Of a DNA stretch of 40,470 bases, positions 1 to 40,470 are shown one piece after another. The translations under genes and the position numbers were made by a program. The DNA is taken from sequence record NC_031943.1. One strand, 5' to 3'. The notes below the pieces were generated by a model. It ran no database searches. It saw only the letters and a list, made by a program, of their open reading frames with translations, and was not told the DNA's origin. How positions within the stretch are numbered: position 1 is the first letter of the stretch; the number at the start of each line of letters is the position of its first letter. This stretch comes from Escherichia phage GA2A.

Positions 1-165
1 ATCTCACAGTTCAAGAACCTCAAGTCTCCCCATAGGCCCTCTTTCAGTCCAGACCAAAGGCCCTACCCCAGTCTATCATAAGGTTAGACCGATGGTCAAG
101 ACTTCAGGTCAACGATAGGTTGTGGCTATTGGTGGTGGTGGAGACGATAGGTTGGGACTATTGGT
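1..165. repeat. Left direct terminal repeat
   Basis: 1-165 is identical to 40274-40438 at the other end of the window; T7-like genomes carry a terminal redundancy of about this size. Confidence 0.85.
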
Positions 166-200
166 CTGCCTCTGAGTCTCTATCTGTATAACCATAGGTC

Positions 201-264
201 TAACCAACCTACAGTCTAACCAACCTACAGTCTAACCAACCTACAGTCTAACCAACCTACAGTC
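201..264. repeat. Four perfect tandem copies of the 16-bp unit TAACCAACCTACAGTC, with degenerate copies to ~306
   Basis: Read directly; related CCTACAGT motifs recur near the right end (40193-40240). Confidence 0.8.
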
Positions 265-416
265 TAACCATAAGACACCAACACCTACAGTCAGAGACCT
301 ACAGTTAATAGACACACAGCTATAGACTTAAAGTCTAAGACATGTTAGTCAAAGACTATATCCTCTTACACCATGGGGGCCGACGATAGCTTAATCAATA
401 TTATTTAAAATTACCT

Positions 417-446
417 ATTGACTATAGGTCCAGACTGTGGCCTAAT
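417..446 (+). promoter_or_regulatory. Candidate host sigma70 early promoter
   Basis: TTGACT at 417-422 resembles the -35 of T7 A1; the -10 candidates (CCTAAT, TAATAG) are poor. Confidence 0.2.
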
Positions 447-557
447 AGCTTCCGTCAACACGACACGGCAACAACCGGATAGTGAAGACGCCGGGTCGGT
501 CCGGTTAAGTAGTCAGCCTGTAAGACATACGAACAACAGGCAACCGACATAAAGCAG

Positions 558-587
558 TTGACAAGTAGTAACGACTTAAAGTAGTAT
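558..587 (+). promoter_or_regulatory. Candidate host sigma70 early promoter
   Basis: TTGACA at 558-563, 18-nt spacer, TAGTAT at 582-587; correct position and orientation for early transcription. Confidence 0.3.
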
Positions 588-897
588 GATTTACCAAGCA
601 GCAAGACGCTACCAAGGACTGGCAGCAGGTACACTCTAAGCGCCTCACTAAGAGTAAATTGAGAGGTCGGGCTTCACCGAGTGAAGAAGGTCTGGTTGTC
701 GGATACTAAGTCACTACCTATAGCGCGGTGACAGACAAGGTTAGGAACTACCTAATACCTCGGAGGTTGACGACCTCAACGCTCTTTAACAATCTGGATA
801 AACTCTTAATGTGCGCCGATAGCGACTAACTACAGGGTCTTTGAGTCTACATCTGAAGGCCCTGACTGATAGTCACTAACTTAAATAGGGTAACATT

Positions 898-1074
898 ATG
901 AAAATCATAGCGATGAACGAAGAACTGGGCGTAATCTGGTACACGGCTACCGACTATAAATATCGCACTAAGCATGTGATAATCTACGGATTGACTAAGA
1001 CTGAGCACCAGAGCCGCAAGCAAGCGCAGGACGAGTTCAATAAGTGCCTGGACCATGCGTTCAACTGCCGGTGA
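898..1074 (+). CDS. Hypothetical early protein, 58 aa (first early ORF)
   Basis: ATG at 898 to TGA at 1072-1074; below the 60-aa track cutoff; preceded by conserved 22-bp leader repeat 860-881; no recognisable homolog. Confidence 0.35.
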   Translation: MKIIAMNEELGVIWYTATDYKYRTKHVIIYGLTKTEHQSRKQAQDEFNKCLDHAFNCR

Positions 1075-1137
1075 TTAACTACAGGTCGTTAACTCATAGC
1101 GGCCTGACTGATAGTCACTAACTATAGGATAAACAAG

Positions 1138-1662
1138 ATGAAACTGATAGGTAAAGGCGCGTTCACTAAATGCTACCTGAAGGATTGCGGGAGGCGTGTA
1201 ATTCTGGTCTCTTCTGACCCGATAAAAGAGTGTATGGCGTGGGGATGGTTCCCTGAGTCTCCACTGTTCCCTGAAGTCAAGATGATTGAGGTTGGCACGT
1301 ATGAGATGGACTACATGCCACCAACACGGGGTCTCAAGGCGCATTTAGATGATGACCAGTGGCAGCTCTATCAGGTGCTGCGTGATTGCTTCGCATGGTC
1401 TCCGGTATTCTCTCGACCTGATGACCTGTATCACAAGTGGTACGAGATATTCCAAGCTGCACACGACAGGTCCGAGACTGAGACTGTGCGGGAAGGTCTG
1501 ATGGATGTGCTGATGGCTCTGGATGCTTGCGCTAACTTCGGGTCTGATATTCAGTTTGAGATAAGCCCGCGCAATGTACGGGCAGTGAATGGTAAGCTGA
1601 TACTAGTGGATTGCTTCTTCCTTGTGTCCAAGCTGCAAGAGGTGAGGTCATCAAGATGGTAA
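1138..1662 (+). CDS. Protein kinase-like early protein, short gp0.7-like kinase domain only
   Basis: 174-aa ORF; N-terminal GKGAFTKCY resembles the Gly-rich loop GNGHFSAAY of T7 gp0.7; C-terminal SPRNVRAVNGKLILVDCFF resembles its catalytic segment; lacks the C-terminal shut-off domain. Confidence 0.5.
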   Translation: MKLIGKGAFTKCYLKDCGRRVILVSSDPIKECMAWGWFPESPLFPEVKMIEVGTYEMDYMPPTRGLKAHLDDDQWQLYQVLRDCFAWSPVFSRPDDLYHKWYEIFQAAHDRSETETVREGLMDVLMALDACANFGSDIQFEISPRNVRAVNGKLILVDCFFLVSKLQEVRSSRW

Positions 1663-1811
1663 CTTATGGTCTCTGCAAGCACTACGTCACCAACGCCCGG
1701 ATTATGGTCAAGACCGGGCAGATAAACCACGATGAGGCTATGCGTCTCCTGAAAGCGATCTATAAAGGCCGCAAGCGCATACACGACAGCTTACACTCTG
1801 AGGACAAGTAA
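1656..1811 (+). CDS. Hypothetical small early protein, 51 aa
   Basis: Internal ATG of track ORF 1611-1811 with RBS GAGGTGAGG upstream; start overlaps stop of previous gene (ATGGTAA). Confidence 0.3.
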   Translation: MVTYGLCKHYVTNARIMVKTGQINHDEAMRLLKAIYKGRKRIHDSLHSEDK

Positions 1812-1813
1812 AC

Positions 1814-1939
1814 ATGTACCAGATAACTTATAGCAGTGAACAGGCGTTCTACGATGGGTGCTACGAGATGATGAAGCGCGGTGCTTGCTACGTGGCTAAT
1901 CACCATAGCCTGACCATAACTTTGACGGGCGGATACTAA
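1814..1939 (+). CDS. Hypothetical small early protein, 41 aa
   Basis: ATG at 1814 directly after previous stop; TAA at 1937-1939; weak RBS. Confidence 0.2.
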   Translation: MYQITYSSEQAFYDGCYEMMKRGACYVANHHSLTITLTGGY

Positions 1940-2015
1940 CTGCGAGTGATAGACGAGAGGCCATCGACTGATAGGTGGCCTCAAAGATTACCACTTAAAT
2001 TGATAGGAGTTAACT

Positions 2016-2105
2016 ATGAGTGTGGGATATTGGGTTTGCCTAGCACCGGTTATCTTGATGATAGGCTATGGGATATATGACTGTATTAAACGGAAATCAC
2101 TATGA
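2016..2105 (+). CDS. Hypothetical small hydrophobic protein, 29 aa
   Basis: RBS AGGAG 7 nt upstream of ATG; hydrophobic core VCLAPVILMIGYGIY resembles the next ORF. Confidence 0.25.
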   Translation: MSVGYWVCLAPVILMIGYGIYDCIKRKSL

Positions 2106-2299
2106 GTCTTGCACTATTGATAGCCATAGGCTATGGACTTATCGCATACGTGCTGGTGATAGACATCAACAAAGCGCGTAAAGTCTACAAATTCAACTAT
2201 GTACGTCTGGGCCGCTGGACTGTACGTCAACCTAACGGACGATTCATGCGCAACTTAGCGAACGTCTGGGATATAGCAACACTTGGGAGCAAAATGTAA
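2102..2299 (+). CDS. Hypothetical small membrane protein, 65 aa
   Basis: Track ORF; N-terminal hydrophobic segment LALLIAIGYGLIAYVLVI; start overlaps previous stop. Confidence 0.4.
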   Translation: MSLALLIAIGYGLIAYVLVIDINKARKVYKFNYVRLGRWTVRQPNGRFMRNLANVWDIATLGSKM

Positions 2300-2625
2300 T
2301 GAACAAGTCTTACGGGATTAATCTGGTACACTCTATGGCCGCAGAAATGAACATGTTAAGCCTACTGGCTACAGGGTATCGCCACGGAACGTCCTCACAC
2401 ACCGAACGTCAACAGCAGGAGCGAGATCGTGTACTTCAGGCAAGACTCCGGGCCGAGGGCCATAAGTCCGAGCTAATGTGTCTGGCGTATGGTGGACAAC
2501 CAATCACTGACGATGGGAAACTTTTGGTCTCAGGCTGGAAGGCGATAGACCAACGGTCAGCCATCAAGCACACGACTCATGGTGACTTCAGTCATCTTCA
2601 CGCTAACCCACTGATATGCAAGTGA
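2299..2625 (+). CDS. Hypothetical early protein, 108 aa
   Basis: Track ORF; ATG overlaps previous stop (ATGTAATGA); immediately upstream of the RNAP gene. Confidence 0.45.
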   Translation: MNKSYGINLVHSMAAEMNMLSLLATGYRHGTSSHTERQQQERDRVLQARLRAEGHKSELMCLAYGGQPITDDGKLLVSGWKAIDQRSAIKHTTHGDFSHLHANPLICK

Positions 2626-2632
2626 TTCTGAC

Positions 2633-2655
2633 TTAACTATCACTATAGGACTCTG
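2633..2655 (+). promoter_or_regulatory. Phage-RNAP-type promoter upstream of the RNAP gene
   Basis: TTAACTATCACTATAGGA at 2633-2650 matches the consensus shared by 10 other sites in this window. Confidence 0.6.
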
Positions 2656-2722
2656 GGTCTAAGACTACAAGTGAAAGACCAAAGAGACTTTAAGTGAAAG
2701 ACTAATAACAAGGACTTTAAGT

Positions 2723-5404
2723 ATGAGCGTCATCTCTATTGACAAACATGACTTCTCTGATGTGTCGAACGCTATTGAGCCGTTTAACCTGCTGGCAGAC
2801 CACTACGGGCAAGACCTTGCAGTCAAACAACTTCAGCTTGAGCATGAGGCATACACTGAAGGCGAGCGACGTTTCATCAAGAACCTTGAGCGTCAGACTG
2901 AGCGCGGGGAACTGGCAGACAATCAGGTAGCTAAGCCTCTTATGCAGACTCTGGTCCCTAAGATTGCGCAAGCTGTCAAGGAGTGGCATGAAGGTCCAGA
3001 CGGGAAGCTGTCAACCTCTCGTCCGAGCGTAGCGTTCACCATGTTGAGCACTGAAGAGAAGGCCGTCAAGGACCGCTCTCTGCGCATCTCCTGTGAGTCT
3101 GCTGCGGTTATTATACTGAAGGTCATCCTCTCCAAGCTGGTCAAGCCTGAAGGGATACCGATTACACCAATGGCCTCCGCGATAGGGCGCACACTTGAGG
3201 ATGAAATCCGCTTCGGTCGCATCCGTGACAAGGAGCAGGAGCACTTCAAGAAGGCAATAGCTGAGAACCTGAACAAGCGGGCTGGGGCATCCTACAAGAA
3301 AGCCTACATGCAAGCGGTTGAGACCTCCATGCTGGAGCAAGGCCAGCTTGAAGATGCGTGGGGAACTTGGAGTCCGACCGAGGCTGTCCACGTTGGAATC
3401 AAGATGCTTGAGATTGTCATCCAGTCAACGCAACTGGTCGAGCTTAAGCGCTACGGTGCTGGCAATGCAGCGACTGACGTCGAGATGGTCCACCTGTCAG
3501 ACTTCTGGGTCAAGAAGATGGCACAACGAGGATTCAGCCTTGCGGGTATCGCTCCAGTCTACCAACCTTGCGTCGTGCCACCTAAGCCGTGGACTGGTGT
3601 AGTAGGCGGTGGGTACTGGGCCAAAGGTCGCAGACCGTTGCCATTGATTCGCTTAGGGTCTAAGTCTGCGGTGGCACGTTATGAAGATGTGTACATGCCT
3701 GAAGTATACGACGCTGTTAACATCATCCAGAATACACCTTGGAAAGTTAACAAGAAGGTGCTGGACGTGGTGAATATGGTCGAGAAGCTGAATAACACGC
3801 CTATTGACGACATCCCTCAGATGGAACCACTGAAGCCTGAAGACTATGCGGGAGAGACTGAAGAGGAACTCAAGGCATGGAAGAAAGCTGCTGCTGGTAT
3901 CTATCGCCGCGAGAAGGCCAGACAGTCACGCAGGTTGTCACTGAGCTTTATCGTTAACCAAGCGAACAAGTTCTCTCAGTTCAAGGCCATATGGTTCCCG
4001 TATAACATGGATTGGCGAGGCCGTGTCTACGCTGTCCCTATGTTCAACCCTCAAGGTAACGACATGCAGAAGGGTCTCCTGACTCTGGCAGTCGGCAAGC
4101 CTATTGGTGCTGACGGTTTTAAATGGCTGAAGGTCCACGGTGCAAACTGTGCGGGTGTTGATAAAGTCACCTTCGAGGAGCGCATCAAGTGGGTGGAAGA
4201 CAACCACGACAACATCATGACTGCTGCTAAGGCACCGATGGATAGCATTGAGTGGTGGGGCAAGTTAGACTCTCCGTTCTGCTTCCTAGCGTTCTGCTTC
4301 GAGTATGCTGGCGTAATGCACCACGGACTGTCCTACAACTGCTCGCTACCGATAGCGTTCGATGGGTCCTGCTCTGGTATTCAGCACTTCAGCGCGATGC
4401 TTCGTGACCACATCGGTGGACATGCAGTAAACCTGACGCCATCCGGTAAGGTACAGGACATCTACCGCATCGTATCTGACCGCATTGAGGAGGAGCTTAA
4501 AGTCCTGCTGATTAACGGTACGGACAACGAGATGGTAACGCACGAGGACAAGAAAACTGGTGAGATTACCGAGCGTCTCAAGCTGGGGACAAGAGAGCTG
4601 GCCCGTCAGTGGCTGACCTACGGTATGTCACGCAAGGTAACTAAGCGTTCGGTCATGACTCTGGCCTATGGGTCGAAAGAGTATGGCTTCGCAGACCAAG
4701 TTTACGAGGACATCGTGATGCCAGCGATTGACTCAGGGTCTGGCGCTATGTTCACTGAACCAAGCCAGGCGTCTCGCTTCATGGCTAAGATGATTTGGGA
4801 AGCAGTGAGTGTGACCGTAGTTGCTGCGGTTGACGCGATGAAGTGGCTTCAAGGTGCTGCCAAGCTGCTGGCTGCTGAAGTGAAGGACAAGAAGACTGGA
4901 GAAATCCTGAAGCCTTGCCTTCCAGTGCACTGGGTCACACCTGATGGTTTCCCTGTCTGGCAGGAATACCGCAAGAAGGATACCACTCGTCTTAACCTGA
5001 TGTTCTTAGGGTCGTTCAACCTTCAACCTACGGTCAACAAAGGGTCGAAGAAAGAGCTGGATAAGCACAAGCAGGAGTCCGGTATCAGCCCTAACTTTGT
5101 ACACTCACAGGACGGCAGTCACCTGAGGAAGACTGTGGTCCACACCCACAGCAAGTATGGCGTGATGTCCTTCGCGGTGATTCACGATAGCTTTGGGACT
5201 ATCCCTGCTGACGCTGAGTTCCTGTTCAAGGGTGTCCGTGAGACGATGGTCGAGACCTACCGCGACAACGATGTGCTGCAAGACTTCTACGAGCAGTTCG
5301 CGGACCAGCTTCACGAGACCCAGCGCGACAAGTTGCCTGAGTTACCGAAGCGCGGTAAACTGAACATCGAAGACATTCTGTCATCTGACTTTGCATTCGC
5401 CTAA
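2723..5404 (+). CDS. 1: T7-like single-subunit DNA-dependent RNA polymerase
   Basis: 893 aa versus 883 aa for T7 RNAP; C-terminus SSDFAFA matches the T7 RNAP C-terminal FAFA; conserved polymerase-core segments in the middle. Confidence 0.97.
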   Translation: MSVISIDKHDFSDVSNAIEPFNLLADHYGQDLAVKQLQLEHEAYTEGERRFIKNLERQTERGELADNQVAKPLMQTLVPKIAQAVKEWHEGPDGKLSTSRPSVAFTMLSTEEKAVKDRSLRISCESAAVIILKVILSKLVKPEGIPITPMASAIGRTLEDEIRFGRIRDKEQEHFKKAIAENLNKRAGASYKKAYMQAVETSMLEQGQLEDAWGTWSPTEAVHVGIKMLEIVIQSTQLVELKRYGAGNAATDVEMVHLSDFWVKKMAQRGFSLAGIAPVYQPCVVPPKPWTGVVGGGYWAKGRRPLPLIRLGSKSAVARYEDVYMPEVYDAVNIIQNTPWKVNKKVLDVVNMVEKLNNTPIDDIPQMEPLKPEDYAGETEEELKAWKKAAAGIYRREKARQSRRLSLSFIVNQANKFSQFKAIWFPYNMDWRGRVYAVPMFNPQGNDMQKGLLTLAVGKPIGADGFKWLKVHGANCAGVDKVTFEERIKWVEDNHDNIMTAAKAPMDSIEWWGKLDSPFCFLAFCFEYAGVMHHGLSYNCSLPIAFDGSCSGIQHFSAMLRDHIGGHAVNLTPSGKVQDIYRIVSDRIEEELKVLLINGTDNEMVTHEDKKTGEITERLKLGTRELARQWLTYGMSRKVTKRSVMTLAYGSKEYGFADQVYEDIVMPAIDSGSGAMFTEPSQASRFMAKMIWEAVSVTVVAAVDAMKWLQGAAKLLAAEVKDKKTGEILKPCLPVHWVTPDGFPVWQEYRKKDTTRLNLMFLGSFNLQPTVNKGSKKELDKHKQESGISPNFVHSQDGSHLRKTVVHTHSKYGVMSFAVIHDSFGTIPADAEFLFKGVRETMVETYRDNDVLQDFYEQFADQLHETQRDKLPELPKRGKLNIEDILSSDFAFA

Positions 5405-5416
5405 GGAGGCAACCTA

Positions 5417-5617
5417 ATGAAATTCGCACACAAAATCACTAACGTAGAAGGTGGTAATAAGCTGGTAACTGTGACCGAGAACAACGGTAAGGCGCTGGTC
5501 AAGATGACAATGATTCCAGCCGGGACAGCAAAGCGCGTGGGTCTCACCCAGAAGGAGCTGGTCCAGAACGTCCAGTGGTCCCACGAGAAGTCACTCGAAG
5601 CCGAGGCAGCAAAATGA
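5417..5617 (+). CDS. Hypothetical protein, 66 aa
   Basis: Track ORF with strong RBS AAGGAGG before the ATG. Confidence 0.5.
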   Translation: MKFAHKITNVEGGNKLVTVTENNGKALVKMTMIPAGTAKRVGLTQKELVQNVQWSHEKSLEAEAAK

Positions 5618-5691
5618 CAGACCTGAAGTGGCTGGCCTTATGGCTGGCTTTCCTAGCGGTGTATACCTTAATCCAACGCAGAAGAGGTTAA
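5614..5691 (+). CDS. Hypothetical small hydrophobic peptide, 25 aa
   Basis: ATG overlaps previous stop (ATGA); sequence MTDLKWLALWLAFLAVYTLIQRRRG. Confidence 0.2.
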   Translation: MTDLKWLALWLAFLAVYTLIQRRRG

Positions 5692-5695
5692 CCCT

Positions 5696-6169
5696 ATGTT
5701 CTTTAACTCCGCACTGAAAGCACGCATCGCAGAACTTGAACTCCACCTGAAGAACAGCGAGGAGCTGAACAACCATAAGTCAGCGACCATTGATAGCCTA
5801 CGGGCTGAGAAGACCAAGCTGGTGGACCGAGTGTCCTACCTTCAAGGCAAGAAAGCGCCAATCAAGGTTAAGCGGATGGTCGGACTGAAGTTCCGGGCGC
5901 TGTTAAACGGCCTCTATCAGCCTACCGAGTTCAAGACCGGGCCGGGCAACTGTGGGAAGAACGTTAAGCACTTCACTGTAACAAAGACCGACCGCACCCT
6001 GACCATCCACCAGCACCACGTTGACGACTCTCAGAAAGACTTCGAGTACCGACTGAGTGACATCGACGGTCGCATCCAGTATGACTATGAGATGGTGCAG
6101 GTTTACGGTGAGGAGGCAGAACAAGAGCGAGCACTTCAGGCGATGATTAGAAGACCACGCTTTGCCTAA
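5696..6169 (+). CDS. Hypothetical protein, 157 aa, N-terminal coiled-coil-like
   Basis: Track ORF; RBS AGAGG; its stop TAA is the first three bases of the next phage promoter; lies where T7 has its replication origin. Confidence 0.55.
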   Translation: MFFNSALKARIAELELHLKNSEELNNHKSATIDSLRAEKTKLVDRVSYLQGKKAPIKVKRMVGLKFRALLNGLYQPTEFKTGPGNCGKNVKHFTVTKTDRTLTIHQHHVDDSQKDFEYRLSDIDGRIQYDYEMVQVYGEEAEQERALQAMIRRPRFA

Positions 6170-6189
6170 ACTATCACTATAGGATTAGA
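6167..6189 (+). promoter_or_regulatory. Phage promoter (phi1.1 position)
   Basis: TAAACTATCACTATAGGA. Confidence 0.8.
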
Positions 6190-6228
6190 CTCAAGGTCAT
6201 GACTCAAAGTCGTGGCCTTCATGATTAA
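6186..6228 (+). promoter_or_regulatory. Conserved hairpin element, probable RNase III processing site (R1.1 position)
   Basis: TAGACTCAAGGTCAT...GTGGCCTTCATGATTA; one of three copies (also 13136-13186 and 37256-37298) at positions matching T7 R1.1, R3.8 and R18.5. Confidence 0.55.
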
Positions 6229-6253
6229 CCCTAAACTCAATCAGGAGCTACAC

Positions 6254-6433
6254 ATGTATCAGAACACCGTAAACTTCGAGCGCATCCGTGAACGTCAGCA
6301 GACTGAAGGATACATGCCGAAGGGCCGCAAGCTGAACAAGACTAAACGTGGCGGTGGCGTGAAGGGTGCTTTCCGTAACGCTGAGGGTAAAGACTCTCTG
6401 GTCAACCAAGAGAAGTATTTCGTAGGAGCGTAA
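6254..6433 (+). CDS. 1.1: gp1.1-like small basic protein
   Basis: KGRKLNKTKR matches T7 gp1.1; start taken at the ATG with RBS AGGAG rather than the track start 6212, which lies inside the hairpin element. Confidence 0.7.
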   Translation: MYQNTVNFERIRERQQTEGYMPKGRKLNKTKRGGGVKGAFRNAEGKDSLVNQEKYFVGA

Positions 6434-6436
6434 GAC

Positions 6437-6724
6437 ATGGGCATGTTCTCAAGAGCACATAGTGGAAACCTGAACACCCTGCGTAAGGCCATCCACAACT
6501 GGCAGTCCGAGACCGACTATAACGCAGTGGTCAGCACTTGGTTTGACCCGGTGATGAACAGGCAATGCGTCAGGGCGGGTATAGTCCACATTCATACACG
6601 AGAGGTCCTCATTGAGAAGGACTTCACGGAGTACCCGAATATCCACGACGAAGATGTGCAGACCGTAGCGGTTGCCACTTGGTTTAACAAACAGTTCAAC
6701 GACTACACTGGTAGATTCCTTTAA
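6437..6724 (+). CDS. 1.2: gp1.2-like protein (T7 gp1.2 is an inhibitor of host dGTPase)
   Basis: 95 aa; N-terminal MG....SGNL resembles T7 gp1.2 MGRLYSGNL; conserved position. Confidence 0.7.
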   Translation: MGMFSRAHSGNLNTLRKAIHNWQSETDYNAVVSTWFDPVMNRQCVRAGIVHIHTREVLIEKDFTEYPNIHDEDVQTVAVATWFNKQFNDYTGRFL

Positions 6725-6741
6725 TTCTGGAGACATTAACG

Positions 6742-7821
6742 ATGACAACTATCAAGACCAACCCTCACCTCGCTGTAGATTACTCTGAGTCTGGCGTTAA
6801 GAAGGCACTAGAAGCAGCCGGGTCTCTGGAAGCTGAAGTGAAGTATGACGGTGTGCGGTTGAATATTCCGGTCTTCCCTGATGGGCGAACTGAATGGTTA
6901 AGCCGTGAGTCAAAGACGCTTCCGGCCTTAGACCATTTGTCAACAGTTGGTCAGGACATCGGAGCTTGCCGTGCGTCCGACTGGCGATGGTTCCTGAAGC
7001 AAGCAGGACATGAAGTCTCTGGCCTGATGATTGACGGAGAGGTGATGGTCAAGGGTGTAGACTTCAACACATCCTCAGGTCTTATCCGCACGAAGTGGCT
7101 GAAGCCTGATAACCTCAAGTTCAATGACGTAAAGTTTGACGAGATGCCCCGCAAGTCTACAGGCGCTAAGTCTAAACTTCCGTTCCTGCTAGCACCAGAG
7201 CACATTCAAGTGGTCGTCTACGGGGTCATCGACCTTAACGTCATCAACGACCCGAAAGCTGAAGGTCCTATCCATAGCGTCACACGCCTGAAGGCCGAAG
7301 CTATCGTCCCTCTCCTCCAGAAATACTTCCCGGAAATCGACTGGGTTCTGTCTGAGTCACACACGGTCTATGACCTTGAGTCGCTCAACTCCCTGTACGA
7401 AGAGAAGCGTCTGGAAGGACACGAGGGTCTGGTAGTCAAGGACCCGCTGGGTAAATACAAGCGTGGCAAGAAGTCAGGCATGTGGAAAATGAAACCTGAG
7501 GATACCATTGATGGTATTGTGGTCGGACTGAATTGGGGGACTGAAGGTCTCGCCAACGAAGGGAAGGTCATCGGGTTTGACGTACTGCTTGAGAACGGTA
7601 TGGTCGTAGCTGCAAATAACATTAGCCAGAAGTTGATGGATGAGTTCACAGCTAACGTCATAGAGGCAAGAGACTCCACGGATAAAATACTGCCTTGTGC
7701 CTACTACGAGGGCTGGCAGTGTGAAGTCTCCTACATGGAGATGACACCAGATGGTTCCTTACGTCACCCTAGCTTCAAGTGCTGGCGCGGGACGGAAGAT
7801 AACCCAACGGTGAAATCATGA
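6742..7821 (+). CDS. 1.3: ATP-dependent DNA ligase
   Basis: 359 aa, same as T7 ligase; EVKYDGVR adenylation motif with lysine; long blocks match T7 (LDGEVMVKGVDFNT, EGHEGLVVKDP, KRGKKSGMWKMKPE, PDGSLRHPSF). Confidence 0.96.
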   Translation: MTTIKTNPHLAVDYSESGVKKALEAAGSLEAEVKYDGVRLNIPVFPDGRTEWLSRESKTLPALDHLSTVGQDIGACRASDWRWFLKQAGHEVSGLMIDGEVMVKGVDFNTSSGLIRTKWLKPDNLKFNDVKFDEMPRKSTGAKSKLPFLLAPEHIQVVVYGVIDLNVINDPKAEGPIHSVTRLKAEAIVPLLQKYFPEIDWVLSESHTVYDLESLNSLYEEKRLEGHEGLVVKDPLGKYKRGKKSGMWKMKPEDTIDGIVVGLNWGTEGLANEGKVIGFDVLLENGMVVAANNISQKLMDEFTANVIEARDSTDKILPCAYYEGWQCEVSYMEMTPDGSLRHPSFKCWRGTEDNPTVKS

Positions 7822-7997
7822 GCACGCAACTTTATGTCAACACGGCAAGCGGTCAACTCTACGCCGTAGTAAACGGTGAGCTGTGGTATCGCAAACTCAA
7901 GAAGTGGGCCAAGTCCTACTACGACGAAGAGACAATATCAACCATGAGTCATCGCTACCGAAAGGCTGCTAAGGTGAACAACTTTAAGATGCGTTAA
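7818..7997 (+). CDS. Hypothetical small protein, 59 aa
   Basis: ATG overlaps ligase stop (TCATGA); ends just before the early terminator hairpin; below track cutoff. Confidence 0.35.
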   Translation: MSTQLYVNTASGQLYAVVNGELWYRKLKKWAKSYYDEETISTMSHRYRKAAKVNNFKMR

Positions 7998-8002
7998 TGT
8001 CA

Positions 8003-8038
8003 ACCCAGTGGCCTTCGCGGACTGCTGGGTTTCTTTGC
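8003..8038 (+). terminator. Early host-RNAP terminator, TE-like
   Basis: Imperfect hairpin CCCAGTGGCC...ACTGCTGGG followed by TTTCTTTG, directly after ligase as for T7 TE. Confidence 0.5.
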
Positions 8039-8060
8039 GTCTGGGCCACCAGCTCGACCC

Positions 8061-8083
8061 TAAGCTATCACTATAGGACAACC
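8061..8083 (+). promoter_or_regulatory. Phage promoter
   Basis: TAAGCTATCACTATAGGA. Confidence 0.75.
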
Positions 8084-8105
8084 ATCAACAACCTAAGGAG
8101 ACTCT

Positions 8106-8366
8106 ATGTCTAAGAACTTAATGTTCAACCGTTATTCCAATACCTTCCACCTGTCCAACAACCCGTTCGCTTGCATTAAGCGCAACGAGAAGCTCGGATA
8201 CTTCGGGAAGGCAGTTAAGTTATCACCTACAGTCTTCGCGCTGATTACTCCGGGCAAAGCTGAAGATGCTCGCCAGAAGCGTGAGACCAGCGTACCTGTG
8301 GTCTACACTAAGTGGCCTCGCGTTCGCCTGTTCGTTGAGTTCGTGAAGGAGGTGGTCAATGATTAA
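8106..8366 (+). CDS. Hypothetical protein, gp1.6-like by position
   Basis: 86 aa; RBS AAGGAG; position and size as T7 gene 1.6. Confidence 0.5.
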   Translation: MSKNLMFNRYSNTFHLSNNPFACIKRNEKLGYFGKAVKLSPTVFALITPGKAEDARQKRETSVPVVYTKWPRVRLFVEFVKEVVND

Positions 8367-8802
8367 GGATGGCGACACGGTTAAATACGTCGGACCTCTT
8401 ACAGAACATATGGGCCGCGCCGGCGGCAAGGTGCTAGAGGTCCAAAATTCGGGAATCGCCGTCGTTAAGTGGCCCGGAAAATCTACACCAGTCAAGCACA
8501 TCAACACCGCATTGATTGTCACTAATAAGGTGCAGTCAGAGCCGACAACTGTAGGTCAGGACGACGGTGTCCGCAAGCCTTCCCACTATCAGGTATTCGA
8601 AGGCGTGGAGTCCATCGAGATTATCGCAAGGTCAATGACCGTGAGTGAGTTTCGCGGGTTCTGCCTCGGAAATGTCCTTAAGTATCGACTACGAGCTGGC
8701 AAGAAGTCCGAGCTAGCGACTATGGAGAAGGACCTGAATAAGGCTGCATTCTATCAGGAGCTGTTCGACCTTCATAAAGGCAAGTGTTATGCTGCCGAGT
8801 GA
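8359..8802 (+). CDS. Hypothetical protein, gp1.7-like by position
   Basis: 147 aa; overlaps previous stop; C-terminal SHYQV...IEIIARSMT...FCLGNVLKYRLRAGKK block is phage-typical. Confidence 0.5.
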   Translation: MIKDGDTVKYVGPLTEHMGRAGGKVLEVQNSGIAVVKWPGKSTPVKHINTALIVTNKVQSEPTTVGQDDGVRKPSHYQVFEGVESIEIIARSMTVSEFRGFCLGNVLKYRLRAGKKSELATMEKDLNKAAFYQELFDLHKGKCYAAE

Positions 8803-8880
8803 ATGGTGCGAGATGATGTTCGAGAAGACTGGTGACACCAATTACCTCGAAATGTATAACCTGTGGAAAGGGAGAGGTCT

Positions 8881-9045
8881 ATGAGCCTTGAAGAAAAGAA
8901 GTACATCGTGGAACTTGAGGGTCGCGTCCAGTCCTTCGAGGTCCCGGTATACGCCAAGTCTCTGGACGAGGCGACCCTAAAGTCTCAGGAATATGAAGAT
9001 GCTGGTTTCGTGGTAGGCCGCATCAGACCTGAGCTGCACGACTAA
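8881..9045 (+). CDS. 2: gp2-like inhibitor of host RNA polymerase
   Basis: [14 protein letters not shown] matches T7 gp2 SFEVPIYAETLDEA; start at ATG 8881 with RBS GGGAGAGG; stop TAA shared with next promoter. Confidence 0.8.
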
Positions 9046-9065
9046 ACTATCACTTTAGGAACACC
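9043..9065 (+). promoter_or_regulatory. Phage promoter (phi2.5 position), variant core CACTTTAGG
   Basis: TAAACTATCACTTTAGGA, one mismatch to consensus. Confidence 0.65.
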
Positions 9066-9092
9066 TTAACTTTAACTAGGAGATTTACACCG

Positions 9093-9788
9093 ATGGCTAA
9101 AGAGCAACTGAAGACTTTCACCACTCCGGTAGCTGGTATCGTTGAGCCTTACGCATGGCTTAACAAAGCAGACACCAAGTTCAACGAGCGCGGTGAGCAT
9201 AAAGTAAACCTGACATTCGACCTAAGCGACCCTAAGGTCCGCATGATGATTGATGTCTTGCAGAAGATTCACGACGATGCGTATGCGAAAGCACTCGCAG
9301 ACCACGAGAAGAACCCTCCTCAGGTTCAGCGTGGCAAGAAGCCTATCGAGCCGCGTGAAGGCGATATGCCGTGGATTGAGAACGGTGACGGCACTGTTAC
9401 CATGAAGTTCAAATGCTTTGCGTCTTACTTGAAAGACGGCAAGTCCGAGCCTATCGTATTACGGTTCTACGACACCGATGCTAAACTCATCCGTGACGTC
9501 CCGAATATTGGCGCGGGGTCTAAGCTGAAGGTCAAGTTTAAAGTCCTGCCGTTCAAGTGGAACGCTGCGACTGGTGCAAGCGTTAAGCTCCAGCTTGAGT
9601 CCTGCCTTCTGGTAGAACTGAAAGAGTGGAAAGGTGATGGTGCTGGTGGCGATGGTGGTTGGGGTGATGATGAAGACCTCGGTACTGGCTACAAAGCATC
9701 AACCGATGGTGACTTCGGGTCTGACGACTTCGGTGAAGATGCCGATGGTGGTGATGACTCTGCGTCCGGTGGCGATTACGACTTCTAA
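9093..9788 (+). CDS. 2.5: Single-stranded DNA-binding protein
   Basis: 231 aa versus 232 for T7; blocks RGKKPIEPREGDMPW, GSKLKVKFKVLPFKWNAATGASVKLQLES and acidic tail ending DF match T7 gp2.5. Confidence 0.95.
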   Translation: MAKEQLKTFTTPVAGIVEPYAWLNKADTKFNERGEHKVNLTFDLSDPKVRMMIDVLQKIHDDAYAKALADHEKNPPQVQRGKKPIEPREGDMPWIENGDGTVTMKFKCFASYLKDGKSEPIVLRFYDTDAKLIRDVPNIGAGSKLKVKFKVLPFKWNAATGASVKLQLESCLLVELKEWKGDGAGGDGGWGDDEDLGTGYKASTDGDFGSDDFGEDADGGDDSASGGDYDF

Positions 9789-9790
9789 TC

Positions 9791-10243
9791 GTGGCTGCAT
9801 GGACACCAAAACGGGGGCACTCTGTGGGTGCCTACCGCTCTGGACTTGAGGCCAAGAACCAGCAGTGGCTGGAGCAGAATGGCGTCAAAGCGGAGTACGA
9901 AAGCCATTATATCAACTATGTGATTCCGGCTTCCGACCACAAGTACACACCAGACTTCATCCTTCCGAACGGAATCATCGTCGAGACCAAAGGTATCTTC
10001 GATAGTGAAGACCGTAAGAAGCACCTTCTGGTACGAGAGCAGCACCCAGAGTTAGACATCCGGTTCGTGTTTAGCTCTTCCCGCTCCAAGTTATACAAAG
10101 GGTCTCCGACCACGTATGGCGCATGGTGCGAAAAGAACGGCTATAAGTATGCAGATAAGTTTATCCCGGTTGAGTGGCTACGGGAGGCGACTGTGCGTCT
10201 GCCTTCAGGTATACTCATTCCCAAGAAGAAAGGAGTTAAGTGA
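9791..10243 (+). CDS. 3: Endonuclease I (Holliday junction resolvase)
   Basis: FRSGLE, YTPDF, PNGIIVETKG, DRKKHLLVREQHPELDIRFVFSSSRSKLYKGSPTTYG match T7 gp3; GTG start. Confidence 0.93.
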   Translation: MAAWTPKRGHSVGAYRSGLEAKNQQWLEQNGVKAEYESHYINYVIPASDHKYTPDFILPNGIIVETKGIFDSEDRKKHLLVREQHPELDIRFVFSSSRSKLYKGSPTTYGAWCEKNGYKYADKFIPVEWLREATVRLPSGILIPKKKGVK

Positions 10244-10467
10244 TGACTCAAGAAGTTAAGGTCGTTCGTCAGCGCCTGACCATTGATAAAATCCCGGTAG
10301 GCTATGCGTTTATCGTCCACGGTAAGCCGGGTGAAGTGTACGTGAAGATTAGTAACTCTCACGTCTTCAACCATAAGTTACTCCAGATGCACACCACGGA
10401 TGCTAACCGCTTCCAACGCCATCTGAACCTCGTAGCTGTAGAGCTGGTGGTGTACGATGGTGAGTAA
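10243..10467 (+). CDS. Hypothetical protein, 74 aa, inserted between endonuclease I and amidase
   Basis: ATG overlaps gene 3 stop (TGATG); T7 has no gene between 3 and 3.5. Confidence 0.45.
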   Translation: MTQEVKVVRQRLTIDKIPVGYAFIVHGKPGEVYVKISNSHVFNHKLLQMHTTDANRFQRHLNLVAVELVVYDGE

Positions 10468-10915
10468 GGTTCAGTTCAACCCACGGTCCCGGACTGACGC
10501 TATCTTCGTTCACTGTTCGGCTACCAAGCCAGAGATGGACATCGGGGTAGAGACCATCCGTATGTGGCACAAGCAGCAAGGCTGGCTGGACGTAGGCTAC
10601 CACTTTATCATCAAGCGTGATGGCACTGTGGAAGAGGGACGCCCGGTCAATGTCGTAGGGTCACACGTTAAGGACTGGAACTCACGGTCTGTAGGCGTCT
10701 GCCTTGTAGGTGGAATTGACGCTAAGGGCAAGTTTGAAGCTAACTTCACTCCAGCCCAGATGGACTCCCTGCGCAGCAAGCTGGCTGACCTGAAGGCTCT
10801 GTATCCTCAGGCAGAAATCAAAGCACACCATGACGTAGCACCAAAGGCGTGTCCAAGTTTCGACTTGCAACGCTGGCTGTCTACCAACGAACTGGTCACT
10901 TCCGACCACGGTTAA
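10457..10915 (+). CDS. 3.5: N-acetylmuramoyl-L-alanine amidase (T7 lysozyme)
   Basis: 152 aa; DAIFVHCSATKP, WLDVGYHFIIKRDGTVEEGR, HHDVAPKACPSFDL, NELVTSD match T7 gp3.5. Confidence 0.96.
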   Translation: MVSKVQFNPRSRTDAIFVHCSATKPEMDIGVETIRMWHKQQGWLDVGYHFIIKRDGTVEEGRPVNVVGSHVKDWNSRSVGVCLVGGIDAKGKFEANFTPAQMDSLRSKLADLKALYPQAEIKAHHDVAPKACPSFDLQRWLSTNELVTSDHG

Positions 10916-10938
10916 TAACCTCTAAAGGAGAACACTCA

Positions 10939-11154
10939 ATGATTAAACTTATCGAATTTCTTGGTCGTCTGGTGGTGCGTGGTTATCGTCGCGCTGCTGT
11001 TATGGAACGAAAGGTAGCAGAGAAGGCTGCTGACGGTGCGGCTGATGCTGCTGCTCTGGCTGATAAGCTGACCATCGCGTCACTTGAAGCTGGCATGAAG
11101 GCACGTCAGGCTGACACCAAAGCTGACCAGTTGGCCCAGTTCTTCAAAGCCTAA
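10939..11154 (+). CDS. Hypothetical protein, 71 aa
   Basis: Internal ATG of track ORF 10849-11154 with RBS AAAGGAG; stop TAA shared with next promoter. Confidence 0.5.
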   Translation: MIKLIEFLGRLVVRGYRRAAVMERKVAEKAADGAADAAALADKLTIASLEAGMKARQADTKADQLAQFFKA

Positions 11155-11174
11155 ACTATCACCTTAGGGATGGG
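11152..11174 (+). promoter_or_regulatory. Phage promoter before primase-helicase, variant core CACCTTAGG
   Basis: TAAACTATCACCTTAGGGA, followed by inverted repeat GGGACAATTAGTCCTGTCCC. Confidence 0.6.
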
Positions 11175-11219
11175 ACAATTAGTCCTGTCCCTTTGTTCGC
11201 ATTTGTGATTAAGGAGTGA

Positions 11220-12923
<1,704 letters not shown>

Positions 12924-12967
12924 CCTAGAGCAACGACTTGAAGAGTCACTTAAGAGGAGAGTAACTC

Positions 12968-13132
12968 ATGCTGCGAAAACTTAAAGCTCGATACCATCGG
13001 TTCATGTACAAATGGTGGAGCGATGAATCAACCTGCCTGTCGAACATTCTGGGAGACCAGCGGTTCAACTCTAAGGCATGGAAGAAAGCTAACCGGAAGT
13101 TCATGTATCACTTCTTGCGTACAGACTTCTAG
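12968..13132 (+). CDS. Hypothetical small basic protein, 54 aa
   Basis: Strong RBS AAGAGGAGAG 6 nt upstream of ATG; below track cutoff. Confidence 0.45.
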   Translation: MLRKLKARYHRFMYKWWSDESTCLSNILGDQRFNSKAWKKANRKFMYHFLRTDF

Positions 13133-13135
13133 GTC

Positions 13136-13186
13136 TAGACTCAAGGTCATTCACATCGAGTGACCTTTATGATTAGACTAAACGGA
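13136..13186 (+). promoter_or_regulatory. Conserved hairpin element, probable RNase III site (R3.8-like position)
   Basis: TAGACTCAAGGTCAT...GTGACCTTTATGATTA; second copy of the element. Confidence 0.55.
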
Positions 13187-13195
13187 GGATTAATA

Positions 13196-14068
13196 ATGAA
13201 GGTTCTAAGTCTGTTTGATGGAGTTGGTGGTGGATATCAAGCACTACGGCTTGCCGGGGTCCAAGTCTCTTCATACATCTCTTCAGAGATAGAAAAGAGC
13301 AGTATAAACATAGCAGCCCGTCATATACCTGACTACTTAAACCTAGGTGATGTTAGAGGGGTAAGAGGTGGTGACTACGACTTAATACTTGCCGGGTCTC
13401 CATGTCAAGGCTTTTCGTATGCAGGGAGGGGGCTTAACTTCAGTGATCCGCGCTCCTCACTCTTCTTCGAATTTGTCAGAATAGTCAGAGAATCATTAAT
13501 CTTTAACCCTGATGTTAAAATCTTCTTAGAGAACGTAAATATGCGTAGGGAGTGGAAGGATGTCATAACGTCAGAGCTGGGAATCAATCCAGTAGAAATA
13601 TGCGCATCCACATTATCACCTTTCCGTAGAAACCGATTATACTGGTTCAACTGGGAGTCAGCACCTGAAATAAAGACTGTCAGTTTCAAGGAGCTAACTG
13701 GTGGTTTACCATGTAGTATAGTTGGTAGACCACTTGACGAGAACCTTAAGAGGGTAGACGGAAAAGGCCTTCCGGTGGTTCAATGCATAGAGGTTACAAA
13801 TGGGGATATTGGAAGATGTGTAACTACGGTATCAAAAGACTCATGTGTATACCTAGGGGCTAATAGACCTCCGTCTAGAATACCTGATGCATATGGGGCT
13901 AATCGTAACTTATGGAGAGACCTTACTATATCCGAGCTGGAGGTGGGGCATGGGTATGACAGTGGGTTTTTTGATAATGTCAAGGAATCTACCGCCAGAA
14001 AGGCCATAGGAAACGGATGGAGCTTACAGGTTGTTTCTAGCATATTTAGAGGGCTAAACCATGTTTGA
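13196..14068 (+). CDS. DNA (cytosine-5)-methyltransferase, orphan
   Basis: Ordered C5-MTase motifs: I LFDGVGGG, IV GSPCQGFS, VI FLENV, VIII FRRNRLYWF, X IGNGWS; start at ATG 13196 with RBS GGAGG; visibly AT-richer than flanks; not present in T7. Confidence 0.85.
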   Translation: MKVLSLFDGVGGGYQALRLAGVQVSSYISSEIEKSSINIAARHIPDYLNLGDVRGVRGGDYDLILAGSPCQGFSYAGRGLNFSDPRSSLFFEFVRIVRESLIFNPDVKIFLENVNMRREWKDVITSELGINPVEICASTLSPFRRNRLYWFNWESAPEIKTVSFKELTGGLPCSIVGRPLDENLKRVDGKGLPVVQCIEVTNGDIGRCVTTVSKDSCVYLGANRPPSRIPDAYGANRNLWRDLTISELEVGHGYDSGFFDNVKESTARKAIGNGWSLQVVSSIFRGLNHV

Positions 14069-16232
14069 CCTTAAGAGTATCTGGGGTTCTGACATCGAGA
14101 CCAACGGTCTCCTTGACACCGTGTCCCAGTTCCATTGTGGGGTCCTGATTAATGCCGAGTCGAATGAGACCCTTAAGTATGGGGTAGCGCCGATGGTCGG
14201 TATCGTCGGTGGCTTCAAAGAGTATGTGCAGAAGGTGGAAGAGATTGCCGCATCGCCGGATGGTATGCTGGTATTCCACAACGGTATCAACTATGACGTC
14301 CCTGCTATTGACAAGCTGAAGCGTCTGTACTTCGGGAAACGCTTTAACTTCCCGAAACACAAGATGATTGATACCTTGGTGTTGGGCCGCTTGATGTATC
14401 CCAACATTAAGTTCTCAGACATGGGAGCGGTGAAAGCTGGTCGTCTGCCACCTAAGATGATGGGACGCCAGTCTCTTGAGGCTTGGGGCTATCGTCTAGG
14501 TGAGATGAAGGGTGAGTACAAACACGATTACGTTGCCAAGTGCAAGGCCGAAGGTATCGAATATAAGTCTGGGGACGAATGGTTGTTCCCATCTCAGGAG
14601 ATGCTGGACTATAACGTTCAGGACGTTGTGGTCACACTGGCATTGTTCAAGAAGTTCCTGACTGACAAGTATTACTTCCAGTCTGAACAGTTCGCTTTCG
14701 AACAGATTTATGCGTTGCGTCTGGAACATGATGCTGCGTGGACCTGTGCGAAGATGGAGCGTAATGGCTATCCGATGAACACCGAGATGGTCGAAGGCTT
14801 ATATCGTGAACTCACTGTCAAACGTGCGGAGTTACTTGACAAGCTGCGCTCTACTTTCGGTAGCTGGTACGCACCAAAGGGAGGCAAGGAGTTCTTCAGG
14901 CATCCACGGACAGGTAAGGACCTTCCGAAGTATCCGCGAGTCGTGTATCCTAAGGTCGGTGGAATCTTTAAGAAGCCGAAGAACAAAGCTCAACGCTTAG
15001 GTCTTGAACCTTGTGAACTCGATACGCGAGACACAATGGAAGGAGCACCATTCACGCCAATCACTTACGTTGAGTTTAATCCGGGAAGCGGAGACCACTT
15101 AGCGAAAGTCCTGATGGAGCGTGGCTGGGAGCCTGCGGACTTCACTGACACCGGTAAACCCGTAGTCGATGACGAGACGTTAGAACACGTTAAGTTACCA
15201 GACGCAGAGGCTCAGGCTTGCGTAGAGCTGGTCCGTGAGTATCTGGTGGTCCAGAAGCGCATCGGTCAGGCGGCTGAAGGTAAGAACGCATGGTTGAAAC
15301 TTGTGGGTCCAGACGGACGTATGCACGGTTCAATCAATCCATGTGGTGCAGTAACCGGACGTGCGACCCATAGTTCACCAAACATGGCTCAGGTCCCAGC
15401 TAACGGTGCTCCATATGGTGAGACTTGCCGTGGTGCTTTCGGTGCAGCGTGGAACAAGACTGACGGTAAGCCAGACCCTTGGATTCAAGTAGGTGTGGAT
15501 GCTTCAGGTCTTGAGCTTCGTTGTCTGGGGAACCGAGCGTCTCCGTTCGATGGTGGTGAATACGCGAAGACTGTAGTAGAAGGTGACATCCACTGGGCCA
15601 ATGCTGTCAACGCAGGGTTAGCTCCTAACGTCCCACGCGACAAGTCTAGCCACGACCACGATGCTTTCCGTAACAACGCCAAGACGTTCATCTATGCGTT
15701 CCTGTATGGTGCAGGGGCCGCGAAGATTGGACTGATAGTAGGAGGCGGTAAGAAGGAAGGTTCAGCTCTCATGAAGAAATTCATTGAGGGCACACCAGCT
15801 ATCAAGGACCTGCGAGAGGCTGTGCAGAACACGCTCATATCTGAGTCCAAGTGGGTAGACGGTGAGAACATCGTGAAGTGGAAACGTCGCTGGCTGAAGG
15901 GTCTGGACGGTAGACGCATTCACATCCGGTCTCCACACTCAGCACTTAACGCCTTACTTCAGGGTGACGGTGCGGTGGTATGTAAGCACTGGATGGTACT
16001 GACTGAGAAGAAACTCGAAGAGGCTGGTTACGGTAACGGATGGGACGGTGACTTTGCACTAATGGCGTGGATTCACGATGAATTACAGATAGCGTGTCGC
16101 ACTCAGGAGATAGCAGAAGATGTCGTCCGTATTGCTCAAGAGGCGATGCGTGAGGTGGGTGAGTTCTATAACTTTAAATGCGTCCTTGACACCGAAGGGA
16201 AGATAGGACCAACGTGGAAGGAGTGTCACTAG
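14061..16232 (+). CDS. 5: DNA polymerase (family A)
   Basis: 723 aa; long blocks match T7 gp5 (EAWGYRLGEMKGEYK, YNVQDVVVT, KVGGIFKKPKNKAQR, GAVTGRATH, VDASGLELRC, NAKTFIYAFLYGAG, WKRRWLKGLDGRRIHIRSPH). Confidence 0.97.
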   Translation: MFDLKSIWGSDIETNGLLDTVSQFHCGVLINAESNETLKYGVAPMVGIVGGFKEYVQKVEEIAASPDGMLVFHNGINYDVPAIDKLKRLYFGKRFNFPKHKMIDTLVLGRLMYPNIKFSDMGAVKAGRLPPKMMGRQSLEAWGYRLGEMKGEYKHDYVAKCKAEGIEYKSGDEWLFPSQEMLDYNVQDVVVTLALFKKFLTDKYYFQSEQFAFEQIYALRLEHDAAWTCAKMERNGYPMNTEMVEGLYRELTVKRAELLDKLRSTFGSWYAPKGGKEFFRHPRTGKDLPKYPRVVYPKVGGIFKKPKNKAQRLGLEPCELDTRDTMEGAPFTPITYVEFNPGSGDHLAKVLMERGWEPADFTDTGKPVVDDETLEHVKLPDAEAQACVELVREYLVVQKRIGQAAEGKNAWLKLVGPDGRMHGSINPCGAVTGRATHSSPNMAQVPANGAPYGETCRGAFGAAWNKTDGKPDPWIQVGVDASGLELRCLGNRASPFDGGEYAKTVVEGDIHWANAVNAGLAPNVPRDKSSHDHDAFRNNAKTFIYAFLYGAGAAKIGLIVGGGKKEGSALMKKFIEGTPAIKDLREAVQNTLISESKWVDGENIVKWKRRWLKGLDGRRIHIRSPHSALNALLQGDGAVVCKHWMVLTEKKLEEAGYGNGWDGDFALMAWIHDELQIACRTQEIAEDVVRIAQEAMREVGEFYNFKCVLDTEGKIGPTWKECH

Positions 16233-16396
16233 TGAAAACTTACACAGAGCAGGAGGTCAAAGACCTTATGCGCTCTGCCTGGTGGTGTGGACACGAAGAG
16301 TCTCGATATGCCCCAAACCTTAACGGCTCGTGTAATAGGGATATTCGTCACCTCCTACGCGACCACAACGAACCAAATGAAGAAGGAGAAATCTAA
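16232..16396 (+). CDS. Hypothetical protein, ~54 aa
   Basis: Track ORF 16214-16396; likely GTG start at 16232 after RBS GGAAGGAG. Confidence 0.4.
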   Translation: MKTYTEQEVKDLMRSAWWCGHEESRYAPNLNGSCNRDIRHLLRDHNEPNEEGEI

Positions 16397-16680
16397 TGGC
16401 TATGACCAAACGAATCCGTGTGAGTTTCGACCTGAAGATGGTAGCTGGCTCAGAAGAGGAGTCCGCGCTCAACAGGAGTCTCGTCGAAATGGCTAAGCTG
16501 TACTTAGCTGGAGAGAAGACTGATGGTCTAGGCCTGAAGCTTTTACAGACATCCCTTGAGTCTGGGCCAGAGGCAGCGCTTGAGATTGCCCTGAAGAAGA
16601 CCATCAAGGAGGAGCTAGTGAAGACATTCAGTGGCAAACAGTTTGGCGTCTCCAACCTGCGCTTTGAGGTGAAACGATGA
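16396..16680 (+). CDS. gp5.5-like protein (T7 gp5.5 binds H-NS)
   Basis: 94 aa; N-terminus MAMTKRIRVSFD resembles recalled T7 gp5.5 N-terminus; conserved position. Confidence 0.55.
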   Translation: MAMTKRIRVSFDLKMVAGSEEESALNRSLVEMAKLYLAGEKTDGLGLKLLQTSLESGPEAALEIALKKTIKEELVKTFSGKQFGVSNLRFEVKR

Positions 16681-16886
16681 GTGAATACTTACGGGTCCTA
16701 GCGGCCCTTAAGTCGTGCCCGAAGACCTTCCAGTCCAACTATGTGCGCAACAACGCTGCACTTGTGGCTGAGGCTGCGAGTCGTGGACATCTAAGCTGCC
16801 TGTCTATGGATGGGCGTAACAACGGTGCGTGGGAGATTACCGCTGAAGGCACCAAGTTCCTAAATCAACATGGAGGCTGTCTATGA
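16677..16886 (+). CDS. 5.7: gp5.7-like protein
   Basis: 69 aa as in T7; LKSCPKTFQSNYVRNNAALVAEAASRGH...AWEITAEGT matches recalled T7 gp5.7. Confidence 0.7.
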   Translation: MSEYLRVLAALKSCPKTFQSNYVRNNAALVAEAASRGHLSCLSMDGRNNGAWEITAEGTKFLNQHGGCL

Positions 16887-17101
16887 ATCAAGACGTATCA
16901 GGACGCGAACTTAAGGTAGGACAGAAGGTTGCTTTCTGTCTGGCTGGAAATTCGTACGCAATGTGTATAGGCGAAGTCGTCCGGGTAATGCCTAAGACGG
17001 TAGCCATCAAGCACAAGACATTTACTCGCTGGAAAGGAGTTACCGAGGAAGTCGAGACGGTACGTGCATTCTCTTCAGTGTGTATCGTTGAGGAGGCGTA
17101 A
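16883..17101 (+). CDS. Hypothetical protein, 72 aa
   Basis: Track ORF, overlapping starts/stops on both sides. Confidence 0.5.
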   Translation: MNQDVSGRELKVGQKVAFCLAGNSYAMCIGEVVRVMPKTVAIKHKTFTRWKGVTEEVETVRAFSSVCIVEEA

Positions 17102-17967
17102 TGTCTGACAAGAAGATTGCTCTGGTTCTGGATGGTGACTATCTGGTCTTCTCTTCTATGGCTGCTGCCGAGGACGAGACAGACTGGGGCGACGACATCT
17201 GGACCCTTATCTGCGACCACGAGAAGGCTCGTCGTATCCTTGAGAACACCATCGCCGAAATCGTCAAGAAGCGCAAGGCGTGGAAAGACGCTAAGATTGT
17301 GATGTGCTTCACCGATGACGCCAACTGGCGCAAGTCAATATTACCGACCTATAAGGCCAACCGTAAAGGTTCTCGCAAGCCTGTAGGTTACAAGAAGTTC
17401 GTAGCCGAAGTGATGGCTGACCCACGGTTCAACAGCTTCCTGAAGCCAGCGCTTGAGGGCGATGACTGCATGGGCATCATTGGTACACGACCTCAGATTG
17501 TGGGCTGCGACCATGCGGTGCTGGTGTCCTGTGATAAGGACTTCAAGACTATCCCGAACTGTGAGTTCTTCTGGTTAACCACTGGTGAAATCCTGAGCCA
17601 CACGACTGCCGAGGCAGATTACTGGCACATGGAGCAGACCATCAAGGGTGACATGACGGATGGCTACGGCGGTATTCCGGGGTACGGTGAGGACACTACC
17701 CGCGCTTTCCTTGACGAGCCGTACTACTTCGTGCAAGAGACCCGCGAGCTGAAGACTGGCAAGAACAAAGGTCAGCTCAAGGTCGAGTGGAAGAAGTATC
17801 CGAAGCGAGAAGACCAGACGTTGTGGGACTGCATGGTGACTCTGGCTGCTAAAGCTGGGATGACCGAGGAGGAACTTCTGGTTCAAGCTCAGGTAGCTCG
17901 TATTTGCAGAGCCTCCGACTACGACCCTAAGTCCAAGGAGGTCATCCTATGGACACCATCCATGTAA
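17101..17967 (+). CDS. 6: 5'-3' exonuclease
   Basis: 288 aa; VLDGDYLVF, DHEKARRILE, FTDDANWRK, YKANRK, KPVGY, SCDKDFKTIPNCEFFW, IKGDMTDGYGGIPG, LWDCMV match T7 gp6. Confidence 0.95.
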   Translation: MSDKKIALVLDGDYLVFSSMAAAEDETDWGDDIWTLICDHEKARRILENTIAEIVKKRKAWKDAKIVMCFTDDANWRKSILPTYKANRKGSRKPVGYKKFVAEVMADPRFNSFLKPALEGDDCMGIIGTRPQIVGCDHAVLVSCDKDFKTIPNCEFFWLTTGEILSHTTAEADYWHMEQTIKGDMTDGYGGIPGYGEDTTRAFLDEPYYFVQETRELKTGKNKGQLKVEWKKYPKREDQTLWDCMVTLAAKAGMTEEELLVQAQVARICRASDYDPKSKEVILWTPSM

Positions 17968-18041
17968 TATACTGGGCCGGACTTCTGGCCCTTTACTACA
18001 TGTATAAGTGGTTCGGGTCGAACAACCGTCCTAAACACTGA
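17949..18041 (+). CDS. Possible small membrane peptide, 30 aa (gene 6.3-like position)
   Basis: ATG inside the 3' end of gene 6 in another frame; hydrophobic MDTIHVIYWAGLLALYYMYKWFG. Confidence 0.25.
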   Translation: MDTIHVIYWAGLLALYYMYKWFGSNNRPKH

Positions 18042-18095
18042 GTCTAACCGATAGTCATATCCTATCAATCCAACAGTCATCCATAGGTGAAACAC

Positions 18096-18118
18096 TAAAC
18101 TATCACTATAGGGACTTT
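18096..18118 (+). promoter_or_regulatory. Phage promoter (phi6.5 position)
   Basis: TAAACTATCACTATAGGGA. Confidence 0.8.
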
Positions 18119-18177
18119 AGGACCAAAGATATGACTATAAGATAGACTTTAGTCTTAACTTAAAGAGGAGATTCAAG

Positions 18178-18450
18178 ATGGCGATTAATGCTATTGAAAA
18201 CGTTGTTAAGCAGTTACAGGAAGAAAGACTTGATGTCCCGAACATCTCACAGTCTGCCATCCAGTTCCTGCACGTACTGTTCAACGCAAGCTACGCTGAG
18301 AAGATGGGAGCTATCAGTCTCCTCAAGCAGCAAGGCTACAGCGATGCGTTCATTGCCGGGTTCATCAAGGGTCTCCAGTATTGTTCTGACACTCTCGACT
18401 CTGCAATCGCTATGCGTCGTGAGCTGAAAGATACCGTTCAGTTCGATTAA
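18178..18450 (+). CDS. Hypothetical protein, gp6.5-like by position
   Basis: 90 aa; RBS AAAGAGGAG; first gene after promoter. Confidence 0.55.
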   Translation: MAINAIENVVKQLQEERLDVPNISQSAIQFLHVLFNASYAEKMGAISLLKQQGYSDAFIAGFIKGLQYCSDTLDSAIAMRRELKDTVQFD

Positions 18451-18464
18451 CTGTAGGAGGGACT

Positions 18465-18689
18465 ATGTGTTTCAGTCCAAAGATTAGCACTCCGAAGCCG
18501 TCTGTCCAAGCACCTGAACCAGCACCTCTGAGTGAGGAGGTTGCGTCAGTTGACATCGGGGCAGAATCGGATGTAGACACCAACGAGACCAAAGGTATCA
18601 AAGACCTTAAGGTTAAGAAGGAGTCTGCACCTAAAGATAAATCGTCAGTGAGTCGCGCTATGCGGGCCTCTGGCGTAAACATGGGGTAA
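18465..18689 (+). CDS. 6.7: gp6.7-like virion protein
   Basis: N-terminus MCFSPKI matches T7 gp6.7; RBS AGGAGGG. Confidence 0.7.
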   Translation: MCFSPKISTPKPSVQAPEPAPLSEEVASVDIGAESDVDTNETKGIKDLKVKKESAPKDKSSVSRAMRASGVNMG

Positions 18690-18693
18690 GACA

Positions 18694-19098
18694 ATGCTAC
18701 CATATCTCAACTCACGCGAAGGTCGCCACATGTGCGCCTGTCGCCTCTGGGAAGACGGGCAGTCTAACTTCAAGTCATTCGAGGACTTCAAGGCTCATAC
18801 TTATCGTATGGCTGACGAGTTCGACGGTGAAGAGTACACAATCTACGATGTCTCAGGTCAACCAGTAGCGTATCTCTACATGCTGGCTACCGCATCTTGG
18901 CACCGACCGACTCCCGGTCTTGACCTTTCAATCGTCGCTATTCGTCGTGACTCGCAGTCCTCCCGCAAGGTTCTTGAGACTGTCAGGCACATCATAGACG
19001 AAGAGTGCAATCGTTGGGGTCTTGGCTGGTATTCTCGTGTCAAGCATGTTTCTGGGTCGGTAGACATCGTAACAACTAAGGAGATTAACCGTGGGTAA
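18694..19098 (+). CDS. Hypothetical protein, gp7-like by position and size
   Basis: 134 aa versus 133 for T7 gp7. Confidence 0.55.
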   Translation: MLPYLNSREGRHMCACRLWEDGQSNFKSFEDFKAHTYRMADEFDGEEYTIYDVSGQPVAYLYMLATASWHRPTPGLDLSIVAIRRDSQSSRKVLETVRHIIDEECNRWGLGWYSRVKHVSGSVDIVTTKEINRG

Positions 19099-19339
19099 AT
19101 CAATCAGTAAGGCTTTCAAGAAAGTGGTGAAAAGTACGTTAGGGACCGTAGGTCTTGGCTCTGACGATGCACCTAATGTTGTTGAGGCTCAGACCCCAGC
19201 AGCACCAGTGGAAGTTCCGAACGACCAAGTTGAAGATGTGGATACTGAAACAACCGCATCTGACGAGAAGAAAGTGAAGCGGTCCGGTAAGCGTAGCCTT
19301 CAGGTCTCTCGCACCTCTGGTGGAGGCATCTCTATATGA
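19091..19339 (+). CDS. 7.3: gp7.3-like tail-associated protein
   Basis: N-terminus MGK...K..KKV and C-terminus KRSLQVSRTSGGGISI resemble T7 gp7.3 (ending SGGGINI); GTG start after AAGGAG. Confidence 0.75.
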   Translation: MGKSISKAFKKVVKSTLGTVGLGSDDAPNVVEAQTPAAPVEVPNDQVEDVDTETTASDEKKVKRSGKRSLQVSRTSGGGISI

Positions 19340-19746
19340 CAGACTGCATACTACATAAAGGCTGCGTTAATAATTCTGGGTATGGCCTGAAGTGGTATGC
19401 TGGTAAGCTGCGGGGAGCACACGTAGTGTCGTATCTCAATAACAAGGGACCTATACCAGAAGGGCTAGTTGTGATGCACTCTTGTGACAACAGATTGTGC
19501 GTAAATCCAGAACACCTTAGTATTGGGACCTACAGTGAGAACATGATAGACTGTGTTTCCAAGGGACGGAAGAACTCTCCGCATAGTGACAGCCACTACA
19601 ACTCCAAGCTGAGCGCTGAAGAAGTTAAGTCCATACGCAAGTCAGGACTAACGGCTACAGAGCTTACAGCCATGTATCCCGGAGTGTCTAGGAGAACGCT
19701 GTCTGACGTATTAACAGGTAAAACATGGAGGCACGTAGATGGCTGA
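19336..19746 (+). CDS. HNH endonuclease (homing-endonuclease-like), gene 7.7 position
   Basis: HSCDNRLCVNPEHL HNH core with upstream SGYG...GAHV; paralog of 30395-30844. Confidence 0.85.
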   Translation: MTDCILHKGCVNNSGYGLKWYAGKLRGAHVVSYLNNKGPIPEGLVVMHSCDNRLCVNPEHLSIGTYSENMIDCVSKGRKNSPHSDSHYNSKLSAEEVKSIRKSGLTATELTAMYPGVSRRTLSDVLTGKTWRHVDG

Positions 19747-21307
19747 ACGTGAAGGGTTCGCTGCTGAAGGCGCGAAGTCAGTTTATGATAGATTAAAGAA
19801 CGGACGACAGCCATATGAGACGCGCGCTCAGAACTGTGCTGCCGTGACCATCCCCTCGCTATTTCCCAAGGAGTCCGACAACTCGTCTACGGAATACGTG
19901 ACGCCGTGGCAAGCTGTAGGTGCTCGCTGCTTGAACAACTTGGCCGCAAAGCTAATGTTGGCGTTATTCCCGCAGTCACCGTGGATGCGACTGACAGTCT
20001 CAGAATATGAGGCCAAGACCTTGAGTCAGGACTCAGAGGCCGCTGCTCGTGTTGACGAAGGGCTGGCTATGGTCGAGCGTGTGTTGATGGCCTACATGGA
20101 GACAAACAGTTTCCGTGTCCCACTGTTTGAAGCTCTGAAGCAGCTTATCGTCTCCGGTAACTGTCTGCTTTACATTCCTCCTCCAGAACAAGGAACCTAC
20201 AGTCCCATGCGAATGTACCGCTTAGTGTCTTACGTTGTTCAACGTGATGCGTTCGGTAACATCTTGCAGATTGTGACTCTCGACAAGGTAGCGTTTAGTG
20301 CTCTACCGGAAGACGTGAAGTCTCAACTCAACGCAGACGACTATGAGCCTGACACCGAGCTTGAAGTGTATACGCACATATACCGTCAGGACGATGAGTA
20401 TCTGCGATATGAGGAAGTGGAAGGCATTGAGGTAACAGGGACCGATGGTTCCTACCCGCTGACTGCATGTCCATACATCCCGGTACGAATGGTTCGACTG
20501 GATGGTGAAGACTATGGTCGTTCTTACTGCGAGGAGTATCTGGGAGACCTGAACTCGCTGGAGACGATTACAGAAGCTATCACCAAAATGGCTAAGGTAG
20601 CCTCCAAAGTGGTGGGCCTCGTTAACCCGAACGGTATCACGCAACCTCGACGTCTGAACAAGGCGGCTACAGGTGAGTTCGTGGCGGGTCGAGTAGAGGA
20701 CATCAACTTCCTGCAACTGACGAAAGGTCAGGACTTTACGATTGCCAAGTCGGTGGCTGATGCTATCGAGCAACGTTTAGGCTGGGCCTTCCTTCTTAAT
20801 AGTGCTGTTCAGCGTAATGCCGAGCGAGTAACTGCTGAAGAGATTCGTTATGTTGCTGGCGAACTGGAGGCGACCTTAGGTGGCGTGTACTCAGTACAGT
20901 CACAAGAGCTTCAGTTACCTATCGTCCGTGTACTGATGAACCAGCTTCAGTCTGCTGGCATGATTCCTGACCTTCCGAAAGAAGCGGTAGAGCCTACGGT
21001 CTCCACTGGTCTGGAAGCTCTGGGCCGTGGTCAGGACTTGGAGAAGCTGACTCAGGCAGTAAACATGATGACTGGTCTTCAGCAGCTCTCTCAGGACCCG
21101 GACATCAACTTGCCGACCCTTAAGCTGCGACTTCTGAACGCTCTGGGTATAGACACCGCTGGCCTGCTCCTGACGCAAGACGAGAAGCTGCAACGTATGG
21201 CTGAACAATCCGCTCAAGGAGCTGTGGTCAATGGTGCGTCTGCTGCTGGTGCTAACATGGGCGCTGCTGTAGGTCAGGGAGCTGGTGAGGACATGGCTCA
21301 AGCCTAA
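19739..21307 (+). CDS. 8: Portal (head-to-tail connector) protein
   Basis: 522 aa; extensive identity to T7 gp8 (YETRAQNCA, TPWQAVGAR, YRLVSYVVQRDAFGN, CPYIPVRMVRLDGEDYGRSY, VTAEEIRYVA, STGLEALGRGQDL). Confidence 0.97.
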   Translation: MAEREGFAAEGAKSVYDRLKNGRQPYETRAQNCAAVTIPSLFPKESDNSSTEYVTPWQAVGARCLNNLAAKLMLALFPQSPWMRLTVSEYEAKTLSQDSEAAARVDEGLAMVERVLMAYMETNSFRVPLFEALKQLIVSGNCLLYIPPPEQGTYSPMRMYRLVSYVVQRDAFGNILQIVTLDKVAFSALPEDVKSQLNADDYEPDTELEVYTHIYRQDDEYLRYEEVEGIEVTGTDGSYPLTACPYIPVRMVRLDGEDYGRSYCEEYLGDLNSLETITEAITKMAKVASKVVGLVNPNGITQPRRLNKAATGEFVAGRVEDINFLQLTKGQDFTIAKSVADAIEQRLGWAFLLNSAVQRNAERVTAEEIRYVAGELEATLGGVYSVQSQELQLPIVRVLMNQLQSAGMIPDLPKEAVEPTVSTGLEALGRGQDLEKLTQAVNMMTGLQQLSQDPDINLPTLKLRLLNALGIDTAGLLLTQDEKLQRMAEQSAQGAVVNGASAAGANMGAAVGQGAGEDMAQA

Positions 21308-21327
21308 ACTATCACTATAGGAACACC
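21305..21327 (+). promoter_or_regulatory. Phage promoter (phi9 position)
   Basis: TAAACTATCACTATAGGA; its TAA is the portal stop codon. Confidence 0.8.
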
Positions 21328-21422
21328 GAAAGTAAGAGCGACTAAGCCGACCATATGGTAGCCGTTAGTCCCACACTGCAAGTAGGTGTTTACCTATTAA
21401 CGACTTAAAGGAGAATGACTCA

Positions 21423-22307
21423 ATGTCTCAATCAGTTTATGCCGAGTTCGGCGTTAGCTCTAATGCAATCACTGGTTCCGTTGAGGACCTGAACGAACAC
21501 CAGAAGTCTATGCTTGAACAGGACGTAGCTGTTCGTGATGGCGACGACGCTATTACCTTCAAGCAACTGGAAGCCGAAAATGAAGAGGCTGACGAAGAAG
21601 ACGAGAACGTCGAAGAGACTGAAGGTGAAGAAGACCACGAGTCCGATGACGAAGAGTCTGAGGCCGATGGTGAGCAGCCTGAGTTCATCGAACTGGGTGA
21701 TGCACCGAAAGAGCTGACCGAAAGTGTCACCGCTCTGGATGAAAACGAAGCTGCATTCGACGACATGGTGTCTTCTGCTGTGGAAGCTGGCAAGGTCACT
21801 GCTGATGAAATTACCGCTATCAAGGCCGAATACGCCAAGGACGGTAAGCTGTCTGATGCATCCTACGCTAAGTTGCAGGAAGCAGGTTACACCAAGCGTT
21901 TCGTAGATTCGTTTGTCCGTGGTCAGGAAGCTCTGGCTGAACAGTATGCTGCTGGTGTAGTCCGCTACGCTGGTGGAGCTGAACAGTTTAATCGAATCCT
22001 GTCTCACCTTGAGTCAACCGACCCGTCAACTCGTGAGGCATTGGAAGCTGCTATCGTTCGTAAGGACATTGCGACTACCAAAGCTCTGCTGAATCTGGCT
22101 GGCAAGACTCTTGGTAAAGCTGTTGGTGTTAAACCTCAGCGTACCATCACCACTCAGGCTAAACCTGTGGTCGCACCTAAGGCTCCTAAGACCGAAGCAT
22201 TCAGCTCTAAAGCTGACATGATTAAGGCTATGAGTGACCCGCGATACCTGCGTGACGCTAAGTACACGATGGAAGTTCGAGCTAAGGTAGCTGCATCAAG
22301 CCTGTAG
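21423..22307 (+). CDS. 9: Capsid assembly (scaffolding) protein
   Basis: 294 aa, highly acidic; blocks DGDDAI, AESYAKL..GYTK.F.DS..RGQEAL.EQY, MIKAMSDPRY match T7 gp9. Confidence 0.92.
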   Translation: MSQSVYAEFGVSSNAITGSVEDLNEHQKSMLEQDVAVRDGDDAITFKQLEAENEEADEEDENVEETEGEEDHESDDEESEADGEQPEFIELGDAPKELTESVTALDENEAAFDDMVSSAVEAGKVTADEITAIKAEYAKDGKLSDASYAKLQEAGYTKRFVDSFVRGQEALAEQYAAGVVRYAGGAEQFNRILSHLESTDPSTREALEAAIVRKDIATTKALLNLAGKTLGKAVGVKPQRTITTQAKPVVAPKAPKTEAFSSKADMIKAMSDPRYLRDAKYTMEVRAKVAASSL

Positions 22308-22310
22308 GAC

Positions 22311-22333
22311 TAAACTATCACTATAGGGAGACC
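22311..22333 (+). promoter_or_regulatory. Phage promoter (phi10 position) with long 5' UTR
   Basis: TAAACTATCACTATAGGGAGA, closest to the canonical strong T7 class III start GGGAGA; ~105-nt leader with 8-bp inverted repeat TATTACTT/AAGTAATA. Confidence 0.85.
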
Positions 22334-22433
22334 AATAGACAGACTCAAGGTTTCCCTATTACTTCAGTCCATACGGATTGGGCGTACAGTAAGTAATAAA
22401 CTTTATCTTTCATTCGAATAGGAGAATTATCAT

Positions 22434-23480
22434 ATGGCAAACGTTCCGGGTCAGAAAATTGGTGCAGACCAAGGTAAAGGCCAATCTAGTGCAGACCAGC
22501 TAGCACTGTTCCTTAAGGTCTTCGCTGGTGAAGTCCTGACAGCTTTCACTCGCCGCTCTGTTACCGCTGACAAACATATTGTCCGCACCATTCAGAATGG
22601 TAAGTCCGCACAGTTCCCGGTAATGGGTCGCACCTCCGGTGTGTATCTTGCTCCCGGTGAGCGCCTGAGCGATAAGCGCAAGGGTATTAAACACACTGAG
22701 AAGGTTATCACCATTGATGGTCTGCTGACCTCTGACGTGATGATTTTCGACATCGAAGACGCCATGAACCACTATGACGTGGCGGGCGAGTATTCCAACC
22801 AGCTCGGTGAGTCTCTGGCTATCGCTGCTGATGGCGCGGTACTGGCTGAGATGGCGATTCTGTGTAACCTCCCTGCCGAATCTGACGAGAACATCGCTGG
22901 TCTGGGCAAGGCGTCCGTTCTGGAAGTTGGTACTAAAGCCGACCTGAACACTCCAGCCAAGCTGGGTGAAGCGATCATTGGTCAACTGACCATCGCACGT
23001 GCTAAGCTGACTGCCAACTACGTGCCTGCTGGCGACCGCTACTTCTATACTACGCCTGACAACTACTCCGCGATTCTGGCGGCTCTGATGCCTAACGCTG
23101 CTAACTACGCTGCGCTGATTGACCCTGAGACGGGCAACATCCGTAACGTAATGGGCTTCGTTGTGGTTGAAGTTCCTCACCTGACTCAGGGTGGTGCTGG
23201 CGAAACTCGTGGTGAAGATGGTATCTCCATTGCTTCCGGTCAGAAACACGCATTCCCGGCTACCTCCAGCTCTACCGTTAAGGTTGCTCTGGACAACGTT
23301 GTGGGCCTGTTCTCTCACCGTTCCGCTGTTGGTACTGTTAAGCTGCGCGACTTGGCGCTGGAACGTGACCGCGACGTCGATGCTCAGGGCGACCTGATTG
23401 TCGGTAAGTACGCTATGGGTCACGGCGGTCTGCGTCCAGAAGCAGCAGGCGCTCTGGTTTTCAGCCCAGCAGCTCCGTAA
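22434..23480 (+). CDS. 10A: Major capsid protein 10A
   Basis: 348 aa; LALFLKVF.GEVLTAF, GKSAQFPV, HTEKVITIDGLLT, EDAMNHYDV, LMPNAANYAALIDPE, AMGHGGLRPEAAGA match T7 gp10A. Confidence 0.97.
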   Translation: MANVPGQKIGADQGKGQSSADQLALFLKVFAGEVLTAFTRRSVTADKHIVRTIQNGKSAQFPVMGRTSGVYLAPGERLSDKRKGIKHTEKVITIDGLLTSDVMIFDIEDAMNHYDVAGEYSNQLGESLAIAADGAVLAEMAILCNLPAESDENIAGLGKASVLEVGTKADLNTPAKLGEAIIGQLTIARAKLTANYVPAGDRYFYTTPDNYSAILAALMPNAANYAALIDPETGNIRNVMGFVVVEVPHLTQGGAGETRGEDGISIASGQKHAFPATSSSTVKVALDNVVGLFSHRSAVGTVKLRDLALERDRDVDAQGDLIVGKYAMGHGGLRPEAAGALVFSPAAP

Positions 23481-23746
23481 CAACCCTTAAGATGACCGTG
23501 GCTTCGGCTCCGGTCGTCCAGACTGTTAGTGGCATTGTAGGAACGAGCATTAAGGTTGAACTCACAGAACTTGTGGATGTGACCGATTGGTCTCTGCTGG
23601 CTGTAAGTGTCGACGACCCTGCCGTAACCTACAGTCGCCGCACCAATAGTCTGTACTTTAAGGCTTCGGTGGCTGGTGACTACCAGATTATCATCAGCTA
23701 TGATGGCTCTCCTGTGAGAACCTTCAAGCTGCAAGTCACAAACTAA
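23456..23746 (+). CDS. 10B: Probable 10B C-terminal extension reached by programmed -1 frameshift
   Basis: Slippery heptamer GGTTTTC at 23456-23462 near the 10A stop; the -1 frame stays open to 23746 and encodes a beta-rich, Ig-like segment. Confidence 0.5.
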   Translation, partial: GFQPSSSVTTLKMTVASAPVVQTVSGIVGTSIKVELTELVDVTDWSLLAVSVDDPAVTYSRRTNSLYFKASVAGDYQIIISYDGSPVRTFKLQVTN

Positions 23747-23750
23747 TTGA

Positions 23751-23789
23751 AACCCCTTGGGTGCCTTCGGGTGCTTGAGGGGTTTTTTG
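23751..23789 (+). terminator. Tphi-like terminator for phage RNAP
   Basis: AACCCCTTGGGTGCCTTCGGGTGCTTGAGGGGTTTTTTG, GC stem plus U-run, same place and form as T7 Tphi. Confidence 0.9.
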
Positions 23790-23803
23790 CTTAAGGAGGG
23801 CCT

Positions 23804-24370
23804 ATGGCTCAGTACATTCCGCTTAACGCTAATGACGACTTGGATGCTGTCAACGATATGCTGGCTGCTATCGGTGAACCAGCAGTCCTACAGCTCGACG
23901 AAGGGAACGCAGACGTCTCTAACGCTCAACGTATCCTGCATCGTGTCAATCGTCAGGTCCAAGCTAAAGGCTGGAACTTTAACATCAACGAAGCTGCTGT
24001 CCTGACGCCTGATGTCCAAGACAATAAGATTCGATTCCTACCGTCTTACCTTCGGGTCATGACTGCGGGCGCTACCAGCTACTACAGTAACATGGGTGGC
24101 TATCTCTATGACCTCAGCACTCAGTCGACAACCTTCACCGGGCCGATTACAGTCGAGCTGGTGGAGATGAAGCCATTCTCCGAGATGCCTGTGGTCTTCA
24201 GGGACTACATCGTGACCAAGGCAAGCCGTGAGTTCAACGCTAAGTTCTTCGGCAGCCCTGAGTCTGAAGCATACCTGAGGGAGCAGGAAGCAGAGCTGTA
24301 CCAGCAGGTGATGGAGTACGAGATGGACACCGGGCGATACAACATGATGTCTGACATCGGGAGGGACTAA
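23804..24370 (+). CDS. 11: Tail tubular protein A
   Basis: 188 aa; blocks NDMLAAIGEP, GNAD..NAQRIL.RVNRQVQAKGWNFNI, FRDYIVTKASREFN, MEYEMD match T7 gp11. Confidence 0.95.
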   Translation: MAQYIPLNANDDLDAVNDMLAAIGEPAVLQLDEGNADVSNAQRILHRVNRQVQAKGWNFNINEAAVLTPDVQDNKIRFLPSYLRVMTAGATSYYSNMGGYLYDLSTQSTTFTGPITVELVEMKPFSEMPVVFRDYIVTKASREFNAKFFGSPESEAYLREQEAELYQQVMEYEMDTGRYNMMSDIGRD

Positions 24371-24597
24371 TGGCCACTCATAACCTCAAGATTAACCGAG
24401 AGTTCTTTGGTCCAGTGAAGCTGGGACTGAAGACCGCTGAGCTGAGACTCAACGACAGGGACTACAAGGTGGGCGATTGGCTCATCCTGAACGAGTACGA
24501 CAACGGGTACACTGGACAGCAGGTAGCACGTAAGGTTGTCCACGTGGCTGACGTAGGGTCCATAGCTCCGGGTTACGTCCTGATGAGCTGCATTTAA
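24370..24597 (+). CDS. Small ASCH/PUA-like protein inserted between tail tube genes
   Basis: 75 aa; ATG overlaps gp11 stop (TAATG) with RBS GGGAGGG; motif F.PVKLGLKTAELRLNDRDYKVGDWLILNEYD; no gene here in T7. Confidence 0.55.
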   Translation: MATHNLKINREFFGPVKLGLKTAELRLNDRDYKVGDWLILNEYDNGYTGQQVARKVVHVADVGSIAPGYVLMSCI

Positions 24598-24608
24598 CTG
24601 GAGGTGAT

Positions 24609-26978
24609 ATGCCACTTTATACACAAAGCATTAAGAACCTTAAGGGTGGAATTAGCCAACAGCCTGACATCCTTCGGTTCTCTGACCAAGGGGAGACCCA
24701 GATTAACGGATGGTCCTCTGAAAGTGATGGACTCCAGAAGCGTCCACCTACAGTCTGGAAGAAGCGACTAACCGCTCTGAACGAGGTTATCCCTGACCGG
24801 GCAAAGTTCCACCTGATTAACCGTGACGAGAATGAGCAGTATTACATCGTGTTCACTGGTAGTGATATTATGGTGTTAGACCTTGAGGGGAACCAGTACG
24901 CTGTGACTGGGGACATGAATTACGTTAACACCGACGCACCTCGTGATGACATCCGGGTTATTACAGTGGCTGACTACACGTTCATCGTCAACCGTAAGCG
25001 AGTCGTTAGGGAAGGGACTGAGGTCTCACATCCGGGATACGACATGAAGCACCGAGCGTTGATTAACCTTCGCGGTGGTCAGTACGGCAGAACGCTGACG
25101 GTCTCAATCAATGGTGGGGCCAAGGTAGAGCACACGCTCCCGGCTGGTAATAATGCTGAAGAGGACCCACCTAAGGTCGATGCTCAGTACATCGGTGCGC
25201 AACTGAGGACACTTCTGGTCGCTGCATATCCGAACTATACGTTCAACCTCGGGTCAGGCTACCTTGAGATTGTTGCTCCTGCTGGACAGTCCATCACCTC
25301 CGTAGAGACGACTGACGGTTACGCTAACCAGCTAATCACTGCGGTCATTGATACGGTACAGACTATCAGTAAGCTGCCTCTGGCGGCTCCTGAGGGTTAT
25401 ATCATCCGTATCCAAGGTGAGACCAACAGTAGCGCTGATGAATACTACGTTCGGTATGACACCCAGCGTAAGACTTGGCGTGAGACGGTTGAGCCGGGAG
25501 TGACTACAGGTCTGGACCCTGAGACAATGCCCCATGCTCTGGTTCGTCAGGTTAACGGGAACTTTACGTTCCAGACGCTGAACTGGTCTAAGCGCGGTGC
25601 TGGTAACGAGGACACTAACCCGATGCCATCCTTCGTGGATAACACCATCAACGATGTGTTCTTCTACCGTAATCGTCTTGGCTTCCTGTCTGGAGAGAAC
25701 GTTGTGATGTCTCGTTCAGCCAGCTACTTTGCGTTCTTCCCTAAGAGCGTGGCGACCCTCAGTGATGACGACCCTATTGATGTGGCTGTGAGTCACCCTC
25801 GAATCTCCATCCTGAAGTATGCCGTGCCGTTCGCTGAACAGTTGCTGCTGTGGTCGGATGAGGTTCAGTTCGTGATGACCAGCTCTGGAGTCTTGACCTC
25901 CAAGTCCATTCAACTTGATGTTGGCTCTGAGTTCGCTGTGAGTGATAATGCTCGACCGTTCGCTATTGGACGTTCAGTCTTCTTCGCTGCGCCTCGTGGA
26001 TCATTCACCAGCATTAACCGTTACTTTGCTGTGGCGGATGTGACAGACGTTAAGGACGCAGACGATACGACAGGGCACGTGCTCTCCTACATTCCGAACG
26101 GGGTCTTCGACATCCAAGGGTCTTCGACTGAGAACTTCATTACTGTGTCGACTGAGGGTGCTCCGAACAAGCTGTTTATCTACAAGTTCCTCTTCAAGGA
26201 TGGAGTGCAGCTTCAAGCCTCTTGGTCTCACTGGGAGTTGGAGCAAGGAGAGCAGATTATGGCCTCAGCCTGTATAGGGTCCTCTATGTACATCGTGCGT
26301 AAGCATGGCTACGGAGTTGACTTGGAAAAGCTGGAGTTCATCAAGGAGGCTGTGGACATCGGCGGGGAACCCTACCGTCTCCATCTTGATGGTAAAACCA
26401 CTATGGTCATCCCGACTGACGCGTTCAACCCTGACACCTACACCTCGTCCTTCGACGTTGGTGTGGCATACGGTGGAGTTTTCCCACCAGCAGGGAAGTA
26501 TGTCATGGTCGACTCCGGTGGGCGCTCCGTGCAGCTACCAGACACCGTATGGTCCAGCACCCGGTGGGTGACTGTGAAGGGCGATTGGTCAGGCAAGACA
26601 GTGTTCATCGGTCGTGTCTATAAGTTCACCTACGCCTTCTCTAGGTTCCTCATCAAGTACGAGGACCAGAACGGGACGATTACGGAAGACTCCGGTCGAC
26701 TCCAGCTTCGCCGCGCTTGGGTGAACTATCAGCGCACTGGCGCTCTGGTGATGCGTGTCGTCAACCAACAGCGTGAGTTCCTGAACACCCTTAACGGCTA
26801 CAAGCTTGGACTACAGGACATCGGTCGGGTCAACATTGGTGACGGTCAGTTCAGGTTCCCAATGAACGGAGACGCTCTGCACACTCGGTTAATCCTTGAG
26901 TCAGACTATCCGACCCCAGTGTCCATCGTTGGTTGCGGCTGGGAGGCTTCATATGCCCGTAAAGCCAAAGCTATCTAA
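24609..26978 (+). CDS. 12: Tail tubular protein B
   Basis: 789 aa versus 794 for T7; SIKNLKGGISQQPDILR, NGWSSE, VADYTFIVNR, RNRLGFLSGEN, DDDPIDVAVS, ILKYAVPF, GRLQLRRAWVNY, IVGCGWE match T7 gp12. Confidence 0.97.
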   Translation: MPLYTQSIKNLKGGISQQPDILRFSDQGETQINGWSSESDGLQKRPPTVWKKRLTALNEVIPDRAKFHLINRDENEQYYIVFTGSDIMVLDLEGNQYAVTGDMNYVNTDAPRDDIRVITVADYTFIVNRKRVVREGTEVSHPGYDMKHRALINLRGGQYGRTLTVSINGGAKVEHTLPAGNNAEEDPPKVDAQYIGAQLRTLLVAAYPNYTFNLGSGYLEIVAPAGQSITSVETTDGYANQLITAVIDTVQTISKLPLAAPEGYIIRIQGETNSSADEYYVRYDTQRKTWRETVEPGVTTGLDPETMPHALVRQVNGNFTFQTLNWSKRGAGNEDTNPMPSFVDNTINDVFFYRNRLGFLSGENVVMSRSASYFAFFPKSVATLSDDDPIDVAVSHPRISILKYAVPFAEQLLLWSDEVQFVMTSSGVLTSKSIQLDVGSEFAVSDNARPFAIGRSVFFAAPRGSFTSINRYFAVADVTDVKDADDTTGHVLSYIPNGVFDIQGSSTENFITVSTEGAPNKLFIYKFLFKDGVQLQASWSHWELEQGEQIMASACIGSSMYIVRKHGYGVDLEKLEFIKEAVDIGGEPYRLHLDGKTTMVIPTDAFNPDTYTSSFDVGVAYGGVFPPAGKYVMVDSGGRSVQLPDTVWSSTRWVTVKGDWSGKTVFIGRVYKFTYAFSRFLIKYEDQNGTITEDSGRLQLRRAWVNYQRTGALVMRVVNQQREFLNTLNGYKLGLQDIGRVNIGDGQFRFPMNGDALHTRLILESDYPTPVSIVGCGWEASYARKAKAI

Positions 26979-27005
26979 CTAATTGAATGGCCTATAGTTT
27001 CAACT

Positions 27006-27028
27006 TAACTATCACTATAGGGACTATA
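27006..27028 (+). promoter_or_regulatory. Phage promoter (phi13 position)
   Basis: TTAACTATCACTATAGGGA, flanked by inverted repeat GGCCTATAGT / ACTATAGGCC. Confidence 0.8.
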
Positions 27029-27052
27029 GGCCCTTTAAGTTATAGGAACTTT

Positions 27053-27523
27053 ATGTATATTCGTAAGGCTACTGAACCAGATGTTCACTACCTATTGGGA
27101 CATCTCTCACAGGATGACGTTAACGAGTGCAGGGCAAACTTCGGGTCGACCAAAGGTCTGACCGACAGAATGCTCAGTCACCTCACTCCGTCATCTGTGG
27201 TTTTGACGAATGGCGTAGGCGAAGTGTTTGCCTATGGAGGGAACCAAGGAGATAACGTGTGGTTCCTGACTTCAAGTCTTGTCGAAAGGTTACGTCCTAA
27301 AGACAAGCGTGAGTTCATTCAGCGCATCTCTGAGTACAGGGACTTAATGTTAGGCCAATACGGGACCATCTGGAACTACGTGTGGTCAGGCAATAAGTCT
27401 CACATTAAATTCTTGAAGTTGCTTGGCGCTAAATTCCATGATGATTGGACAGTTAGTCCAGTAACTGGTGAGCGTTTTCAATTATTCACTATCTCTAAGG
27501 AGGACGTATGTGCGAGCCAGTAA
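27053..27523 (+). CDS. 13: Internal virion protein A
   Basis: NVWFLTSSLVERLRP...FIQRISEYRDLML...IWNYVWSGNKSHIKFLKLLGAKFH...QLFTISK matches T7 gp13; start moved to ATG 27053 because track start 26987 is upstream of the promoter start site. Confidence 0.8.
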   Translation: MYIRKATEPDVHYLLGHLSQDDVNECRANFGSTKGLTDRMLSHLTPSSVVLTNGVGEVFAYGGNQGDNVWFLTSSLVERLRPKDKREFIQRISEYRDLMLGQYGTIWNYVWSGNKSHIKFLKLLGAKFHDDWTVSPVTGERFQLFTISKEDVCASQ

Positions 27524-28095
27524 GTATCGGCATGGGTATTATGGCTGTAGCCGGTGCCACTATGTCCGCTTCTAGTCAGGCCAAAGCTGAGGGTGCTGCT
27601 ATCGACGCTCAGAACCGTCAGGCTCAGGAGATGGTTAAGCAGATGAACTACTCTGACGCCAACCTGAGGATGCAGGAGCGAGACCTGAAGGAACAGCAGA
27701 TGGCTGAACTGACAGAGACCACTCTCAACGGTATCCGCAATCAGGGTATGGTCCGAGCTGCGGTGGCTGAGTCAGGTCTGGAAGGTAACTCTATGGACAG
27801 GATTGAACGTCAGGTCGAAGGAGATACAGTCAAGGAGCGAGCAGGAATTACCGAAAGTTACAACCGTGACTATGCGGCTATCTTTGGGAACCGTATCGCC
27901 AACATTGAGAACACCAAGTCTGCTATCCGTGGTCAAGGTAAAATCATCAAGACCAGCCCACTGGCTCATGCACTTAATGTTGCTAACGCCGGGATGCAGG
28001 GATACGCTGCTGGTAAGTCAATCTCTGGGGCATCAAGCTCTGGTGGTGCTGCACCGATTAGTGCTGCTAAAGGCACACCTACAGGTCATAGCTAA
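27508..28095 (+). CDS. 14: Internal virion protein B
   Basis: 195 aa versus 196; LEGNSMDRIERQVEGD, ESYNRDYAAIF, AAKGTPTG match T7 gp14. Confidence 0.92.
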   Translation: MCEPVSIGMGIMAVAGATMSASSQAKAEGAAIDAQNRQAQEMVKQMNYSDANLRMQERDLKEQQMAELTETTLNGIRNQGMVRAAVAESGLEGNSMDRIERQVEGDTVKERAGITESYNRDYAAIFGNRIANIENTKSAIRGQGKIIKTSPLAHALNVANAGMQGYAAGKSISGASSSGGAAPISAAKGTPTGHS

Positions 28096-28106
28096 GAGGA
28101 GGACTA

Positions 28107-30389
28107 ATGGCTAGTAATATTGAATCAGCTCTGGCTAATCGTACTATGGGTCGTGGCAGAGCGCCGGGTAAAACTATCGCTGTCAACTATCAAGCAGCCA
28201 ACGTACAGGCTCCTACTGGTGACTCTGGTCTGGCCCGTGCGTTAACCAACTTCGTTGAGTCTGGGACTGGATTGTACAAGCAGTTCAAAGACGAGGAGAA
28301 GACCAGAGCCGACGAGCGGTCTAACGAGATTATCCGTAAACTGACACCTCAGCAAAGACGTGAGGCTATCCAGAACGGCACACTGCTGTATCAGGACGAC
28401 CCTTACGCTATGGAAGCACTTCGGGTCAAGACTGGCCGTAACGCTGCCTTTGCGGTGGATGACGAGATTAACGTTAAGATTCAGAACGGTGAGTTCCGTA
28501 CACGTCAGGACATGGAAGAGTATCGCCACCAGCGACTTCAGGACGCCGCTAAGTCCTATGCTGAAGAGGCGGGTATTAACCCTACCGACGAGTTCTTCCA
28601 GCGCGGGTTCAACGATAACATCACAGACCGCAACATCGCTATCTATGGGTCTTTCAATAAGTATTTCAGCAAGCAGTCTGAAGAGACAGCGATGTTGAAC
28701 ACTCGTATTGAGATGAACTCGTTCCTTAACGATGGGGACCTGATGCGTTCGCCTGAGTCTGGAAAGACCTTCATGGCCTACCTTCGTGATGGACTAACGA
28801 CTGCTGCTATCCCTTCGGACCAGCGAGCACGAGAGGTCATTACCCAGACGGTCCGTGATGCAATCCAGAAGTCTGGTGGCTCAAACTTCCTACAGCAAGT
28901 ACGAGGCGAGCGAATCACCCTTAACGGTGTGGACGCTACAGTCGAAGAGATTGTGGGACCTGACGTCTTCAACGCTGCTATTGTTGAGGCACAAGGCACT
29001 GAGTACAAGCTGGTGGCTAAGTATCAGGAGGACTTAGCGTTAGGCGTTCAGTCTGCGATTCTTCAGGACGACCCAACCATCGGTCTTGCCCAGATTCAGA
29101 AACTCAAGGAGCAGAACAACCTGCTTCAGCCGGGGGAAGAACTCACGCCTCAGCGTCAGATGCTTATTAATGCCGAAGCCAGCTTACTGGAAGCGGTCAA
29201 GCGTAAGTCTGCTGAACAGGCGAAGGAGAACACTAAGTTAATCCAGACCCAGAACAAGCAGCTAGTCATAGACCAAGCGTATCAGCGGCGTCTGGCTGGG
29301 GAAAACGTGTCCACCAACTATGAGGACCTTCCGGTATCAGATGCTACAGGCGAGTTCAAACGTTCGGATATGAACAACTATGCGTCTGCCAAGCTACAGC
29401 AGATTGACCAGATGGACATCCCGGAGGCTGCTAAAGACGCTCAGAAGGTGGCATTGTTAAGAGCTGACACTAACAACGGTCCGTTCCGTAATGCCTTCCA
29501 GACGCTGACTCAGGACGCTGCTGGTGAGTGGCAAGCTGCGGTCATCCGTGGACAGTACGACCCAGACAAGATGCAACGCTTCGAATCTCTTCGTCGTGCC
29601 TATACTCAGGACCCTTCAAGTTTTGCTGCTCTGTATCCTGACCAAGCTCAGTTGTTCTCTACGTTCGACCAGATGGACAAGATGGGCCTTGACCCTCAGA
29701 CGATGATTGAAGCTGATAAGCAAGCTGCAAGTCAGAGCAGGGAGATGCGCATGGAGTCAGACAAGGCGTGGCAGGAGTTGAAGAACGACTCCAAGAACAC
29801 CCAGTTGTCCCGCCTCCCAACGTCTCTGGACTCAAGTGCTCGTAAGGTCTGGGACTCATGGTACTATCGAACAGGTAACGCTGACGCTGCAACTCAGCAG
29901 ACTCAACGCTGGCTGAATGAGAACACCGTAACGTTCCAGTCTGAAGGTTCTGACGGTAAGTCCATCGGCATGGTGTCCAAACACCAGCTTATGGTCGGGG
30001 ATAACCCAGAGTCGTGGCAGGTGGGTCGAGACATTATCGACACCGCTCGTCAGCAGCTCATTAAGGCCAACCCTTGGGTAGTGAACTCTCAGTTGTCCGT
30101 TGTTGAACATAACGGCTCTATCTTCCTCCAAGACGCTACGGGGACTATTCGTATTCGCTACGATAAGGAACTTGTAGGTAAACTCTACCGCGAACAACAG
30201 CAGAAGGCACAAGATGCCGCATATGCTCAGGCAGAACGTGACGCCAACAAGCGAGCGCGTATCGTCGGGACTAAAGCTGCTGGTGACAAACGTCGAGCTG
30301 ACCGAGAGGCCAACATCGAGAAGCGAGGTGGGTTGTACAATGACGTCTCACTGGAGGGTATCGCAAACGTACTAATTGGTAGGGAGTAA
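28107..30389 (+). CDS. 15: Internal virion protein C
   Basis: 760 aa; ADERSNEIIRKLTPQQRREAIQNGTLLYQDDPYAMEALRVKTGRNAA nearly identical to T7 gp15; further blocks YDKEL, NPWV. Confidence 0.96.
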   Translation: MASNIESALANRTMGRGRAPGKTIAVNYQAANVQAPTGDSGLARALTNFVESGTGLYKQFKDEEKTRADERSNEIIRKLTPQQRREAIQNGTLLYQDDPYAMEALRVKTGRNAAFAVDDEINVKIQNGEFRTRQDMEEYRHQRLQDAAKSYAEEAGINPTDEFFQRGFNDNITDRNIAIYGSFNKYFSKQSEETAMLNTRIEMNSFLNDGDLMRSPESGKTFMAYLRDGLTTAAIPSDQRAREVITQTVRDAIQKSGGSNFLQQVRGERITLNGVDATVEEIVGPDVFNAAIVEAQGTEYKLVAKYQEDLALGVQSAILQDDPTIGLAQIQKLKEQNNLLQPGEELTPQRQMLINAEASLLEAVKRKSAEQAKENTKLIQTQNKQLVIDQAYQRRLAGENVSTNYEDLPVSDATGEFKRSDMNNYASAKLQQIDQMDIPEAAKDAQKVALLRADTNNGPFRNAFQTLTQDAAGEWQAAVIRGQYDPDKMQRFESLRRAYTQDPSSFAALYPDQAQLFSTFDQMDKMGLDPQTMIEADKQAASQSREMRMESDKAWQELKNDSKNTQLSRLPTSLDSSARKVWDSWYYRTGNADAATQQTQRWLNENTVTFQSEGSDGKSIGMVSKHQLMVGDNPESWQVGRDIIDTARQQLIKANPWVVNSQLSVVEHNGSIFLQDATGTIRIRYDKELVGKLYREQQQKAQDAAYAQAERDANKRARIVGTKAAGDKRRADREANIEKRGGLYNDVSLEGIANVLIGRE

Positions 30390-30394
30390 TAACA

Positions 30395-30844
30395 ATGAAG
30401 AACGGGACAGCCAGTGAGAGACTGGCACGTCTTTCTGCTGTAGAGGAAACTGGCTGTGTCCGCTTCACCGGAGGTCTTAACAGCAGTGGGTATGGAAACT
30501 TATGGGTCGATGGAAAGACAGTAGGAGCGCACCGTGTTGCCTATGAGTTAGCGAATGGTCCGATACCTAAGGGTAGCGTACTGCGACACACTTGCGACAA
30601 CAGGTATTGCGTGAACCCTGAACACTTAGTCTTAGGGACGCATCGTGAAAACATGGAGGATATGACTAAACGTGGTCGTCAGGCAAGAGGCTCACAGATA
30701 AGCACTTGCGTACTGACTGAAGAAGACGTCAGGTTTATCCGCTCAAGTGATAAAAGCGGTGTGGAACTGGCACAGATTTTAGGAATCTCACCAGTAACTA
30801 TCAGTCGAATCAAGAGGAGATTAACATGGCAACACGTGGTATAA
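30395..30844 (+). CDS. HNH endonuclease, second copy, inserted between genes 15 and 16
   Basis: HTCDNRYCVNPEHL core with SGYG...GAHRVAY; paralogous to 19336-19746; 3' end overlaps the start of gene 16 by 19 nt. Confidence 0.85.
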   Translation: MKNGTASERLARLSAVEETGCVRFTGGLNSSGYGNLWVDGKTVGAHRVAYELANGPIPKGSVLRHTCDNRYCVNPEHLVLGTHRENMEDMTKRGRQARGSQISTCVLTEEDVRFIRSSDKSGVELAQILGISPVTISRIKRRLTWQHVV

Positions 30845-33800
30845 GAAATAACAACATCGGGAACATTCGTGTGTCTAAGGACCAATGGGAGGGAGCTACC
30901 GGAGATGATGGAGCATTCGTCACTTTCGATACGCCAGACTCCGGTGTCAGAGCATTAGCAAAGAACCTGATGTCATATGGTAGGCAGGGATACGACTCAA
31001 TCGAGAAGATTATCAACCGCTGGGCACCGCCTAATGAGAACGACACTCAGTCCTACATCAACTCTGTTGTGGCTGCGACTGGCATTCCAGCAACACAAAG
31101 TATCGACCTGACGAACCCTGACGTCCTCGCCTCTCTGTCTGAGGCTATCGGCTACCACGAGACAGGCTCCCGGTACAACCCTGAAGTCTATCAACAGGGA
31201 GTCGCAAGAGCACTCAACGGTATAAGCCCAAAGACTCCACCAGTAAGCGCTAAAGTATTTGACGCACTCACGGAAGGACTCAAGGCTAAACCTAAAGTAG
31301 CTCTTGGTGAGAACCTTCCGACCGCTGCTGGTCTTAACATTGAGGGTCAATCACCTGAGGCTCCCAACGAATCGTTCGGTGAGATGTTCTATAAGGCTAC
31401 TGGAGAGACCATGCAGGAACGAGAGGACCGCTCTACGTGGTTCGGTTTCGGTGAGGCTACAGAAGCTGAAGTGAAGAACTCTATGGTCGGCGTGGCTATA
31501 CGAGCTGGTCAGACTGAGGACTCACTGGATGTCATTGGCGATGTGTTCAACCCGACCAGATGGAACAACCATAAGTGGACTCGTGAGGAGCTGGACCAGA
31601 TTCGTAACGCTGGGGTTCTGCCTCAGTATTACGGAGTCATTACTGGCGGTTCTCCTCAGAATCTGACAGAGCTGATTAACTTGGCTCTTGAGAACCAGAA
31701 GTTGGACCAAGAGAGGGCCAAGGCCGGGACTGGCGCTCAACTGGTGGCTGGTGTGATTGGTGCTGGCGTGGACCCTCTGACCTACGTTCCTATTGCTGGG
31801 CAGGTAGGTAAAGGTGGGAAGCTGATCAACAAGATGTTCACTGTGGCTGCTCAGTCTGGTGCTCTGGCTGGGGCATCCGAGATTGCTCGAACCTCAGTTG
31901 CTGGTGGGGACGCTCATGTGGCTGAGGCAATTATGGGCGGTGCTCTCTTCGGTGGTGGTATGACTGCTATAGCTGATGGACTAGGCAGAGCCTTAGGTCG
32001 CAACACTAACGAGTTCGCTGGTCCAGCTACACGTCTGGAAGCTCGCGAGACCGCTCGTAACGTTGATGGGCAGGACCTGTCTCGTCTACCTATTCAGGAA
32101 GGTGAGCAGACCTTTAGCCACCAAGGCGTTAAGTTTGCTGACGTTCCGAACGAGCCGGGAAGTGTTCGACTGGAAGATGGTTCAATCCTGATTGGTGAGA
32201 ACCCTCTTAACCCTAAGACACGTCAAGTCTTCGACGAGGTGATTGAGCCTGAACGTGCGGCTGCTGGCGTCAACCTTGGAGGACTTACCGAGATTGGCCT
32301 GAAGCTCCTGAGGTCTGAGAACCCTGAGATTCGCGGACTTGCCGCTGACTTGGTGCGCTCGCCTACAGGTATGCAGTCAGGTGCGAGCGGTAAGATTGGG
32401 ACTACAGCGTCAGACGTATTCGAGCGGCTTCGTGCAGTGGACCATCGGTTCTACAATGACATTGACGATGCGGTCACTCAGGCACTGAAGGACCCATACT
32501 TCCAGACCAACTTCAACCGAGACACTGGTGCGTTCCGTCAGGACATCTACCAGCGTGTAGCTCTGGCTATCGAGGACGGAAGTGGGAACCTAAAGGCTGA
32601 ACTGACTCCGGGAGAACTGAAGGTCTATGACCTGCTGAAGAACCAGTTCGACGCTAAGCGTGAGATGATGGAGAACCCTGCGATGTTCGGTCGGGTGGAC
32701 GCTAAGTCTATCTTCCCCGGCAGCCGCTTCAAGGGGACATACGTTCCTCACGTCTACAGCAACCAGATGAAGGAGATGTACATCAAGGAGCTTGGAAGCC
32801 CTGAGGCGCTGCAAGAAGCAATCAAGAAGTCGTGGCTCACGAGCTATGCGTCAAGACCTGAGGTAAAAGCGCGGGTGGATGAGGCTCTGATGGAAGCTGA
32901 CCCTACCCTGACTCCAGAAGGACTTGCGGCTGCGGTAGATAAGTACGCCAACGATAAGGCTTACGGTATCTCTCACACCGACATGTTTGAGCGTTCGTCC
33001 GTAATGGAAGAGAACATCAACGGTCTGGTTGGTCTGGAGAACAACAACTTCCTTGAGGCCCGTAACCTGTTCGATAGCGATATGTCTATCATCCTCCCAA
33101 ACGGTCAGCCGTTCAACGTGAACAGCCTGCGTGAGTGGGACATGGACAAGATTGTCCCGGCGTACAACCGTCGAGTCAACGGCGACATCGCTATCATGGC
33201 TGGCACCGGAAAGACCACGAAGGAGGTTAAGGACACAGTAGAGACCATGATGAACCGTGCTGGTGATGACGGGAAGCTGAAAGGTGAAGTTTCGACTCTG
33301 CGTGATACCCTGAAGATACTGACTGGTCGTGCTCGACGTGATGGTGCTGACGATGCGGCATTAGCTACTGTGATGCGTACCATGACCGACCTCTCCTTCT
33401 TCGCTAAGAATGCCTACATGGGCGTTCAGAACTTAACGGAGATTGGCGGTATGCTGGCACGTGGAAACGTCCGTGCGATGCTGCATGGTATTCCTATCTT
33501 CCGTGACCTCGCCTTCCGTAGTAAGAAGATGGGAGCCTCGGAGATTAAGGAACTTCACAACGTTGTCTTCGGTAAGGAGCTTGACGACTCAATCCGTCCG
33601 TCCAAACAGGATGTCATCGACCGCCTGCGGGCGTACAGTACCTTGAGTAAACCAGCAGCTACGGCTTTGGGTTCTGCCAAGTATTACACTGGTGAACTTG
33701 CGGTCCGCTCTCCGTTTACGAAGGTCCTGAACGGTACGACTAACTACCTGCTGGATGCCGGACGTCAAGGATTCTTGTCTGACATAGTGGAGCACAGCTT

Positions 33801-34713
33801 GACCGGAAGTAAGCGCAAGTTTGACGACCGCTGGTTGAAGACTGCTGGTATTTCGGATGAGCAGTGGAAAGGCATTAAGTCCCTCATCCGTGAGTCAGTG
33901 ACTCGTGGTCCAGACGGGAAGTACACCATCAAGGACAAGAAGGCATTCAGTCAGGACCCAAGGGCTATGGACCTCTGGCGTATGGGTGATACCATCGCTG
34001 ATGAGACCCTGCTCCGTCCACACAAGCTGAGCAACATGGATGCCAAGGCGTATGGACCTCTGGCGAAGACTGTCTTGCAGTTTAAGAACTTCGTCATCAA
34101 GTCCATCAACGGGAGGACCATGCGTACCTTCTACAATGCCACCAAGAACAACAGAGCGATGGACGCCGCACTGTCCACGGTTATGTCTATGGGTCTGGCT
34201 GGAATGTACTACATGGCTCAGTCGCACATCAAGGCTTACGCTATGCAGGAGGGTCGTGACCGAGAGTACCTTAAGCAAGCCCTTAACCCGACAATGATTG
34301 GCTATGCGGCTCTGTCCCGTAGCTCCCACTTGGGTGGTCCTCTTGGTGTCGCCAACATTCTAGGCGGCATCGCTGGGTATGAGGACACTAAGATGCTCCG
34401 TTCGTCTATCCTCCCGCGCTCACCTACAGAGAAGCCTGAACGTGCCGTCACATTTGGTGCGGCTACAAGTGACCCTGTGATGAATGTCGTCGGTAACTTC
34501 TTGGAGCAGGTCCCAGCTTTCGGCTATGCTGCTAACGTTGGTGTTTCGGCATACAACTTGGCTGGCTACCTCAAGGCTGATACTCGTGTCAACGAGCGTG
34601 ACTACATGACCGGGATGTATAACACTTTCCGCGAACTGGTCCCGAACGACCCTATTACGCAGAAGTTGCTTCTTGGAACATTTGAGGAACAAGGCATTCA
34701 CATCAAGGACTAA
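30826..34713 (+). CDS. 16: Internal virion protein D (ejectosome protein) with non-T7 N-terminal domain
   Basis: 1295 aa; from ~residue 190 onward long blocks match T7 gp16 (STWFGFGEATEAE, TGGSPQNL, RLEARETARN, SPTGMQSGASGK, NPAMFG, GTYVPHVY, RPEVKARVDE, ILTGRARR, RAMDLWR, LVPNDP); first ~130 aa lack the T7 transglycosylase signature. Confidence 0.95.
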   Translation: MATRGIRNNNIGNIRVSKDQWEGATGDDGAFVTFDTPDSGVRALAKNLMSYGRQGYDSIEKIINRWAPPNENDTQSYINSVVAATGIPATQSIDLTNPDVLASLSEAIGYHETGSRYNPEVYQQGVARALNGISPKTPPVSAKVFDALTEGLKAKPKVALGENLPTAAGLNIEGQSPEAPNESFGEMFYKATGETMQEREDRSTWFGFGEATEAEVKNSMVGVAIRAGQTEDSLDVIGDVFNPTRWNNHKWTREELDQIRNAGVLPQYYGVITGGSPQNLTELINLALENQKLDQERAKAGTGAQLVAGVIGAGVDPLTYVPIAGQVGKGGKLINKMFTVAAQSGALAGASEIARTSVAGGDAHVAEAIMGGALFGGGMTAIADGLGRALGRNTNEFAGPATRLEARETARNVDGQDLSRLPIQEGEQTFSHQGVKFADVPNEPGSVRLEDGSILIGENPLNPKTRQVFDEVIEPERAAAGVNLGGLTEIGLKLLRSENPEIRGLAADLVRSPTGMQSGASGKIGTTASDVFERLRAVDHRFYNDIDDAVTQALKDPYFQTNFNRDTGAFRQDIYQRVALAIEDGSGNLKAELTPGELKVYDLLKNQFDAKREMMENPAMFGRVDAKSIFPGSRFKGTYVPHVYSNQMKEMYIKELGSPEALQEAIKKSWLTSYASRPEVKARVDEALMEADPTLTPEGLAAAVDKYANDKAYGISHTDMFERSSVMEENINGLVGLENNNFLEARNLFDSDMSIILPNGQPFNVNSLREWDMDKIVPAYNRRVNGDIAIMAGTGKTTKEVKDTVETMMNRAGDDGKLKGEVSTLRDTLKILTGRARRDGADDAALATVMRTMTDLSFFAKNAYMGVQNLTEIGGMLARGNVRAMLHGIPIFRDLAFRSKKMGASEIKELHNVVFGKELDDSIRPSKQDVIDRLRAYSTLSKPAATALGSAKYYTGELAVRSPFTKVLNGTTNYLLDAGRQGFLSDIVEHSLTGSKRKFDDRWLKTAGISDEQWKGIKSLIRESVTRGPDGKYTIKDKKAFSQDPRAMDLWRMGDTIADETLLRPHKLSNMDAKAYGPLAKTVLQFKNFVIKSINGRTMRTFYNATKNNRAMDAALSTVMSMGLAGMYYMAQSHIKAYAMQEGRDREYLKQALNPTMIGYAALSRSSHLGGPLGVANILGGIAGYEDTKMLRSSILPRSPTEKPERAVTFGAATSDPVMNVVGNFLEQVPAFGYAANVGVSAYNLAGYLKADTRVNERDYMTGMYNTFRELVPNDPITQKLLLGTFEEQGIHIKD

Positions 34714-34733
34714 ACTATCACTATAGGAAACGG
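34711..34733 (+). promoter_or_regulatory. Phage promoter (phi17 position)
   Basis: TAAACTATCACTATAGGA; its TAA is the gene 16 stop; followed by hairpin GGGAGGCGCTACCACAGGTCTCCC. Confidence 0.8.
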
Positions 34734-34778
34734 GAGGCGCTACCACAGGTCTCCCATTAATTCACAACAGGAGGCATA

Positions 34779-36788
34779 ATGGCTAACTCTACGCTGACAC
34801 AGTTCCCATCTGGTCAGGTTCGATATAAGATTAACTTCCCGTACCTCGCACGCGCGTTCGTGGTCGTCACTCTTGTGGTATCCACTGACCCAACGAAAGA
34901 CAGGGTGCTGGTAGTGGGGAATGACTATCGGTTCCTGAACGAGACGACCCTTGAGATTCTGGCAGACCAGACCGGGTTCGATATCATCCAGATTCACCGC
35001 TTCACGTCCACTGAACTGGTGGTTGACTTCCGTGACGGCTCAGTCCTGACTGCAAGTGACCTGTCCACCGCAGAGATTCAGGCCATCCACATCGCCGAAG
35101 AGGGCCGCGACCAGTCCATAAACCTTGCGTCTGGCTACGCTGAAGAAGCCAAGAAGTACGCTGACGAAGCTGGAGATGCTCTGGAGGGTATCAAAGATAT
35201 CGTTCAGGATGGGAACTTCGACTCGACCTTGCGTCAGGACCTTCGAAGCGATACAGGCCTTACTATGGTACACCGTAAGCTGCCGGACGTTGGGTCCGTT
35301 AACGTTGGATTGGACGCATTGTTCAGCAACATGCTTAACCCTGTGGACTTCGGTGCAGACCCTACTGGAAGTGTTGACTCCTACGCTGCGCTCCAGAAGT
35401 GGGCCGATGCCTGCACAGCTCGTGGATGGGCCTATGCTTACATCGCTGGCATCTTCAAGACCAGTCAGCCGATTACCTTCCGGGGACTTAAAGGCCTGAC
35501 CATCTACGGTCAATGCTATATCTACCCTACGTTCTCCTCTGGTGACTACGTGGTTGGCTTCTGTAATGGTACAGGTCTGCGCATCTATGGCCGATTCGAG
35601 GTCTCCGGACAGAACAAGCTCTATGTTAAGAGCGGTGTTAAAATCTGGTCAGACATGAACCCTAACGGTTTCTCGTTCAGCGACTTCTATGGGCTGTGTG
35701 TTTCTGATGCGGCTACAGGCATCACTCTTGGTGATACTCGTTATGCCAACGCGCTGCTGTCTGAGCTGTCATTCATTGGGAGCTACACGGTCGGGACTCC
35801 TTGTGCAATCCGTGCTATTGGTACTCAGTGCTACTTCAACACCATCGGATTTAACGCTGTAACTGGCGGGGCGGGCGACCTTGCTCAAATCACCCCATAC
35901 ACCTACCACCTGAAGGGCGCACAGCTTAAAATCATCGGCGGTGAGCTACAGCACAACGCGTCCATCTTCGGAGCTGGTGCGCTGGTTGAGCCTATCCTTG
36001 ACCCGGTTCACGGGAACACCTATGGTAACCTGACCATTGACCAGAACCACTTCGAGGTGGCTAGCCTGTGGGTAATGATTGCCAATCTGGATGGAGTACC
36101 AAACCCTATCAGCGCGCGCTCCACTGTTGCCTTGCTGGGACTCCACGGTTATCACAACCAAGACAATGGACCTGTAGTCCTAGTCCATGAGTCTGCTGAT
36201 GACTACCGTGGCACAATCGTTACGCGAGACATCTCCATGTACCGAAACGATGACCAGCCTACCCGTGTTAACATTAACATTCAGGCCCGCAACGCCTATG
36301 TTGACTACGACCGCAAAGGCTTCGGTAAAGGCTTCGTGAAAGGCCTTCAGGCTGTTCAGGGTGGCATCCTTAAGTTCGAGAAGGCGACCGTATGCATCGC
36401 TCAGAACTCCGTAGGTCAGACCCACACGACTACACCAAATAACGTCCTGTACACACAGTTCGTAGCCAACGGTGATACTGACCGCTGGTCTTCCAACTAC
36501 AATCCGGCGACTGGTGAGTTTACTGTTCCGGCTGGCGGACTCAAGGATGTTCATGTGGAGGCAACTGTAGAGGTTGCTAGCTCAAGTCAGGTTACAATGG
36601 CTGTGTACGTTGATAACGACCGCAAGAGCCTCGTTCAGACCCTGCCTATTGCTGGTCACACGTCAGCGTACTTAGGTCATCTCCCGGCAGGCGCTAAGAT
36701 TAGCGTTAAGTGTCAACTGGGTGCTGGCTCAGGTGCTGCTACCGGGTCAGGTCTCGACCGAATGATCATTACCGCTTCAAACTACTAA
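34779..36788 (+). CDS. 17: Tail fiber / tailspike with depolymerase-like C-terminal domain
   Basis: N-terminal ~150 aa match the T7 gp17 tail-attachment domain ([42 protein letters not shown]); the rest is unrelated to T7 and carries [23 protein letters not shown], typical of right-handed beta-helix polysaccharide depolymerases. Confidence 0.9.
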
Positions 36789-36796
36789 GGAGAGAG

Positions 36797-36991
36797 ATGA
36801 TTGAATTAGATTTTAAGAACGAGGTCTTAAAGGCCTCGCCTATCGTTGGGACGGCTGCTGCTGACGGTGCAAGTCGTTTCTTCCTTGGGCTCACTCTTAA
36901 CGAGTGGTTCTATGTGGCTGCGATTGCCTACACGGTGGTACAGATTGGTGTACTGATTTATAAAACCATTAAGAGCGGAGGTAAGACATGA
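36797..36991 (+). CDS. 17.5: Holin (class II)
   Basis: 64 aa; FYVAAIAYTVVQIG matches T7 gp17.5; RBS AAGGAGAGAG; start moved to the internal ATG of track ORF 36710-36991. Confidence 0.85.
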   Translation: MIELDFKNEVLKASPIVGTAAADGASRFFLGLTLNEWFYVAAIAYTVVQIGVLIYKTIKSGGKT

Positions 36992-37251
36992 CGCAGATGG
37001 ACTTAGAGAAGTTCCTGCTTATGCTGGACACTGAGCGTGCTCGCCTGATGTTGCAGGACTTGCGAGATGACTCCAAGCGTAACCCGCAGCTCTATAACTC
37101 CATTGAGAAACTTCTGGCTCGCCACAACTTTGTGTTAAGCAAGGTGTCTGTGGACGAGAAGACACTGGCTGACATGGAGGCACTGAACAAGGAGTACGAG
37201 AAGACCCTAAGTGAGTCCGAGGACAACGACACCGGGTATGGTGTTCAGTAA
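36988..37251 (+). CDS. 18: Terminase small subunit
   Basis: 87 aa versus 89; FLLMLDTERARLMLQDL...NPQLYNSIEKLLARH resembles T7 gp18. Confidence 0.9.
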   Translation: MTQMDLEKFLLMLDTERARLMLQDLRDDSKRNPQLYNSIEKLLARHNFVLSKVSVDEKTLADMEALNKEYEKTLSESEDNDTGYGVQ

Positions 37252-37255
37252 GTGT

Positions 37256-37298
37256 TAGACTCAAGGTCATTACTAATATGTAGTGGCCTTTATGATTA
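37256..37298 (+). promoter_or_regulatory. Conserved hairpin element, probable RNase III site (R18.5 position)
   Basis: TAGACTCAAGGTCAT...GTGGCCTTTATGATTA; third copy of the element. Confidence 0.55.
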
Positions 37299-37351
37299 AC
37301 ACACTACGAGAGGCGACTCTACGTGGATTCTTTAAAACGAGGAGGGCAACT

Positions 37352-37786
37352 ATGCTCGAACTTTTACGCAGGGCGCTCCCGTGGCTCGCAGCAGGACTCC
37401 TGTTCTGTTCCGGCTACTGGGTTGCCGACAAAAAGTGGGAGACCAAAGTAAATGCAGACTACATCACCAAACTGGAAGCTACTGAGAAGCAGCGCCGAGC
37501 AGTACAGTCAGAAGTCAACAAAGTTTCAAAAGACTTCCAGGACAAGCTCTCCGAAGTGGAGGGCTCTACTGATAGGGTTATTGCTGACCTTAACCGCGAT
37601 AACAAGCGGCTGCGCGTCAAAGTCAAAACATCAGGTGTCAGCGAGTCAGATTACCGTCGATGCTTCCCTGATGGAAAAGTCGAACTACACCCAGAGACTG
37701 CTAAAAGTCTTATCCGAATAACTCAGGAGGCAGACCTTAAGGAGCAGGCCTTGCAGGACACCATAAGGAGGTTGCGTGGCGAATAA
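37352..37786 (+). CDS. 18.5: Inner-membrane spanin (Rz-like)
   Basis: [13 protein letters not shown] helix, [24 protein letters not shown] and QDTIRRL match T7 gp18.5; RBS GAGGAGGG; start moved downstream of the hairpin element. Confidence 0.85.
37452..37721 (+). CDS. 18.7: Outer-membrane lipoprotein spanin (Rz1-like), embedded in the Rz gene in another frame
   Basis: [21 protein letters not shown] lipobox with Cys; resembles T7 gp18.7 (WKGALIGLFLICVATISGCAS). Confidence 0.7.
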   Translation: MQTTSPNWKLLRSSAEQYSQKSTKFQKTSRTSSPKWRALLIGLLLTLTAITSGCASKSKHQVSASQITVDASLMEKSNYTQRLLKVLSE

Positions 37787-39545
37787 ACAGACACCTCAGG
37801 AGAGACAGGAGGCGATGACCCAAAGGATGAGGGACGACTTCGTGTTCTTTATCTTCGTTCTCTGGAAAGCGCTGAGCCTTCCGGTGCCTACCCGCTGCCA
37901 GATAGATATGTGTAAGAAGCTGGCTGCTGGGGATAATCGACGCTTCATCCTTCAGGCATTCCGTGGTATTGGCAAGTCGTTTCTGACTTGTGGTTTCGTG
38001 GTCTGGAAGCTATGGAACAACCCAGACTTGAAGTTCATGATTGTGTCGGCCTCAAAGGAGCGAGCCGATGCGAACTCCATCTTCATCAAGCGAATCATAG
38101 ACCTAATGCCTCAGCTTCAGGAACTCAAACCTAAGCAGGGACAGCGAGATGCAGTTATCAGCTTCGACGTTGGACCAGCCAAGCCAGACCACTCACCTTC
38201 GGTTAAGTCAGTTGGTATCACTGGTCAGTTGACTGGTAGTCGTGCTGACGTCCTGATTGCCGATGACGTTGAGGTTCCGAACAACTCAGCGACTCAGGCT
38301 GCACGAGACCGTCTGTCAGAGCTTGTGAAAGAGTTCGACGCTATCCTGAAGCCGGGAGGTACAATCATCTATCTGGGTACTCCTCAGAACGAGATGACCT
38401 TGTATCGTGAGCTGGAAGGCCGTGGATACACTACTACTATCTGGCCAGCTCGTTATCCGCGCGACCGGAAGGACTGGCAGTCTTACGGCGACCGTCTGGC
38501 ACCGATGCTTCAGGCAGAGCTTGAAGGGGACCCTGAGGCCTTCTACTGGCGTCCGACCGATGAAGTTCGATTCGATGATACTGACCTGAAGGAACGTGAG
38601 CTGTCCTATGGTAAAGCTGGCTTCGCTCTACAGTTCATGCTTAACCCGAACCTGAGTGATGCCGAGAAGTACCCTCTGAAGCTCCGTGACCTTATCGTAG
38701 CAGACTTGGACCCAGAGTCCAGCCCAATGGTCTACCAATGGTTGCCTAACCCTCAGAACAAGCGTGAGGACGTTCCTAACGTTGGACTCATGGGTGACTC
38801 ATACCACACGTATCAGACTGTAGGTTCTGCCTTCAGCTCGTACACCCAGAAGATTCTGGTCATTGACCCTAGTGGTCGTGGTAAGGATGAAACTGGCTAT
38901 GCGGTGCTGTACCAGCTCAACGGATACATCTTCGCTATGGAAGTTGGTGGTATGCGTGGTGGCTATGAAGACTCTACGCTTGAAGCACTGGCTAAGATTG
39001 GTCGTAAGTGGAAGGTCAACGAATACGTCATTGAGGGTAACTTCGGTGATGGTATGTACCTTGAGCTATTCAAGCCTGTAGCGTCCCGTATCCATCCTGC
39101 TGCTGTAACTGAAGTGAAGAGTAAGGGCCAGAAAGAACTCCGCATCTGTGACGTTCTGGAGCCCATCATGGGGTCTCACCGACTTATCGTTAACGCTGCT
39201 GCTATCGTCCAAGACTACCAGTCGGCCTCTGATAAGGATGGTGTTCGTAACCCTATCTACTCTCTCTTCTACCAGATGACACGTATCTCTCGTGAACGTG
39301 GAGCCTTGGCACACGATGACCGACTTGATGCGCTGGCTATCGGTGTACAGTTCTTCGTTGAGTCTATGGCTAAGGATGCCAACAAGGGAGAACGTGAAGT
39401 CACTGAGGAGTGGCTGGAGGAACAGATGGAGAACCCACGGAAAGGCTTCGAGTCCATCCACACTGAGTTCTGGGACAATGGGGTCCGGGTGACTCACGAT
39501 ACGGACGACGAGCTGGGACTAGGGGCATACGTTACGTTCCACTAG
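37776..39545 (+). CDS. 19: Terminase large subunit
   Basis: 589 aa versus 586; long identity with T7 gp19 ([106 protein letters not shown]); GTG start after AAGGAGG. Confidence 0.96.
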
Positions 39546-39641
39546 CTGAATGAATAACTATAGGTGAAAGCTGCATGAATACGCGGTTAGTAACCTATAG
39601 TTACTACCAGTCTAACTTACTGTTTTACAAGGAGTTTGGAC

Positions 39642-39664
39642 TTAACTATCACTATAGGGAAGAC
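39642..39664 (+). promoter_or_regulatory. Phage promoter near the right end (phiOR position)
   Basis: TTAACTATCACTATAGGGA. Confidence 0.8.
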
Positions 39665-39842
39665 CCCCGGTTACTTATAGTATTACTGTAGTGAATATAC
39701 ATATGCAGACTTTATGCAAGACCTTAGGAGGCAGACTCCGAGTTCTTACCTAAGGCTTGCACCGATGGAAGGAGGGTGATATTAATCATAATCCCTCCAA
39801 TACGGATAGTCACCGACCATAGATACAGGAGGTATGTAGCAT

Positions 39843-40001
39843 ATGGCAAAGACCAAAGCTGTACTTAAAGCTCTGGCGACCAATCGAGCTACATACAGGT
39901 TTCTTGCTGCTGTTCTACTTGCTGCTGGCGTTACTGCTGGAAGTCAGTGGGTCGGGTGGGTCGAGACTCTCGTATGTACTCTGGTGTCTGAGTGTCCTTA
40001 A
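39843..40001 (+). CDS. gp19.5-like small protein, 52 aa
   Basis: RBS CAGGAGG; RATYRFLAAVLLAAG resembles T7 gp19.5 RVTYRFLVVLCAALG; below track cutoff. Confidence 0.5.
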   Translation: MAKTKAVLKALATNRATYRFLAAVLLAAGVTAGSQWVGWVETLVCTLVSECP

Positions 40002-40067
40002 CGCCATCATGGTAACAATCAACGAAAGGGGCTAAGGATGCAAGAAGAAAACTGGGGCTTTTAAGAC

Positions 40068-40112
40068 CTAAGGTCAGTACGTGGGATAAACCCTCCACTC
40101 TACTGACCTTAG
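40068..40112 (+). other. Perfect 12-bp inverted repeat with 21-nt loop
   Basis: CTAAGGTCAGTA (40068-40079) and TACTGACCTTAG (40101-40112); possible terminator or processing/packaging structure. Confidence 0.4.
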
Positions 40113-40192
40113 CTACTGTAGTCAAGGACTTTAGGTAACACCTTAAGAGAAGCTCACTTAGGGCATCCTACTTATTGGTCTATCCTAGTGTC

Positions 40193-40240
40193 GCCTGACC
40201 TACGGTCCTTGACCTACAGTGGCTGTGGCCTACAGTAGTG
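40193..40240. repeat. Right-end short repeats (GACCTACGG / GACCTACAGT / GGCCTACAGT)
   Basis: Related to the left-end CCTACAGTC tandem repeats; positioned just inside the right terminal repeat. Confidence 0.6.
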
Positions 40241-40273
40241 ACGATGAGTTTTGGACCAAAAGTTTGAGACCAC

Positions 40274-40470
40274 ATCTCACAGTTCAAGAACCTCAAGTCT
40301 CCCCATAGGCCCTCTTTCAGTCCAGACCAAAGGCCCTACCCCAGTCTATCATAAGGTTAGACCGATGGTCAAGACTTCAGGTCAACGATAGGTTGTGGCT
40401 ATTGGTGGTGGTGGAGACGATAGGTTGGGACTATTGGTGGTGGTGGAGACGATAGGTTGGGACTATTGGT
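40274..40470. repeat. Right direct terminal repeat plus one extra partial tandem unit
   Basis: 40274-40438 identical to 1-165; 40439-40470 repeats the preceding unit GGTGGTGGAGACGATAGGTTGGGACTATTGGT. Confidence 0.85.

What the first reader, a model, noticed from the sequence alone, without database searches (positions are those of the whole stretch)
862..1123. 22-bp direct repeat forming the leader of the first two early ORFs
CCTGACTGATAGTCACTAACT occurs at 860-881 and again at 1102-1123, each 15-17 nt upstream of an ATG (898 and 1138). The second copy continues ATAGGA and partly resembles the phage promoter core, but has a 4-nt insertion relative to consensus. These could be host promoter elements, RNase III or RNase E sites (the T7 R0.3 and R0.5 positions), or translational operators.
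Basis: seen in the sequence. Interest (0 to 1): 0.4.

Follow-up and report, generated by a model that had tools for sequence, protein, structure and literature searches.

The report
RNase III processing hairpins flanking early genes
The repeated 21-base sequence is the downstream half of two copies of a T7-type RNA hairpin that the host enzyme RNase III most likely cuts to separate the phage's early messages; this is an ordinary feature of T7-like phages, though here it also marks where early genes are swapped between related phages.

Summary
The repeat is real. It is an exact 21-mer at 861-881 and 1103-1123 (not 22 bp from 860/1102), with none expected by chance. The window is a complete K1F-like (Kayfunavirus) T7-group phage genome.

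Each copy is the 3' arm of a two-stem hairpin (820-878 and 1069-1120) with a 4-nt/5-nt internal loop. This is the architecture of the T7/T3 RNase III sites R0.3, R0.5 and R1. A covariance model trained only on 14 T3/T7 sites recovers both hairpins (29.1 and 35.2 bits; noise is 13.5 bits or less), plus four more sites in the window. All 210 hits in 80 related phages are on the transcribed strand, and covariation is strong.

By register with T7, cleavage is predicted at U867|G868 and U1109|G1110. Both ORFs would then get the same 5' leader start, GAUAGUCACUAACU.

The repeats are not phage promoters (weight-matrix score -8.5 and -12.3, against 33-42 for the 11 real ones). They are not sigma-70 promoters or terminators either.

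Across the genus the same module precedes at least nine unrelated early ORFs, and mosaic breakpoints fall exactly at its end. It probably also serves as a recombination joint. This is a new member of a known kind, of low to moderate interest. No cleavage was tested.

The parts
861..881 (+). Repeat copy 1. It forms the 3' arm of hairpin A: the last 4 nt of the upper stem (CCUG), the 3' side of the internal loop (ACUGA), the lower-stem 3' strand (UAGUC) and a tail (ACUAACU).
   Evidence: Exact match; position within the fold; alignment to the T3/T7 model.
1103..1123 (+). Repeat copy 2, the 3' arm of hairpin B, with the same anatomy as copy 1.
820..878 (+). Hairpin A, a predicted RNase III processing site ahead of the first ORF (the equivalent of T7 R0.3). 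Lower stem 820-828/870-878; 4-nt/5-nt internal loop 829-832/865-869 with a C830-G868 pair; upper stem 833-842/855-864.
   Evidence: MFE fold -23.2 kcal/mol, z = -2.6. Same bracket pattern as T7 R0.3. T3/T7-only model gives 29.1 bits, E about 8e-5.
1069..1120 (+). Hairpin B, a predicted RNase III site between ORF1 and ORF2 (in the position of T7 R0.5, with a T7 R1-like sequence). Lower stem 1070-1077/1112-1119; internal loop 1078-1081/1107-1111 with a C1079-G1110 pair; upper stem 1082-1091/1097-1106; loop 1092-1096.
   Evidence: MFE fold -21.8 kcal/mol, z = -3.4, 0 of 200 shuffles as stable. Model score 35.2 bits, E about 2e-6.
824..836 (+). 5'-arm repeat GACTAACTACAGG of hairpin A. Its partner copy is GATTAACTACAGG at 1073-1085.
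   Evidence: family D3.
1073..1085 (+). 5'-arm repeat of hairpin B. The ORF1 stop codon TGA (1072-1074) lies inside it.
867..868 (+). Predicted scissile bond of site A (U867|G868). The downstream RNA would start pGAUAGUCACUAACU, 30 nt before AUG 898.
   Evidence: Inference by register with the T7 sites: the remembered T7 cleavage coordinates 890, 1468, 3138 and 5887 all fall 3 nt after the upper stem in the T7 sequence. Not tested.
1109..1110 (+). Predicted scissile bond of site B (U1109|G1110), giving a 28-nt leader before AUG 1138.
   Evidence: Same inference as for site A. Not tested.
898..1074 (+). ORF1, 58 aa, function unknown (phrog_20418). It is the cassette gene bounded by hairpins A and B.
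   Evidence: The cassette is absent in L128 and joined to ocr in L139.
1138..1662 (+). ORF2, 174 aa, function unknown (phrog_11084). It is the first gene after hairpin B.
1944..1996 (+). Third early RNase III-type hairpin, with a different sequence but in the same family.
   Evidence: Model score 29.6 bits, E about 6e-5.
6180..6233 (+). RNase III-type hairpin overlapping the end of a phage promoter (T7 R1.1-like). Same family, shown for context.
   Evidence: 47.3 bits; promoter at 6161-6189.
13130..13181 (+). RNase III-type hairpin in the middle region. Same family, shown for context.
   Evidence: 44.3 bits.
37252..37302 (+). RNase III-type hairpin in the late region (T7/T3 R18.5-like). Same family, shown for context.
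   Evidence: 44.2 bits.
558..587 (+). Best sigma-70-like promoter candidate upstream of hairpin A (TTGACA-18-TAGTAT), a plausible start of the early transcript that carries the hairpins.
   Evidence: 10 of 12 consensus matches. This is a consensus match only.

Best explanation
The two repeats are the 3' arms of two T7-type RNase III processing signals in the early, host-polymerase-made polycistronic RNA of a K1F-like phage. Each signal folds into about two helical turns interrupted by an asymmetric 4-nt/5-nt internal loop. Host RNase III binds the hairpin, and the loop restricts it to one cut on the 3' side. The cuts are predicted at U867|G868 and U1109|G1110. Cleavage leaves the hairpin on the 3' end of the upstream fragment as an exonuclease barrier. 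It also gives each downstream message a defined, unstructured 5' leader (GAUAGUCACUAACU..., then a Shine-Dalgarno sequence, then AUG), whichever promoter was used. The fold, the family resemblance, the strand bias and the covariation are shown here; cleavage, its exact position and its effects on stability or translation are inferred. A second layer is also inferred. Because the same module of about 55 nt sits between unrelated early genes across the genus, it provides short homology patches where early-gene cassettes are gained, lost and exchanged. That would explain why the two copies in this genome are identical over 21 nt.
For: The genome is T7-like (Kayfunavirus): it has a 165-bp terminal repeat, 11 phage promoters, and closest matches to K1F-type phages.

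Both copies lie in stable hairpins with z = -2.6 and -3.4. Their bracket pattern is the same as T7 R0.3 and T3 R0.3/R0.5, which the T3 record annotates as RNase III recognition sites. The internal loop is 4 nt/5 nt (ACUA/ACUGA), as described for the model site T7 R1.1 (PMC6121014).

The first six upper-stem pairs of hairpin B are identical to those of T7 R1. Pairs 2-6 of hairpin A match T7 R0.3 (read directly from the sequences).

A covariance model built from 14 T3/T7 sites only finds exactly six sites in the window, all on the + strand and all intergenic. These include B at 35.2 bits and A at 29.1 bits; the next best hit is 13.5 bits.

As a control, in the complete T7 and T3 genomes the model hits only the training sites plus two held-out R6.5 sites at about 23 bits. 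Nothing else exceeds 13.3 bits.

In 80 RNAP-anchored relatives all 210 hits are on the transcribed strand. On their alignment 93.7% of cells pair, against 25-47% when the partner is slid, and 14 of 19 pairs change on both sides.

Mechanistic background comes from the literature. Internal loops limit RNase III to one phosphodiester and leave protective 3' hairpins (PMC1540722; PMC3867540). There are five such signals in the T7 early precursor (PMC3867540).

Evidence for the joint role: the module precedes at least 9 unrelated ORF families. Relatives are identical up to ...CACTAAC and then diverge abruptly. L128 equals the window minus exactly 882-1123, and L139 joins the same ORF1 cassette to ocr. 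Flank identity falls to about 0.3 just outside the hairpin.
Against: There is no experimental evidence for this phage or its genus, and no transcript ends were mapped.

The loop sequence on the cut side (ACU|GA) differs from the T7/T3 consensus (UAU|GA or AAU|AG).

The seventh upper-stem pair of hairpin B is G-C where T7 R1 has A-U. If I place the distal box correctly, that position lies in it, and substitutions there lowered reactivity in a minimal substrate (PMC1540722).

Hairpin A scores only 29 bits and has a longer, bulged upper stem.

The model hits reflect shared ancestry with T7/T3, so they are not independent proof of function. The covariation alignment was fitted to the model, which favours pairing.

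The predicted scissile bonds rest on T7 coordinates recalled from memory (Dunn and Studier 1983); I could check them only for internal consistency.

For the recombination layer, breakpoints at the ends of a conserved patch are expected from any crossover inside it. Selection for intact genes could also enrich boundaries there.
Confidence: 0.8

Rival explanations
1. The hairpins bind RNase III or another double-strand RNA binding factor without being cut, or they act purely as RNA stability or structure elements. The repeat would then be a binding or stability signal rather than a processing site.
For: Binding can be uncoupled from cleavage by particular base pairs near the scissile bond (PMC1540722). 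The window's loop and first upper-stem pair (C-G) differ from most T7/T3 sites (alignments).
Against: T7 R1 and T3 R1 share the same C-G/A-U/G-C/G-C start. T3 R1 is annotated as an RNase III recognition site, and T7 R1 is recalled as one of the mapped early cleavage sites. The 4/5 loop geometry is the cleaved type.
Confidence: 0.07
2. The repeat is only a DNA-level trace of a recent duplication or cassette insertion by recombination, and has no RNA function of its own.
For: L128 differs from the window by exactly one repeat-to-repeat unit. Breakpoints coincide with the end of the module.
Against: Both arms are conserved and the upper stems of A and B differ yet stay paired. Hits are strictly on one strand in 80 genomes, with compensatory changes. 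There is homology to annotated T3 sites. A pure DNA remnant would not keep pairing.
Confidence: 0.05
3. The repeat is a translational operator or an RNase E entry site in the leader of each ORF.
For: It lies 14-16 nt upstream of each AUG, and its tail (ACUAACU) is A/U/C-rich and predicted to be unpaired.
Against: The Shine-Dalgarno sequence and AUG lie outside the hairpin and outside the exact repeat. In relatives the same module precedes at least 9 unrelated ORFs with different leaders, which does not suit a gene-specific operator. Nothing here tests RNase E.
Confidence: 0.05
4. Copy 2, or both copies, is a weak or degenerate phage RNA polymerase promoter, or a host sigma-70 promoter.
For: TCAC-TAAC-TATAGGA resembles the promoter core TCACTATAGGA with a 4-nt insertion.
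Against: With a weight matrix from the genome's 11 promoters, real sites score 32.8-42.3 bits and the next best site 8.4. Copy B scores -8.5 and copy A -12.3. No sigma-70-like site was found on the + strand at 800-1140, and no terminator-like site either.
Confidence: 0.02

Closest known systems
T7 and T3 early RNase III processing signals R0.3, R0.5 and R1 (Dunn and Studier 1983, from memory; annotated as stem_loop features in T3 record NC_003298)
   Same: Both are hairpins of about 50-58 nt with a lower stem, an asymmetric 4/5-nt internal loop containing one C-G pair, and an upper stem of 9-10 bp. Both sit on the transcribed strand, between the host promoters and the first gene and between early genes. 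They share sequence blocks (ACAGGUC...GGCCUGA, GAUAKUCACUAA). Both are recovered by a model trained only on T3/T7 sites.
   Different: The cut-side loop reads ACUGA, not UAUGA (most sites) or AAUAG (R1). Hairpin A has a longer, bulged upper stem. The two sites share 21 identical nt, whereas T7 R0.3 and R0.5 share only about 10. The genes they flank (58-aa and 174-aa ORFs of unknown function) are not those of T7/T3. Cleavage is untested.
PeSLs (promoter-early stem-loops), the mobile regulatory cassettes of T4-type phages (PMC2839356, PMC4122927)
   Same: Both are short conserved regulatory motifs that flank variable early genes, and insertion, deletion and replacement boundaries coincide with them.
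   Different: PeSLs combine an early promoter with a stem-loop terminator. The motif here has no promoter and no U-run; it is an RNase III-type hairpin in a T7-like podovirus. The resemblance is an analogy only, not membership.
T7-group phage RNA polymerase promoters (in this genome, consensus CTAAACTATCACTATAGGRA)
   Same: They partly share a core, TCAC...TATAGGA, at 1113-1129.
   Different: There is a 4-nt insertion and no match to the upstream specificity region. The weight-matrix score is 41 bits or more below the weakest real promoter.

Membership tests
T7-type RNase III processing signal | Hairpin of about two helical turns interrupted by an asymmetric (4-nt/5-nt) internal loop | tested here: met
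   The folds of 815-897 and 1062-1137 give a lower stem, an ACUA/ACUGA loop and a 10-bp upper stem. The bracket pattern is identical to T7 R0.3 and T3 R0.3/R0.5. The 4/5 loop is described for R1.1 in PMC6121014.
T7-type RNase III processing signal | Sequence and structure similarity to experimentally defined or annotated sites, judged by a model that excludes the candidates | tested here: met
   A covariance model built from 14 T3/T7 sites scores B at 35.2 bits and A at 29.1 bits. Background is 13.5 bits or less in the window and 13.3 bits or less in T7+T3. Held-out R6.5 sites score about 23 bits.
T7-type RNase III processing signal | Lies on the transcribed strand, in a leader or between cistrons of a polycistronic transcript | tested here: met
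   Hairpin A lies between the promoter-like site at 558-587 and ORF1, and hairpin B between ORF1 and ORF2. All 6 window hits and all 210 hits in 80 relatives are on the + strand.
T7-type RNase III processing signal | Base pairing maintained by compensatory change among homologues | tested here: met
   93.7% of cells pair, against 25-47% with slid partners. 14 of 19 pairs change on both sides, and 0 of 500 shuffles reach the observed score. Caveat: the alignment was fitted to the model.
T7-type RNase III processing signal | Proximal- and distal-box base pairs compatible with E. coli RNase III binding and cleavage | tested here: inconclusive
   The first six upper-stem pairs of hairpin B equal those of T7 R1, but the seventh is G-C where T7 R1 has A-U (read from the sequences). 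The box rules come from a minimal substrate (PMC1540722), and I could not fix the numbering with certainty.
T7-type RNase III processing signal | RNase III-dependent cleavage at a single phosphodiester in the loop, in vivo or in vitro | not testable with these tools
   This needs rnc+ versus rnc- transcript end mapping or an in vitro cleavage assay. The predicted bonds are U867|G868 and U1109|G1110.
Phage (T7-group) RNA polymerase promoter | Match to the genome's own 23-nt promoter consensus | tested here: not met
   Weight-matrix scores are -8.5 (copy B) and -12.3 (copy A), against 32.8-42.3 for the 11 promoters.
Sigma-70 promoter or intrinsic terminator | -35/-10 hexamers with correct spacing, or a G+C-rich stem followed by a U-run | tested here: not met
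   No + strand promoter-like or terminator-like site was found at 800-1140. The hairpins are followed by CACUAACU, not by a U-run.
PeSL-type mobile regulatory cassette (T4-type phages) | Composite early promoter plus stem-loop terminator flanking variable genes | tested here: not met
   The flanking of variable genes and the breakpoint coincidence are met. The motif contains no promoter or terminator, so this is an analogy only.

The most novel reading that the evidence does not exclude
The RNase III hairpin is not only a processing signal. It is also the portable linker of an early-gene cassette system in K1F-like phages, and probably in other T7-group phages. Each cassette consists of leader, ORF and hairpin. 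The roughly 55-nt hairpin supplies the homology for recombination that inserts, deletes or swaps early genes, and its 5' arm supplies stop codons in two frames. If so, the repertoire of first-expressed genes could turn over quickly. Some of these genes are known or suspected anti-defence functions: ocr, and SAM-hydrolase-like ORFs identified by N-terminal resemblance only. This would be a T7-group counterpart of the PeSL cassettes of T4-type phages.
Probability: 0.5. Interest if true: 0.45.

Novelty: new member of a known kind. Interest (0 to 1): 0.2.

Why it matters
For annotation, this places two more T7-type RNase III processing signals (plus four others) in a phage genus whose database records do not annotate them: BLAST hits under the hairpins list 'none' or only flanking proteins, and the paper library holds nothing on RNase III in Kayfunavirus. 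It also gives testable cut positions.

For biology, the more useful point is comparative. The same hairpin bounds at least nine unrelated early ORFs across the genus, and mosaic breakpoints sit exactly at its edge. The processing signals therefore appear to double as the seams along which the first-expressed genes are exchanged. This helps in predicting gene boundaries in these hypervariable regions. It also suggests a natural, already-tolerated insertion point for engineering early-gene cassettes into T7-like therapeutic phages.

None of this changes what is known about RNase III itself.

Tried and rejected
Rfam: no family matched in 1-8000 at E up to 1. The library has no family for these sites, so this says nothing against them.

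Annotated T7 cleavage positions: the T7 records NC_001604 and V01146 show no RNase III features in the tool's table. I therefore used the T3 stem_loop annotation and my recalled T7 coordinates. The recalled early coordinates are self-consistent. My recalled T7 R6.5 coordinate (18852) showed no hairpin; the model places that site at 18507-18569.

Literature: the K1F genome paper and the 1988 Nicholson paper are not held. Searches for RNase III with K1F or Kayfunavirus found nothing relevant. PMC3276506 only lists R-site names. PMC6212723 gives rules for double cuts in regular stems, which cannot be applied directly to single-cut loop sites.

The 15-mer scan of viral contigs mostly returned chance matches in unrelated contigs; only 22 of 128 had the partner arm.

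Rejected readings: phage promoter, and sigma-70 promoter or intrinsic terminator.

ORF2 as a T7 gp0.7-like kinase, which would have linked it to RNase III stimulation: BLASTP E = 1.7, with no Pfam or NCBIfam hit. Not supported.

Full report
**What the window is**

The 40,470-base window is a complete T7-group phage genome. It has a 165-bp direct terminal repeat (1-165 = 40274-40438) and 11 copies of a T7-type promoter with consensus CTAAACTATCACTATAGGRA. It has an 893-aa single-subunit RNA polymerase gene at 2723-5404. Its closest database matches (about 90-93% identity over the left 3.5 kb) are to Escherichia, Salmonella, Enterobacter and Citrobacter phages of the K1F type, genus Kayfunavirus. 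The finding lies in the early region, upstream of the polymerase gene. In T7-like phages the host RNA polymerase must transcribe this region.

**Checking the observation**

CCTGACTGATAGTCACTAACT occurs exactly twice, at 861-881 and 1103-1123 on the + strand. No third copy appears even with three mismatches, and none appeared in 100 shuffles. The exact repeat is 21 bp, because bases 860 (C) and 1102 (G) differ. The ATGs of a 58-aa ORF (898-1074) and a 174-aa ORF (1138-1662) follow after 16 and 14 nt.

**What it is**

The upstream and downstream repeats are the two arms of a hairpin. The segments 815-897 and 1062-1137 fold at -23.2 and -21.8 kcal/mol, with z = -2.6 and -3.4 against dinucleotide shuffles. 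Each fold has three parts:
- a lower stem: 820-828/870-878 in A and 1070-1077/1112-1119 in B;
- an asymmetric internal loop of 4 nt (ACUA) on the 5' side and 5 nt (ACUGA) on the 3' side, containing one C-G pair;
- a 10-bp upper stem.

The apical halves of the two upper stems differ in sequence (GGGUCUUUG.../...GAAGGCCC versus GGUCGUUA/UAGCGGCC), yet both pair.

The dot-bracket pattern matches that of T7 R0.3 and T3 R0.3/R0.5. The T3 record annotates those T3 sites as 'RNase III recognition site' stem-loops. Sequence blocks are shared as well:
- T7 R1: ACAGGUCAUC...GGUGGCCUGAAUAGG...UUUACUAACU
- T7 R0.3: ...GCCCUUUAUGAUAUUCACUAAUAACU
- window: ACAGGUCGUUA...GGCCUGACUGAUAGUCACUAACU

The 4-nt/5-nt loop is the hallmark described for the model substrate T7 R1.1 (PMC6121014).

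**Membership test with an independent model**

I aligned 14 canonical T3 and T7 sites (R0.3, R0.5, R1, R1.1, R1.3, R4.7, R18.5 of each) with no window or Kayfunavirus sequence. I imposed the consensus structure and built a covariance model.

Scanning the whole window with filters off gave six hits, all on the + strand and all intergenic:

| Position | Bits | Note |
|---|---|---|
| 6180-6233 | 47.3 | |
| 13130-13181 | 44.3 | |
| 37252-37302 | 44.2 | |
| 1069-1120 | 35.2 | hairpin B, E about 2e-6 |
| 1944-1996 | 29.6 | |
| 820-878 | 29.1 | hairpin A, E about 8e-5 |

The next best hit scores 13.5 bits (E about 0.9).

As a specificity control, I scanned 78 kb of complete T7 and T3, both strands. 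The model hits only the training sites plus two R6.5 sites that were held out: the annotated T3 site (23.2 bits) and the matching T7 position (23.5 bits). Nothing else exceeds 13.3 bits.

**Comparative support**

I anchored on the RNA polymerase gene and fetched 80 early regions from viral contigs, spanning 58-99% polymerase identity. The model finds 210 sites in them, every one on the transcribed strand. On the resulting alignment (87 distinct sequences) 93.7% of cells form standard pairs, against 25-47% when the 3' partner is slid by 1-3 columns. Fourteen of 19 pairs show changes on both sides, and no shuffle of 500 reaches the observed covariation score. The alignment is model-fitted, which favours pairing, but the contrast with the slid controls is large.

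**How it most likely works**

Established knowledge supplies the mechanism. E. coli RNase III processes the roughly 7000-nt T7 early polycistronic precursor at five signals (PMC3867540). Internal loops limit cleavage to a single phosphodiester. The hairpin left at the 3' end of the upstream product protects it from 3'-5' exonucleases (PMC1540722; PMC3867540).

My recalled T7 cleavage coordinates (890, 1468, 3138, 5887) all fall three nucleotides after the last upper-stem pair when placed on the T7 sequence (UAU|GA or AAU|AG). By the same register the window sites would be cut at U867|G868 and U1109|G1110. Both downstream messages would then begin pGAUAGUCACUAACU, with leaders of 30 and 28 nt carrying AGGG and AGGA Shine-Dalgarno elements.

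The 21-mer therefore comprises the end of the upper stem, the cut-side loop, the lower-stem 3' strand, and the first 14 nt of the processed leader. The cut, its position and its consequences are inferred, not shown.

**Rivals**

- Phage promoter: a weight matrix from the genome's 11 promoters scores them 32.8-42.3 bits and the next best site 8.4. The best positions overlapping copies B and A score -8.5 and -12.3. The TCAC-TAAC-TATAGGA resemblance is therefore not a promoter.
- Sigma-70 promoter or intrinsic terminator: no such site lies on the + strand at 800-1140.
- Gene-specific translational operator: this is unlikely, because the Shine-Dalgarno sequence and AUG lie outside the hairpin and because relatives use the same module before unrelated genes.
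- Binding without cleavage: this cannot be excluded in silico. The cut-side loop sequence differs from the T7/T3 consensus, and one upper-stem pair of hairpin B (G-C for A-U) may fall in the distal box.

**Why the two copies are identical: the cassette layer**

A distant BLAST of 815-1140 finds 209 phage records. Many matches are split into two pieces around a different insert. K1F itself has hairpin A before gp0.2 and hairpin B before gene 0.3 (ocr).

Across 24 K1F-like loci and the window, the 3'-arm module (at most 4 mismatches, mostly 0-2) precedes at least nine unrelated ORF families:
- ocr;
- gp0.2;
- a T3-SAM-hydrolase-like 150-aa ORF (identified by N-terminal resemblance, from memory);
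- a 244-aa ORF;
- the 58-aa and 174-aa ORFs of the window;
- ORFs of 92, 67 and 51 aa.

Genomes carry one to three copies.

In a four-way alignment the genomes are essentially identical through ...GATAGTCACTAAC and diverge completely at the next base. L128 equals the window minus exactly 882-1123, which is one repeat-to-repeat unit. L139 has the same ORF1 cassette and hairpin B, but continues into ocr.

Mean pairwise identity drops from 0.85 at positions +15..+19 of the arm to 0.40 and then about 0.3. It is also about 0.3-0.4 upstream of the 5' arm. The anchored core was selected by pattern, so only the flanks are informative.

These are the signatures of recombination within the hairpin sequence. 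The closest described analogue is the PeSL cassette of T4-type phages (PMC2839356). The motif here has no promoter or terminator, so it is not a member of that family.

**Comparison with the known, and novelty**

The element works like the T7/T3 early RNase III processing signals, and by every testable criterion it belongs to that family. Only cleavage itself is untested, and the box rules are inconclusive.

It differs in four ways:
- the cut-side loop sequence;
- a longer upper stem in hairpin A;
- the unusual 21-nt identity between the two sites;
- the genes it flanks.

Database records of this genus do not annotate these sites, and I found no paper on them. It is therefore a new member of a known kind.

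A specialist would not be surprised by the sites themselves. The cassette-seam pattern is a modestly interesting comparative observation.

**Verdict**

Confidence is 0.8 that these are RNase III processing signals and about 0.5 that they also act as recombination joints. Interest is 0.2.

Noticed in passing
window 1944-1996, 6180-6233, 13130-13181, 37252-37302: Four further hairpins of the same RNase III-site family, found with the T3/T7-trained model (29.6-47.3 bits). The one at 6180 overlaps the end of a phage promoter, as T7 R1.1 does. No such hairpin precedes the RNA polymerase gene, where T7 and T3 have R1.
   Followed up: partly
window 1072-1080 and 819-831: The 5' arm of each hairpin carries stop codons in two of the three frames: TGA and TAA in GTGATTAAC, TAG and TAA in GATAGCGACTAAC. 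The TGA at 1072-1074 is the actual stop of ORF1. This could let the module terminate whatever ORF is recombined in upstream of it.
   Followed up: partly
L142 899-934 versus window 1103-1138: In relative L142 the same module and the identical leader ATAGGATAAACAAG-ATG are followed by a different ORF (67 aa, MAYRKMTKAEV...) instead of the window's 174-aa ORF. Some mosaic breakpoints therefore lie at the start codon, not at the end of the hairpin.
   Followed up: no
window 1-2722 (early region): This phage has no homologue of K1F ocr (gene 0.3) or gp0.2 anywhere in the genome (tblastn best E = 0.56). Its early region instead holds small ORFs of unknown function (phrog_20418, 11084, 33188, 2385, 7066; no Pfam or NCBIfam hits).
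   Followed up: partly
window 1138-1662: The 174-aa ORF begins MKLIGKGAFTKCY..., which reminded me of a kinase glycine-rich loop and of T7 gp0.7. BLASTP against T7 gp0.7 gives only E = 1.7, and no family model matches, so the resemblance is unsupported at sequence level. No structure was predicted.
   Followed up: partly
window 182-277: Five tandem copies of a 16-bp unit (GTCTAACCAACCTACA) lie just inside the left terminal repeat. Related CCTACAGTC motifs occur at 20180-20204 and 24732-24755.
   Followed up: no
window 40274-40470 versus 1-165: The terminal repeat is 165 bp, but the right end continues 32 nt further with an extra copy of the internal 32-nt unit ACGATAGGTTGGGACTATTGGTGGTGGTGGAG (40417-40470 is 96% identical to 112-165). 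The true repeat may be longer or variable, or the ends may be an assembly artefact (D1 and D7).
   Followed up: no
window 2627-2705: A full-strength phage promoter (34.6 bits) sits directly upstream of the phage RNA polymerase gene. It is followed by a 21-nt tandem duplication, AGACTACAAGTGAAAGACCAA / AGACTTTAAGTGAAAGACTAA (2662-2705). T7 has no phage promoter at this position.
   Followed up: no
L133, L134, L138, L140, L141 (for example L141 1687-1707); L167, L177, L184, L187, L200: More distant relatives carry variant 3' arms (CCTGACTGATTGTCACTTAAC; CCTGAAAGATAACCACTAACT) ahead of a 244-aa ORF and of SAM-hydrolase-like ORFs (so called from N-terminal resemblance only). The module appears to evolve in lineage-specific versions.
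   Followed up: no

Follow-up and report, generated by a model that had tools for sequence, protein, structure and literature searches.

A predicted minimal kinase-like protein occupies the gene 0.3 (Ocr) slot in the early region of Escherichia phage GA2A

Our data indicate that Escherichia phage GA2A, a T7-like Kayfunavirus of the K1F type, encodes a 174-amino-acid (aa) protein with a predicted minimal protein-kinase-like fold (referred to here as the mini-kinase) at the exact position held by Ocr in sister phages. Within Kayfunavirus, the mini-kinase gene is a clean cassette replacement for Ocr. We hypothesize that the mini-kinase may be an early phosphotransferase that acts in counter-defense or in the takeover of the host.

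Gene content of the early block

The window analyzed here is the whole 40,470-bp stretch of GA2A DNA (NC_031943.1). Its early, class I block, which is read by the host RNA polymerase, spans positions 898 to 2625 and contains seven genes upstream of gene 1:

898..1074, + strand: 58-aa protein, basic (pI 8.6) and encoded by a rare accessory gene of the early block (PHROG 20418, E=3e-37)
1138..1662, + strand: mini-kinase, putative 174-aa minimal protein-kinase-like enzyme in the gene 0.3 (Ocr) slot
1656..1811, + strand: 51-aa homologue of T7 gp0.4 (hhalign probability 90.7%, E=1.3e-6, 39% identity over 41 columns)
1814..1939, + strand: 41-aa conserved early protein rich in Ser, Thr and Tyr (32%; PHROG 33188)
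2016..2105, + strand: 29-aa hydrophobic peptide of single-pass membrane type (GRAVY 0.95)
2102..2299, + strand: 65-aa membrane-type protein, member of the T3 gene 0.6 / K1F "0.6" family (PHROG 2385)
2299..2625, + strand: 108-aa basic core early protein (PHROG 7066)
2723..5404, + strand: gene 1, T7-type RNA polymerase of 893 aa, the reference point by which the early region is defined

A preliminary description of this DNA had listed five of these ORFs (58, 174, 29, 65 and 108 aa). Their coordinates are right, but the tally of five genes is not, as the 51-aa gene (with its ATG at 1656) and the 41-aa gene had been overlooked. The same description found no Ocr-like acidic protein and no SAMase, and our searches agree. 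When the whole window was searched by tblastn with Ocr from T7, K1F, Peacock and EPr2, the T3 SAMase, and gp0.7 from T7 and T3, the best E-value was 0.24. The four Ocr queries gave E>0.4 throughout the window, and the T3 gene 0.3 (SAMase) query reached 0.34 at best. The SAMase search had power, since the same query finds genes of 62-64% identity in six sister loci. Furthermore, the window holds no small, strongly acidic ORF, and the T7 and T3 gp0.7 queries found no T7-type gp0.7 kinase in it.

Several of the ORFs are only 29-58 aa long and stable stem-loops occur in the region, as would be expected if the small ORFs were chance reading frames within what is mostly leader or regulatory RNA. The 58-aa gene, known from only 12 phage records, offers one close comparison for the coding-pattern test, without an evident excess at third positions. 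We consider chance reading frames extremely unlikely. PHROG families match every ORF except the 29-aa one, third-position changes are in excess in six of the seven ORFs (homologues from 6-24 related loci), and ORF order, overlaps and lengths are kept across 24 related loci.

A clean swap at the gene 0.3 slot

Across 25 related loci, the gene 0.3 slot is occupied by Ocr in 13, by the mini-kinase in six, and by SAMase together with a 244-aa T7K-like kinase in the remaining six. No locus (0 of 25) carries two of Ocr, mini-kinase and SAMase together, and most of the Kayfunaviruses examined lack the mini-kinase. The junctions of the swap are exact. Downstream, the junction is the start codon of the gp0.4 homologue, and upstream it is a common leader with a stem-loop:

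1072..1137, + strand: conserved stem-loop and leader at the upstream edge of the Ocr/mini-kinase swap (-17.2 kcal/mol, z = -3.05)

This element is homologous to the Ocr leader of Peacock and of a further related locus (L007) up to …GATAGTCACTAAC and diverges beyond that point.

The preliminary description had treated all of the ORFs it listed as uncharacterized candidates for anti-restriction or other anti-defense functions in place of Ocr. For the 174-aa protein this proposal is better supported than could be seen from the GA2A sequence, since its gene lies in the exact Ocr position of sister phages. As a claim about all of the ORFs, the proposal is not supported. Most relatives have the 41-, 29-, 65- and 108-aa genes whether Ocr, SAMase or the mini-kinase is present, and these are common early genes rather than Ocr substitutes.

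In sister Kayfunaviruses, Ocr and the T3-type SAMase thus share with the mini-kinase both the slot and its exact junctions, and all three are first-expressed early genes. Ocr is an acidic DNA mimic and SAMase degrades SAM, whereas the mini-kinase has a kinase-like active site, and the sequences, folds and presumed mechanisms are all unrelated. Mutual exclusion in Kayfunavirus could reflect cassette geometry instead of a shared function.

Predicted fold and active site of the mini-kinase

Compared among related loci, the mini-kinase gene shows a coding pattern, with 136 substitutions at codon position 3, 34 at position 1 and 20 at position 2. Its 130 synonymous compared to 49 non-synonymous codon changes indicate purifying selection. 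The protein has a pI of 5.4. Structure prediction, which had been suggested as a check of each ORF, returned for the 174-aa protein a high-confidence kinase-like model (AF2; pLDDT 96.1, pTM 0.89). The predicted fold is minimal and protein-kinase-like, with an N-lobe β-sheet and one helix followed by a helical C-lobe that contains the catalytic loop. The chain ends 16 residues past D158, directly beyond the kinase core, and the median length in the family is 173 aa. Neither an activation segment nor a substrate-docking C-lobe is present in the model. Together with the conserved motifs described below, this bears out the earlier view of the 174-aa protein as kinase-like and devoid of a shut-off domain.

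Over 265 family members, the GxGxF Gly-loop is near-invariant, and conservation is 99% for G7, 98% for K30, 100% for E141, 99% for N146 and 99% for D158. The E-x4-N and N-x11-D spacings are kinase-like. The equivalent of the DFG motif is D158-C159-F160 (within the family, D in 99%, then C or V, then F in 97%). Two features depart from the canonical active site. In the catalytic loop, an invariant Glu (E141) replaces the usual Asp, and the position equivalent to the canonical β3 lysine (position 23) is L, I or V in 263 of the 265 members. The invariant K30 lies seven residues past position 23, at the start of a helix. Given the Glu in place of Asp and the Leu or Ile at the β3-lysine position, ordinary kinase chemistry is not assured.

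These departures, together with the very small size of the protein (174 aa) and the failure of sequence profiles to call it a kinase, would fit a catalytically dead pseudokinase that acts by binding, whether by sequestering a nucleotide or a protein of the host, by serving as a decoy, or through its shape alone. However, the positions that stay invariant among 265 diverged members are the nucleotide- and metal-binding ones (GxGxF, K30, E141, N146 and D158), as is characteristic of active sites. The profile searches (Pfam, NCBIfam, PADLOC and PDB) indeed gave no match for the 174-aa protein, but the Pfam negative is uninformative, since T7K, a proven kinase, likewise gets no kinase match in the Pfam copy used. 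A pseudokinase thus appears improbable to us.

We found that nearly all matches of the model in the PDB are kinase-like (Foldseek; APH(2''), RAF, Rio, CK2 and ChoK). The best of these are small-molecule kinases (APH), at a low TM-score of approximately 0.4. A BFVD search placed at the top one family member and an uncharacterized 212-aa Acinetobacter phage protein (E 4e-7, TM 0.70). Named proteins, which are T7K-type phage kinases, followed with E-values from 9e-6 to 1e-4 (A0A7L7SMK1, a NahiliMali protein kinase and an RSB1 kinase-like protein).

The top PDB matches (aminoglycoside, corramycin, macrolide and choline kinases; E-values of 5e-4 to 3e-3 for the APH/ChoK branch) raise the question whether the mini-kinase scaffold carries a small-molecule or nucleotide phosphotransferase, or a nucleotidyl-type transferase, whose substrate is a metabolite, a cofactor or an immune second messenger. 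The catalytic-loop Glu and the missing β3 lysine hint at non-canonical chemistry, and the lack of an activation segment and of a substrate-docking C-lobe in the model points the same way. We regard this reading as quite unlikely. The APH/ChoK enzymes share with the mini-kinase extra helices that separate the hinge from the catalytic loop. The two differ by an rmsd of approximately 16 Å over the global alignment. The mini-kinase is also approximately 120 residues shorter and lacks the helical substrate-binding subdomain past the DFG equivalent.

Comparison with T7K and other minimal kinases

T7K (T7 gp0.7) and its homologue JSS1_004 belong to PHROG 2828 and Pfam PF27024 and, like the mini-kinase, are encoded by early genes upstream of gene 1. 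Both are proven broad anti-defense enzymes that act by phosphorylation (PMC13645617, PMC12345140). T7K-type kinases are also the nearest named viral structures to the mini-kinase. Each comprises a minimal core of approximately 150 residues with the Gly-loop at one end, the metal-binding Asp at the other and no activation segment, and the motifs are collinear (mini-kinase and T7K, respectively: IGKGAFT and LGNGHFS, FEISPRN and FDMHSGN, LVD and ITD).

We found no corresponding similarity in sequence. T7K and T3K queries gave no tblastn match to 1138-1662, and profile-profile comparison with three increasingly diverse alignments did not support homology (hhalign probability 4-7%, P~0.005). The PHROG scan assigned the 174-aa protein to 11084 only and T7K to 2828, 15752 and 18305. 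Among the matches listed, precomputed Pfam annotation was empty for 120 of 120 mini-kinase relatives, compared to PF27024 for T7K relatives. The relationship between the mini-kinase and T7K thus appears to rest on predicted fold and motif order.

The hallmark of the T7K family is DPV in place of DFG (PMC13645617), whereas the mini-kinase has DCF and its family DCF or DVF. T7K has a β3 lysine (VIKV) past the Gly-loop where the mini-kinase has Leu or Ile, and a catalytic-loop Asp where the mini-kinase has Glu. Furthermore, T7K contains an N-terminal extension of approximately 65 aa and a C-terminal shut-off/DNA-binding domain, both of which the mini-kinase lacks, although the 244-aa T7K-like kinases of Kayfunavirus also lack the shut-off domain (PMC12785254). 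With no HMM match, DCF rather than DPV, no β3 lysine and no shut-off domain, we rejected membership of the mini-kinase in the T7K family. The early proteins of phages with T7K, which is hyper-promiscuous, are depleted of Ser, Thr and Tyr, and those of GA2A are not: the fraction is 0.160 for proteins encoded before gene 1 and 0.155 for those encoded elsewhere in the genome, which is a weak test as these genes are common to kinase-less relatives.

NleH1/2 and OspG are minimal effector kinases of enterobacterial type III secretion and not phage proteins. They have the canonical Asp and β3 Lys, OspG requires an E2~ubiquitin partner, and neither NleH1/2 nor OspG has detectable sequence similarity to the mini-kinase.

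Distribution and context of the mini-kinase family

The mini-kinase family corresponds to the unnamed PHROG 11084 and comprises 751 clusters in metagenomes and 82 phage records. A search across 185,579 species genomes gave only two matches, so that the family is confined almost entirely to phages, with members in podo-, sipho- and myovirus-type genomes. We found no literature on any family member; the search was made by motif and by Kayfunavirus early gene and took in the EVADES catalogue as well as the Silas et al. screen of accessory genes, with the homologue list of the T7K paper outside its coverage.

The genomic context of the family extends beyond the Kayfunavirus slot. In 13 of 38 mini-kinase loci, all from T7-type phages, the gene lies on the same strand as and upstream of the RNA polymerase gene (i.e., in an early position). 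Ocr is a near neighbor in another lineage, lying approximately 0.8 kb upstream with a very acidic ORF in between (four of 38 loci), and in Dickeya phages the mini-kinase sits at the 0.3 position beside a full-length T7K. Since the mini-kinase lies beside T7K or downstream of Ocr in these phages, it is redundant with neither, and since it coexists with each of them in other lineages, it cannot simply be the equivalent of either.

The context bears on whether the mini-kinase is instead a host-takeover kinase that modifies housekeeping targets (RNA polymerase, RNase E/III, translation factors) with no specific effect on immunity. Redirection of host metabolism by phosphorylation has classically been attributed to T7 gp0.7, with which the mini-kinase shares fold class and early position. 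Moreover, the family occurs in phages of very different hosts, as expected if its target is conserved in bacteria. However, the Dickeya phages, which carry it along with a full-length homologue of gp0.7, argue that it is not merely a substitute for gp0.7, and the Kayfunavirus slot is otherwise held by two dedicated anti-restriction genes. Moreover, its absence from most Kayfunaviruses shows that the genus can do without it, as is typical of accessory genes in an arms race. We therefore regard a pure takeover role as unlikely.

The other early genes

The 58-aa gene lies upstream of Ocr in L007, and its product has no match in Pfam, NCBIfam, PADLOC or PDB. The 51-aa protein, by sequence, is homologous to T7 gp0.4. 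The two give reciprocal PHROG cross-matches (5058, 7202 and 25044), and the start of the 51-aa gene overlaps the mini-kinase stop, directly after the gene 0.3 slot, as in T7. The gene is fast-evolving, with 201 non-synonymous compared to 77 synonymous codon changes. T7 gp0.4 is reported to inhibit FtsZ, and thus cell division (Kiro et al. 2013). FtsZ inhibition is a feature of the T7 protein, to which the 51-aa orthologue is linked by sequence at only 39% identity.

The 41-aa protein is 83-100% identical in 15 loci that include all three early-region types, and third-position changes predominate in its gene. Homologues of the 29-aa peptide occur in 16 loci with a coding substitution pattern, and the one in EPr2 is annotated as transmembrane. 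The 65-aa protein belongs to the T3 gp0.6 family by sequence, as PHROG 2385 matches both (E=3e-31 for the 65-aa ORF, E=9e-30 for T3 gp0.6). Its identity is 94% to K1F 0.6 and 40% to T3 gp0.6 (tblastn, E=4e-6). We know of no function for T3 gp0.6. Behind gene 0.3, the gp0.4 homologue and the T3 gp0.6-family gene follow in the same order.

The preliminary description had pointed to an IGYG motif common to two small hydrophobic proteins. The motif is present in both the 29-aa (...LMIGYGIY...) and the 65-aa (...AIGYGLIAY...) protein, but homologues do not keep it (IAWG in the Peacock 29-aa protein, none in T3 gp0.6). We therefore rejected the idea that it marks paralogy or a function, and the common motif is probably incidental.

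The 108-aa gene is present in 25 of 25 loci, always directly upstream of gene 1, and the C-terminal ~55 residues of its product are almost invariant. PDB, Pfam and NCBIfam gave no match for this protein. We rejected the idea that it is a detached gp0.7 shut-off domain (hhalign probability 0.1%).

The methyltransferase noted earlier elsewhere in the genome, which had been put forward as possible compensation for the missing Ocr, is real:

13160..14068, + strand: C5 cytosine DNA methyltransferase of 302 aa in a low-GC stretch (GC 0.44; PF00145, E=8e-24)

Its only close copy is in Seyj3-1 (98.7% identity), and the next best is 39% identical. We rejected it as a companion of the mini-kinase, as all other mini-kinase phages examined, save Seyj3-1, lack it.

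Promoters, leaders and stem-loops

Further candidate regulatory elements flank or interrupt the early genes:

558..587, + strand: sigma-70-type promoter-like site TTGACA-18-TAGTAT, a candidate early promoter for host RNA polymerase (10 of 12 consensus matches)
826..897, + strand: conserved leader element (…GGCCCTGACTGATAGTCACTAAC…) and stem-loop before the 58-aa gene (fold z = -0.8, weak)
1937..2015, + strand: strong stem-loop in the gap that separates the 41-aa gene from the 29-aa gene (-24.2 kcal/mol, z = -4.5; none of 200 shuffles reached this stability)
2633..2649, + strand: first phage-type promoter (TTAACTATCACTATAGG), which closes the block transcribed solely by host RNA polymerase

Sigma-70-type sites are no more common in the region than expected from shuffled sequence, and the site at 558..587 is a consensus match only. 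The element at 826..897 is a paralogue of the one at 1072-1137 and may resemble the RNase III sites that separate T7 and T3 early genes. The stem-loop at 1937..2015 may be an RNase III-like processing site or an attenuator. Phage-type promoters have 11 matches in the genome compared to 0.05 expected, with none before 2633.

Possible function of the mini-kinase

We reasoned by analogy with T7K and JSS1_004, which are unrelated to the mini-kinase in sequence and disarm defenses, that the mini-kinase might work in a similar way. In this proposal it would be a catalytically active, nucleotide-dependent phosphotransferase, produced within minutes of the start of infection, that covalently modifies at least one host protein. 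The most likely targets would be components of DNA-targeting defenses or factors that these require. The outcome would be protection of the incoming genome, the same job that Ocr (as a DNA mimic) and SAMase (as a SAM lyase) perform from this slot. We infer catalysis, a protein substrate and an anti-defense role, and the argument from position is circumstantial. On balance, we give an early counter-defense phosphotransferase an even chance of being the correct reading.

A narrower possibility, which we consider rather doubtful, is that the mini-kinase represents a new class of anti-restriction enzyme, i.e., a Glu-based, lysine-shifted minimal transferase of kinase fold that would covalently inactivate Type I/III restriction-modification, BREX or similar DNA-surveillance complexes (or a cofactor of these) and functionally replace Ocr and SAMase. 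A chemistry or a set of targets unlike that of T7K would account for the phages that have the two together.

Significance

Phage kinases have only recently become known as broad counter-defense weapons (T7K, Nature 2026; JSS1_004), and both examples belong to one family. The mini-kinases form a second, sequence-independent family of predicted kinase-like phage proteins, smaller than any characterized phage kinase, and in one genus the gene takes the place of Ocr or SAMase as an exact allelic alternative. Natural, isogenic-like controls are available in the sister phages, whose main difference is the gene in this slot. The unusual active site (Glu for Asp and a relocated Lys) is of interest for kinase enzymology, and the mini-kinase could serve as a compact enzyme in engineering therapeutic phages against restrictive hosts. 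Even if it were a plain host-takeover kinase, the annotation would be useful for approximately 750 protein clusters that are currently hypothetical. Taken together, the mini-kinase is a good candidate for a new mode by which phages disarm or take over their hosts.

Early transcription and gene content

The window, 40,470 bp long, comprises the complete genome of a T7-like phage in the genus Kayfunavirus (K1F group). We found that 222 phage records match its first 2.8 kb at approximately 90% identity, with Kayfunavirus as the best hits. Its first 165 bp are repeated near the right end (1-165; 40274-40438), consistent with a direct terminal repeat. Approximately 32 more bases lie beyond the right copy and partly repeat again, and a perfect 16-bp tandem repeat, GTCTAACCAACCTACA x 4.6, is present just inside the left end (198-270).

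The phage promoter consensus TAAACTATCACTATAGG occurs in 11 copies in the genome versus 0.05 expected by chance, the earliest at 2633, eight bases past the end of the early segment (898-2625). Since no phage promoter precedes 2633, this segment is read by host polymerase only and is therefore a class I early block, as the preliminary description had assumed. With the promoter at 2633-2649 directly ahead of gene 1, the phage RNA polymerase would be able to boost its own synthesis by positive feedback; at the equivalent place in T7, only the E. coli C promoter is annotated.

All ORFs described earlier in this segment were found again at their coordinates, and two genes missing from that list, of 51 and 41 aa, were added.

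Early genes and two further genes of the window
898-1074: 58 aa, rare accessory gene, also upstream of Ocr in L007, an Ocr-type phage locus
1138-1662 (+): 174 aa, kinase-like protein, referred to here as the mini-kinase
1656-1811: 51 aa, T7 gp0.4 homologue (hhalign probability 90.7%, E 1.3e-6; reciprocal PHROG hits)
1814-1939: 41 aa, conserved early protein without any annotation
2016-2105: 29 aa, small hydrophobic peptide
2102-2299: 65 aa, T3 gene 0.6 / K1F "0.6" family (PHROG 2385)
2299-2625: 108 aa, conserved core early protein without any annotation
2723-5404: gene 1, T7-type RNA polymerase, 893 aa
13160-14068: C5 cytosine methylase, 302 aa (PF00145), between helicase and DNA polymerase

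The ATG of the 51-aa gene overlaps the stop of the mini-kinase gene. All early ORFs except the 29-aa ORF match PHROG families, every one labelled "unknown function", and third-position changes are in excess for six of the seven ORFs (versus 6-24 related loci). The 58-aa ORF allowed one comparison only for codon pattern; its PHROG match is 20418 (E=3e-37), and 12 phage records contain it. Our data indicate that the early-block genes are real, and we regard the alternative, that these ORFs are non-genes, as extremely improbable.

Queries with Ocr (T7, K1F, Peacock, EPr2), T3 SAMase, and T7 and T3 gp0.7 gave no tblastn match in any frame of the window (best E=0.24). These negatives are meaningful because the same queries readily detect homologues in sister genomes, and the reported absence of Ocr and SAMase is borne out.

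Both the 65-aa and the 29-aa protein are hydrophobic and have EPr2 homologues annotated as transmembrane. The IGYG motif said to be shared by these proteins exists in the window and is not kept in their homologues. The 108-aa protein, considered as a relative of the gp0.7 shut-off domain, proved unrelated on comparison. T7 gp0.4 is an FtsZ inhibitor. The gp0.4-like gene is fast-evolving (201 non-synonymous versus 77 synonymous codon changes, window and homologues in 19 loci), which suggests diversifying selection or relaxed constraint on this putative FtsZ inhibitor. Its first-position differences exceed those at third positions, opposite to every neighbouring gene.

The mini-kinase alternates with Ocr and SAMase

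Using annotated relatives and the 108-aa gene as anchors, we collected 24 related loci and located every early gene in them by local tblastn. The 108-aa gene is present in 25/25 loci (window included), and the 65-, 29- and 41-aa genes in most of them, regardless of what occupies the gene 0.3 position directly upstream of the gp0.4-like gene. The gp0.4-like gene accompanies Ocr or the mini-kinase wherever either occurs. We found three alternative occupants of the 0.3 slot, no two of which occur together in any of the 25 loci.

Occupants of the 0.3 slot
Ocr: 13 loci
Mini-kinase: 6 loci (window, SD6, ZG49 with a partial tandem duplication, SH4, L010, ST31)
T3-type SAMase with a 244-aa kinase resembling T7 gp0.7, without shut-off domain: 6 loci

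The SAMase configuration has also been tabulated for Enterobacter phage B1 (PMC12785254). In the Kayfunavirus-like SAMase-type loci (L012, L013, L018-L020, L022) the 244-aa kinase keeps the DPV motif and lacks the shut-off domain, so loss of this domain is common in that clade.

In DNA alignments the Ocr/mini-kinase swap is exact: upstream, the sequences stay homologous across a conserved leader plus stem-loop (…GGCCTGACTGATAGTCACTAAC; fold z = -3.05) as far as the ribosome-binding site, and downstream homology restarts at the ATG of the gp0.4-like gene. A leader element of approximately 45 nt, CTACAGG…GGCC(C)TGACTGATAGTCACTAAC, lies ahead of both the 58-aa gene (826-897) and the mini-kinase (1072-1137) and is found before Ocr in relatives; this element may serve for RNA processing and also as the recombination substrate by which early cassettes are shuffled. 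In Escherichia phage ZG49 (L008 / L032, 1310-2359), a complete mini-kinase is followed by a truncated piece of the gp0.4-like gene, then by another mini-kinase copy (residues 71-174) and an intact gp0.4-like gene, an arrangement resembling a scar left by recombination at the swap junction.

All the ORFs first listed had been proposed, in place of Ocr, as candidates for anti-restriction or other anti-defence functions. Only the mini-kinase and 58-aa genes are variable cargo, and the other early genes are not substitutes for Ocr. The earlier observation is confirmed and its interpretation partly supported.

A minimal kinase fold with an unusual active site

The mini-kinase (PHROG 11084) has 155 close relatives, and a profile search gave a family of 751 clusters (50% identity clusters, E ≤ 1e-3), whose members are nearly all stand-alone proteins of approximately 173 aa. 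Conservation was scored over 265 diverse members, and the positions below proved near-invariant.

Conserved mini-kinase motifs
G5-x-G7-x-F9: G7 99%
K30-E31: K30 98%
F140-E141-I-S-P-R-N146: E141 100%, N146 99%
D158-x-F160: D158 99%

In spacing, E-x4-N matches a kinase catalytic loop, and N-x11-D is one residue shorter than the N-x12-D of PKA and of the T7 gp0.7 kinase (PHROG 2828 / PF27024). An AlphaFold2 model from the family alignment (pLDDT 96.1, pTM 0.89) has a fitting order of elements: kinase N-lobe, three helices, catalytic loop, metal-binding Asp and one terminal helix. Foldseek against PDB returned almost only kinase-like structures (APH(2'') at E 5e-4, then RAF, Rio, CK2, CDK2 and choline kinase; TM approximately 0.4). 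Among predicted viral structures, a member of the mini-kinase family and an uncharacterised Acinetobacter phage protein of 212 aa ranked first. The next, named matches were T7-type kinases (A0A7L7SMK1, Klebsiella phage NahiliMali protein kinase, Ralstonia RSB1 kinase-like protein; E 9e-6 to 1e-4), the first given as a divergent homologue of the T7 kinase (PMC13645617). The predicted fold supports the original "kinase-like" call.

The family has Leu/Ile at the canonical beta3 lysine position, and its catalytic-loop acid is Glu, not Asp. These two features and the APH-type top hits speak against taking ordinary kinase chemistry for granted. A small-molecule transferase, or a transferase of another kind, on a kinase scaffold seems to us quite unlikely. 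A pseudokinase or binder is less likely still; the active-site-like constellation is under strong purifying selection.

On sequence criteria, the mini-kinase is not a member of the T7 kinase family. The two fall in separate PHROGs, a tblastn query with the T7 kinase did not match the mini-kinase, and no PF27024 annotation occurs among the relatives listed. Where T7 has the family-defining DPV motif, the mini-kinase has DCF or DVF, and it lacks both the N-terminal extension and the shut-off domain, whose absence had already been recognised. Hhalign gave a probability of 4-7% (P approximately 0.005) with a collinear alignment (Gly-loop~Gly-loop, FEISPRN~FDMHSGN, LVD~ITD).

Distribution of the mini-kinase

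In the phage collection, 82 records carry a member of the family.

Mini-kinase carriers
Kayfunavirus
Dickeya Aarhusvirus ("serine/threonine kinase" label in two records)
Klebsiella Molineuxvirinae
Siphoviruses Seurat and VogelGryff (Bas25)
Ralstonia and Cellulophaga phages
Pseudomonas phages of 98 kb and 174 kb

It is essentially confined to phages, with two hits only in bacteria and archaea, on short MAG or SAG contigs (one genome each, 185,579 species). Among 38 IMG/VR loci, 13 have a T7-type RNA polymerase gene 1-4.3 kb downstream of the mini-kinase and in the same orientation. Dickeya phage Mysterion has the order mini-kinase, gp0.6A-like, small ORF, gp0.7 homologue of full length (352 aa, with 34% identity to the T7 kinase, C-terminal part included) and RNA polymerase. 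Neither Ocr nor SAMase was found in Mysterion, and its mini-kinase occupies the 0.3 position in a genome that also has a true T7-type kinase.

In an unrelated lineage (L050, L052, L053, L054; IMG/VR contigs of 9-141 kb) the mini-kinase lies approximately 0.8 kb downstream of an Ocr homologue (55-65% identical to K1F and T7 proteins). The order, at about 3900-6500, is gp0.6A-like, two small ORFs, Ocr, a 116-aa ORF, a 51-aa ORF and mini-kinase; all are on one strand, which makes this a candidate anti-defence island. The 116-aa ORF is very acidic, ends in …LEDLESELEEAEENEE and is possibly a second DNA mimic.

A 62-aa gene (PHROG 336, …YWNDYTDSLCKSGMISKHQYNTWSNPF) lies directly upstream of the mini-kinase in Kayfunavirus SD6 and SH4 and in Klebsiella Molineuxvirinae phages, and the two may form a conserved module. 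In the window the 62-aa gene is missing and the 58-aa gene takes its place.

62-aa gene plus mini-kinase in fetched loci
L001: 1300-2026
L009: 934-1655
L029: 2770-3513
L033: 2609-3309

The methylase

The methylase sits in the genome's lowest-GC kilobase (0.44). Its only close copy among phage records is in Salmonella phage Seyj3-1 (98.7%); after that, identity drops to 39%, in genes of phi92-like myoviruses. This pattern suggests that the gene was recently acquired by horizontal transfer, a rare event for T7-like phages. The mini-kinase is present in Seyj3-1 too, but the rest of the mini-kinase phages are without this methylase. That the methylase compensates for loss of Ocr is possible but not indicated.

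Proposed role

This early gene with a minimal kinase fold has an exact allelic relation to Ocr and is mutually exclusive with SAMase in one genus; in some other lineages it lies near Ocr or in the 0.3 slot itself. As to function, we infer throughout. We hypothesized that the mini-kinase, made at the very start of infection, would be an active nucleotide-dependent transferase whose modification of host proteins neutralises DNA-targeting defences or their cofactors, and we give this an even chance. There is precedent: the T7 kinase and its homologue JSS1_004 disable retron-Eco9, DarTG, Dnd and other systems via phosphorylation (PMC13645617, PMC12345140). Some phages combine the mini-kinase with the T7-type kinase or with Ocr, so it probably has a target set distinct from theirs. 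A general host-takeover kinase is in our judgement unlikely. The mini-kinase is a kinase-like early phage protein of a separate family, with an unusual active site, in the anti-restriction slot; it is unstudied, and the hypothesis on its role is sharp and easy to test.

What the first reader, a model, noticed from the sequence alone, without database searches (positions are those of the whole stretch)
2633..2722. Phage-type promoter immediately upstream of the RNA polymerase gene
TTAACTATCACTATAGGA at 2633-2650 matches the late-promoter consensus and sits ~70 nt before the RNAP start codon. In T7 as I recall it, gene 1 is transcribed only from host promoters. A phage promoter here would give the polymerase positive feedback on its own synthesis. 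The leader that follows has internal repeats (AAGTGAAAGAC twice, GACTTTAAGT twice), possibly an R1-like processing site.
Basis: partly seen in the sequence, partly recalled or inferred. Interest (0 to 1): 0.55.

Follow-up and report, generated by a model that had tools for sequence, protein, structure and literature searches.

The report
Phage promoter before its own polymerase gene
This K1F-like (T7-family) phage really does carry one of its own promoters 75 bases before its RNA polymerase gene, which should let the enzyme boost its own production, but every close relative has the same promoter and public records already annotate it, so it is an ordinary feature of this phage group.

Summary
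TTAACTATCACTATAGGA lies at 2633-2650, with predicted +1 at G2648, 75 nt before the RNAP ATG at 2723. It is one of 11 same-strand sites that score 31-38 bits on the phage's own promoter matrix; the next best site in the genome scores 8 bits.

The window is a complete Kayfunavirus (K1F-like) genome. The promoter and leader are conserved in about 220 phage records, including K1F itself. The site is annotated as a promoter in the CR44b, CR8 and PE3-1 records.

In three lineages with different promoter specificities (K1F type, GW1 type, CR8), the site before gene 1 matches that lineage's own consensus. It also tracks the polymerase specificity loop. That is strong evidence for a working promoter.

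T7, T3, SP6 and 52 other T7/T3/K11-like loci have no such site. T7 and T3 instead carry host promoter C plus RNase III site R1 at that position.

The most likely function is positive autoregulation of gene 1 after host-driven bootstrapping. The leader repeats are real (P about 0.003). In read-through RNA the promoter core forms the 5' arm of a conserved hairpin (z about -3.5), which may be an R1-like site but lacks the canonical sequence.

Low novelty.

The parts
2631..2653 (+). 23-bp phage RNAP promoter (-17..+6), ACTTAACTATCACTATAGGACTC, with predicted start at G2648
   Evidence: Leave-one-out score is 31.5 bits. Positions -17..-1 are identical to the promoters at 27020 and 39657. The homologous site is annotated as a promoter in CR44b, PE3-1 and CR8.
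2648..2722 (+). 75-nt A-rich 5' leader of the phage-initiated gene 1 mRNA
   Evidence: Folded alone it has no unusual stability (z = -0.22).
2637..2700 (+). Irregular hairpin of about 22 bp that forms only in read-through (upstream-initiated) RNA. The promoter core UCACU pairs with AGUGA at about +47. Possible R1-like RNase III site.
   Evidence: dG is -20.2 kcal/mol and z is -3.45 to -3.66. An equivalent basal stem is found in Dev2/IME278 (11 bp perfect), Kc166A (7 bp) and the GW1 type. It occupies the position of T7/T3 R1.
2669..2679 (+). Direct repeat AAGTGAAAGAC, copy 1
2692..2702 (+). Direct repeat AAGTGAAAGAC, copy 2, which supplies the 3' arm (AGUGA) of the long hairpin
2686..2695 (+). 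Direct repeat GACTTTAAGT, copy 1. It contains ACTTTAAG, which from my own knowledge is the T7 gene 10 leader 'epsilon'-like motif.
2713..2722 (+). Direct repeat GACTTTAAGT, copy 2, filling the spacer between the Shine-Dalgarno sequence and the ATG
   Evidence: The 2708-2722 bin is 98% conserved across 23 relatives.
2710..2714 (+). Shine-Dalgarno sequence AAGGA, 8 nt before the ATG
   Evidence: Read directly from the sequence. Invariant in alignment A1.
2723..5404 (+). Gene 1, the single-subunit RNA polymerase (893 aa)
   Evidence: Pfam RNA_pol scores 8e-107 and RPOL_N also hits. It is 98% identical to K1F gp1, with a near-identical specificity loop.
2299..2625 (+). Upstream early gene (gp0.38 homologue, 108 aa). 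Its stop codon lies 5 nt before the promoter.
   Evidence: No Pfam hit.
6165..6187 (+). Next phage promoter (+1 at 6182), followed by a canonical R1.1-like hairpin at 6178-6235
8059..8081 (+). Phage promoter (+1 at 8076), just after a TE-like terminator at about 8003-8040
9041..9063 (+). Phage promoter (+1 at 9058), before the gene 2.5 homologue
11150..11172 (+). Phage promoter (+1 at 11167), before the gene 4 homologue
18094..18116 (+). Phage promoter (+1 at 18111), at the gene 6.5 position
21303..21325 (+). Phage promoter (+1 at 21320), at the gene 9 position
22309..22331 (+). Phage promoter (+1 at 22326, starting GGGAGA), before the major capsid gene
27003..27025 (+). Phage promoter (+1 at 27020), at the gene 13 position
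34709..34731 (+). Phage promoter (+1 at 34726), at the gene 17 position
39640..39662 (+). Phage promoter (+1 at 39657), the phiOR equivalent

Best explanation
The element is a functional promoter for the phage's own single-subunit RNA polymerase. It is class II-like (middle type) and is the leftmost of 11 phage promoters in a complete Kayfunavirus genome. It sits 75 nt before gene 1.

Inferred sequence of events:
1. Host RNA polymerase starts at sigma-70-type promoters near the left end. No terminator-like site is predicted on the + strand before gene 1, so it makes the first gene 1 mRNA.
2. The first polymerase molecules then initiate at G2648 and transcribe their own gene. This adds a positive-feedback loop and makes gene 1 expression independent of the host enzyme once the host enzyme is shut off.
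3. Feedback is presumably limited later by the gp3.5 lysozyme homologue, which in T7 inhibits class II promoters most strongly, and by competition from the late promoters.

In host-initiated read-through RNA, the transcribed promoter core forms the 5' arm of a conserved hairpin at the position of T7/T3 RNase III site R1. Phage-initiated RNA lacks that arm. The two gene 1 mRNA species therefore probably differ in 5' structure and processing.

Shown here: the promoter's identity, its conservation, its co-variation with polymerase specificity, its absence from T7/T3-like phages, and the hairpin.

Inferred, not shown: initiation in vivo, the feedback, the lysozyme limit and any RNase III cleavage.
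For: 1. The site matches the phage's own promoter set. Eleven sites score 31-38 bits against 8 bits for the next best, all on the + strand. Ten 18-mer matches were found against 0.02 expected.
2. The cognate polymerase is encoded immediately downstream. It is 98% identical to K1F gp1, with the same specificity loop apart from one residue. Promoters cognate to the K1F specificity loop have been used experimentally as orthogonal polymerase/promoter pairs (PMC4299498).
3. Conservation is broad. The region is 95-99% identical in 124 of the 220 matching phage records. The promoter core is invariant in 11 Kayfunavirus genomes even though the leader has indels and diverges.
4. The site co-varies with specificity. 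The K1F type has AACTATCACTATAGG with loop RLNLMFLGSFNLQP. The GW1 type has AACCCTCACTATAGG with the T3-like loop RLDLMFLGTFRLQP. CR8 has GGAAGGTACACTATAGG with a divergent loop. In each lineage the site before gene 1 equals that phage's own consensus.
5. Independent annotators marked it as a promoter in CR44b, which has 11 promoters at the same 11 positions, and in CR8 and PE3-1. The Sparklingdew paper lists the same repeat at the 3' end of the gene preceding RNAP (PMC13298934).
6. No terminator-like site lies on the + strand between the left end and 7329.
7. Class II character: the site starts GGA, and in Kc166A it carries CACTGTA, as do only the early/middle-position promoters.
8. A gp3.5 amidase homologue is present.
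9. Precedent: a mapped phage-specific start site directly before RNAP in LUZ100, with a positive-feedback model (PMC10134795).
Against: - There is no transcript-level evidence for any Kayfunavirus in the searchable literature.
- The initially transcribed sequence GGACUC differs from the GGGAGA of the strongest promoter, so strength is unknown.
- Part of the conservation of the promoter core could be due to its role as a hairpin arm. In the Dev2 clade the -3 T-to-A change departs from the consensus but perfects the hairpin.
- Feedback could be quantitatively minor if host transcription already saturates the need for gene 1 product.
Confidence: 0.85

Rival explanations
1. The promoter is real, but its selected role is not polymerase expression. 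As the leftmost phage promoter in a genome without a phiOL-type site, it would mainly let the phage polymerase take over pulling the genome into the cell. Alternatively it would prime replication or concatemer processing. Transcription of gene 1 from it would be a by-product.
For: - The matrix scan finds no other site above 8 bits to the left of 2648, so there is no phiOL equivalent. T7 and T3 both have phiOL at about 400.
- T3 annotates its primary replication origin next to a promoter just after gene 1.
- From established knowledge of T7, transcription by the phage polymerase internalises most of the genome.
Against: - The start site lies 75 nt before gene 1 with no intervening terminator, so every transcript carries gene 1.
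- The promoter at 6182 could serve entry and replication just as phi1.1A/B do in T7.
- The two roles are not mutually exclusive.
- Nothing in the sequence specifically indicates an origin. The primase-type GGGTC in this leader is not conserved in K1F.
Confidence: 0.1
2. The conserved sequence is primarily an RNA element: the 5' arm of an R1-type RNase III processing hairpin in the early polycistronic transcript. Its match to the promoter would be incidental or vestigial, with little initiation from it.
For: - The hairpin at 2637-2700 is significantly stable (z = -3.5) and its basal stem recurs in four sublineages.
- It occupies the position of T7/T3 R1.
- The Dev2-clade substitution at -3 weakens the promoter consensus and perfects the stem.
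- The T3 record annotates promoter/RNase III overlaps: phi1.1/R1.1, phi1.3/R1.3 and phi3.8/R3.8.
Against: - A hairpin arm needs only about 5-11 complementary bases, yet the full -17..+2 promoter is kept.
- The site switches concordantly with the polymerase specificity loop in the GW1 type and in CR8. In CR8 the leader hairpin does not involve the promoter at all.
- The hairlin lacks the canonical AAGGUC...GGCCUU upper stem present at 815-890, 1068-1137 and 6178-6235.
Confidence: 0.04
3. The site is a chance match or a non-functional remnant.
For: None beyond the absence of direct transcript data.
Against: - The expected number of chance matches is 0.02, and there is a 23-bit gap to background.
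- The site is conserved across the genus and co-varies with specificity.
Confidence: 0.01

Closest known systems
Promoter before gene 1 in Kayfunavirus relatives: K1F (AM084414), CR44b (NC_023576, 'predicted promoter' 1814-1836) and PE3-1 (KJ748011, 2874-2896)
   Same: The element is homologous. It has the same 23-bp sequence, the same distance to the ATG, the same leader with the same two repeats, and the same set of 11 promoter positions genome-wide.
   Different: The window differs only by point changes in the leader (CTCTGGGTC against CTCAAGGTC). The PE3-1 record labels the site 'host RNAP promoter', which the sequence does not support.
Citrobacter phage CR8 (Caroctavirus, NC_023548), predicted promoter 3356-3378 before gene 1
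   Same: A phage promoter sits about 80 nt before the RNAP gene, in a sister genus whose RNAP is 79% identical.
   Different: The promoter specificity differs (GGAAGGTACACTATAGG) and so does the specificity loop. The leader hairpin is a 12-bp stem lying wholly downstream of +1.
Pseudomonas phage LUZ100 promoter phi1 (PMC10134795), and the predicted phiA318 promoter before the kinase and RNAP genes (PMC4099482)
   Same: A phage-specific promoter lies directly upstream of the phage RNAP gene. The LUZ100 authors propose positive feedback after host-driven bootstrapping. The phiA318 authors say only that autoregulation is suggested.
   Different: These are distant Autographiviridae. LUZ100 has an experimentally mapped start site and a proposed MarR repressor and lysogeny link, and nothing of that kind is seen here.
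T7 and T3 gene 1 upstream region: E. coli promoter C plus RNase III site R1
   Same: The genomic position is the same, namely the last about 70-100 nt before gene 1. It holds a promoter overlapping a hairpin in the early transcript.
   Different: In T7 and T3 the promoter is a minor host (sigma-70) promoter and the hairpin is a canonical RNase III site. Here the promoter is a phage promoter and the hairpin is non-canonical. None of 52 T7/T3/K11-like loci has a phage promoter there.
Engineered T7 'autogene', with gene 1 under a T7 promoter (Dubendorff and Studier 1991; cited from my own knowledge, not retrieved here)
   Same: The same circuit logic applies: the polymerase gene is driven by its cognate promoter and amplifies itself.
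   Different: The autogene is an artificial construct that needs tight repression and lysozyme to be tolerated. Here the arrangement is natural and part of a lytic programme.

Membership tests
T7-group single-subunit RNAP promoter (23 bp, -17..+6) | Close match to the phage's own repeated promoter consensus, clearly separated from background | tested here: met
   The leave-one-out score is 31.5 bits. The 11 sites score 31-38 bits and the next best scores 8.1 bits. Chance expectation is 0.02.
T7-group single-subunit RNAP promoter (23 bp, -17..+6) | Same orientation as the genes, intergenic or at a gene end, starting with GG at +1/+2 | tested here: met
   The site is on the + strand, begins 5 nt after the stop codon of the upstream ORF, and starts GGA at +1..+3.
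T7-group single-subunit RNAP promoter (23 bp, -17..+6) | Cognate polymerase encoded in the genome, with promoter specificity bases co-varying with the specificity loop | tested here: met
   Pfam RNA_pol hits the downstream gene. Three promoter types pair with three loop types, and the gene 1 site follows its lineage in each.
T7-group single-subunit RNAP promoter (23 bp, -17..+6) | Initiation by the phage polymerase at the predicted +1 | not testable with these tools
   This needs run-off transcription or 5'-end mapping. No such data for a Kayfunavirus turned up in the literature searches.
T7-group RNase III processing site (R1 type) | Irregular hairpin of about 50-65 nt, with stacked upper and lower stems and an internal loop, more stable than shuffled sequence | tested here: met
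   The hairpin spans 2637-2700 with dG -20.2 kcal/mol and z -3.45 to -3.66. Annotated T3 sites give z -4.2 to -4.9.
T7-group RNase III processing site (R1 type) | Canonical upper stem AAGGUCAYC...GRUGGCCUU, as seen in T7/T3 sites and in this genome's own sites | tested here: not met
   Only the GGUCU/AGACC stem (5 bp) with a 15-nt loop is present. Canonical versions occur at 815-890, 1068-1137 and 6178-6235.
T7-group RNase III processing site (R1 type) | Located between cistrons of the early polycistronic transcript, immediately before gene 1 | tested here: met
   The position is the same as R1 in T7 (cleavage near 3138, which I cite from memory; the T7 record used here does not annotate R1) and as the annotated T3 stem-loop at 2908-2956.
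T7-group RNase III processing site (R1 type) | Cleavage by host RNase III | not testable with these tools
   This needs an in vitro cleavage assay or comparison of rnc+ and rnc- hosts.
Self-activating polymerase gene (as proposed for LUZ100 phi1; engineered T7 autogene) | Cognate promoter upstream of the polymerase gene with no terminator between them | tested here: met
   The leader is 75 nt, and no terminator-like site lies on the + strand.
Self-activating polymerase gene (as proposed for LUZ100 phi1; engineered T7 autogene) | An independent bootstrapping route through host promoters upstream | tested here: inconclusive
   There is one good sigma-70-type match at 558-587 (TTGACA-18-TAGTAT), and by eye weaker candidates near 418 and 767. 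The count is no higher than in shuffled sequence. No terminator precedes gene 1.
Self-activating polymerase gene (as proposed for LUZ100 phi1; engineered T7 autogene) | Measured dependence of gene 1 transcription on its own product | not testable with these tools
   This needs time-resolved RNA measurements, with and without rifampicin or with a promoter mutant.

The most novel reading that the evidence does not exclude
The 23-bp promoter is dual-coded. As DNA it recruits the phage polymerase. As RNA, only in host-initiated read-through transcripts, its core is the 5' arm of a processing or structural hairpin, with the duplicated AAGUGAAAGAC offering two alternative 3' arms. Host-made and phage-made gene 1 mRNAs would then have different 5' ends, stability or translation. 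The switch from host to phage transcription would also switch how strongly the polymerase is translated. The element may have arisen in place from the ancestral R1/promoter C region: the T7 R1 5' arm TCTTATCTTACAGGTC matches 11 of 16 aligned positions of the K1F promoter (my alignment by eye).
Probability: 0.25. Interest if true: 0.4.

Novelty: already known. Interest (0 to 1): 0.2.

Why it matters
The arrangement marks a real difference between the K1F/CR8 lineage and the T7 textbook programme. In these phages gene 1 belongs to both the host-transcribed early class and the phage-transcribed class, which implies a self-amplifying polymerase circuit.

That is relevant to people who use K1F-type polymerase/promoter pairs as orthogonal parts, who model T7-like infection dynamics, or who engineer these therapeutic phages. 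Deleting or moving this intergenic region would change polymerase dosage.

It opens no new question. The promoter is already annotated in relatives, and the feedback idea has already been proposed for other Autographiviridae. What is missing is a direct measurement in a Kayfunavirus.

Tried and rejected
- Rfam: the whole window at gathering thresholds gave nothing. Region 2400-2900 at E up to 5 gave only chance hits (mir-186, minus strand, E 0.81; sR18).
- RNAalifold on 9 leaders returned only a weak pairing between +3..+12 and the SD-ATG spacer, with no covariation. Indels between clades make the automatic alignment unsuitable for the hairpin, so I compared single-sequence folds instead.
- The leader folded from +1 alone is no more stable than shuffles (z -0.22), so I dropped the idea of a strong 5' stem-loop specific to the phage-made mRNA.
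- A sigma-70 promoter overlapping the site, like promoter C in T7/T3: the scan found none on the + strand near 2600-2700.
- A phiOL-like promoter at the left end: none was found. The 3-mismatch hits at 197 and 1127 score below 8 bits, and 1127 is the 3' arm of an RNase III-like hairpin.
- A replication-origin reading based on the primase-type GGGTC in the leader: the motif is not conserved in K1F and relatives.
- The original K1F genome paper (Scholl and Merril 2005) and Chen and Schneider 2005 are not held in the library. I could not check whether they discuss this promoter.
- Papers on Kvp1, the SH phages, Hafnia phage Ca, K1B4 and JG068 say nothing specific about it.

Full report
**What is there**

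The sequence TTAACTATCACTATAGGA is at 2633-2650 on the + strand. By analogy with T7-type promoters, the first G after TATA (2648) is the predicted start. An 893-aa ORF begins at 2723 and hits Pfam RNA_pol (8e-107) and RPOL_N. The promoter-to-ATG leader is therefore 75 nt. The preceding ORF (2299-2625, a gp0.38 homologue) ends 5 nt before position -17.

**What the window is**

Bases 1-165 are repeated at 40274-40438, so the window is a complete linear genome with terminal repeats. Its RNAP region is 90-92% identical to the best-matching Kayfunavirus (K1F-like, Studiervirinae) genomes. Its RNAP is 98% identical to K1F gp1.

**Is it more than chance?**

- Allowing 3 mismatches, the 18-mer occurs 10 times, all on the + strand, against 0.02 expected.
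- A looser search adds an eleventh site.
- A -17..+6 matrix scores the 11 sites (+1 at 2648, 6182, 8076, 9058, 11167, 18111, 21320, 22326, 27020, 34726, 39657) at 31-38 bits. Nothing else on either strand exceeds 8.1 bits.
- The leave-one-out score of the 2648 site is 31.5 bits.
- From -17 to -1 it is identical to the sites at 27020 and 39657. It differs from the strongest-looking promoter (22326, GGGAGA) in starting GGACTC.

**Comparative evidence**

The 241-nt stretch around the site matches 220 phage records. Of these, 124 are 95-99% identical, and they include K1F itself.

In an alignment of 11 Kayfunavirus genomes, the promoter core AACTATCACT and the GGACT start are invariant. The leader between them and the Shine-Dalgarno sequence carries indels and substitutions.

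Independent annotators have already marked the site:
- CR44b (RefSeq NC_023576) lists 11 'predicted promoters' at exactly the 11 homologous positions, the first at 1814-1836 before gene 1.
- PE3-1 marks the site too, but labels it 'host RNAP promoter'.
- CR8, in the sister genus Caroctavirus, has a 'predicted promoter' at 3356-3378 before gene 1.
- A 2026 paper on the Kayfunavirus phage Sparklingdew reports eight CTWAACTATCACTATAGG repeats. One lies at the 3' end of SPD_007, the gene preceding the RNAP gene SPD_008 (PMC13298934).

**Co-variation with polymerase specificity**

I fetched 80 IMG/VR loci encoding relatives of the RNAP. I then asked whether any 16-mer in the 250 nt before the RNAP start recurs (2 mismatches or fewer) in the DNA downstream of the gene.

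- Every testable locus with RNAP at least 79% identical gave a recurring promoter-like 16-mer about 90-120 nt before the ATG.
- All 52 loci at 58-65% identity (T7-, T3- and K11-like), plus the T7, T3 and SP6 references, gave 0 or 1 hit.
- As a control, the 450 nt after the RNAP gene in the same 52 loci always contained a 16-mer recurring 3-8 times. The method therefore does find their promoters.

Among the positives there are three different specificities:

| Lineage | Promoter core | Specificity loop |
|---|---|---|
| K1F type | AACTATCACTATAGG | RLNLMFLGSFNLQP |
| GW1 type (L031, L059; RNAP 89% identical) | AACCCTCACTATAGG | RLDLMFLGTFRLQP (T3-like D and R) |
| CR8 (RNAP 79% identical) | GGAAGGTACACTATAGG | divergent |

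In each lineage the site before gene 1 carries that lineage's own consensus. A sequence kept only as an RNA arm, or for some unrelated reason, would not track polymerase specificity like this. I take it as the strongest in-silico evidence that the site works as a promoter.

**Contrast with T7 and T3**

- The T7 record lists no T7 promoter between phiOL (405) and phi1.1A (5848). It places the minor E. coli promoter C at 3113, just before gene 1.
- T3 annotates promoter C and the RNase III stem-loop R1 (2908-2956) before gene 1.
- The window has no phiOL equivalent. The 2648 promoter is the leftmost phage promoter.

**The leader**

Both repeats are real: AAGTGAAAGAC at 2669 and 2692, and GACTTTAAGT at 2686 and 2713. 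On the + strand they occur only in this leader. An 11-nt exact repeat arises in 0.3% of dinucleotide-preserving shuffles of the leader.

Folded from +1, the leader is unremarkable (z -0.22). When upstream sequence is included, the picture changes. The promoter core UCACU (-9..-5) pairs with AGUGA of the second repeat. This closes a hairpin of about 22 bp with several interruptions at 2637-2700 (dG -20.2 kcal/mol, z -3.45 to -3.66).

The same basal stem is found in other sublineages:
- the Dev2/IME278 clade (UAUCACUAAAG/CUUUAGUGAUA, 11 perfect pairs);
- Kc166A (7 pairs);
- the GW1 type.

In the Dev2 clade the single departure from the promoter consensus (T to A at -3) is exactly the change that perfects the stem.

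The hairpin occupies the position of T7/T3 R1. Promoter/RNase III overlaps are annotated in T3 for phi1.1/R1.1, phi1.3/R1.3 and phi3.8/R3.8.

However, canonical T7-group sites have an upper stem AAGGUCAYC...GRUGGCCUU. This genome has such sites at 815-890, 1068-1137 and 6178-6235 (z -3.4 to -4.8). The 2637-2700 hairpin has only GGUCU/AGACC around a 15-nt loop. Whether RNase III cuts it cannot be decided here; I put it at roughly one in three. CR8 has a different 12-bp leader hairpin that does not involve the promoter.

The ACTTTAAG core of the second repeat is the motif found just upstream of the Shine-Dalgarno sequence in the T7 gene 10 leader. This comes from my own knowledge and is a lead only. 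It suggests a role in translation initiation. The SD-ATG bin is 98% conserved.

**How it most likely works**

Host RNA polymerase starts near the left end. The best sigma-70-type match is at 558-587, though the scan as a whole is not enriched over shuffles. It can read through to a TE-like terminator at about 8003-8040, because no terminator-like site precedes gene 1. This yields the first polymerase.

The polymerase then initiates at G2648 and transcribes its own gene, giving positive feedback and independence from the host enzyme.

The site looks class II-like. It starts GGA, and in Kc166A it shares CACTGTA with the early/middle-position promoters only. The genome encodes a gp3.5 amidase homologue. 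In T7 that protein preferentially inhibits class II promoters (established knowledge), which would cap the loop. These steps are inferred. None of them is shown.

**Known or new?**

The element is homologous to an already annotated feature of K1F-like phages and CR8. The circuit idea has been published for LUZ100, with a mapped start site and an explicit positive-feedback model (PMC10134795). For phiA318 the authors say only that autoregulation is suggested (PMC4099482). In phiKMV-like phages the RNAP gene also lies downstream of phage promoters (PMC3765740). The engineered T7 autogene is the synthetic counterpart (my own knowledge).

I could not retrieve the original K1F genome paper. I found no transcript-level data for a Kayfunavirus.

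**Verdict**

- Novelty is 'already known' and interest is low.
- The one mildly interesting residue is the dual use of the promoter as a hairpin arm that only host-made transcripts can form, together with the conserved leader repeats.

Noticed in passing
window 1-165 and 40274-40470: There is a direct terminal repeat (1-165 = 40274-40438), so the window is a complete linear genome. A 54-nt unit within it (112-165) recurs again with a 32-nt offset at 40417-40470. The repeat may therefore be slightly longer or variable at the right end.
   Followed up: partly
window ~199-275: A tandem array of a 16-nt unit (CTAACCAACCTACAGT, about 4.5 copies) lies just inside the left terminal repeat. It is reminiscent of the short repeat arrays near T7-group genome ends, and CR8 annotates similar arrays.
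   Followed up: no
window 815-890, 1068-1137 and 6178-6235: These are three canonical T7/T3-type RNase III-like hairpins (ACAGGUC...GGCCUGA or AAGGUCAUGACU...GUGGCCUU) with z from -3.4 to -4.8. They lie before the ORFs at 898 and 1138 and after the promoter at 6182, and look like the equivalents of R0.3, R0.5 and R1.1.
   Followed up: partly
window 1106-1132 and 864-890: The 3' arms of the two early hairpins carry a promoter-like string (GATAGTCACTAACTATAGG at 1109-1127). It is 3 mismatches from the promoter core but scores under 8 bits. This hints at a sequence kinship between RNase III hairpin arms and promoters in this group.
   Followed up: partly
window ~8003-8040: A TE-like intrinsic terminator (CCCAGTGGCCTTCGCGGACTGCTGGG followed by TTTCTTTG) sits after the ligase region and a small ORF, immediately before the promoter at 8076. 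The simple terminator scan missed it.
   Followed up: no
window 18123-18145: A weak second promoter-like copy (+1 at 18140, 8.1 bits, CCAAAGATATGACTATAAGATAG) lies 29 nt downstream of the promoter at 18111. That leader also repeats GACTTTAG twice.
   Followed up: no
L031 9911, L059 9910 (IMG/VR loci, closest to Cronobacter phage GW1): A Kayfunavirus sublineage has switched to a T3-like promoter core (CCCTCACT) together with a T3-like aspartate and arginine in the specificity loop (RLDLMFLGTFRLQP). This is a natural specificity switch within one genus.
   Followed up: partly
L003 671-693 (PE3-1, KJ748011 2874-2896): The GenBank record labels the homologous 23-bp phage promoter 'host RNAP promoter'. 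This is probably a mislabel.
   Followed up: no
window 2654-2655: The window differs from 8 of the 10 aligned relatives in the leader (CTCTGGGTC against CTCAAGGTC; EP1 and Kc166A differ here too). The A-to-T change adds one pair (U-A) to the CUCU/AGAG stem of the hairpin.
   Followed up: partly

What the first reader, a model, noticed from the sequence alone, without database searches (positions are those of the whole stretch)
6186..6228. Conserved ~43-nt hairpin element in three copies creating false 'M-A/T-F-M-I' ORF starts
Copies at 6186-6228, 13136-13186 and 37256-37298 share TAGACTCAAGGTCAT, a variable loop, then GTG(G/A)CCTT(C/T)ATGATTA. The arms pair as RNA if G-U wobble is allowed. They lie before gene 1.1, before the methyltransferase gene, and before the spanin genes, matching T7 RNase III sites R1.1, R3.8 and R18.5. 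The embedded ATGATTA makes the six-frame track start three ORFs (6212, 13160, 37283) with MAFMI or MTFMI; the real starts are downstream at proper ribosome-binding sites. A partial copy (AGACTCAAGGT) follows the phi10 promoter at ~22345.
Basis: seen in the sequence. Interest (0 to 1): 0.5.

Follow-up and report, generated by a model that had tools for sequence, protein, structure and literature searches.

The report
T7-type RNase III processing hairpins
The three repeated hairpins are this T7-like phage's copies of the well-known sites where the host enzyme RNase III cuts long phage messenger RNAs, so the finding is real but ordinary.

Summary
The window is the whole genome of a T7-like phage (Kayfunavirus, about 89-91% identical to known members). 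Each folds on the + (mRNA) strand into a 7-bp lower stem, a 4/5-nt internal loop and a 10-11-bp upper stem. Their arms are identical to T7 R1.1, the classic E. coli RNase III substrate.

A covariance model built from T7 sites and these copies recovers 8 of the 10 RNase III stem-loops annotated in T3, which was not used in training, with no extra hits. In the window it finds the three copies plus three weaker early-region members (816-883, 1065-1125, 1940-2001). All 36 related loci examined keep the hairpins, with compensatory changes in the stems.

One correction: copy 2 lies before the DNA polymerase region and corresponds to R4.7, not R3.8. The R3.8 homologue is at 11167-11191.

The MAFMI/MTFMI ORF starts are artefacts. 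There is no Shine-Dalgarno sequence upstream of them, and family profiles begin at the downstream ATGs. The frame to the downstream gene is not maintained in relatives, and the cut inferred from T7 falls inside the embedded AUG.

The phi10 "partial copy" is not a site of this kind. Cleavage itself is untested here.

The parts
6180..6233 (+). Site 1, the R1.1 homologue. It is a hairpin directly downstream of the phage promoter at 6168-6183 and upstream of gene 1.1. The cut inferred from T7 R1.1 lies between U6222 and G6223, inside the embedded AUG at 6221-6223.
   Evidence: Fold of -20.2 kcal/mol, z = -4.5. Model hit at 6176-6238, 65.6 bits. Aligned with T7 phi1.1A/R1.1, T3 phi1.1/R1.1 and K1F. 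Kept in 8 of 8 related loci.
13132..13179 (+). Site 2, the R4.7 homologue (not R3.8). It is a hairpin after the gene 4.x ORFs and before the C5-methyltransferase and DNA polymerase genes. The inferred cut lies between U13170 and G13171.
   Evidence: Fold of -20.0 kcal/mol. Model hit at 13126-13186, 69.1 bits. Aligned with T3 and T7 R4.7. Kept in 16 of 16 related loci.
37252..37302 (+). Site 3, the R18.5 homologue. It is a hairpin between gene 18 (small terminase) and the Rz/Rz1 spanin genes. The inferred cut lies between U37293 and G37294.
   Evidence: Fold of -21.0 kcal/mol, z = -5.0. Model hit at 37246-37309, 68.4 bits. Kept in 12 of 12 related loci. T3 annotates R18.5 in the same position.
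816..883 (+). Divergent early-region member before the first early gene (ATG at 898). This is the R0.3 position.
   Evidence: Model hit of 27.3 bits, E = 1.4e-5. Same two-stem fold, -22.9 kcal/mol. Syntenic hit in K1F at 704-771.
1065..1125 (+). Divergent early-region member between ORF 898-1074 and ORF 1138-1662. This is an R0.5-like position.
   Evidence: Model hit of 37.1 bits, E = 1.3e-8. Fold of -21.8 kcal/mol. K1F hit at 1027-1088.
1940..2001 (+). Divergent early-region member after ORF 1814-1939.
   Evidence: Model hit of 31.1 bits, E = 9.5e-7. Fold of -21.6 kcal/mol. K1F hit at 1763-1824.
11167..11191 (+). R3.8-type leader stem-loop directly after phage promoter 11153-11168 and before gene 4 (ATG at 11223). 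This is the R3.8 homologue.
   Evidence: Shares CCCTTTGTTCGCATT with the T7 phi3.8 leader. Aligns with the stem_loop that T3 annotates as R3.8. Fold shown. The model does not cover this type; it also misses R3.8 in T7 and T3.
26989..27032 (+). Candidate R13-type site: a 13-bp perfect stem (26989-27001 with 27020-27032) that encloses phage promoter 27006-27021.
   Evidence: Fold. T3's annotated R13 stem_loop likewise encloses phi13. This rests on position and structure only.
6168..6183 (+). Phage RNA polymerase promoter core, AAACTATCACTATAGG, one of 11 in the window. By analogy with T7-type promoters its transcript would start at about G6182, at the foot of hairpin 1.
   Evidence: Pattern search gave 11 matches against 0.25 expected.
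6254..6433 (+). Gene 1.1, with its real start at ATG 6254 (SD AGGAG 6 nt upstream).
   Evidence: phrog_4383 aligns residues 1-59 to profile positions 1-58 of 58, and Pfam Phage_1_1 matches. tblastn to relatives starts at residue 1.
13196..14068 (+). C5 cytosine DNA methyltransferase, with its real start at ATG 13196 (SD GGAGG 7 nt upstream).
   Evidence: Pfam DNA_methylase aligns residues 1-116 to profile positions 1-113. The one close homologue in GenBank is annotated from the same ATG.
37352..37786 (+). Rz-like i-spanin, with its real start at ATG 37352 (SD GAGGAGG 6 nt upstream). The embedded o-spanin gene lies at 37452-37721.
   Evidence: phrog_1327 aligns residues 1-143 to profile positions 1-153 of 158, and Pfam O_Spanin_T7 matches the embedded ORF. 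Relatives match from residue 1.
22325..22357 (+). phi10 leader hairpin (GGGAGACC...GGTTTCCC) that contains the 'partial copy' AGACTCAAGGT at 22342-22352. It is not a member of the R1.1-type family.
   Evidence: Fold of -13.5 kcal/mol. No 3' arm and no model hit here. K1F has GAGACTCAATGTTTCCC at this place.

Best explanation
The three elements are RNA processing signals for the host's RNase III, orthologous to T7/T3 sites R1.1, R4.7 and R18.5.

**Proposed mechanism.** On the polycistronic + strand transcripts, each element folds into about two helical turns of dsRNA interrupted by an asymmetric internal loop. RNase III binds the upper stem and, because of the loop, cuts only one strand. By homology with T7 R1.1 the cut falls in CCUU(U/C)AU^GAUU.

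**Consequences of the cut.**
- The upstream mRNA is left with a protective 3' hairpin.
- The downstream mRNA (gene 1.1/1.2; methyltransferase and DNA polymerase; spanins and large terminase) gets a new 5' end about 30-60 nt before its Shine-Dalgarno sequence.
- The cut falls inside the embedded AUG, so processed mRNA cannot use it.

**Shown here:** sequence identity with a proven substrate, structure, covariation, synteny, conservation, and non-conservation of the ORF extension.

**Inferred:** actual cleavage, the exact bond cut, and the effects on mRNA stability and translation.
For: **Same sequence as a proven substrate**
- T7 R1.1 reads ACTCAAGGTCATTCGCAAGAGTGGCCTTTATGATTG. The window copies share ACTCAAGGTCAT... 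and ...GTGGCCTT(T/C)ATGATT.
- R1.1 RNA is cut by E. coli RNase III at a single bond (PMC4858673).
- Internal loops restrict cleavage to one strand and leave a protective 3' hairpin (PMC1540722).

**Same fold as the T7 sites**
- The window copies and eight of the ten T7 sites folded (all but R3.8 and R13) adopt the same two-stem, internal-loop structure.

**Covariation**
- On A1, 95.4% of cells pair and 11 of 17 pairs change on both sides. No shuffle of 500 reached the observed values. Slid controls pair at only 26-49%.
- The 30-site alignment of five genomes gives the same picture.

**Model specificity**
- The model finds 8 of the 10 known T7 sites, including R6.5, which was not in training.
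- In T3, which was not used in training, it finds 8 of the 10 annotated stem-loops. The coordinates coincide and there are no other hits at E < 1.
- The window copies score 66-69 bits.

**Synteny and conservation**
- K1F has the same six sites.
- 20 of 20 and 16 of 16 related loci keep the hairpins.

**Strand specificity**
- The U.G pairs exist only on the + strand, and the reverse complements fold less well.

**The ORF extension is not real**
- Family profiles start at the downstream ATGs.
- There is no SD before the embedded AUG, and a strong SD before each real ATG.
- At site 3, 0 of 12 relatives are in frame. At site 1, 0 of 8 are open and in frame. At site 2, 7 of 16 are frameshifted or stopped.
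Against: - No experimental data exist for this phage. Cleavage, the bond cut and any effect on expression are inferred by homology.
- The T7 cleavage coordinate (after U5887) is taken from my recollection of Dunn and Studier 1983, not from a tool result.
- No early gene of the size of the T7/T3 gene 0.7 kinase, which stimulates RNase III, was seen. Regulation of processing may therefore differ.
- T7 grows without RNase III (PMC6938266), so the sites are not essential in T7. Their selective value here is unproven.
- The host species, and so its RNase III specificity, is not known from the window.
Confidence: 0.9

Rival explanations
1. The GTG or ATG inside the hairpin is a real alternative start. 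It would give N-terminally extended gp1.1, methyltransferase and Rz, perhaps from unprocessed transcripts only.
For: In this window all three embedded AUGs are in frame with the downstream gene and have no stop between them. The joint chance expectation is about 0.006.
Against: - There is no Shine-Dalgarno sequence upstream of the embedded AUG, which sits in a stable structure.
- Family profiles begin at the downstream ATG.
- Frame and openness are not conserved. At site 3, 0 of 12 relatives are in frame. At site 1, 0 of 8 are open and in frame. At site 2, 1-nt indels and stops occur in 7 of 16.
- Curated annotations of CR44b and vB Seyj3-1 use the downstream ATGs.
- The cut inferred from T7 splits the AUG.
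Confidence: 0.03
2. The repeats act mainly at the DNA level, as short conserved homology blocks for recombination and module or cargo exchange between T7-like phages. The RNA hairpin would be incidental.
For: - The same roughly 45-bp block occurs in 665 phage records across genera, some at other genome positions.
- The slot just 3' of site 2 carries different cargo in different phages: a methyltransferase, an HNH endonuclease or nothing.
Against: - The stems outside the conserved block covary so that pairing is kept while the sequence differs. That points to selection on structure, not on sequence identity.
- Pairing depends on U.G wobbles, which exist only in + strand RNA.
- The homologous T7 element is a proven RNase III substrate.
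- The cargo junction is at the SD-to-ATG spacer, not in the hairpin.
Confidence: 0.04
3. The hairpins are structural RNA elements that are not cleaved. They could be transcription pause or termination signals, or stabilising hairpins or protein-binding operators that work without RNase III.
For: - They are stable hairpins in intercistronic positions.
- One begins at about +1 of a phage-promoter transcript.
Against: - There is no U-tract, and the scan found no terminator-like site around site 3.
- The internal-loop architecture and sequence are those of cleaved T7 and T3 sites.
- No Rfam family matches.
Confidence: 0.03

Closest known systems
Bacteriophage T7 RNase III processing site R1.1 (Dunn and Studier 1983; the model substrate of the Nicholson laboratory)
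   Same: - Both arms and both strands of the internal loop are identical or nearly so (ACUCAAGGUCAU... and ...GUGGCCUU(U/C)AUGAUU).
- The two-stem architecture is the same.
- Site 1 sits directly after a phage promoter and before gene 1.1, as in T7.
   Different: - The terminal loop and the upper two or three pairs of the upper stem differ, and so does the lower-stem sequence; both keep pairing through compensatory changes.
- The window has extra genes between gene 1 and the promoter, including a T3 1.05-like gene.
- The window has one promoter here, where T7 has phi1.1A and phi1.1B.
- Cleavage has not been shown for this phage.
T3 and T7 site R4.7
   Same: Site 2 lies after the gene 4 region and upstream of DNA polymerase, as the annotated T3 stem_loop does (12970-13018, before gene 5 at 13043). 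The motif CTCAAGGTC...GGTGGCCTT(T/C)ATGA is shared.
   Different: - In the window a C5-methyltransferase gene sits between the hairpin and gene 5. T7 has gene 4.7 and phi4.7 there, and CR44b has an HNH gene.
T3 and T7 site R18.5
   Same: Site 3 lies between gene 18 and the Rz/Rz1 genes (18.5 and 18.7), as the T3 stem_loop at 35038-35088 does. The architecture is the same.
   Different: The window copy is closer in sequence to T7 R1.1 than to T7 R18.5, which reads AAGGCCAC...GUGGUCUUUAUGGAU.
Coliphage K1F (type species of Kayfunavirus)
   Same: The model gives six hits at syntenic positions in K1F: 704, 1027, 1763, 5563, 12850 and 36443.
   Different: - The K1F GenBank record does not annotate them.
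- K1F has no methyltransferase after site 2.
- I could not read the K1F genome paper.

Membership tests
T7-group RNase III processing site (R1.1 type) | About two helical turns of dsRNA in two coaxial stems, separated by an asymmetric internal loop (4 nt on the 5' side, 5 nt on the 3' side) | tested here: met
   The centroid folds of all three copies have a 7-bp lower stem, a 4/5-nt loop and a 10-11-bp upper stem. T7 R0.3, R0.5, R1.1, R4.7, R6.5 and R18.5 fold the same way.
T7-group RNase III processing site (R1.1 type) | Conserved arm sequences CUCAAGGUC(A/G)... and ...GGCCUU(U/C)AUGAUU, shared with experimentally cleaved sites | tested here: met
   The arms are identical to T7 R1.1. The motif hits in T7 fall at seven of the known R sites (R0.3, R0.5, R1.1, R1.3, R4.7, R6.5 and R18.5). 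Alignment A1 shows the shared columns.
T7-group RNase III processing site (R1.1 type) | Pairing maintained by compensatory substitutions among paralogues and orthologues | tested here: met
   11 of 17 pairs (A1) and 12 of 17 pairs (A7) change on both sides, with about 95% of cells paired. No shuffle of 500 reached the observed values, and slid controls pair at 49% or less. A7 was fitted to the model, which favours the structure.
T7-group RNase III processing site (R1.1 type) | Scores as a family member with a model that separates annotated sites from background | tested here: met
   The window copies score 66-69 bits. In T3, which was not used in training, 8 of the 10 annotated stem-loops are found with no other hit at E < 1.
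T7-group RNase III processing site (R1.1 type) | Intercistronic position on the transcribed strand, syntenic with named T7/T3 sites | tested here: met
   Site 1 is in the R1.1 position, site 2 in the R4.7 position (not R3.8) and site 3 in the R18.5 position.
T7-group RNase III processing site (R1.1 type) | Absence of antideterminant base pairs in the proximal and distal boxes | not tested
   I did not apply the published exclusion tables. Indirectly, the upper stem next to the loop is identical to that of T7 R1.1 in 8 bp (copy 1), 9 bp (copy 3), or all 10 bp but one (copy 2).
T7-group RNase III processing site (R1.1 type) | Single-bond cleavage by host RNase III in vivo or in vitro | not testable with these tools
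   This needs end mapping in wild-type and rnc hosts, or an in-vitro cleavage assay.
Genuine upstream translation start (N-terminal extension) | A Shine-Dalgarno sequence at proper spacing, with frame and open reading conserved among relatives | tested here: not met
   There is no SD. Frame or openness is lost in 12 of 12 relatives at site 3, 8 of 8 at site 1 and 7 of 16 at site 2. Family profiles begin at the downstream ATG.
Intrinsic transcription terminator | A GC-rich hairpin followed by a U-tract | tested here: not met
   The hairpins are followed by GAUUA(A/G)..., and the scan found no terminator-like site in 36900-37500. Only site 3 was scanned; the tails of the other two were read directly.

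The most novel reading that the evidence does not exclude
In this phage alone among those compared, all three embedded AUGs are open and in frame with the downstream genes (joint chance about 0.006). Transcripts that escape RNase III could then be translated into N-terminally extended gp1.1, methyltransferase and Rz spanin. Cleavage, which cuts inside the AUG, would act as a switch between the two isoforms.
Probability: 0.03. Interest if true: 0.4.

Novelty: already known. Interest (0 to 1): 0.1.

Why it matters
These are textbook elements. They matter mainly for annotation. Marking them stops gene callers from starting gene 1.1, the methyltransferase gene and the spanin gene inside the hairpin. 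It also gives the transcript map of a new Kayfunavirus: six R1.1-type sites, an R3.8-type site and a candidate R13-type site. The covariance model built here could annotate such sites across the T7-like subfamily Studiervirinae, where GenBank records rarely mark them (they are annotated in T3 but not in K1F or CR44b).

Tried and rejected
- **Rfam.** The whole window gave no family at gathering thresholds, so it did not help here.
- **IMG/VR scan with the 14-mer of the 5' arm alone.** This returned mostly chance matches: 96 of 122 lacked the 3' arm. The other 26 were used as variants.
- **Other near matches in the window.** These are the 15-mer matches at 3112 (+), 7370 (-), 20015 (-) and 22003 (-) and the 3'-arm-like matches at 12399 and 20731. 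The two 3'-arm-like matches lack a full 5' arm. None of the six gives a model hit, so I rejected them as chance.
- **Missing T7-type sites.** The model found no R1, R1.3 or R6.5 equivalent in the window, although it detects all three in T7 and T3. Folds around promoter 18097 and upstream of gene 1 were not distinctive, with z = 0.08 and -1.67.
- **Literature.** I found no paper on RNase III sites in K1F or Kayfunavirus in the held library. The K1F genome paper could not be opened.
- **T7 record.** V01146 does not annotate RNase III sites. I used the T3 record instead.
- **T7 locus file.** L002 (the T7 genome) was not in the scripting sandbox, so I used the search and fold tools on it directly.

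Full report
**What the window is.** The 40,470-bp window is a complete T7-like phage genome. All long ORFs lie on the + strand. It carries eleven copies of a phage-polymerase promoter core, AAACTATCACTATAGG, against 0.25 expected by chance. Its closest relatives in GenBank are Kayfunavirus (K1F-like) phages of Escherichia, Salmonella, Citrobacter, Enterobacter and Klebsiella, at about 88-91% identity.

TAGACTCAAGGTCAT occurs exactly at 6186, 13136 and 37256. GTGRCCTTYATGATTA occurs exactly at 6212, 13160 and 37283. Both are far above the shuffle expectation. Each copy folds on the + strand into a 7-bp lower stem, a 4-nt/5-nt internal loop and a 10-11-bp upper stem with a variable terminal loop. 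The free energies are -20.2, -20.0 and -21.0 kcal/mol, with z-scores of -4.2 to -5.0. In line with that, the reverse complements fold less well, at -17.0, -15.1 and -12.3 kcal/mol. The structure therefore belongs to the sense RNA.

**What the copies are.** The T7 phi1.1A leader reads GAGGGACAAACTCAAGGTCATTCGCAAGAGTGGCCTTTATGATTGACC. This is the R1.1 RNase III substrate, and both of its arms are identical to the window copies. T7 R0.3, R0.5, R4.7, R6.5 and R18.5 carry variants of the same arms and adopt the same fold.

I aligned the 3 window copies, 7 T7 sites and 8 IMG/VR variants (A1). On the two-stem structure, 95.4% of cells pair and 11 of 17 pairs change on both sides. All 7 lower-stem pairs are among them. 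No shuffle of 500 reached the observed values, and sliding the partner by 1-3 columns dropped pairing to 26-49%.

**How specific the model is.** A covariance model built from this alignment (R1) was checked on two well-studied genomes.
- In T7 it finds 8 of the 10 known sites, including R6.5, which was not in the training set. It misses only the atypical R3.8 and R13.
- In T3, which was not used at all, the GenBank record annotates ten "RNase III recognition site" stem-loops. The model finds eight of them at coinciding coordinates and nothing else at E < 1.

**The family in the window is larger than reported.** With filters off, the model scores the three copies at 65.6-69.1 bits. It also finds three divergent members in the early region:
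- 1065-1125, at 37.1 bits;
- 1940-2001, at 31.1 bits;
- 816-883, at 27.3 bits.

These three fold in the same way. They lie downstream of a strong sigma-70-like promoter at 558-587, as the T7 and T3 early sites do. K1F has the same six sites at syntenic positions.

Two further T7-type sites of other shapes are probably present:
- an R3.8-type leader stem-loop at 11167-11191, following promoter 11153-11168, which shares CCCTTTGTTCGCATT with T7 and aligns with T3's annotated R3.8;
- a 13-bp stem, 26989-27001 with 27020-27032, enclosing promoter 27006-27021, as T3's R13 encloses phi13.

No R1, R1.3 or R6.5 equivalent was found.

**Which named sites the three copies match.**
- Site 1 follows promoter 6168-6183 and precedes gene 1.1 (Pfam Phage_1_1) and gene 1.2. 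This matches T7 phi1.1A/R1.1 and T3 phi1.1/R1.1, down to a T3 gene 1.05-like ORF just upstream.
- Site 3 lies between gene 18 (small terminase) and the Rz/Rz1 spanin genes, which is the R18.5 position.
- Site 2 lies after the primase/helicase gene and its small trailing ORFs, and before the methyltransferase and DNA polymerase genes. In T3 the stem-loop just before gene 5 is R4.7 (12970-13018), and T7 R4.7 aligns as well.

**Conservation in relatives.** All 12 related loci found with the spanin protein and all 8 found with gp1.2 keep the hairpin in place. So do all 16 loci found with the small ORF upstream of site 2. A five-genome alignment of 30 sites again shows 95% pairing, with 12 of 17 pairs changed on both sides. 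That alignment was fitted to the model, which favours the structure.

**The ORF starts are artefacts.** The GTG-initiated ORFs at 6212, 13160 and 37283 are real entries in the mechanical ORF list, but four lines of evidence argue against them.
- Family profiles begin at the downstream ATGs. phrog_4383 aligns residues 1-59 to profile positions 1-58 of 58. phrog_1327 aligns from residue 1. Pfam DNA_methylase aligns residues 1-116 to profile positions 1-113.
- Those ATGs (6254, 13196, 37352) have AGGAG, GGAGG and GAGGAGG 6-7 nt upstream. The embedded AUG has no Shine-Dalgarno sequence and sits in the structure.
- The frame is not maintained in relatives. At site 3, 0 of 12 are in frame, with spacers of 58 or 62 nt against 60 here. 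At site 1, 0 of 8 are both in frame and open. At site 2, the 9 relatives that keep the same 27-nt spacer are in frame, and the other 7 have a 1-nt indel or a stop.
- Curated records start the genes at the downstream ATGs.

By homology with T7 R1.1, the cut falls in CCUUUAU^GAUU. That places it between 6222 and 6223, 13170 and 13171, and 37293 and 37294, inside the embedded AUG. The T7 coordinate 5887 comes from my recollection of Dunn and Studier 1983. The single-bond cleavage of R1.1 RNA into 47-nt and 13-nt products is documented in PMC4858673.

It is a curiosity that in this window all three embedded AUGs are open and in frame, with a joint chance of about 0.006. This was noticed after the fact and is not conserved.

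**The phi10 "partial copy".** AGACTCAAGGT at 22342-22352 lies in the loop and 3' arm of the leader hairpin GGGAGACC...GGTTTCCC, which resembles the T7 phi10 and phi3.8 leaders. It has no CCTTYATGA partner and gives no model hit. K1F has GAGACTCAATGTTTCCC at this place. It is not a member of the family.

**Mechanism.** These statements come from established knowledge of T7, cited where I could read it.
- T7 early and late polycistronic transcripts are cut by host RNase III at specific hairpins (PMC4858673; PMC6938266).
- Internal loops limit the cut to one strand. The 3' hairpin that remains protects the upstream mRNA from 3'-5' exonucleases (PMC1540722).
- T7 grows without RNase III, so the sites tune expression rather than being essential.

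For this phage, cleavage is inferred, not shown. No early gene of the size of the T7/T3 gene 0.7 kinase, which stimulates RNase III, was seen.

**Rivals.**
- A genuine upstream start is refuted by the comparison with relatives.
- A DNA-level recombination role does not explain the compensatory changes or the strand-specific wobble pairs.
- A terminator role lacks a U-tract.

**Verdict.** These elements are already known from T7 and T3, so interest is low. The practical value is for annotation.

Noticed in passing
13184-14068: The C5 cytosine methyltransferase gene is a rare cargo in a T7-like phage. Only one other phage record, Salmonella phage vB Seyj3-1, has it, at 99% amino-acid identity. 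Every other hit is below 40% and lies in unrelated large phages. The gene is inserted exactly between the old gene 5 Shine-Dalgarno sequence (GGAGGATTAA|) and the gene 5 start (|AACCATGTTTGAC, with ATG at 14061). It therefore uses the gene 5 leader. Relatives carry an HNH endonuclease or nothing in this slot.
   Followed up: partly
6221-6254, 13169-13196, 37292-37352: All three embedded AUGs are open and in frame with the downstream gene in this genome. The joint chance is about 0.006. None of the 12 relatives at site 3 or the 8 at site 1 shares this. It is probably coincidence, since it was noticed after the fact.
   Followed up: yes
26989-27032: A perfect 13-bp inverted repeat encloses phage promoter 27006-27021 just before gene 13. 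It resembles the T3 and T7 R13 site that encloses phi13.
   Followed up: partly
11153-11222: The promoter is followed by a leader stem-loop and the conserved CCCTTTGTTCGCATT before gene 4. This is homologous to the T7 and T3 phi3.8/R3.8 region and is the R3.8 equivalent.
   Followed up: yes
13110-13140; L153, L155-L158: In more distant relatives a phage promoter (for example CACTGTAGGATAGACTC) sits directly 5' of hairpin 2. The window and its close relatives have a degenerate version (CTTCTAGGTCTAGACTC) that overlaps the stop codon of the 54-aa ORF at 12968-13132.
   Followed up: partly
898-2625: The early region has only short ORFs, all of them in PHROG families of unknown function. None is the size of the gene 0.7 protein kinase, which in T7 phosphorylates and stimulates RNase III.
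   Followed up: partly
2634-2722: A phage-type promoter (TAACTATCACTATAGG at 2634) lies upstream of the RNA polymerase gene itself. It is followed by direct repeats of AAGTGAAAGAC. There is no RNase III-type hairpin here, unlike R1 in T7 and T3.
   Followed up: no
190-300: The left end contains tandem copies of CCAACCTACAGTCTAA. I take these to be the concatemer-junction or terminal-repeat-adjacent repeats typical of T7-like genomes.
   Followed up: no
34779-36788: The tail fibre or spike gene encodes 669 aa. Only the N-terminal roughly 140 aa match T7-like adaptor domains, and the C-terminal part matches other tail-protein families. K1F carries a 1064-aa endosialidase here, so the host receptor specificity differs.
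   Followed up: no

What the first reader, a model, noticed from the sequence alone, without database searches (positions are those of the whole stretch)
13133..14068. Orphan C5-cytosine DNA methyltransferase inside the T7-like replication module
The ORF at 13196-14068 carries the ordered motif set of a C5-cytosine methyltransferase (FDGVGGG, GSPCQGFS, ENV, FRRNRLYWF, IGNGWS) with only a short target-recognition region. It sits between the primase-helicase and DNA polymerase genes, where T7 has small genes of unknown function. It reads as AT-richer than its flanks and is preceded by one of the conserved RNase III-like hairpins. No restriction endonuclease partner is present. The most likely role is self-methylation of the phage genome to evade host restriction, but a short-TRD enzyme could have an unusual specificity.
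Basis: partly seen in the sequence, partly recalled or inferred. Interest (0 to 1): 0.75.

Follow-up and report, generated by a model that had tools for sequence, protein, structure and literature searches.

The report
Orphan cytosine methyltransferase in T7-like phage
A T7-like (Kayfunavirus) phage carries a foreign gene for an intact DNA cytosine-C5 methyltransferase, inserted exactly between the ribosome-binding site and start codon of its DNA polymerase gene; it is a known kind of phage gene, probably used to hide progeny DNA from host restriction enzymes, and is already annotated in one sister phage.

Summary
ORF 13196-14068 (+) encodes a 290-aa protein with all C5-cytosine methyltransferase motifs in canonical order, including the catalytic Cys70. 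It passes the Pfam PF00145 cut-off and gives a confident model (pLDDT 93).

It is foreign DNA. It is the lowest-GC stretch of the genome (0.44 against 0.51; GC3 0.39 against 0.56-0.68). It is absent from all but one of 175 related phage records. The insert is about 865 bp and holds only the ORF. It uses the ancestral gene-5 Shine-Dalgarno sequence, and its stop codon overlaps the polymerase start (ATGTTTGA).

Salmonella phage vB Seyj3-1 has the same insert (98.7% nt identity) on a backbone only 87-91% identical, annotated as a C5 methyltransferase.

No restriction enzyme partner is present. The two HNH genes elsewhere in the genome are unlinked homing endonucleases.

The nearest relatives (59-65% identity) are orphan genes in unrelated enterobacterial phages. 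Every context sampled for the wider family was phage-like. The closest solved structures are the eukaryotic DNMT3A/B catalytic domains.

The "short TRD" claim does not hold: about 89 aa, like M.HhaI. The upstream hairpin is the ancestral gene-5 leader, not part of the insert.

Sequence specificity and the anti-restriction role remain untested. This is an ordinary kind of gene in an unusual lineage.

The parts
11146..11170 (+). Nearest upstream phage-RNAP promoter (CTAAACTATCACCTTAGGGA). It would drive the gene 4, 4.3, methyltransferase and gene 5 transcript.
   Evidence: Member of the promoter repeat family D2/D3. No other copy lies between 11170 and 18090. The equivalent site is annotated as a promoter in EcoDS1.
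11223..12923 (+). Gene 4 primase-helicase (left flank)
   Evidence: ORF list; annotated as primase/helicase in relatives.
12968..13132 (+). gp4.3 homologue, 54 aa, the ancestral small gene before gene 5
   Evidence: phrog_13039 E 4.6e-39; EcoDS1 gene 4.3 occupies the same place.
13126..13188 (+). Bipartite RNase III-like hairpin (lower stem, internal loop, upper stem). It is the ancestral gene-5 leader, not part of the insert.
   Evidence: -22.6 kcal/mol, z -3.4. The same fold occurs in EcoDS1, which lacks the methyltransferase. Two paralogous hairpins at about 6180 and 37250 have compensatory upper-stem changes.
13184..13189 (+). Shine-Dalgarno GGAGGA. Ancestrally it served gene 5; it now serves the methyltransferase.
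   Evidence: Identical in EcoDS1 and 101118UKE1, where it precedes gene 5 or an HNH gene.
13194..14058 (+). Foreign insert of about 865 bp; junctions are ambiguous by 3-4 nt because TAA occurs at both ends
   Evidence: Alignments with Kayfunaviruses that lack it. Lowest-GC stretch of the genome. 98.7% identical to Seyj3-1 while the flanks are 87-91% identical.
13196..14068 (+). C5-cytosine DNA methyltransferase CDS (290 aa)
13394..13417 (+). Motif IV GSPCQGFS; catalytic Cys70 codon at 13403-13405
   Evidence: Read from the sequence; C70 is invariant in 63 homologues.
13529..13537 (+). Motif VI ENV (residues 112-114)
   Evidence: Read from the sequence; invariant in the family.
13652..13915 (+). 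Target-recognition region (residues about 153-240), including the family-conserved CVTTVSKD loop (residues 208-215)
   Evidence: Conserved columns G177, R178, D188, Q196, C208, T210, T211, V212, K214, D215. The loop aligns with the DNMT3A TRD loop TTRSNS.
14049..14053 (+). SD-like GAGGG inside the methyltransferase 3' end, 7 nt before the gene 5 ATG
   Evidence: Read from the sequence. That it functions as the new gene-5 ribosome-binding site is inference.
14061..16232 (+). Gene 5 DNA polymerase. Its start overlaps the methyltransferase stop (ATGTTTGA, 14061-14068).
   Evidence: ORF list; annotated as DNA polymerase in relatives.

Best explanation
The ORF encodes a catalytically competent, stand-alone (orphan) SAM-dependent DNA cytosine-C5 methyltransferase that a Kayfunavirus acquired horizontally as a bare ORF.

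Shown:
- The insert went in between the Shine-Dalgarno sequence and the start codon of gene 5.
- It has no promoter or terminator of its own.
- The nearest phage promoter upstream is at 11146.

Inferred:
- It is transcribed with the DNA-replication (class II) genes and translated from the old gene-5 ribosome-binding site.
- It is translationally linked to the DNA polymerase gene, which now starts 8 nt before the methyltransferase stop, behind an SD-like GAGGG inside the methyltransferase coding sequence.
- Being made while phage DNA replicates, it methylates a still-unknown short motif on progeny genomes before packaging.
- Those genomes then resist type II (and possibly other) restriction systems sensitive to 5mC at that motif in the next host. 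This adds to the strong restriction-site avoidance of the backbone.
- The price is exposure to methyl-dependent (type IV) restriction. That cost may be why the gene is rare in this genus.
For: Identity and integrity:
- PF00145 above its cut-off; full-length phrog_116 match.
- All motifs are present, and the family-invariant residues are C70, E112-N113-V114, R145, R147, W150, G272 and W275.
- Purifying selection since the split from Seyj3-1: 8 synonymous and 3 non-synonymous changes, pN/pS 0.11.

Foreign origin and insertion anatomy:
- Composition.
- Only 1 of 175 flank-matching phage records has the gene.
- Junction alignments.
- The insert is 98.7% identical to Seyj3-1; gene 4 is 91% and gene 5 is 86.7%.

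Orphan status:
- The flanks are gp4.3 and the DNA polymerase.
- No sigma-70 promoter signal above the shuffle expectation, and no terminator, in 12800-14300.
- The HNH genes at 19336 and 30395 occur in phages without the methyltransferase and are absent from Seyj3-1.
- All seven homologue contexts examined are phage-like, with no endonuclease domain next door.

Rationale for a benefit:
- The backbone avoids CCWGG (4 against about 84 expected), GATC (7 against about 157) and most 6-bp palindromes (0).
- It still carries 66-242 copies of GGCC, GCGC, CCGG, AGCT, GCNGC and CCSGG.
- No Ocr or SAM hydrolase homologue was detected among the early ORFs scanned.
Against: - No activity, methylation motif or 5mC content was measured.
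- Specificity cannot be read from the sequence, and no characterised close relative was found.
- The gene is in only 2 of about 175 related phages, so it is clearly dispensable and may be nearly neutral or costly.
- T7-like infection is fast, so methylation of progeny DNA could be incomplete.
- TIGR00675 (dcm) matched only the N-terminal half, below its cut-off: 83.6 against 100.65 bits.
- The pN/pS estimate rests on 11 substitutions.
Confidence: 0.68

Rival explanations
1. Selfish or near-neutral passenger. The ORF is a mobile gene that lands in intergenic gaps of phage replication and nucleotide-metabolism modules and spreads by recombination between co-infecting phages. It is active or not, but gives this phage no meaningful benefit.
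For: - Rare in the genus.
- The same slot holds an HNH_3 homing endonuclease in phage 101118UKE1.
- The closest homologues sit between nrdA and nrdB in large myoviruses, with an HNH gene splitting nrdB in one of them (one search shows reference relatives matching the flanks but not the methyltransferase).
- The insert is much more similar between two diverged backbones than their flanks are.
Against: - All catalytic motifs are intact and pN/pS is 0.11.
- The family is kept across very diverse phages.
- A methyltransferase has no known way to promote its own transfer.
Confidence: 0.15
2. Methylation serves something other than escape from classical restriction. Candidates are marking phage DNA as self against another nuclease or defence system, altering host or phage gene expression, or tuning polymerase expression through the translational coupling created by the insertion.
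For: - Expressed with the replication genes and overlapping the polymerase start.
- BASEL authors found no simple link between phage methyltransferase genes and restriction resistance (PMC8594841).
- Phage C5-methyltransferases can interact with non-R-M defences such as retron Ec86 (bioRxiv 10.1101/2023.08.16.553469).
Against: - No partner genes in the window suggest such a system.
- Most Kayfunaviruses do without the gene.
- The retron-triggering Drexlerviridae Dcm is not the same family: BLASTP finds nothing and hhalign gives probability 75%.
Confidence: 0.1
3. First step of a hypermodification pathway (5mC to 5hmC to a glycosylated base), or transfer of a group other than methyl.
For: - Phage C5-methyltransferases coupled to TET-like dioxygenases exist (PMC8256090).
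Against: - No TET/5mYOX, glycosyltransferase or other tailoring gene sits next to the ORF. The ORFs of at least 90 aa lie in the order seen in annotated Kayfunaviruses, and the 26 smaller ORFs scanned gave only known T7-like families or no match.
- None sits next to the close homologues either.
Confidence: 0.03
4. Inactive relic: the fold is kept but the enzyme no longer methylates DNA.
For: - The C-terminal three codons and the stop come from recipient sequence.
- The Q of motif VIII (QxRxR) is F in this subclade.
Against: - The length matches relatives (290 against 291-295 aa), and P0002 ends at the homologous residue.
- DNMT3A also lacks that Q.
- All invariant residues are kept, and pN/pS is 0.11.
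Confidence: 0.04

Closest known systems
DNA (cytosine-5-)-methyltransferase QQV89122.1 of Salmonella phage vB Seyj3-1 (MW416012.1)
   Same: 99% aa and 98.7% nt identity. Same insertion junctions, and the same position between gp4.3 and the DNA polymerase, in a Kayfunavirus.
   Different: The backbone differs (flanking genes 87-91% identical). The Seyj3-1 record is only annotated, and I found no functional study.
Phage orphan C5-methyltransferases of PHROG 116, e.g. Phi92_gp043 / Justusliebigvirus 'cytosine methyltransferase'
   Same: Full-length homology at 39% identity. Stand-alone genes in virulent enterobacterial phages with no endonuclease partner.
   Different: They sit in 145-150 kb myoviruses, in other genomic contexts. 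Specificity is unknown for both.
Eukaryotic DNMT3A/DNMT3B/DNMT3C catalytic domains
   Same: - Shared signatures: RxR followed by an aromatic-Trp pair after motif VIII, G-x-x-W-S/T in motif X, and an alignable TRD loop (TTVSKD against TTRSNS).
- Similar size (290 against about 285 aa).
   Different: - No PWWP or ADD domains.
- PCQ rather than PCN in motif IV.
- About 30-35 extra residues in the TRD.
- The residues at the positions of DNMT3A R836 and N838, which I recall from the DNMT3A-DNA complex papers as the CpG-contacting residues, are V212 and K214.
- A phage gene. No evidence for DNMT3L-type partners or CpG specificity. No phylogeny was made here.
Classical bacterial type II C5-methyltransferases M.HhaI and M.HaeIII
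   Same: Same ten-motif order, fold and catalytic residues. The profile aligns end to end.
   Different: Those are partnered with restriction enzymes. Sequence and fold scores are lower than for DNMT3, and the TRD is unrelated in sequence.
Drexlerviridae 'Dcm-like' methyltransferase (KarlJaspers bas06_0055), the CCWGG enzyme that triggers retron Ec86
   Same: Small orphan phage C5-methyltransferase, modelled on DNMT3A by its authors.
   Different: Not the same family: no BLASTP similarity, hhalign probability 75% over the N-terminal half only. Its CCWGG specificity cannot be transferred to this enzyme.

Membership tests
C5-cytosine DNA methyltransferase (Pfam PF00145) | Profile score above the curated gathering threshold | tested here: met
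   85.4 bits against a cut-off of 22, E 6.5e-24. The match covers residues 1-116 only.
C5-cytosine DNA methyltransferase (Pfam PF00145) | Motif I FxGxG (SAM binding) | tested here: met
   F7-D-G-V-G-G-G13; F7 and G9 are nearly invariant in the family.
C5-cytosine DNA methyltransferase (Pfam PF00145) | Motif IV Pro-Cys with the catalytic cysteine | tested here: met
   P69-C70-Q71; the Cys codon is at 13403-13405; invariant in 63 homologues.
C5-cytosine DNA methyltransferase (Pfam PF00145) | Motif VI ENV and motif VIII RxR | tested here: met
   E112-N113-V114 and R145/R147, all invariant.
C5-cytosine DNA methyltransferase (Pfam PF00145) | Motifs IX and X after a variable TRD, in non-permuted order | tested here: met
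   R241..T244..E247, then G272-N-G-W275. The profile aligns end to end with HaeIII and HhaI.
C5-cytosine DNA methyltransferase (Pfam PF00145) | Two-domain C5-methyltransferase fold | tested here: met
   [not shown]
C5-cytosine DNA methyltransferase (Pfam PF00145) | Transfers methyl to C5 of cytosine in DNA | not testable with these tools
   Needs methylome sequencing or LC-MS.
NCBIfam TIGR00675 (dcm superfamily model) | Score above the curated cut-off | tested here: not met
   83.6 bits against a cut-off of 100.65; only residues 3-115 match. The C-terminal half is too divergent from that model.
Orphan (solitary) phage methyltransferase | No cognate restriction endonuclease encoded nearby or elsewhere in the genome | tested here: met
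   Neighbours are gp4.3 and the DNA polymerase. The other nucleases are gp3 endonuclease I, gp6 exonuclease and two HNH homing endonucleases that do not co-occur with the methyltransferase in other phages. Not every small ORF was scanned.
Phage 'moron' (autonomous inserted transcription unit) | Own promoter and terminator flanking the inserted gene | tested here: not met
   No phage promoter copy between 11170 and 18090. No terminator, and sigma-70-like hits at chance level, in 12800-14300. The insert is a bare ORF that uses gene 5's Shine-Dalgarno sequence.
Eukaryotic DNMT3 family | Catalytic domain closest to DNMT3 among characterised methyltransferases | tested here: met
   Top by sequence and fold among solved structures. 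The comparison covers PDB entries only.
Eukaryotic DNMT3 family | N-terminal chromatin-reading domains (PWWP/ADD); PCN motif IV; eukaryotic gene | tested here: not met
   The 290-aa protein is catalytic domain only, with PCQ, and is encoded by a phage. It resembles DNMT3 but is not a member.
Eukaryotic DNMT3 family | Monophyly with DNMT3 in a phylogeny that includes bacterial methyltransferases | not tested
   No tree was built. Published trees leave the prokaryotic donor of DNMT3 unresolved (PMC3227630, PMC12344493).
T7-type RNase III processing site (the upstream hairpin) | Bipartite stem with internal loop, conserved position and sequence in relatives | tested here: met
   Present in EcoDS1 and 101118UKE1.
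T7-type RNase III processing site (the upstream hairpin) | Cleavage by host RNase III | not testable with these tools
   Needs RNA end mapping.

The most novel reading that the evidence does not exclude
The enzyme belongs to a compact C5-methyltransferase clade that was phage-borne in every context sampled here. Its catalytic core and TRD loop are closer to eukaryotic DNMT3 than to any solved bacterial enzyme. If a proper phylogeny placed this clade as sister to DNMT3, it would point to a phage-type orphan methyltransferase as the source of the eukaryotic de novo methyltransferases. Separately, its conserved TRD might specify a very short or previously unseen motif that gives broad protection.
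Probability: 0.12. Interest if true: 0.65.

Novelty: new member of a known kind. Interest (0 to 1): 0.3.

Why it matters
Mostly local. It shows a T7-like coliphage/Salmonella phage lineage, which normally relies on restriction-site avoidance, picking up an epigenetic counter-defence gene. It also shows how: a promoter-less ORF placed between the ribosome-binding site and start codon of the DNA polymerase gene, then passed between diverged phages by recombination.

For phage therapy candidates of this genus, it predicts different host ranges on strains with 5mC-sensitive restriction systems and on strains with methyl-dependent ones.

The DNMT3 resemblance of this phage-borne family is a lead for work on the origin of eukaryotic de novo methyltransferases. 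Annotation pipelines already hint at it: JGI names some homologues 'DNMT3A'.

Tried and rejected
1. Transferring CCWGG specificity from the experimentally studied Drexlerviridae Dcm (the retron Ec86 trigger). Rejected: the two proteins are not detectably the same family, and the genome has only 4 CCWGG sites.

2. Inferring specificity from restriction-enzyme neighbours of chromosomal homologues. The three homologues on large contigs (74-629 kb) are also in phage-like contexts with no endonuclease domain.

3. Linking the family to the GpC-specific, TET-coupled phage methyltransferases of Burke et al. No sequences were available (0 supplements held), and no TET-like gene lies in the window or near close homologues.

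4. The HNH genes at 19336 and 30395 as hidden partners. Rejected by their distribution.

5. Literature on Seyj3-1 or phi92 methyltransferases. Nothing functional was found.

6. A SAM hydrolase or Ocr that would conflict with or replace the methyltransferase. None was detected among the early ORFs scanned.

7. The afdb50 fold library was unavailable.

8. Site-count statistics show which motifs remain frequent, but they cannot identify the target.

Full report
**What is there.** The window is a complete T7-like genome of the genus Kayfunavirus. Its best overall matches are about 90% identical over 84% of the first 25 kb. It has terminal repeats and a family of phage promoters.

ORF 13196-14068 on the + strand starts at an ATG six bases after a GGAGGA Shine-Dalgarno sequence and encodes 290 aa.
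- FDGVGGG, residues 7-13
- GSPCQGFS, residues 67-74, with the Cys70 codon at 13403-13405
- ENV, residues 112-114
- FRRNRLYWF, residues 143-151
- IGNGWS, residues 271-276

The protein passes the Pfam C5-methylase threshold (PF00145, 85.4 bits against 22, E 6.5e-24), although only residues 1-116 match. It matches PHROG 116 'DNA methyltransferase' over its whole length (E 1.7e-44). It falls below the NCBIfam dcm cut-off, because the C-terminal half is divergent.

In an alignment of 63 homologues the catalytic residues are invariant: C70, E112-N113-V114, R145, R147, W150, G272 and W275. An AlphaFold model built on that alignment is confident (pLDDT 93.3, pTM 0.89). Its best matches among solved structures are DNA C5-methyltransferases.

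**It is foreign DNA, inserted with single-gene precision.** GC is 0.44 against a genome mean of 0.51. No other non-overlapping 873-nt stretch of the genome is as low. GC3 is 0.39 against 0.56-0.68 in neighbouring genes. The insert carries one of the genome's seven GATC sites and four of its 41 CTAG sites.

Of 175 phage records that match the flanks, only Salmonella phage vB Seyj3-1 has the gene. In EcoDS1 and most relatives, gp4.3 is followed by a hairpin, the sequence GGAGGATTAACCATG, and gene 5.

In the window the shared sequence runs up to GGAGGATTAA (13193) and resumes at (A)ACCATGTTTGACC (about 14057). This brackets an insert of about 865 bp with a TAA at both junctions. Three things follow:
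- The methyltransferase uses the Shine-Dalgarno sequence that ancestrally served the polymerase.
- Its last three codons and its stop (AAC CAT GTT TGA) are recipient sequence, so it overlaps the polymerase start (ATGTTTGA).
- An SD-like GAGGG inside its 3' end lies 7 nt before the polymerase ATG.

The closest metagenomic homologue ends ...AAAAATGTTTGAC. A 9-nt patch identical to the gene-5 start may therefore have guided the right-hand crossover, and the ORF ends at the homologous residue.

There is no phage promoter between 11170 and 18090. The region 12800-14300 has no terminator and no sigma-70 signal above chance. The gene should therefore be read from the class II transcript that starts at the promoter at 11146.

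**One event, then lateral spread.** Seyj3-1 has identical junctions. Across the insert the two phages are 98.7% identical (850/861). The gene 4 part is 91% identical and gene 5 is 86.7%. The 11 differences in the coding sequence are 8 synonymous and 3 non-synonymous (pN/pS 0.11). This fits purifying selection, but the counts are small.

The slot is a recurrent landing site:
- Phage 101118UKE1 has an HNH_3 homing endonuclease there.
- A distant T7-like metagenomic contig (L021) has a family member (35% identity, with a different TRD) between its gp4-like and gp5-like genes.

**Relatives and orphan status.** The nearest proteins (59-65% identity) are in unrelated enterobacterial phages. Some lie between the two ribonucleotide reductase subunit genes of large myoviruses related to Pectobacterium CB7 and Klebsiella KaOmega. 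One lies in a K1H-like siphovirus. At 39% identity come the phi92/Justusliebigvirus methyltransferases.

Three more homologues on 74-629 kb contigs are also in phage-like neighbourhoods. No endonuclease domain was found next to any of the seven homologues whose neighbourhoods were examined.

In the window, the only other nucleases are the standard gp3 and gp6 and two free-standing HNH genes (19336-19746 and 30395-30844). Those HNH genes occur in phages that lack the methyltransferase and are missing from Seyj3-1. The enzyme is an orphan.

The target-recognition region is not short. About 89 residues separate motif VIII from motif IX, and they are predicted as a folded beta-rich subdomain. The family profile aligns end to end with M.HaeIII and M.HhaI, which are only 15-30 residues longer overall. 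Relative to DNMT3A the region is 30-35 residues longer.

The hairpin at 13126-13188 is real (-22.6 kcal/mol, z -3.4). It has the bipartite shape of T7 RNase III sites, and two paralogues in the genome show compensatory changes in the upper stem. But it is the ancestral leader of gene 5, present in phages without the insert.

**Likely function.**

Shown:
- An intact C5-methyltransferase gene placed in the replication operon.
- No partner nuclease.

Inferred:
- The enzyme is made during DNA replication and methylates progeny genomes.
- Those genomes then resist restriction enzymes sensitive to 5mC at its motif in the next host.

The backbone already avoids CCWGG (4 sites against about 84 expected), GATC (7 against about 157) and most 6-bp palindromes (0). 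It keeps 66-242 copies of GGCC, GCGC, CCGG, AGCT, GCNGC and CCSGG. A methyltransferase for a 4-5 bp motif would therefore add protection that site avoidance does not give.

No Ocr or SAM hydrolase homologue was detected among the early ORFs scanned.

The likely cost is sensitivity to methyl-dependent restriction. A published example shows that a phage C5-methyltransferase can also trigger a defence system, retron Ec86. That enzyme is not of this family, however. Cost and benefit together may explain why only two of about 175 related phages carry the gene.

I could not determine the specificity.

**The DNMT3 resemblance.** Among all solved structures the best matches are the catalytic domains of eukaryotic DNMT3A/B/C:
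- Single sequence: E 2e-17, against 1.7e-10 for HhaI.
- Family profile: E 1.4e-44, against 7.6e-34 for HaeIII.
- Foldseek: the top 50 hits are all DNMT3.

Shared signatures are RxR followed by an aromatic-Trp pair, G-x-x-W-S/T in motif X, and an alignable TRD loop (TTVSKD against TTRSNS).

The protein is not a DNMT3. It has no PWWP or ADD domain, it has PCQ rather than PCN, and its TRD is longer. The comparison is limited to PDB entries, and no phylogeny was made. Published trees leave the prokaryotic source of DNMT3 unresolved. JGI's pipeline already labels some homologues 'DNMT3A'.

**Verdict.** The thing itself is a known kind: a phage orphan C5-methyltransferase, already annotated at 99% identity in a public phage record. 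What is new here:
- the exact anatomy of the insertion and the translational coupling to the polymerase it implies;
- the evidence for recent lateral spread;
- the phage-borne, DNMT3-like nature of the family.

Interest is modest (0.3).

Noticed in passing
window 1-165 and 40274-40438; 40417-40470: Exact 165-nt direct terminal repeat, so the window is a whole linear genome. The right end carries one extra copy of a 32-nt unit (ACGATAGGTTG..GGTGGTGGAG) that is also repeated inside the terminal repeat.
   Followed up: no
window 182-280: Tandem array of five to six copies of a 16-nt unit (GTCTAACCAACCTACA) just inside the left terminal repeat. Its function was not examined.
   Followed up: no
window 2631, 6166, 8060, 9042, 11151, 18095, 21304, 22310, 27003, 34710, 39641 (approximate starts): Family of phage-RNAP promoter-like sequences, C/TTAAACTATCAC(T/C)(A/T)TAGG(G/A)A. 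None lies between gene 4 and gene 6.5, so genes 4 to 6 form one transcription unit.
   Followed up: partly
window 6180-6235, 13126-13188, 37250-37305: Three paralogous bipartite hairpins share TTAGACTCAAGGTCAT..CCTT(T/C)ATGATTA. Their upper stems differ by compensatory changes, the expected look of T7-type RNase III sites.
   Followed up: partly
window 19336-19746 and 30395-30844: Two free-standing HNH homing-endonuclease genes, one before the portal gene and one between the internal virion protein genes. They are present in only 6 and 4 phage records at full length. They are absent from Seyj3-1 and so unlinked to the methyltransferase.
   Followed up: yes
L003 3297-3698 (Escherichia phage vB_EcoP-101118UKE1): The same SD-to-gene-5 slot holds a 133-aa HNH_3 homing endonuclease in this relative (Pfam E 1.8e-17). 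The site is therefore a hotspot for gene insertion.
   Followed up: yes
L021 321-4996 (IMGVR_UViG_3300025751_002148): A distant T7-like contig (gp4 39% and gp5 34% identical) has a 317-aa member of the same methyltransferase family between its primase-helicase and DNA polymerase genes. Its TRD differs from the window's.
   Followed up: partly
L026 4001-5020 and 7252-8613: Another metagenomic phage contig has a family member about 2 kb upstream of a T7-like RNA polymerase gene, which would be in the early region.
   Followed up: no
L001 (MW416012.1, Seyj3-1) locus 2788-2896: In the public Seyj3-1 record the terminase gene and genome end run, within a few bases, into the middle of gene 4 (equivalent to window 1-102 and then 11837). 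Only 25 features are annotated. The record looks permuted or misassembled.
   Followed up: no
L005 6934-9001: In one of the myovirus-like contigs carrying the closest homologue, the nrdB gene just downstream of the methyltransferase is split by an HNH_3/HTH gene.
   Followed up: no
window 12900-13000: A 33-nt indel and low identity (54% in this 100-nt bin) between the window and Seyj3-1, just after the end of gene 4 and over the start of gene 4.3.
   Followed up: no
window 1138-1662: The largest early ORF (174 aa) belongs to phrog_11084, of unknown function, with no Pfam hit. No Ocr or SAM hydrolase homologue was found among the early ORFs scanned.
   Followed up: partly

What the first reader, a model, noticed from the sequence alone, without database searches (positions are those of the whole stretch)
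19336..19746. HNH endonuclease at the gene 7.7 position, overlapping both neighbours
A 136-aa HNH protein sits between the gp7.3-like gene and the portal gene. Its ATG overlaps the 7.3 stop and its stop overlaps the portal start. This is the ancestral-looking copy of the two paralogs. From memory, T7 genes at this position have been described as homing-endonuclease-like, but I could not verify that here.
Basis: partly seen in the sequence, partly recalled or inferred. Interest (0 to 1): 0.4.

Follow-up and report, generated by a model that had tools for sequence, protein, structure and literature searches.

The report
Mobile HNH endonuclease gene before portal
This is an ordinary, already annotated selfish "homing endonuclease" gene that has slotted itself between two essential virion genes of a T7-like coliphage without disturbing them; it is real and nicely documented by comparison with relatives, but it is not new.

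Summary
ORF 19336-19746 (+, 136 aa) shares ATGA with the gene 7.3 stop. Its last 8 nt overlap the portal ATG at 19739. It passes Pfam HNH_3 (E 9e-12) and has an intact His-Me finger core. It is 44% identical to T7 gp7.7, which sits in the same place. The window is Escherichia phage GA2A (Kayfunavirus), where the gene is already annotated as an HNH endonuclease.

Relatives point to a free-standing homing endonuclease gene:
- About nine in ten related phages have an empty site, with only an 11-nt spacer between 7.3 and the portal gene.
- Others carry divergent HNH alleles at the same spot.
- Two phages keep independently deleted remnants.
- In phage Ro45lw the gene is 98% identical to GA2A, inside a sharply bounded tract (19313-19755). 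The adjacent 7.3 gene is only 62-66% identical, and the genome median is 86%.
- dN/dS between alleles is 0.056, so the protein is under purifying selection.

The element also supplies the portal gene's Shine-Dalgarno (GGAGG, 19727-19731).

T7 gp5.3 is unrelated. The "ancestral-looking copy" claim is not supported, because the 30395 copy is closer to T7 gp7.7.

Cleavage activity and target site are inferred, not shown. Novelty: already known. Interest: low.

The parts
19336..19746 (+). Free-standing HNH (His-Me finger) homing endonuclease gene, 136 aa; counterpart of T7 gene 7.7
   Evidence: ORF. HNH_3 E 9e-12. 44% identical to T7 gp7.7. 100% identical to 'HNH endonuclease [Escherichia phage GA2A]'.
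19414..19545 (+). HNH_3 nuclease core (aa 27-70). Beta-beta-alpha-metal motif with His48 as putative general base and Asn69 as putative metal ligand. Cys4/Cys50/Cys55/His60 are a putative structural zinc site.
   Evidence: Pfam match spans aa 27-70. C4, Y16, H48, C50, C55, H60, L61, G64, T65 and N69 are invariant in a 43-sequence alignment. The AF2 model has strands 44-48 and 61-65 and helix 66-75. Residue roles are inferred from the family.
19615..19716 (+). C-terminal three-helix (helix-turn-helix-like) putative DNA-binding domain (aa 94-127)
   Evidence: AF2 helices 94-103, 107-113 and 119-127. Full-length Foldseek alignment to I-HmuI. Weak HTH hits in PDB and Pfam for this protein and its paralog. 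The CR44b record annotates an HTH at the equivalent place.
19322..19326 (+). GGAGG Shine-Dalgarno for the HNH gene, 9 nt before its ATG, made by synonymous changes in the last codons of gene 7.3
   Evidence: Read from the sequence. GA2A, Ro45lw and Klebsiella phage VAC1 have GGAGG here. Pipis, ST31, CR44b, Vec13 and the empty-site phage EcoDS1 have GGCGG. Function is inferred.
19727..19731 (+). GGAGG Shine-Dalgarno for the portal gene, 7 nt before ATG 19739, embedded in HNH codons Trp-Arg (TGG AGG)
   Evidence: Read from the sequence. It replaces the GGAGG of the 11-nt spacer seen in the empty site of EcoDS1. It is retained in both decayed remnants, Seyj3-1 and Monomax. Function is inferred.
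19313..19755 (+). Transferred cassette: tract of 97-99% identity between GA2A and the otherwise divergent phage Ro45lw
   Evidence: Mismatch map: the last upstream mismatch is at 19312 and the first downstream mismatch at 19756. The 7.3 gene just upstream is 62-66% identical. Genome-wide median identity of 400-nt tiles is 86%.
19091..19339 (+). Gene 7.3 (virion assembly / host-range protein); its stop overlaps the HNH ATG
   Evidence: Pfam VirionAssem_T7 E 1.6e-9. The protein ends ...GGGISI both with and without the insert.
19739..21307 (+). Gene 8 (portal / head-tail connector); its first 8 nt lie inside the HNH ORF
   Evidence: Pfam Head-tail_con E 3.7e-96. The same ATGGCTGAACGT start is used in the empty-site phage EcoDS1.
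18099..18114 (+). Phage RNA-polymerase promoter (phi6.5) that most likely drives genes 6.5, 6.7, 7, 7.3, HNH and 8 as one late transcript
   Evidence: One of 11 matches to ACTATCACTATAGGGA, with 0.24 expected by chance. It corresponds to the annotated phi6.5 of Ro45lw and EcoDS1. The next promoter is at 21308, and no terminator-like site lies between them on the + strand.
30395..30844 (+). Second HNH_3 homing endonuclease gene (149 aa) between genes 15 and 16; same family but a separate site-specific lineage
   Evidence: HNH_3 E 2e-16. 45% identical to the 19336 protein. The site is empty in EcoDS1 and holds other alleles in CR44b ('7.7C') and other phages.

Best explanation
The ORF is a free-standing homing endonuclease gene (HEG). 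It belongs to the HNH_3 branch of the His-Me finger nucleases and is the Kayfunavirus counterpart of T7 gene 7.7. It is a selfish, dispensable cassette lodged in the 11-nt spacer between genes 7.3 and 8.

Proposed mechanism:
1. The gene is transcribed late from the phi6.5 promoter together with its structural neighbours, and translated from its own ATG.
2. The small monomeric protein binds DNA through its C-terminal helix-turn-helix. Its single beta-beta-alpha-metal site (His48 as base, Asn69 as metal ligand, a Cys3His zinc knuckle as scaffold) most likely nicks one strand. This is what I-HmuI-type HNH homing enzymes do.
3. The target is near the 7.3/8 junction of a co-infecting related phage that lacks the gene.
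4. Replication and recombination repair of that damage, using the HEG-carrying genome as template, copies the cassette and a few flanking bases into the recipient.

The insertion costs the phage little. The 7.3 and portal proteins are unchanged, and the cassette's last codons provide the portal gene's ribosome-binding site.

What is shown: family membership, intact catalytic residues, purifying selection, presence/absence at a fixed site, several alleles, decayed remnants, and a sharply bounded transferred tract.

What is inferred: that the enzyme cleaves, that it nicks rather than cuts both strands, where its target lies, and the promoter and SD assignments.
For: Family and fold:
- HNH_3 at 44.9 bits against a cut-off of 24.8; PHROG HNH families to E 8e-28.
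- C4, H48, C50, C55, H60 and N69 are invariant across 43 homologues.
- AF2 model with pLDDT 89.6. Its best PDB match is I-HmuI (probability 0.99, 139 aligned columns), followed by I-PpoI.

Orthology with T7 7.7:
- 44% identity, E 1e-34, at the same position.
- The nearest relatives outside the genus (64% and 48% identity) also sit between the 7.3 and portal genes.

Dispensability and polymorphism:
- The empty site in EcoDS1 reads TCTATTTAA-GGAGGTGACTA-ATGGCT.
- In an evenly spaced sample of 60 of the 202 records matching the empty junction, 55 run straight across it.
- The GA2A-type allele occurs in only four phages of the 50,697-record set. A CR44b-type allele occurs in five. A third, Vec13-type allele also exists.

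Decay:
- Seyj3-1 keeps a 30-codon in-frame remnant.
- Monomax keeps a frameshifted remnant made by a different deletion.

Mobility:
- Ro45lw flanks are 75.5% and 88.8% identical, but the HNH gene is 98.0% identical.
- ST31 shows the reverse: flanks 96.6% and 94.5%, HNH 84.6%.
- The transferred tract has edges at 19313 and 19755.
- HNH tiles rank in the top 5 of 274 genome-wide tiles, level with the capsid gene.

Functional protein: dN/dS 0.056 between GA2A and ST31 alleles, from 47 synonymous and 14 non-synonymous differences.

Literature:
- T7 lacking 2.8, 3.8 and 7.7 is viable (10.1101/2025.09.07.674715).
- A Kayfunavirus HEG overlapping both neighbours, with a spontaneous 397-bp loss, has been described (PMC8861465).
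- I-HmuI-type HNH enzymes nick one strand (PMC3428280).
Against: - No biochemical data exist for this protein or, as far as the searched literature shows, for T7 gp7.7. Cleavage, strand specificity and target site are untested.
- The Foldseek match to I-HmuI is modest (E 0.011, TM 0.43, rmsd 8.6 Å). No PDB sequence hit covers the nuclease domain.
- The GA2A-type allele has Val where most relatives have Arg in the conserved A-H-R motif (residue 30). The consequence is unknown.
- The sharply bounded tract shows recombination of the cassette, not necessarily endonuclease-initiated homing.
Confidence: 0.78

Rival explanations
1. A co-opted element that benefits the phage. One option is that it damages the genome of a co-infecting relative near the essential portal gene (interference competition). 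The other is that it binds DNA ends or breaks and so blunts host defences that sense DNA damage, independently of catalysis. This could hold in addition to homing rather than instead of it.
For: - A preprint reports that T7 lacking 2.8, 3.8 and 7.7 is outcompeted by wild type only on hosts carrying GAPS4. It also reports that catalytically dead T7 gp3.8 still attenuates GAPS4 (10.1101/2025.09.07.674715).
- An intron HNH endonuclease mediates interference competition in PhiPA3 (PMC11620839, abstract).
- Strong purifying selection, dN/dS 0.056, fits a protein whose activity matters.
- 7.7-type genes sit at the same junction in several genera.
Against: - gp7.7 itself was never tested alone in that preprint. 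The direct assays used T7 gp3.8, which is only marginally similar to this protein (E 0.007).
- About nine in ten close relatives do without the gene, and two have let it decay. This argues against a strong general benefit.
- Purifying selection is also expected for an actively homing element.
Confidence: 0.25
2. A packaging accessory. This would be an HNH protein working with the portal and terminase to cut concatemeric DNA, like the HNH proteins encoded next to the terminase genes of HK97-like phages.
For: It lies directly upstream of, and is translationally linked to, the portal gene. The authors of PMC8861465 raised the idea for another Kayfunavirus HNH gene next to the large terminase.
Against: - The gene is absent from most close relatives, whose portal and terminase genes are about 94-96% identical in this region.
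- It is decayed in two phages.
- T7 without 7.7 is viable.
- The gene is about 17 kb from the terminase genes (37776-39545).
- The family is HNH_3 with an HTH, the architecture of I-HmuI-type homing enzymes.
Confidence: 0.03
3. A catalytically dead relic kept only as a spacer that carries the portal gene's ribosome-binding site, or as a DNA-binding protein without nuclease activity.
For: - Both remnants keep exactly the 3' end that carries the portal SD. That segment is therefore under selection for a reason unrelated to the nuclease.
- The Arg-to-Val change at residue 30 departs from the family consensus.
Against: - All ten invariant family residues are intact, including the putative base His48 and the metal ligand Asn69.
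- dN/dS is 0.056 over the whole ORF.
- A 98%-identical copy has recently entered a divergent genome.
Confidence: 0.07

Closest known systems
Bacteriophage T7 gene 7.7 protein (annotated HNH endonuclease; one of T7's three putative homing endonuclease genes, with 2.8 and 3.8)
   Same: - Same family and about the same length (130 against 136 aa); 44% identity over the full length.
- Same position between 7.3 and 8.
- The stop abuts or overlaps the gene 8 ATG.
- The gene 8 Shine-Dalgarno lies in the Trp-Arg-His codons in both.
- Both are dispensable.
   Different: - T7 7.7 has a 13-nt spacer with its own AGGAGG and a GTG start. GA2A uses an ATGA overlap with the 7.3 stop.
- The GA2A allele is quite diverged. 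The window's other HNH copy is closer to T7 gp7.7, at 51%.
- Neither protein has been characterised biochemically, as far as the searched literature shows.
I-HmuI (SPO1 intron-encoded HNH nicking homing endonuclease, PDB 1U3E)
   Same: Best structural match of the AF2 model, at probability 0.99 over the whole length. Both have an N-terminal HNH nuclease followed by a C-terminal helix-turn-helix, and both are small monomeric enzymes with one active site.
   Different: - I-HmuI is intron-encoded in a DNA polymerase gene; this gene is free-standing and intergenic.
- Sequence identity is only 20%, and there is no sequence-level PDB hit.
- This protein has an invariant Cys3His set resembling the zinc sites of I-PpoI and SMAD MH1, which are the next-best structural hits.
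- Nicking is inferred here, not shown.
Other Kayfunavirus free-standing HNH genes (CR44b 7.7 / 7.7C; Hafnia phage Ca ORF48)
   Same: Same HNH_3 + HTH family. Each is wedged between two essential late genes with overlapping start and stop codons. Each is present in some relatives and absent in others. Spontaneous loss was observed for the Hafnia phage Ca gene.
   Different: - CR44b 7.7 occupies the identical site but is only 43% identical in protein. It shares no detectable DNA similarity apart from the last 20 nt of the 396-nt query (the shared 3' junction spans about 30 nt), and it uses a TTG start.
- The others occupy different sites: the 15/16 junction and the lysis-gene (annotated 'lysin' in the paper)/terminase junction.
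AP2-associated HNH homing endonucleases (IPA-HNH of ICP1 and other phages)
   Same: An N-terminal HNH domain of a related type. They are free-standing and often sit next to essential genes (PMC10448857).
   Different: No AP2 domain was detected here (Pfam scan to E=1). The DNA-binding module is an HTH instead.

Membership tests
Pfam HNH_3 (PF13392) / His-Me finger nucleases | Score above the curated gathering threshold of the family model | tested here: met
   44.9 bits against a cut-off of 24.8, E 9e-12, aa 27-70.
Pfam HNH_3 (PF13392) / His-Me finger nucleases | Conserved catalytic His (general base) and Asn (metal ligand) on a beta-beta-alpha scaffold | tested here: met
   H48 and N69 are invariant in 43 homologues. 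The AF2 model has strands 44-48 and 61-65 and helix 66-75. Residue roles are assigned by family analogy.
Pfam HNH_3 (PF13392) / His-Me finger nucleases | Metal-dependent nuclease activity | not testable with these tools
   Needs purified protein.
Homing endonuclease gene (free-standing) | Present or absent at one fixed site among otherwise collinear relatives | tested here: met
   The site is empty in EcoDS1 and in 55 of 60 sampled relatives. It is occupied in GA2A, Pipis, Penshu1, Ro45lw and ST31.
Homing endonuclease gene (free-standing) | History discordant with the flanks (horizontal movement) | tested here: met
   Ro45lw: HNH 98.0% against flanks of 75.5% and 88.8%. ST31: HNH 84.6% against flanks of 96.6% and 94.5%. 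Tract edges are at 19313 and 19755.
Homing endonuclease gene (free-standing) | Degenerate copies in some lineages (invasion-decay-loss cycle) | tested here: met
   Seyj3-1 and Monomax carry remnants from two different internal deletions.
Homing endonuclease gene (free-standing) | Site-specific cleavage of the HEG-less allele, and super-Mendelian inheritance in mixed infection | not testable with these tools
   Needs in vitro cleavage mapping and phage crosses.
T7 gene 7.7 orthologue group | Significant full-length similarity to T7 gp7.7 | tested here: met
   44% identity over 134 aa, E 1e-34 pairwise; tblastn E 2e-25.
T7 gene 7.7 orthologue group | Location between gene 7.3 and gene 8 | tested here: met
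   The same holds for the 64% and 48% homologues.
   BLASTP E 30. The 5.3-position protein of a related phage carries PDDEXK_5, a different fold.
I-HmuI-like HNH + HTH architecture | Structural match over both domains | tested here: inconclusive
   I-HmuI is the top PDB hit at probability 0.99 over 139 columns. However, E is 0.011, TM is 0.43 and rmsd is 8.6 Å.
AP2-associated HNH endonucleases | C-terminal AP2 DNA-binding domain | tested here: not met
   No AP2 family appears among Pfam hits at E up to 1. The model shows a three-helix C-terminus.
Terminase-associated packaging HNH proteins (HK97 gp74 type) | Conserved and required next to the terminase/portal genes | tested here: not met
   The gene is absent from most close relatives and decayed in two. 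It lies about 17 kb from the terminase genes.

The most novel reading that the evidence does not exclude
The 7.7-type HNH cassette may be more than a parasite. It might be kept because it helps the phage, either by nicking rival Kayfunavirus genomes beside the essential portal gene during co-infection, or by masking DNA breaks from break-sensing host defences such as GAPS4. It has also taken over translation initiation of the portal gene, so that even decayed copies cannot be fully lost.
Probability: 0.2. Interest if true: 0.5.

Novelty: already known. Interest (0 to 1): 0.22.

Why it matters
It matters little beyond good annotation. The gene is already labelled as an HNH endonuclease in the public record of this phage and its relatives, and T7 gene 7.7 is a recognised homologue.

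The comparative picture is still a compact natural example of the homing-endonuclease life cycle in T7-like phages. It includes the empty site, several alleles, two independent decayed remnants, a 443-bp transferred tract with sharp edges, and a portal ribosome-binding site embedded in the element.

It also defines a clean substrate for the first biochemical test of a 7.7-type enzyme: the empty 7.3/8 junction of EcoDS1/K1F-type phages. Such enzymes are of some current interest because of reports that phage homing endonucleases affect phage competition and host defence.

Tried and rejected
- **PDB sequence search:** it found no solved relative of the nuclease domain, only a weak HTH-like hit at E 0.41. 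NCBIfam gave nothing.
- **RNA structure at the two junctions and the empty site:** no better than shuffled sequence, with z-scores of -0.34, 0.24 and 0.22. There is no evidence for a hairpin that sequesters either ribosome-binding site.
- **Sigma-70 promoter and terminator scan of 18000-24000:** counts were at the shuffled expectation. Nothing lies between phi6.5 and the end of gene 8 on the + strand.
- **T7 gp5.3 as a relative:** rejected.
- **Recent in-genome duplication of the two HNH copies:** rejected. They are 45% identical to each other, and each has closer relatives at its own site in other phages. An unbootstrapped NJ tree groups the copies by site. Its identity table is inflated by shared gaps and was not used.
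- **'HEG island' between the two HNH genes:** identity between GA2A and Ro45lw falls to 76-91% (mostly 76-88%) immediately downstream of the cassette. No island was seen for this pair.
- **IMG/VR scans:** the occupied-junction pattern gave four contigs, three with the lengths of known isolates (CR44b, ST31, Ro45lw). One 39.9-kb metagenome-derived contig carrying an ST31-type allele was inspected. The exact empty-junction pattern gave none, so these scans added no usable frequency estimate.
- **Literature:** a search for 'gp7.7' with 'HNH' found nothing, and nothing was found on phage GA2A.
Full report
**1. The observation**

The ORF finder lists 19336-19746 (+) as a 136-aa ATG-initiated ORF. 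The sequence reads ...TCT ATA TGA with the HNH ATG inside ATATGA. The start codon (19336-19338) therefore overlaps the TGA stop (19337-19339) of the 82-aa ORF 19091-19339.

At the other end, GTAGATGGCTGA holds both the portal ATG (19739) and the HNH stop (19744-19746), an 8-nt overlap. The upstream ORF matches Pfam VirionAssem_T7 (gp7.3, E 1.6e-9). The downstream ORF matches Head-tail_con (portal, E 3.7e-96).

The protein passes the curated threshold of Pfam HNH_3 (44.9 bits against 24.8, E 9e-12, aa 27-70). It also has a sub-threshold match to the zinc-loop model of His-Me homing endonucleases. It hits nine PHROG HNH/endonuclease families (best E 8e-28).

It is 45% identical (E 1e-35) to the 149-aa product of 30395-30844. 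tblastn finds no third copy in the window.

**2. What the window is**

The protein is 100% identical to 'HNH endonuclease [Escherichia phage GA2A]', found on a 40,470-bp contig, which is the length of the window. The Ro45lw record refers to its homologue as 'similar to hypothetical protein GA2A_35'.

The nearest genomes are Kayfunavirus (K1F-like members of the T7 group). The gene is therefore already in the public record with the same functional label.

**3. Relation to T7**

The figures below are pairwise BLASTP values.

| T7 protein | Identity to the GA2A 7.7-position protein | E-value |
|---|---|---|
| gp7.7 | 44% over 134 aa | 1e-34 |
| gp2.8 | 41% | 1e-25 |
| gp3.8 | marginal | 0.007 |
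| gp5.3 | none | 30 |

tblastn against the phage collection also finds T7 7.7 at E 2e-25, annotated '7.7: HNH endonuclease'. It sits between 7.3 and 8.

A 2025 preprint treats T7 2.8, 3.8 and 7.7 as the phage's three homing endonucleases and builds a viable triple deletion (10.1101/2025.09.07.674715).

**4. Protein anatomy**

In a 43-sequence alignment that includes T7 and metagenomic homologues, ten residues are invariant: C4, Y16, H48, C50, C55, H60, L61, G64, T65 and N69. H29, D51, N57, D72 and R78 are nearly so.

An AlphaFold2 model built on 40 sequences has a mean pLDDT of 89.6. It shows strands 44-48 and 61-65 followed by helix 66-75, which is the beta-beta-alpha-metal core. His48 lies at the end of the first strand and Asn69 in the helix. 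A three-helix C-terminal domain spans residues 94-127.

Foldseek against the PDB puts I-HmuI first (probability 0.99, 139 aligned columns, but E 0.011 and TM 0.43). I-PpoI and SMAD MH1 domains follow, and both are zinc-bearing His-Me folds.

My reading is an I-HmuI-like two-module enzyme with nuclease and HTH domains, plus a Cys3His structural zinc site. The residue roles are inferred from the family. No AP2 domain is present.

**5. Population evidence that it is a mobile, dispensable element**

*(a) Empty site.* EcoDS1 has 7.3 ending TCT ATT TAA, then an 11-nt spacer GGAGGTGACTA, then ATGGCTGAACGT of gene 8. In GA2A the spacer is replaced by 399 nt, a net gain of 388 nt. This matches the 1801-nt against 1413-nt spans. 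The 7.3 and portal proteins are unchanged.

I searched with the 301-nt empty junction and took an evenly spaced sample of 60 of the 202 matching records. Of these, 55 align straight across the junction and 5 are interrupted. About nine in ten relatives therefore lack the gene.

*(b) Several alleles at one site.*
- The GA2A-type DNA occurs only in Pipis, Ro45lw and Penshu1 (97-98.5%) and in ST31 (84.6%).
- A CR44b-type allele is 43% identical in protein and uses a TTG start. It shares no DNA similarity with the GA2A type apart from the last ~20 nt, and occurs in five phages.
- A third type occurs in Vec13.

*(c) Decay.* Seyj3-1 retains ATGACAG fused to the last 80-odd nt, giving an in-frame 30-codon ORF. 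The deletion occurred at an ACAG microhomology. Monomax has a different deletion at a CTGCATA repeat that shifts the frame. Both remnants keep the 3' end with the portal ribosome-binding site.

*(d) Discordant history.*

| Comparison with GA2A | Upstream flank | HNH gene | Downstream flank |
|---|---|---|---|
| Ro45lw | 75.5% | 98.0% | 88.8% |
| ST31 | 96.6% | 84.6% | 94.5% |

A mismatch map against Ro45lw shows a tract of 97-99% identity running from 19313 to 19755. Gene 7.3 immediately upstream is only 62-66% identical.

Genome-wide, 400-nt tiles of GA2A against Ro45lw have a median identity of 86% and a 95th percentile of 95.7%. The HNH tiles (97.5%) rank in the top five of 274, level with the major capsid gene.

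*(e) Selection.* GA2A and ST31 alleles differ by 47 synonymous and 14 non-synonymous changes, giving dN/dS of 0.056. The protein is, or recently was, functional.

*(f) Site fidelity across genera.* The closest homologues outside Kayfunavirus are from Klebsiella phage VAC1 (64%) and a T7-like metagenome-assembled contig (48%). Both lie between the VirionAssem_T7 and Head-tail_con genes.

**6. How the element fits into its host operon**

The window has 11 matches (at most 3 mismatches) to the phage-polymerase promoter core ACTATCACTATAGGGA, against 0.24 expected by chance. One lies at 18099 (phi6.5) and the next at 21308, with no terminator-like site between them on the + strand. The HNH gene is therefore most likely co-transcribed late with genes 6.5 to 8.

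The HNH gene's own Shine-Dalgarno is GGAGG at 19322-19326. It is created by synonymous changes in the last 7.3 codons. GA2A, Ro45lw and VAC1 share it, whereas Pipis, ST31, CR44b, Vec13 and EcoDS1 have GGCGG. In Ro45lw this variant lies inside the transferred tract.

The portal gene's Shine-Dalgarno is GGAGG at 19727-19731, within the HNH codons for Trp-Arg of the conserved KTWRH motif. T7 has the same arrangement, with TGGAGA before the gene 8 ATG.

No unusual RNA structure covers either junction. The SD and promoter functions are inferences from sequence.

**7. Mechanism and rivals**

The best-supported reading is a free-standing HNH homing endonuclease. By analogy with I-HmuI-type enzymes, which nick one strand near the insertion site (PMC3428280), it would damage HEG-less genomes near the 7.3/8 junction during mixed infection. 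Recombinational repair would then copy it in. The sharp 443-bp tract in Ro45lw is what such an event would leave behind.

The rivals are:
- **Beneficial co-option.** This would be interference competition or attenuation of break-sensing defences, as reported for other phage homing endonucleases. It is possible as an added role. However, gp7.7 has not been tested on its own, and most relatives lack the gene.
- **A packaging HNH.** This is contradicted by the empty sites and the remnants.
- **A dead relic.** This is contradicted by the intact invariant residues and the low dN/dS.

**8. The 'ancestral copy' claim**

The 30395 copy is closer than the 19336 copy both to T7 gp7.7 (51% against 44%) and to the HNH_3 consensus (59.6 against 44.9 bits). 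Each copy's best relatives sit at its own site in other phages (VAC1 at 64%; CR44b 7.7C at 57%), and an unbootstrapped NJ tree groups them by site. The 15/16 site is itself polymorphic.

The two are therefore independent site-specific lineages of one family. Nothing marks the 19336 copy as ancestral.

**9. Verdict**

This is a real, correctly identified and ordinary feature that is already annotated in public records. Its value lies in being a clear example of the homing-endonuclease cycle and in offering a defined substrate for testing a 7.7-type enzyme.

Cleavage activity, strand preference and the target site remain untested.

Noticed in passing
window 30395-30844 (+): A second HNH_3 + HTH endonuclease gene (149 aa) lies between internal virion protein genes 15 and 16, overlapping the gene 16 start (30826) by 19 nt. 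The site is empty in EcoDS1. It is occupied by a 57%-identical allele in CR44b ('7.7C') and by closer alleles in TM1, Pipis and Ro45lw. This copy is closer to T7 gp7.7 (51%) than the 7.7-position copy is.
   Followed up: partly
window 13160-14068 (+): A 302-aa ORF with a GTG start matches C-5 cytosine DNA methylase (PF00145, E 7.8e-24; only the first third of the model is matched). It overlaps the start of the DNA polymerase gene (14061-16232). Window 13201-13700 has no counterpart in Ro45lw, so this looks like an accessory gene, possibly with an anti-restriction role.
   Followed up: no
window 19739-30389: The two HNH genes bracket the structural block of genes 8-15 (about 10.65 kb). This recalls the 'HEG islands' proposed by Barth et al. 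(PMC10448857). In the GA2A/Ro45lw comparison, identity drops right after the first HNH cassette, so no island is evident for that pair. Other pairs were not examined.
   Followed up: partly
window 19322-19330: Three synonymous changes in the last codons of gene 7.3 (GGAGGCATC against GGCGGTATT) create a GGAGG 9 nt before the HNH ATG. GA2A and the divergent phage Ro45lw share them, but Pipis and ST31, which carry the same HNH allele, do not. The variant seems to travel with the cassette in some transfers.
   Followed up: partly
L008 (Salmonella phage Seyj3-1) about 2237-2330; L009 (Dickeya phage Monomax) about 2240-2332: Both hold unannotated remnants of the HNH gene between 7.3 and the portal gene, made by two different microhomology-mediated internal deletions. 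Both keep the portal ribosome-binding site.
   Followed up: yes
window 2636, 6170, 8064, 9046, 11155, 18099, 21308, 22314, 27008, 34714, 39645 (+): Eleven phage RNA-polymerase promoter cores (ACTATCACTATAGGGA with at most 3 mismatches; 0.24 expected by chance) lie on the + strand and mark the transcription units of the genome.
   Followed up: partly
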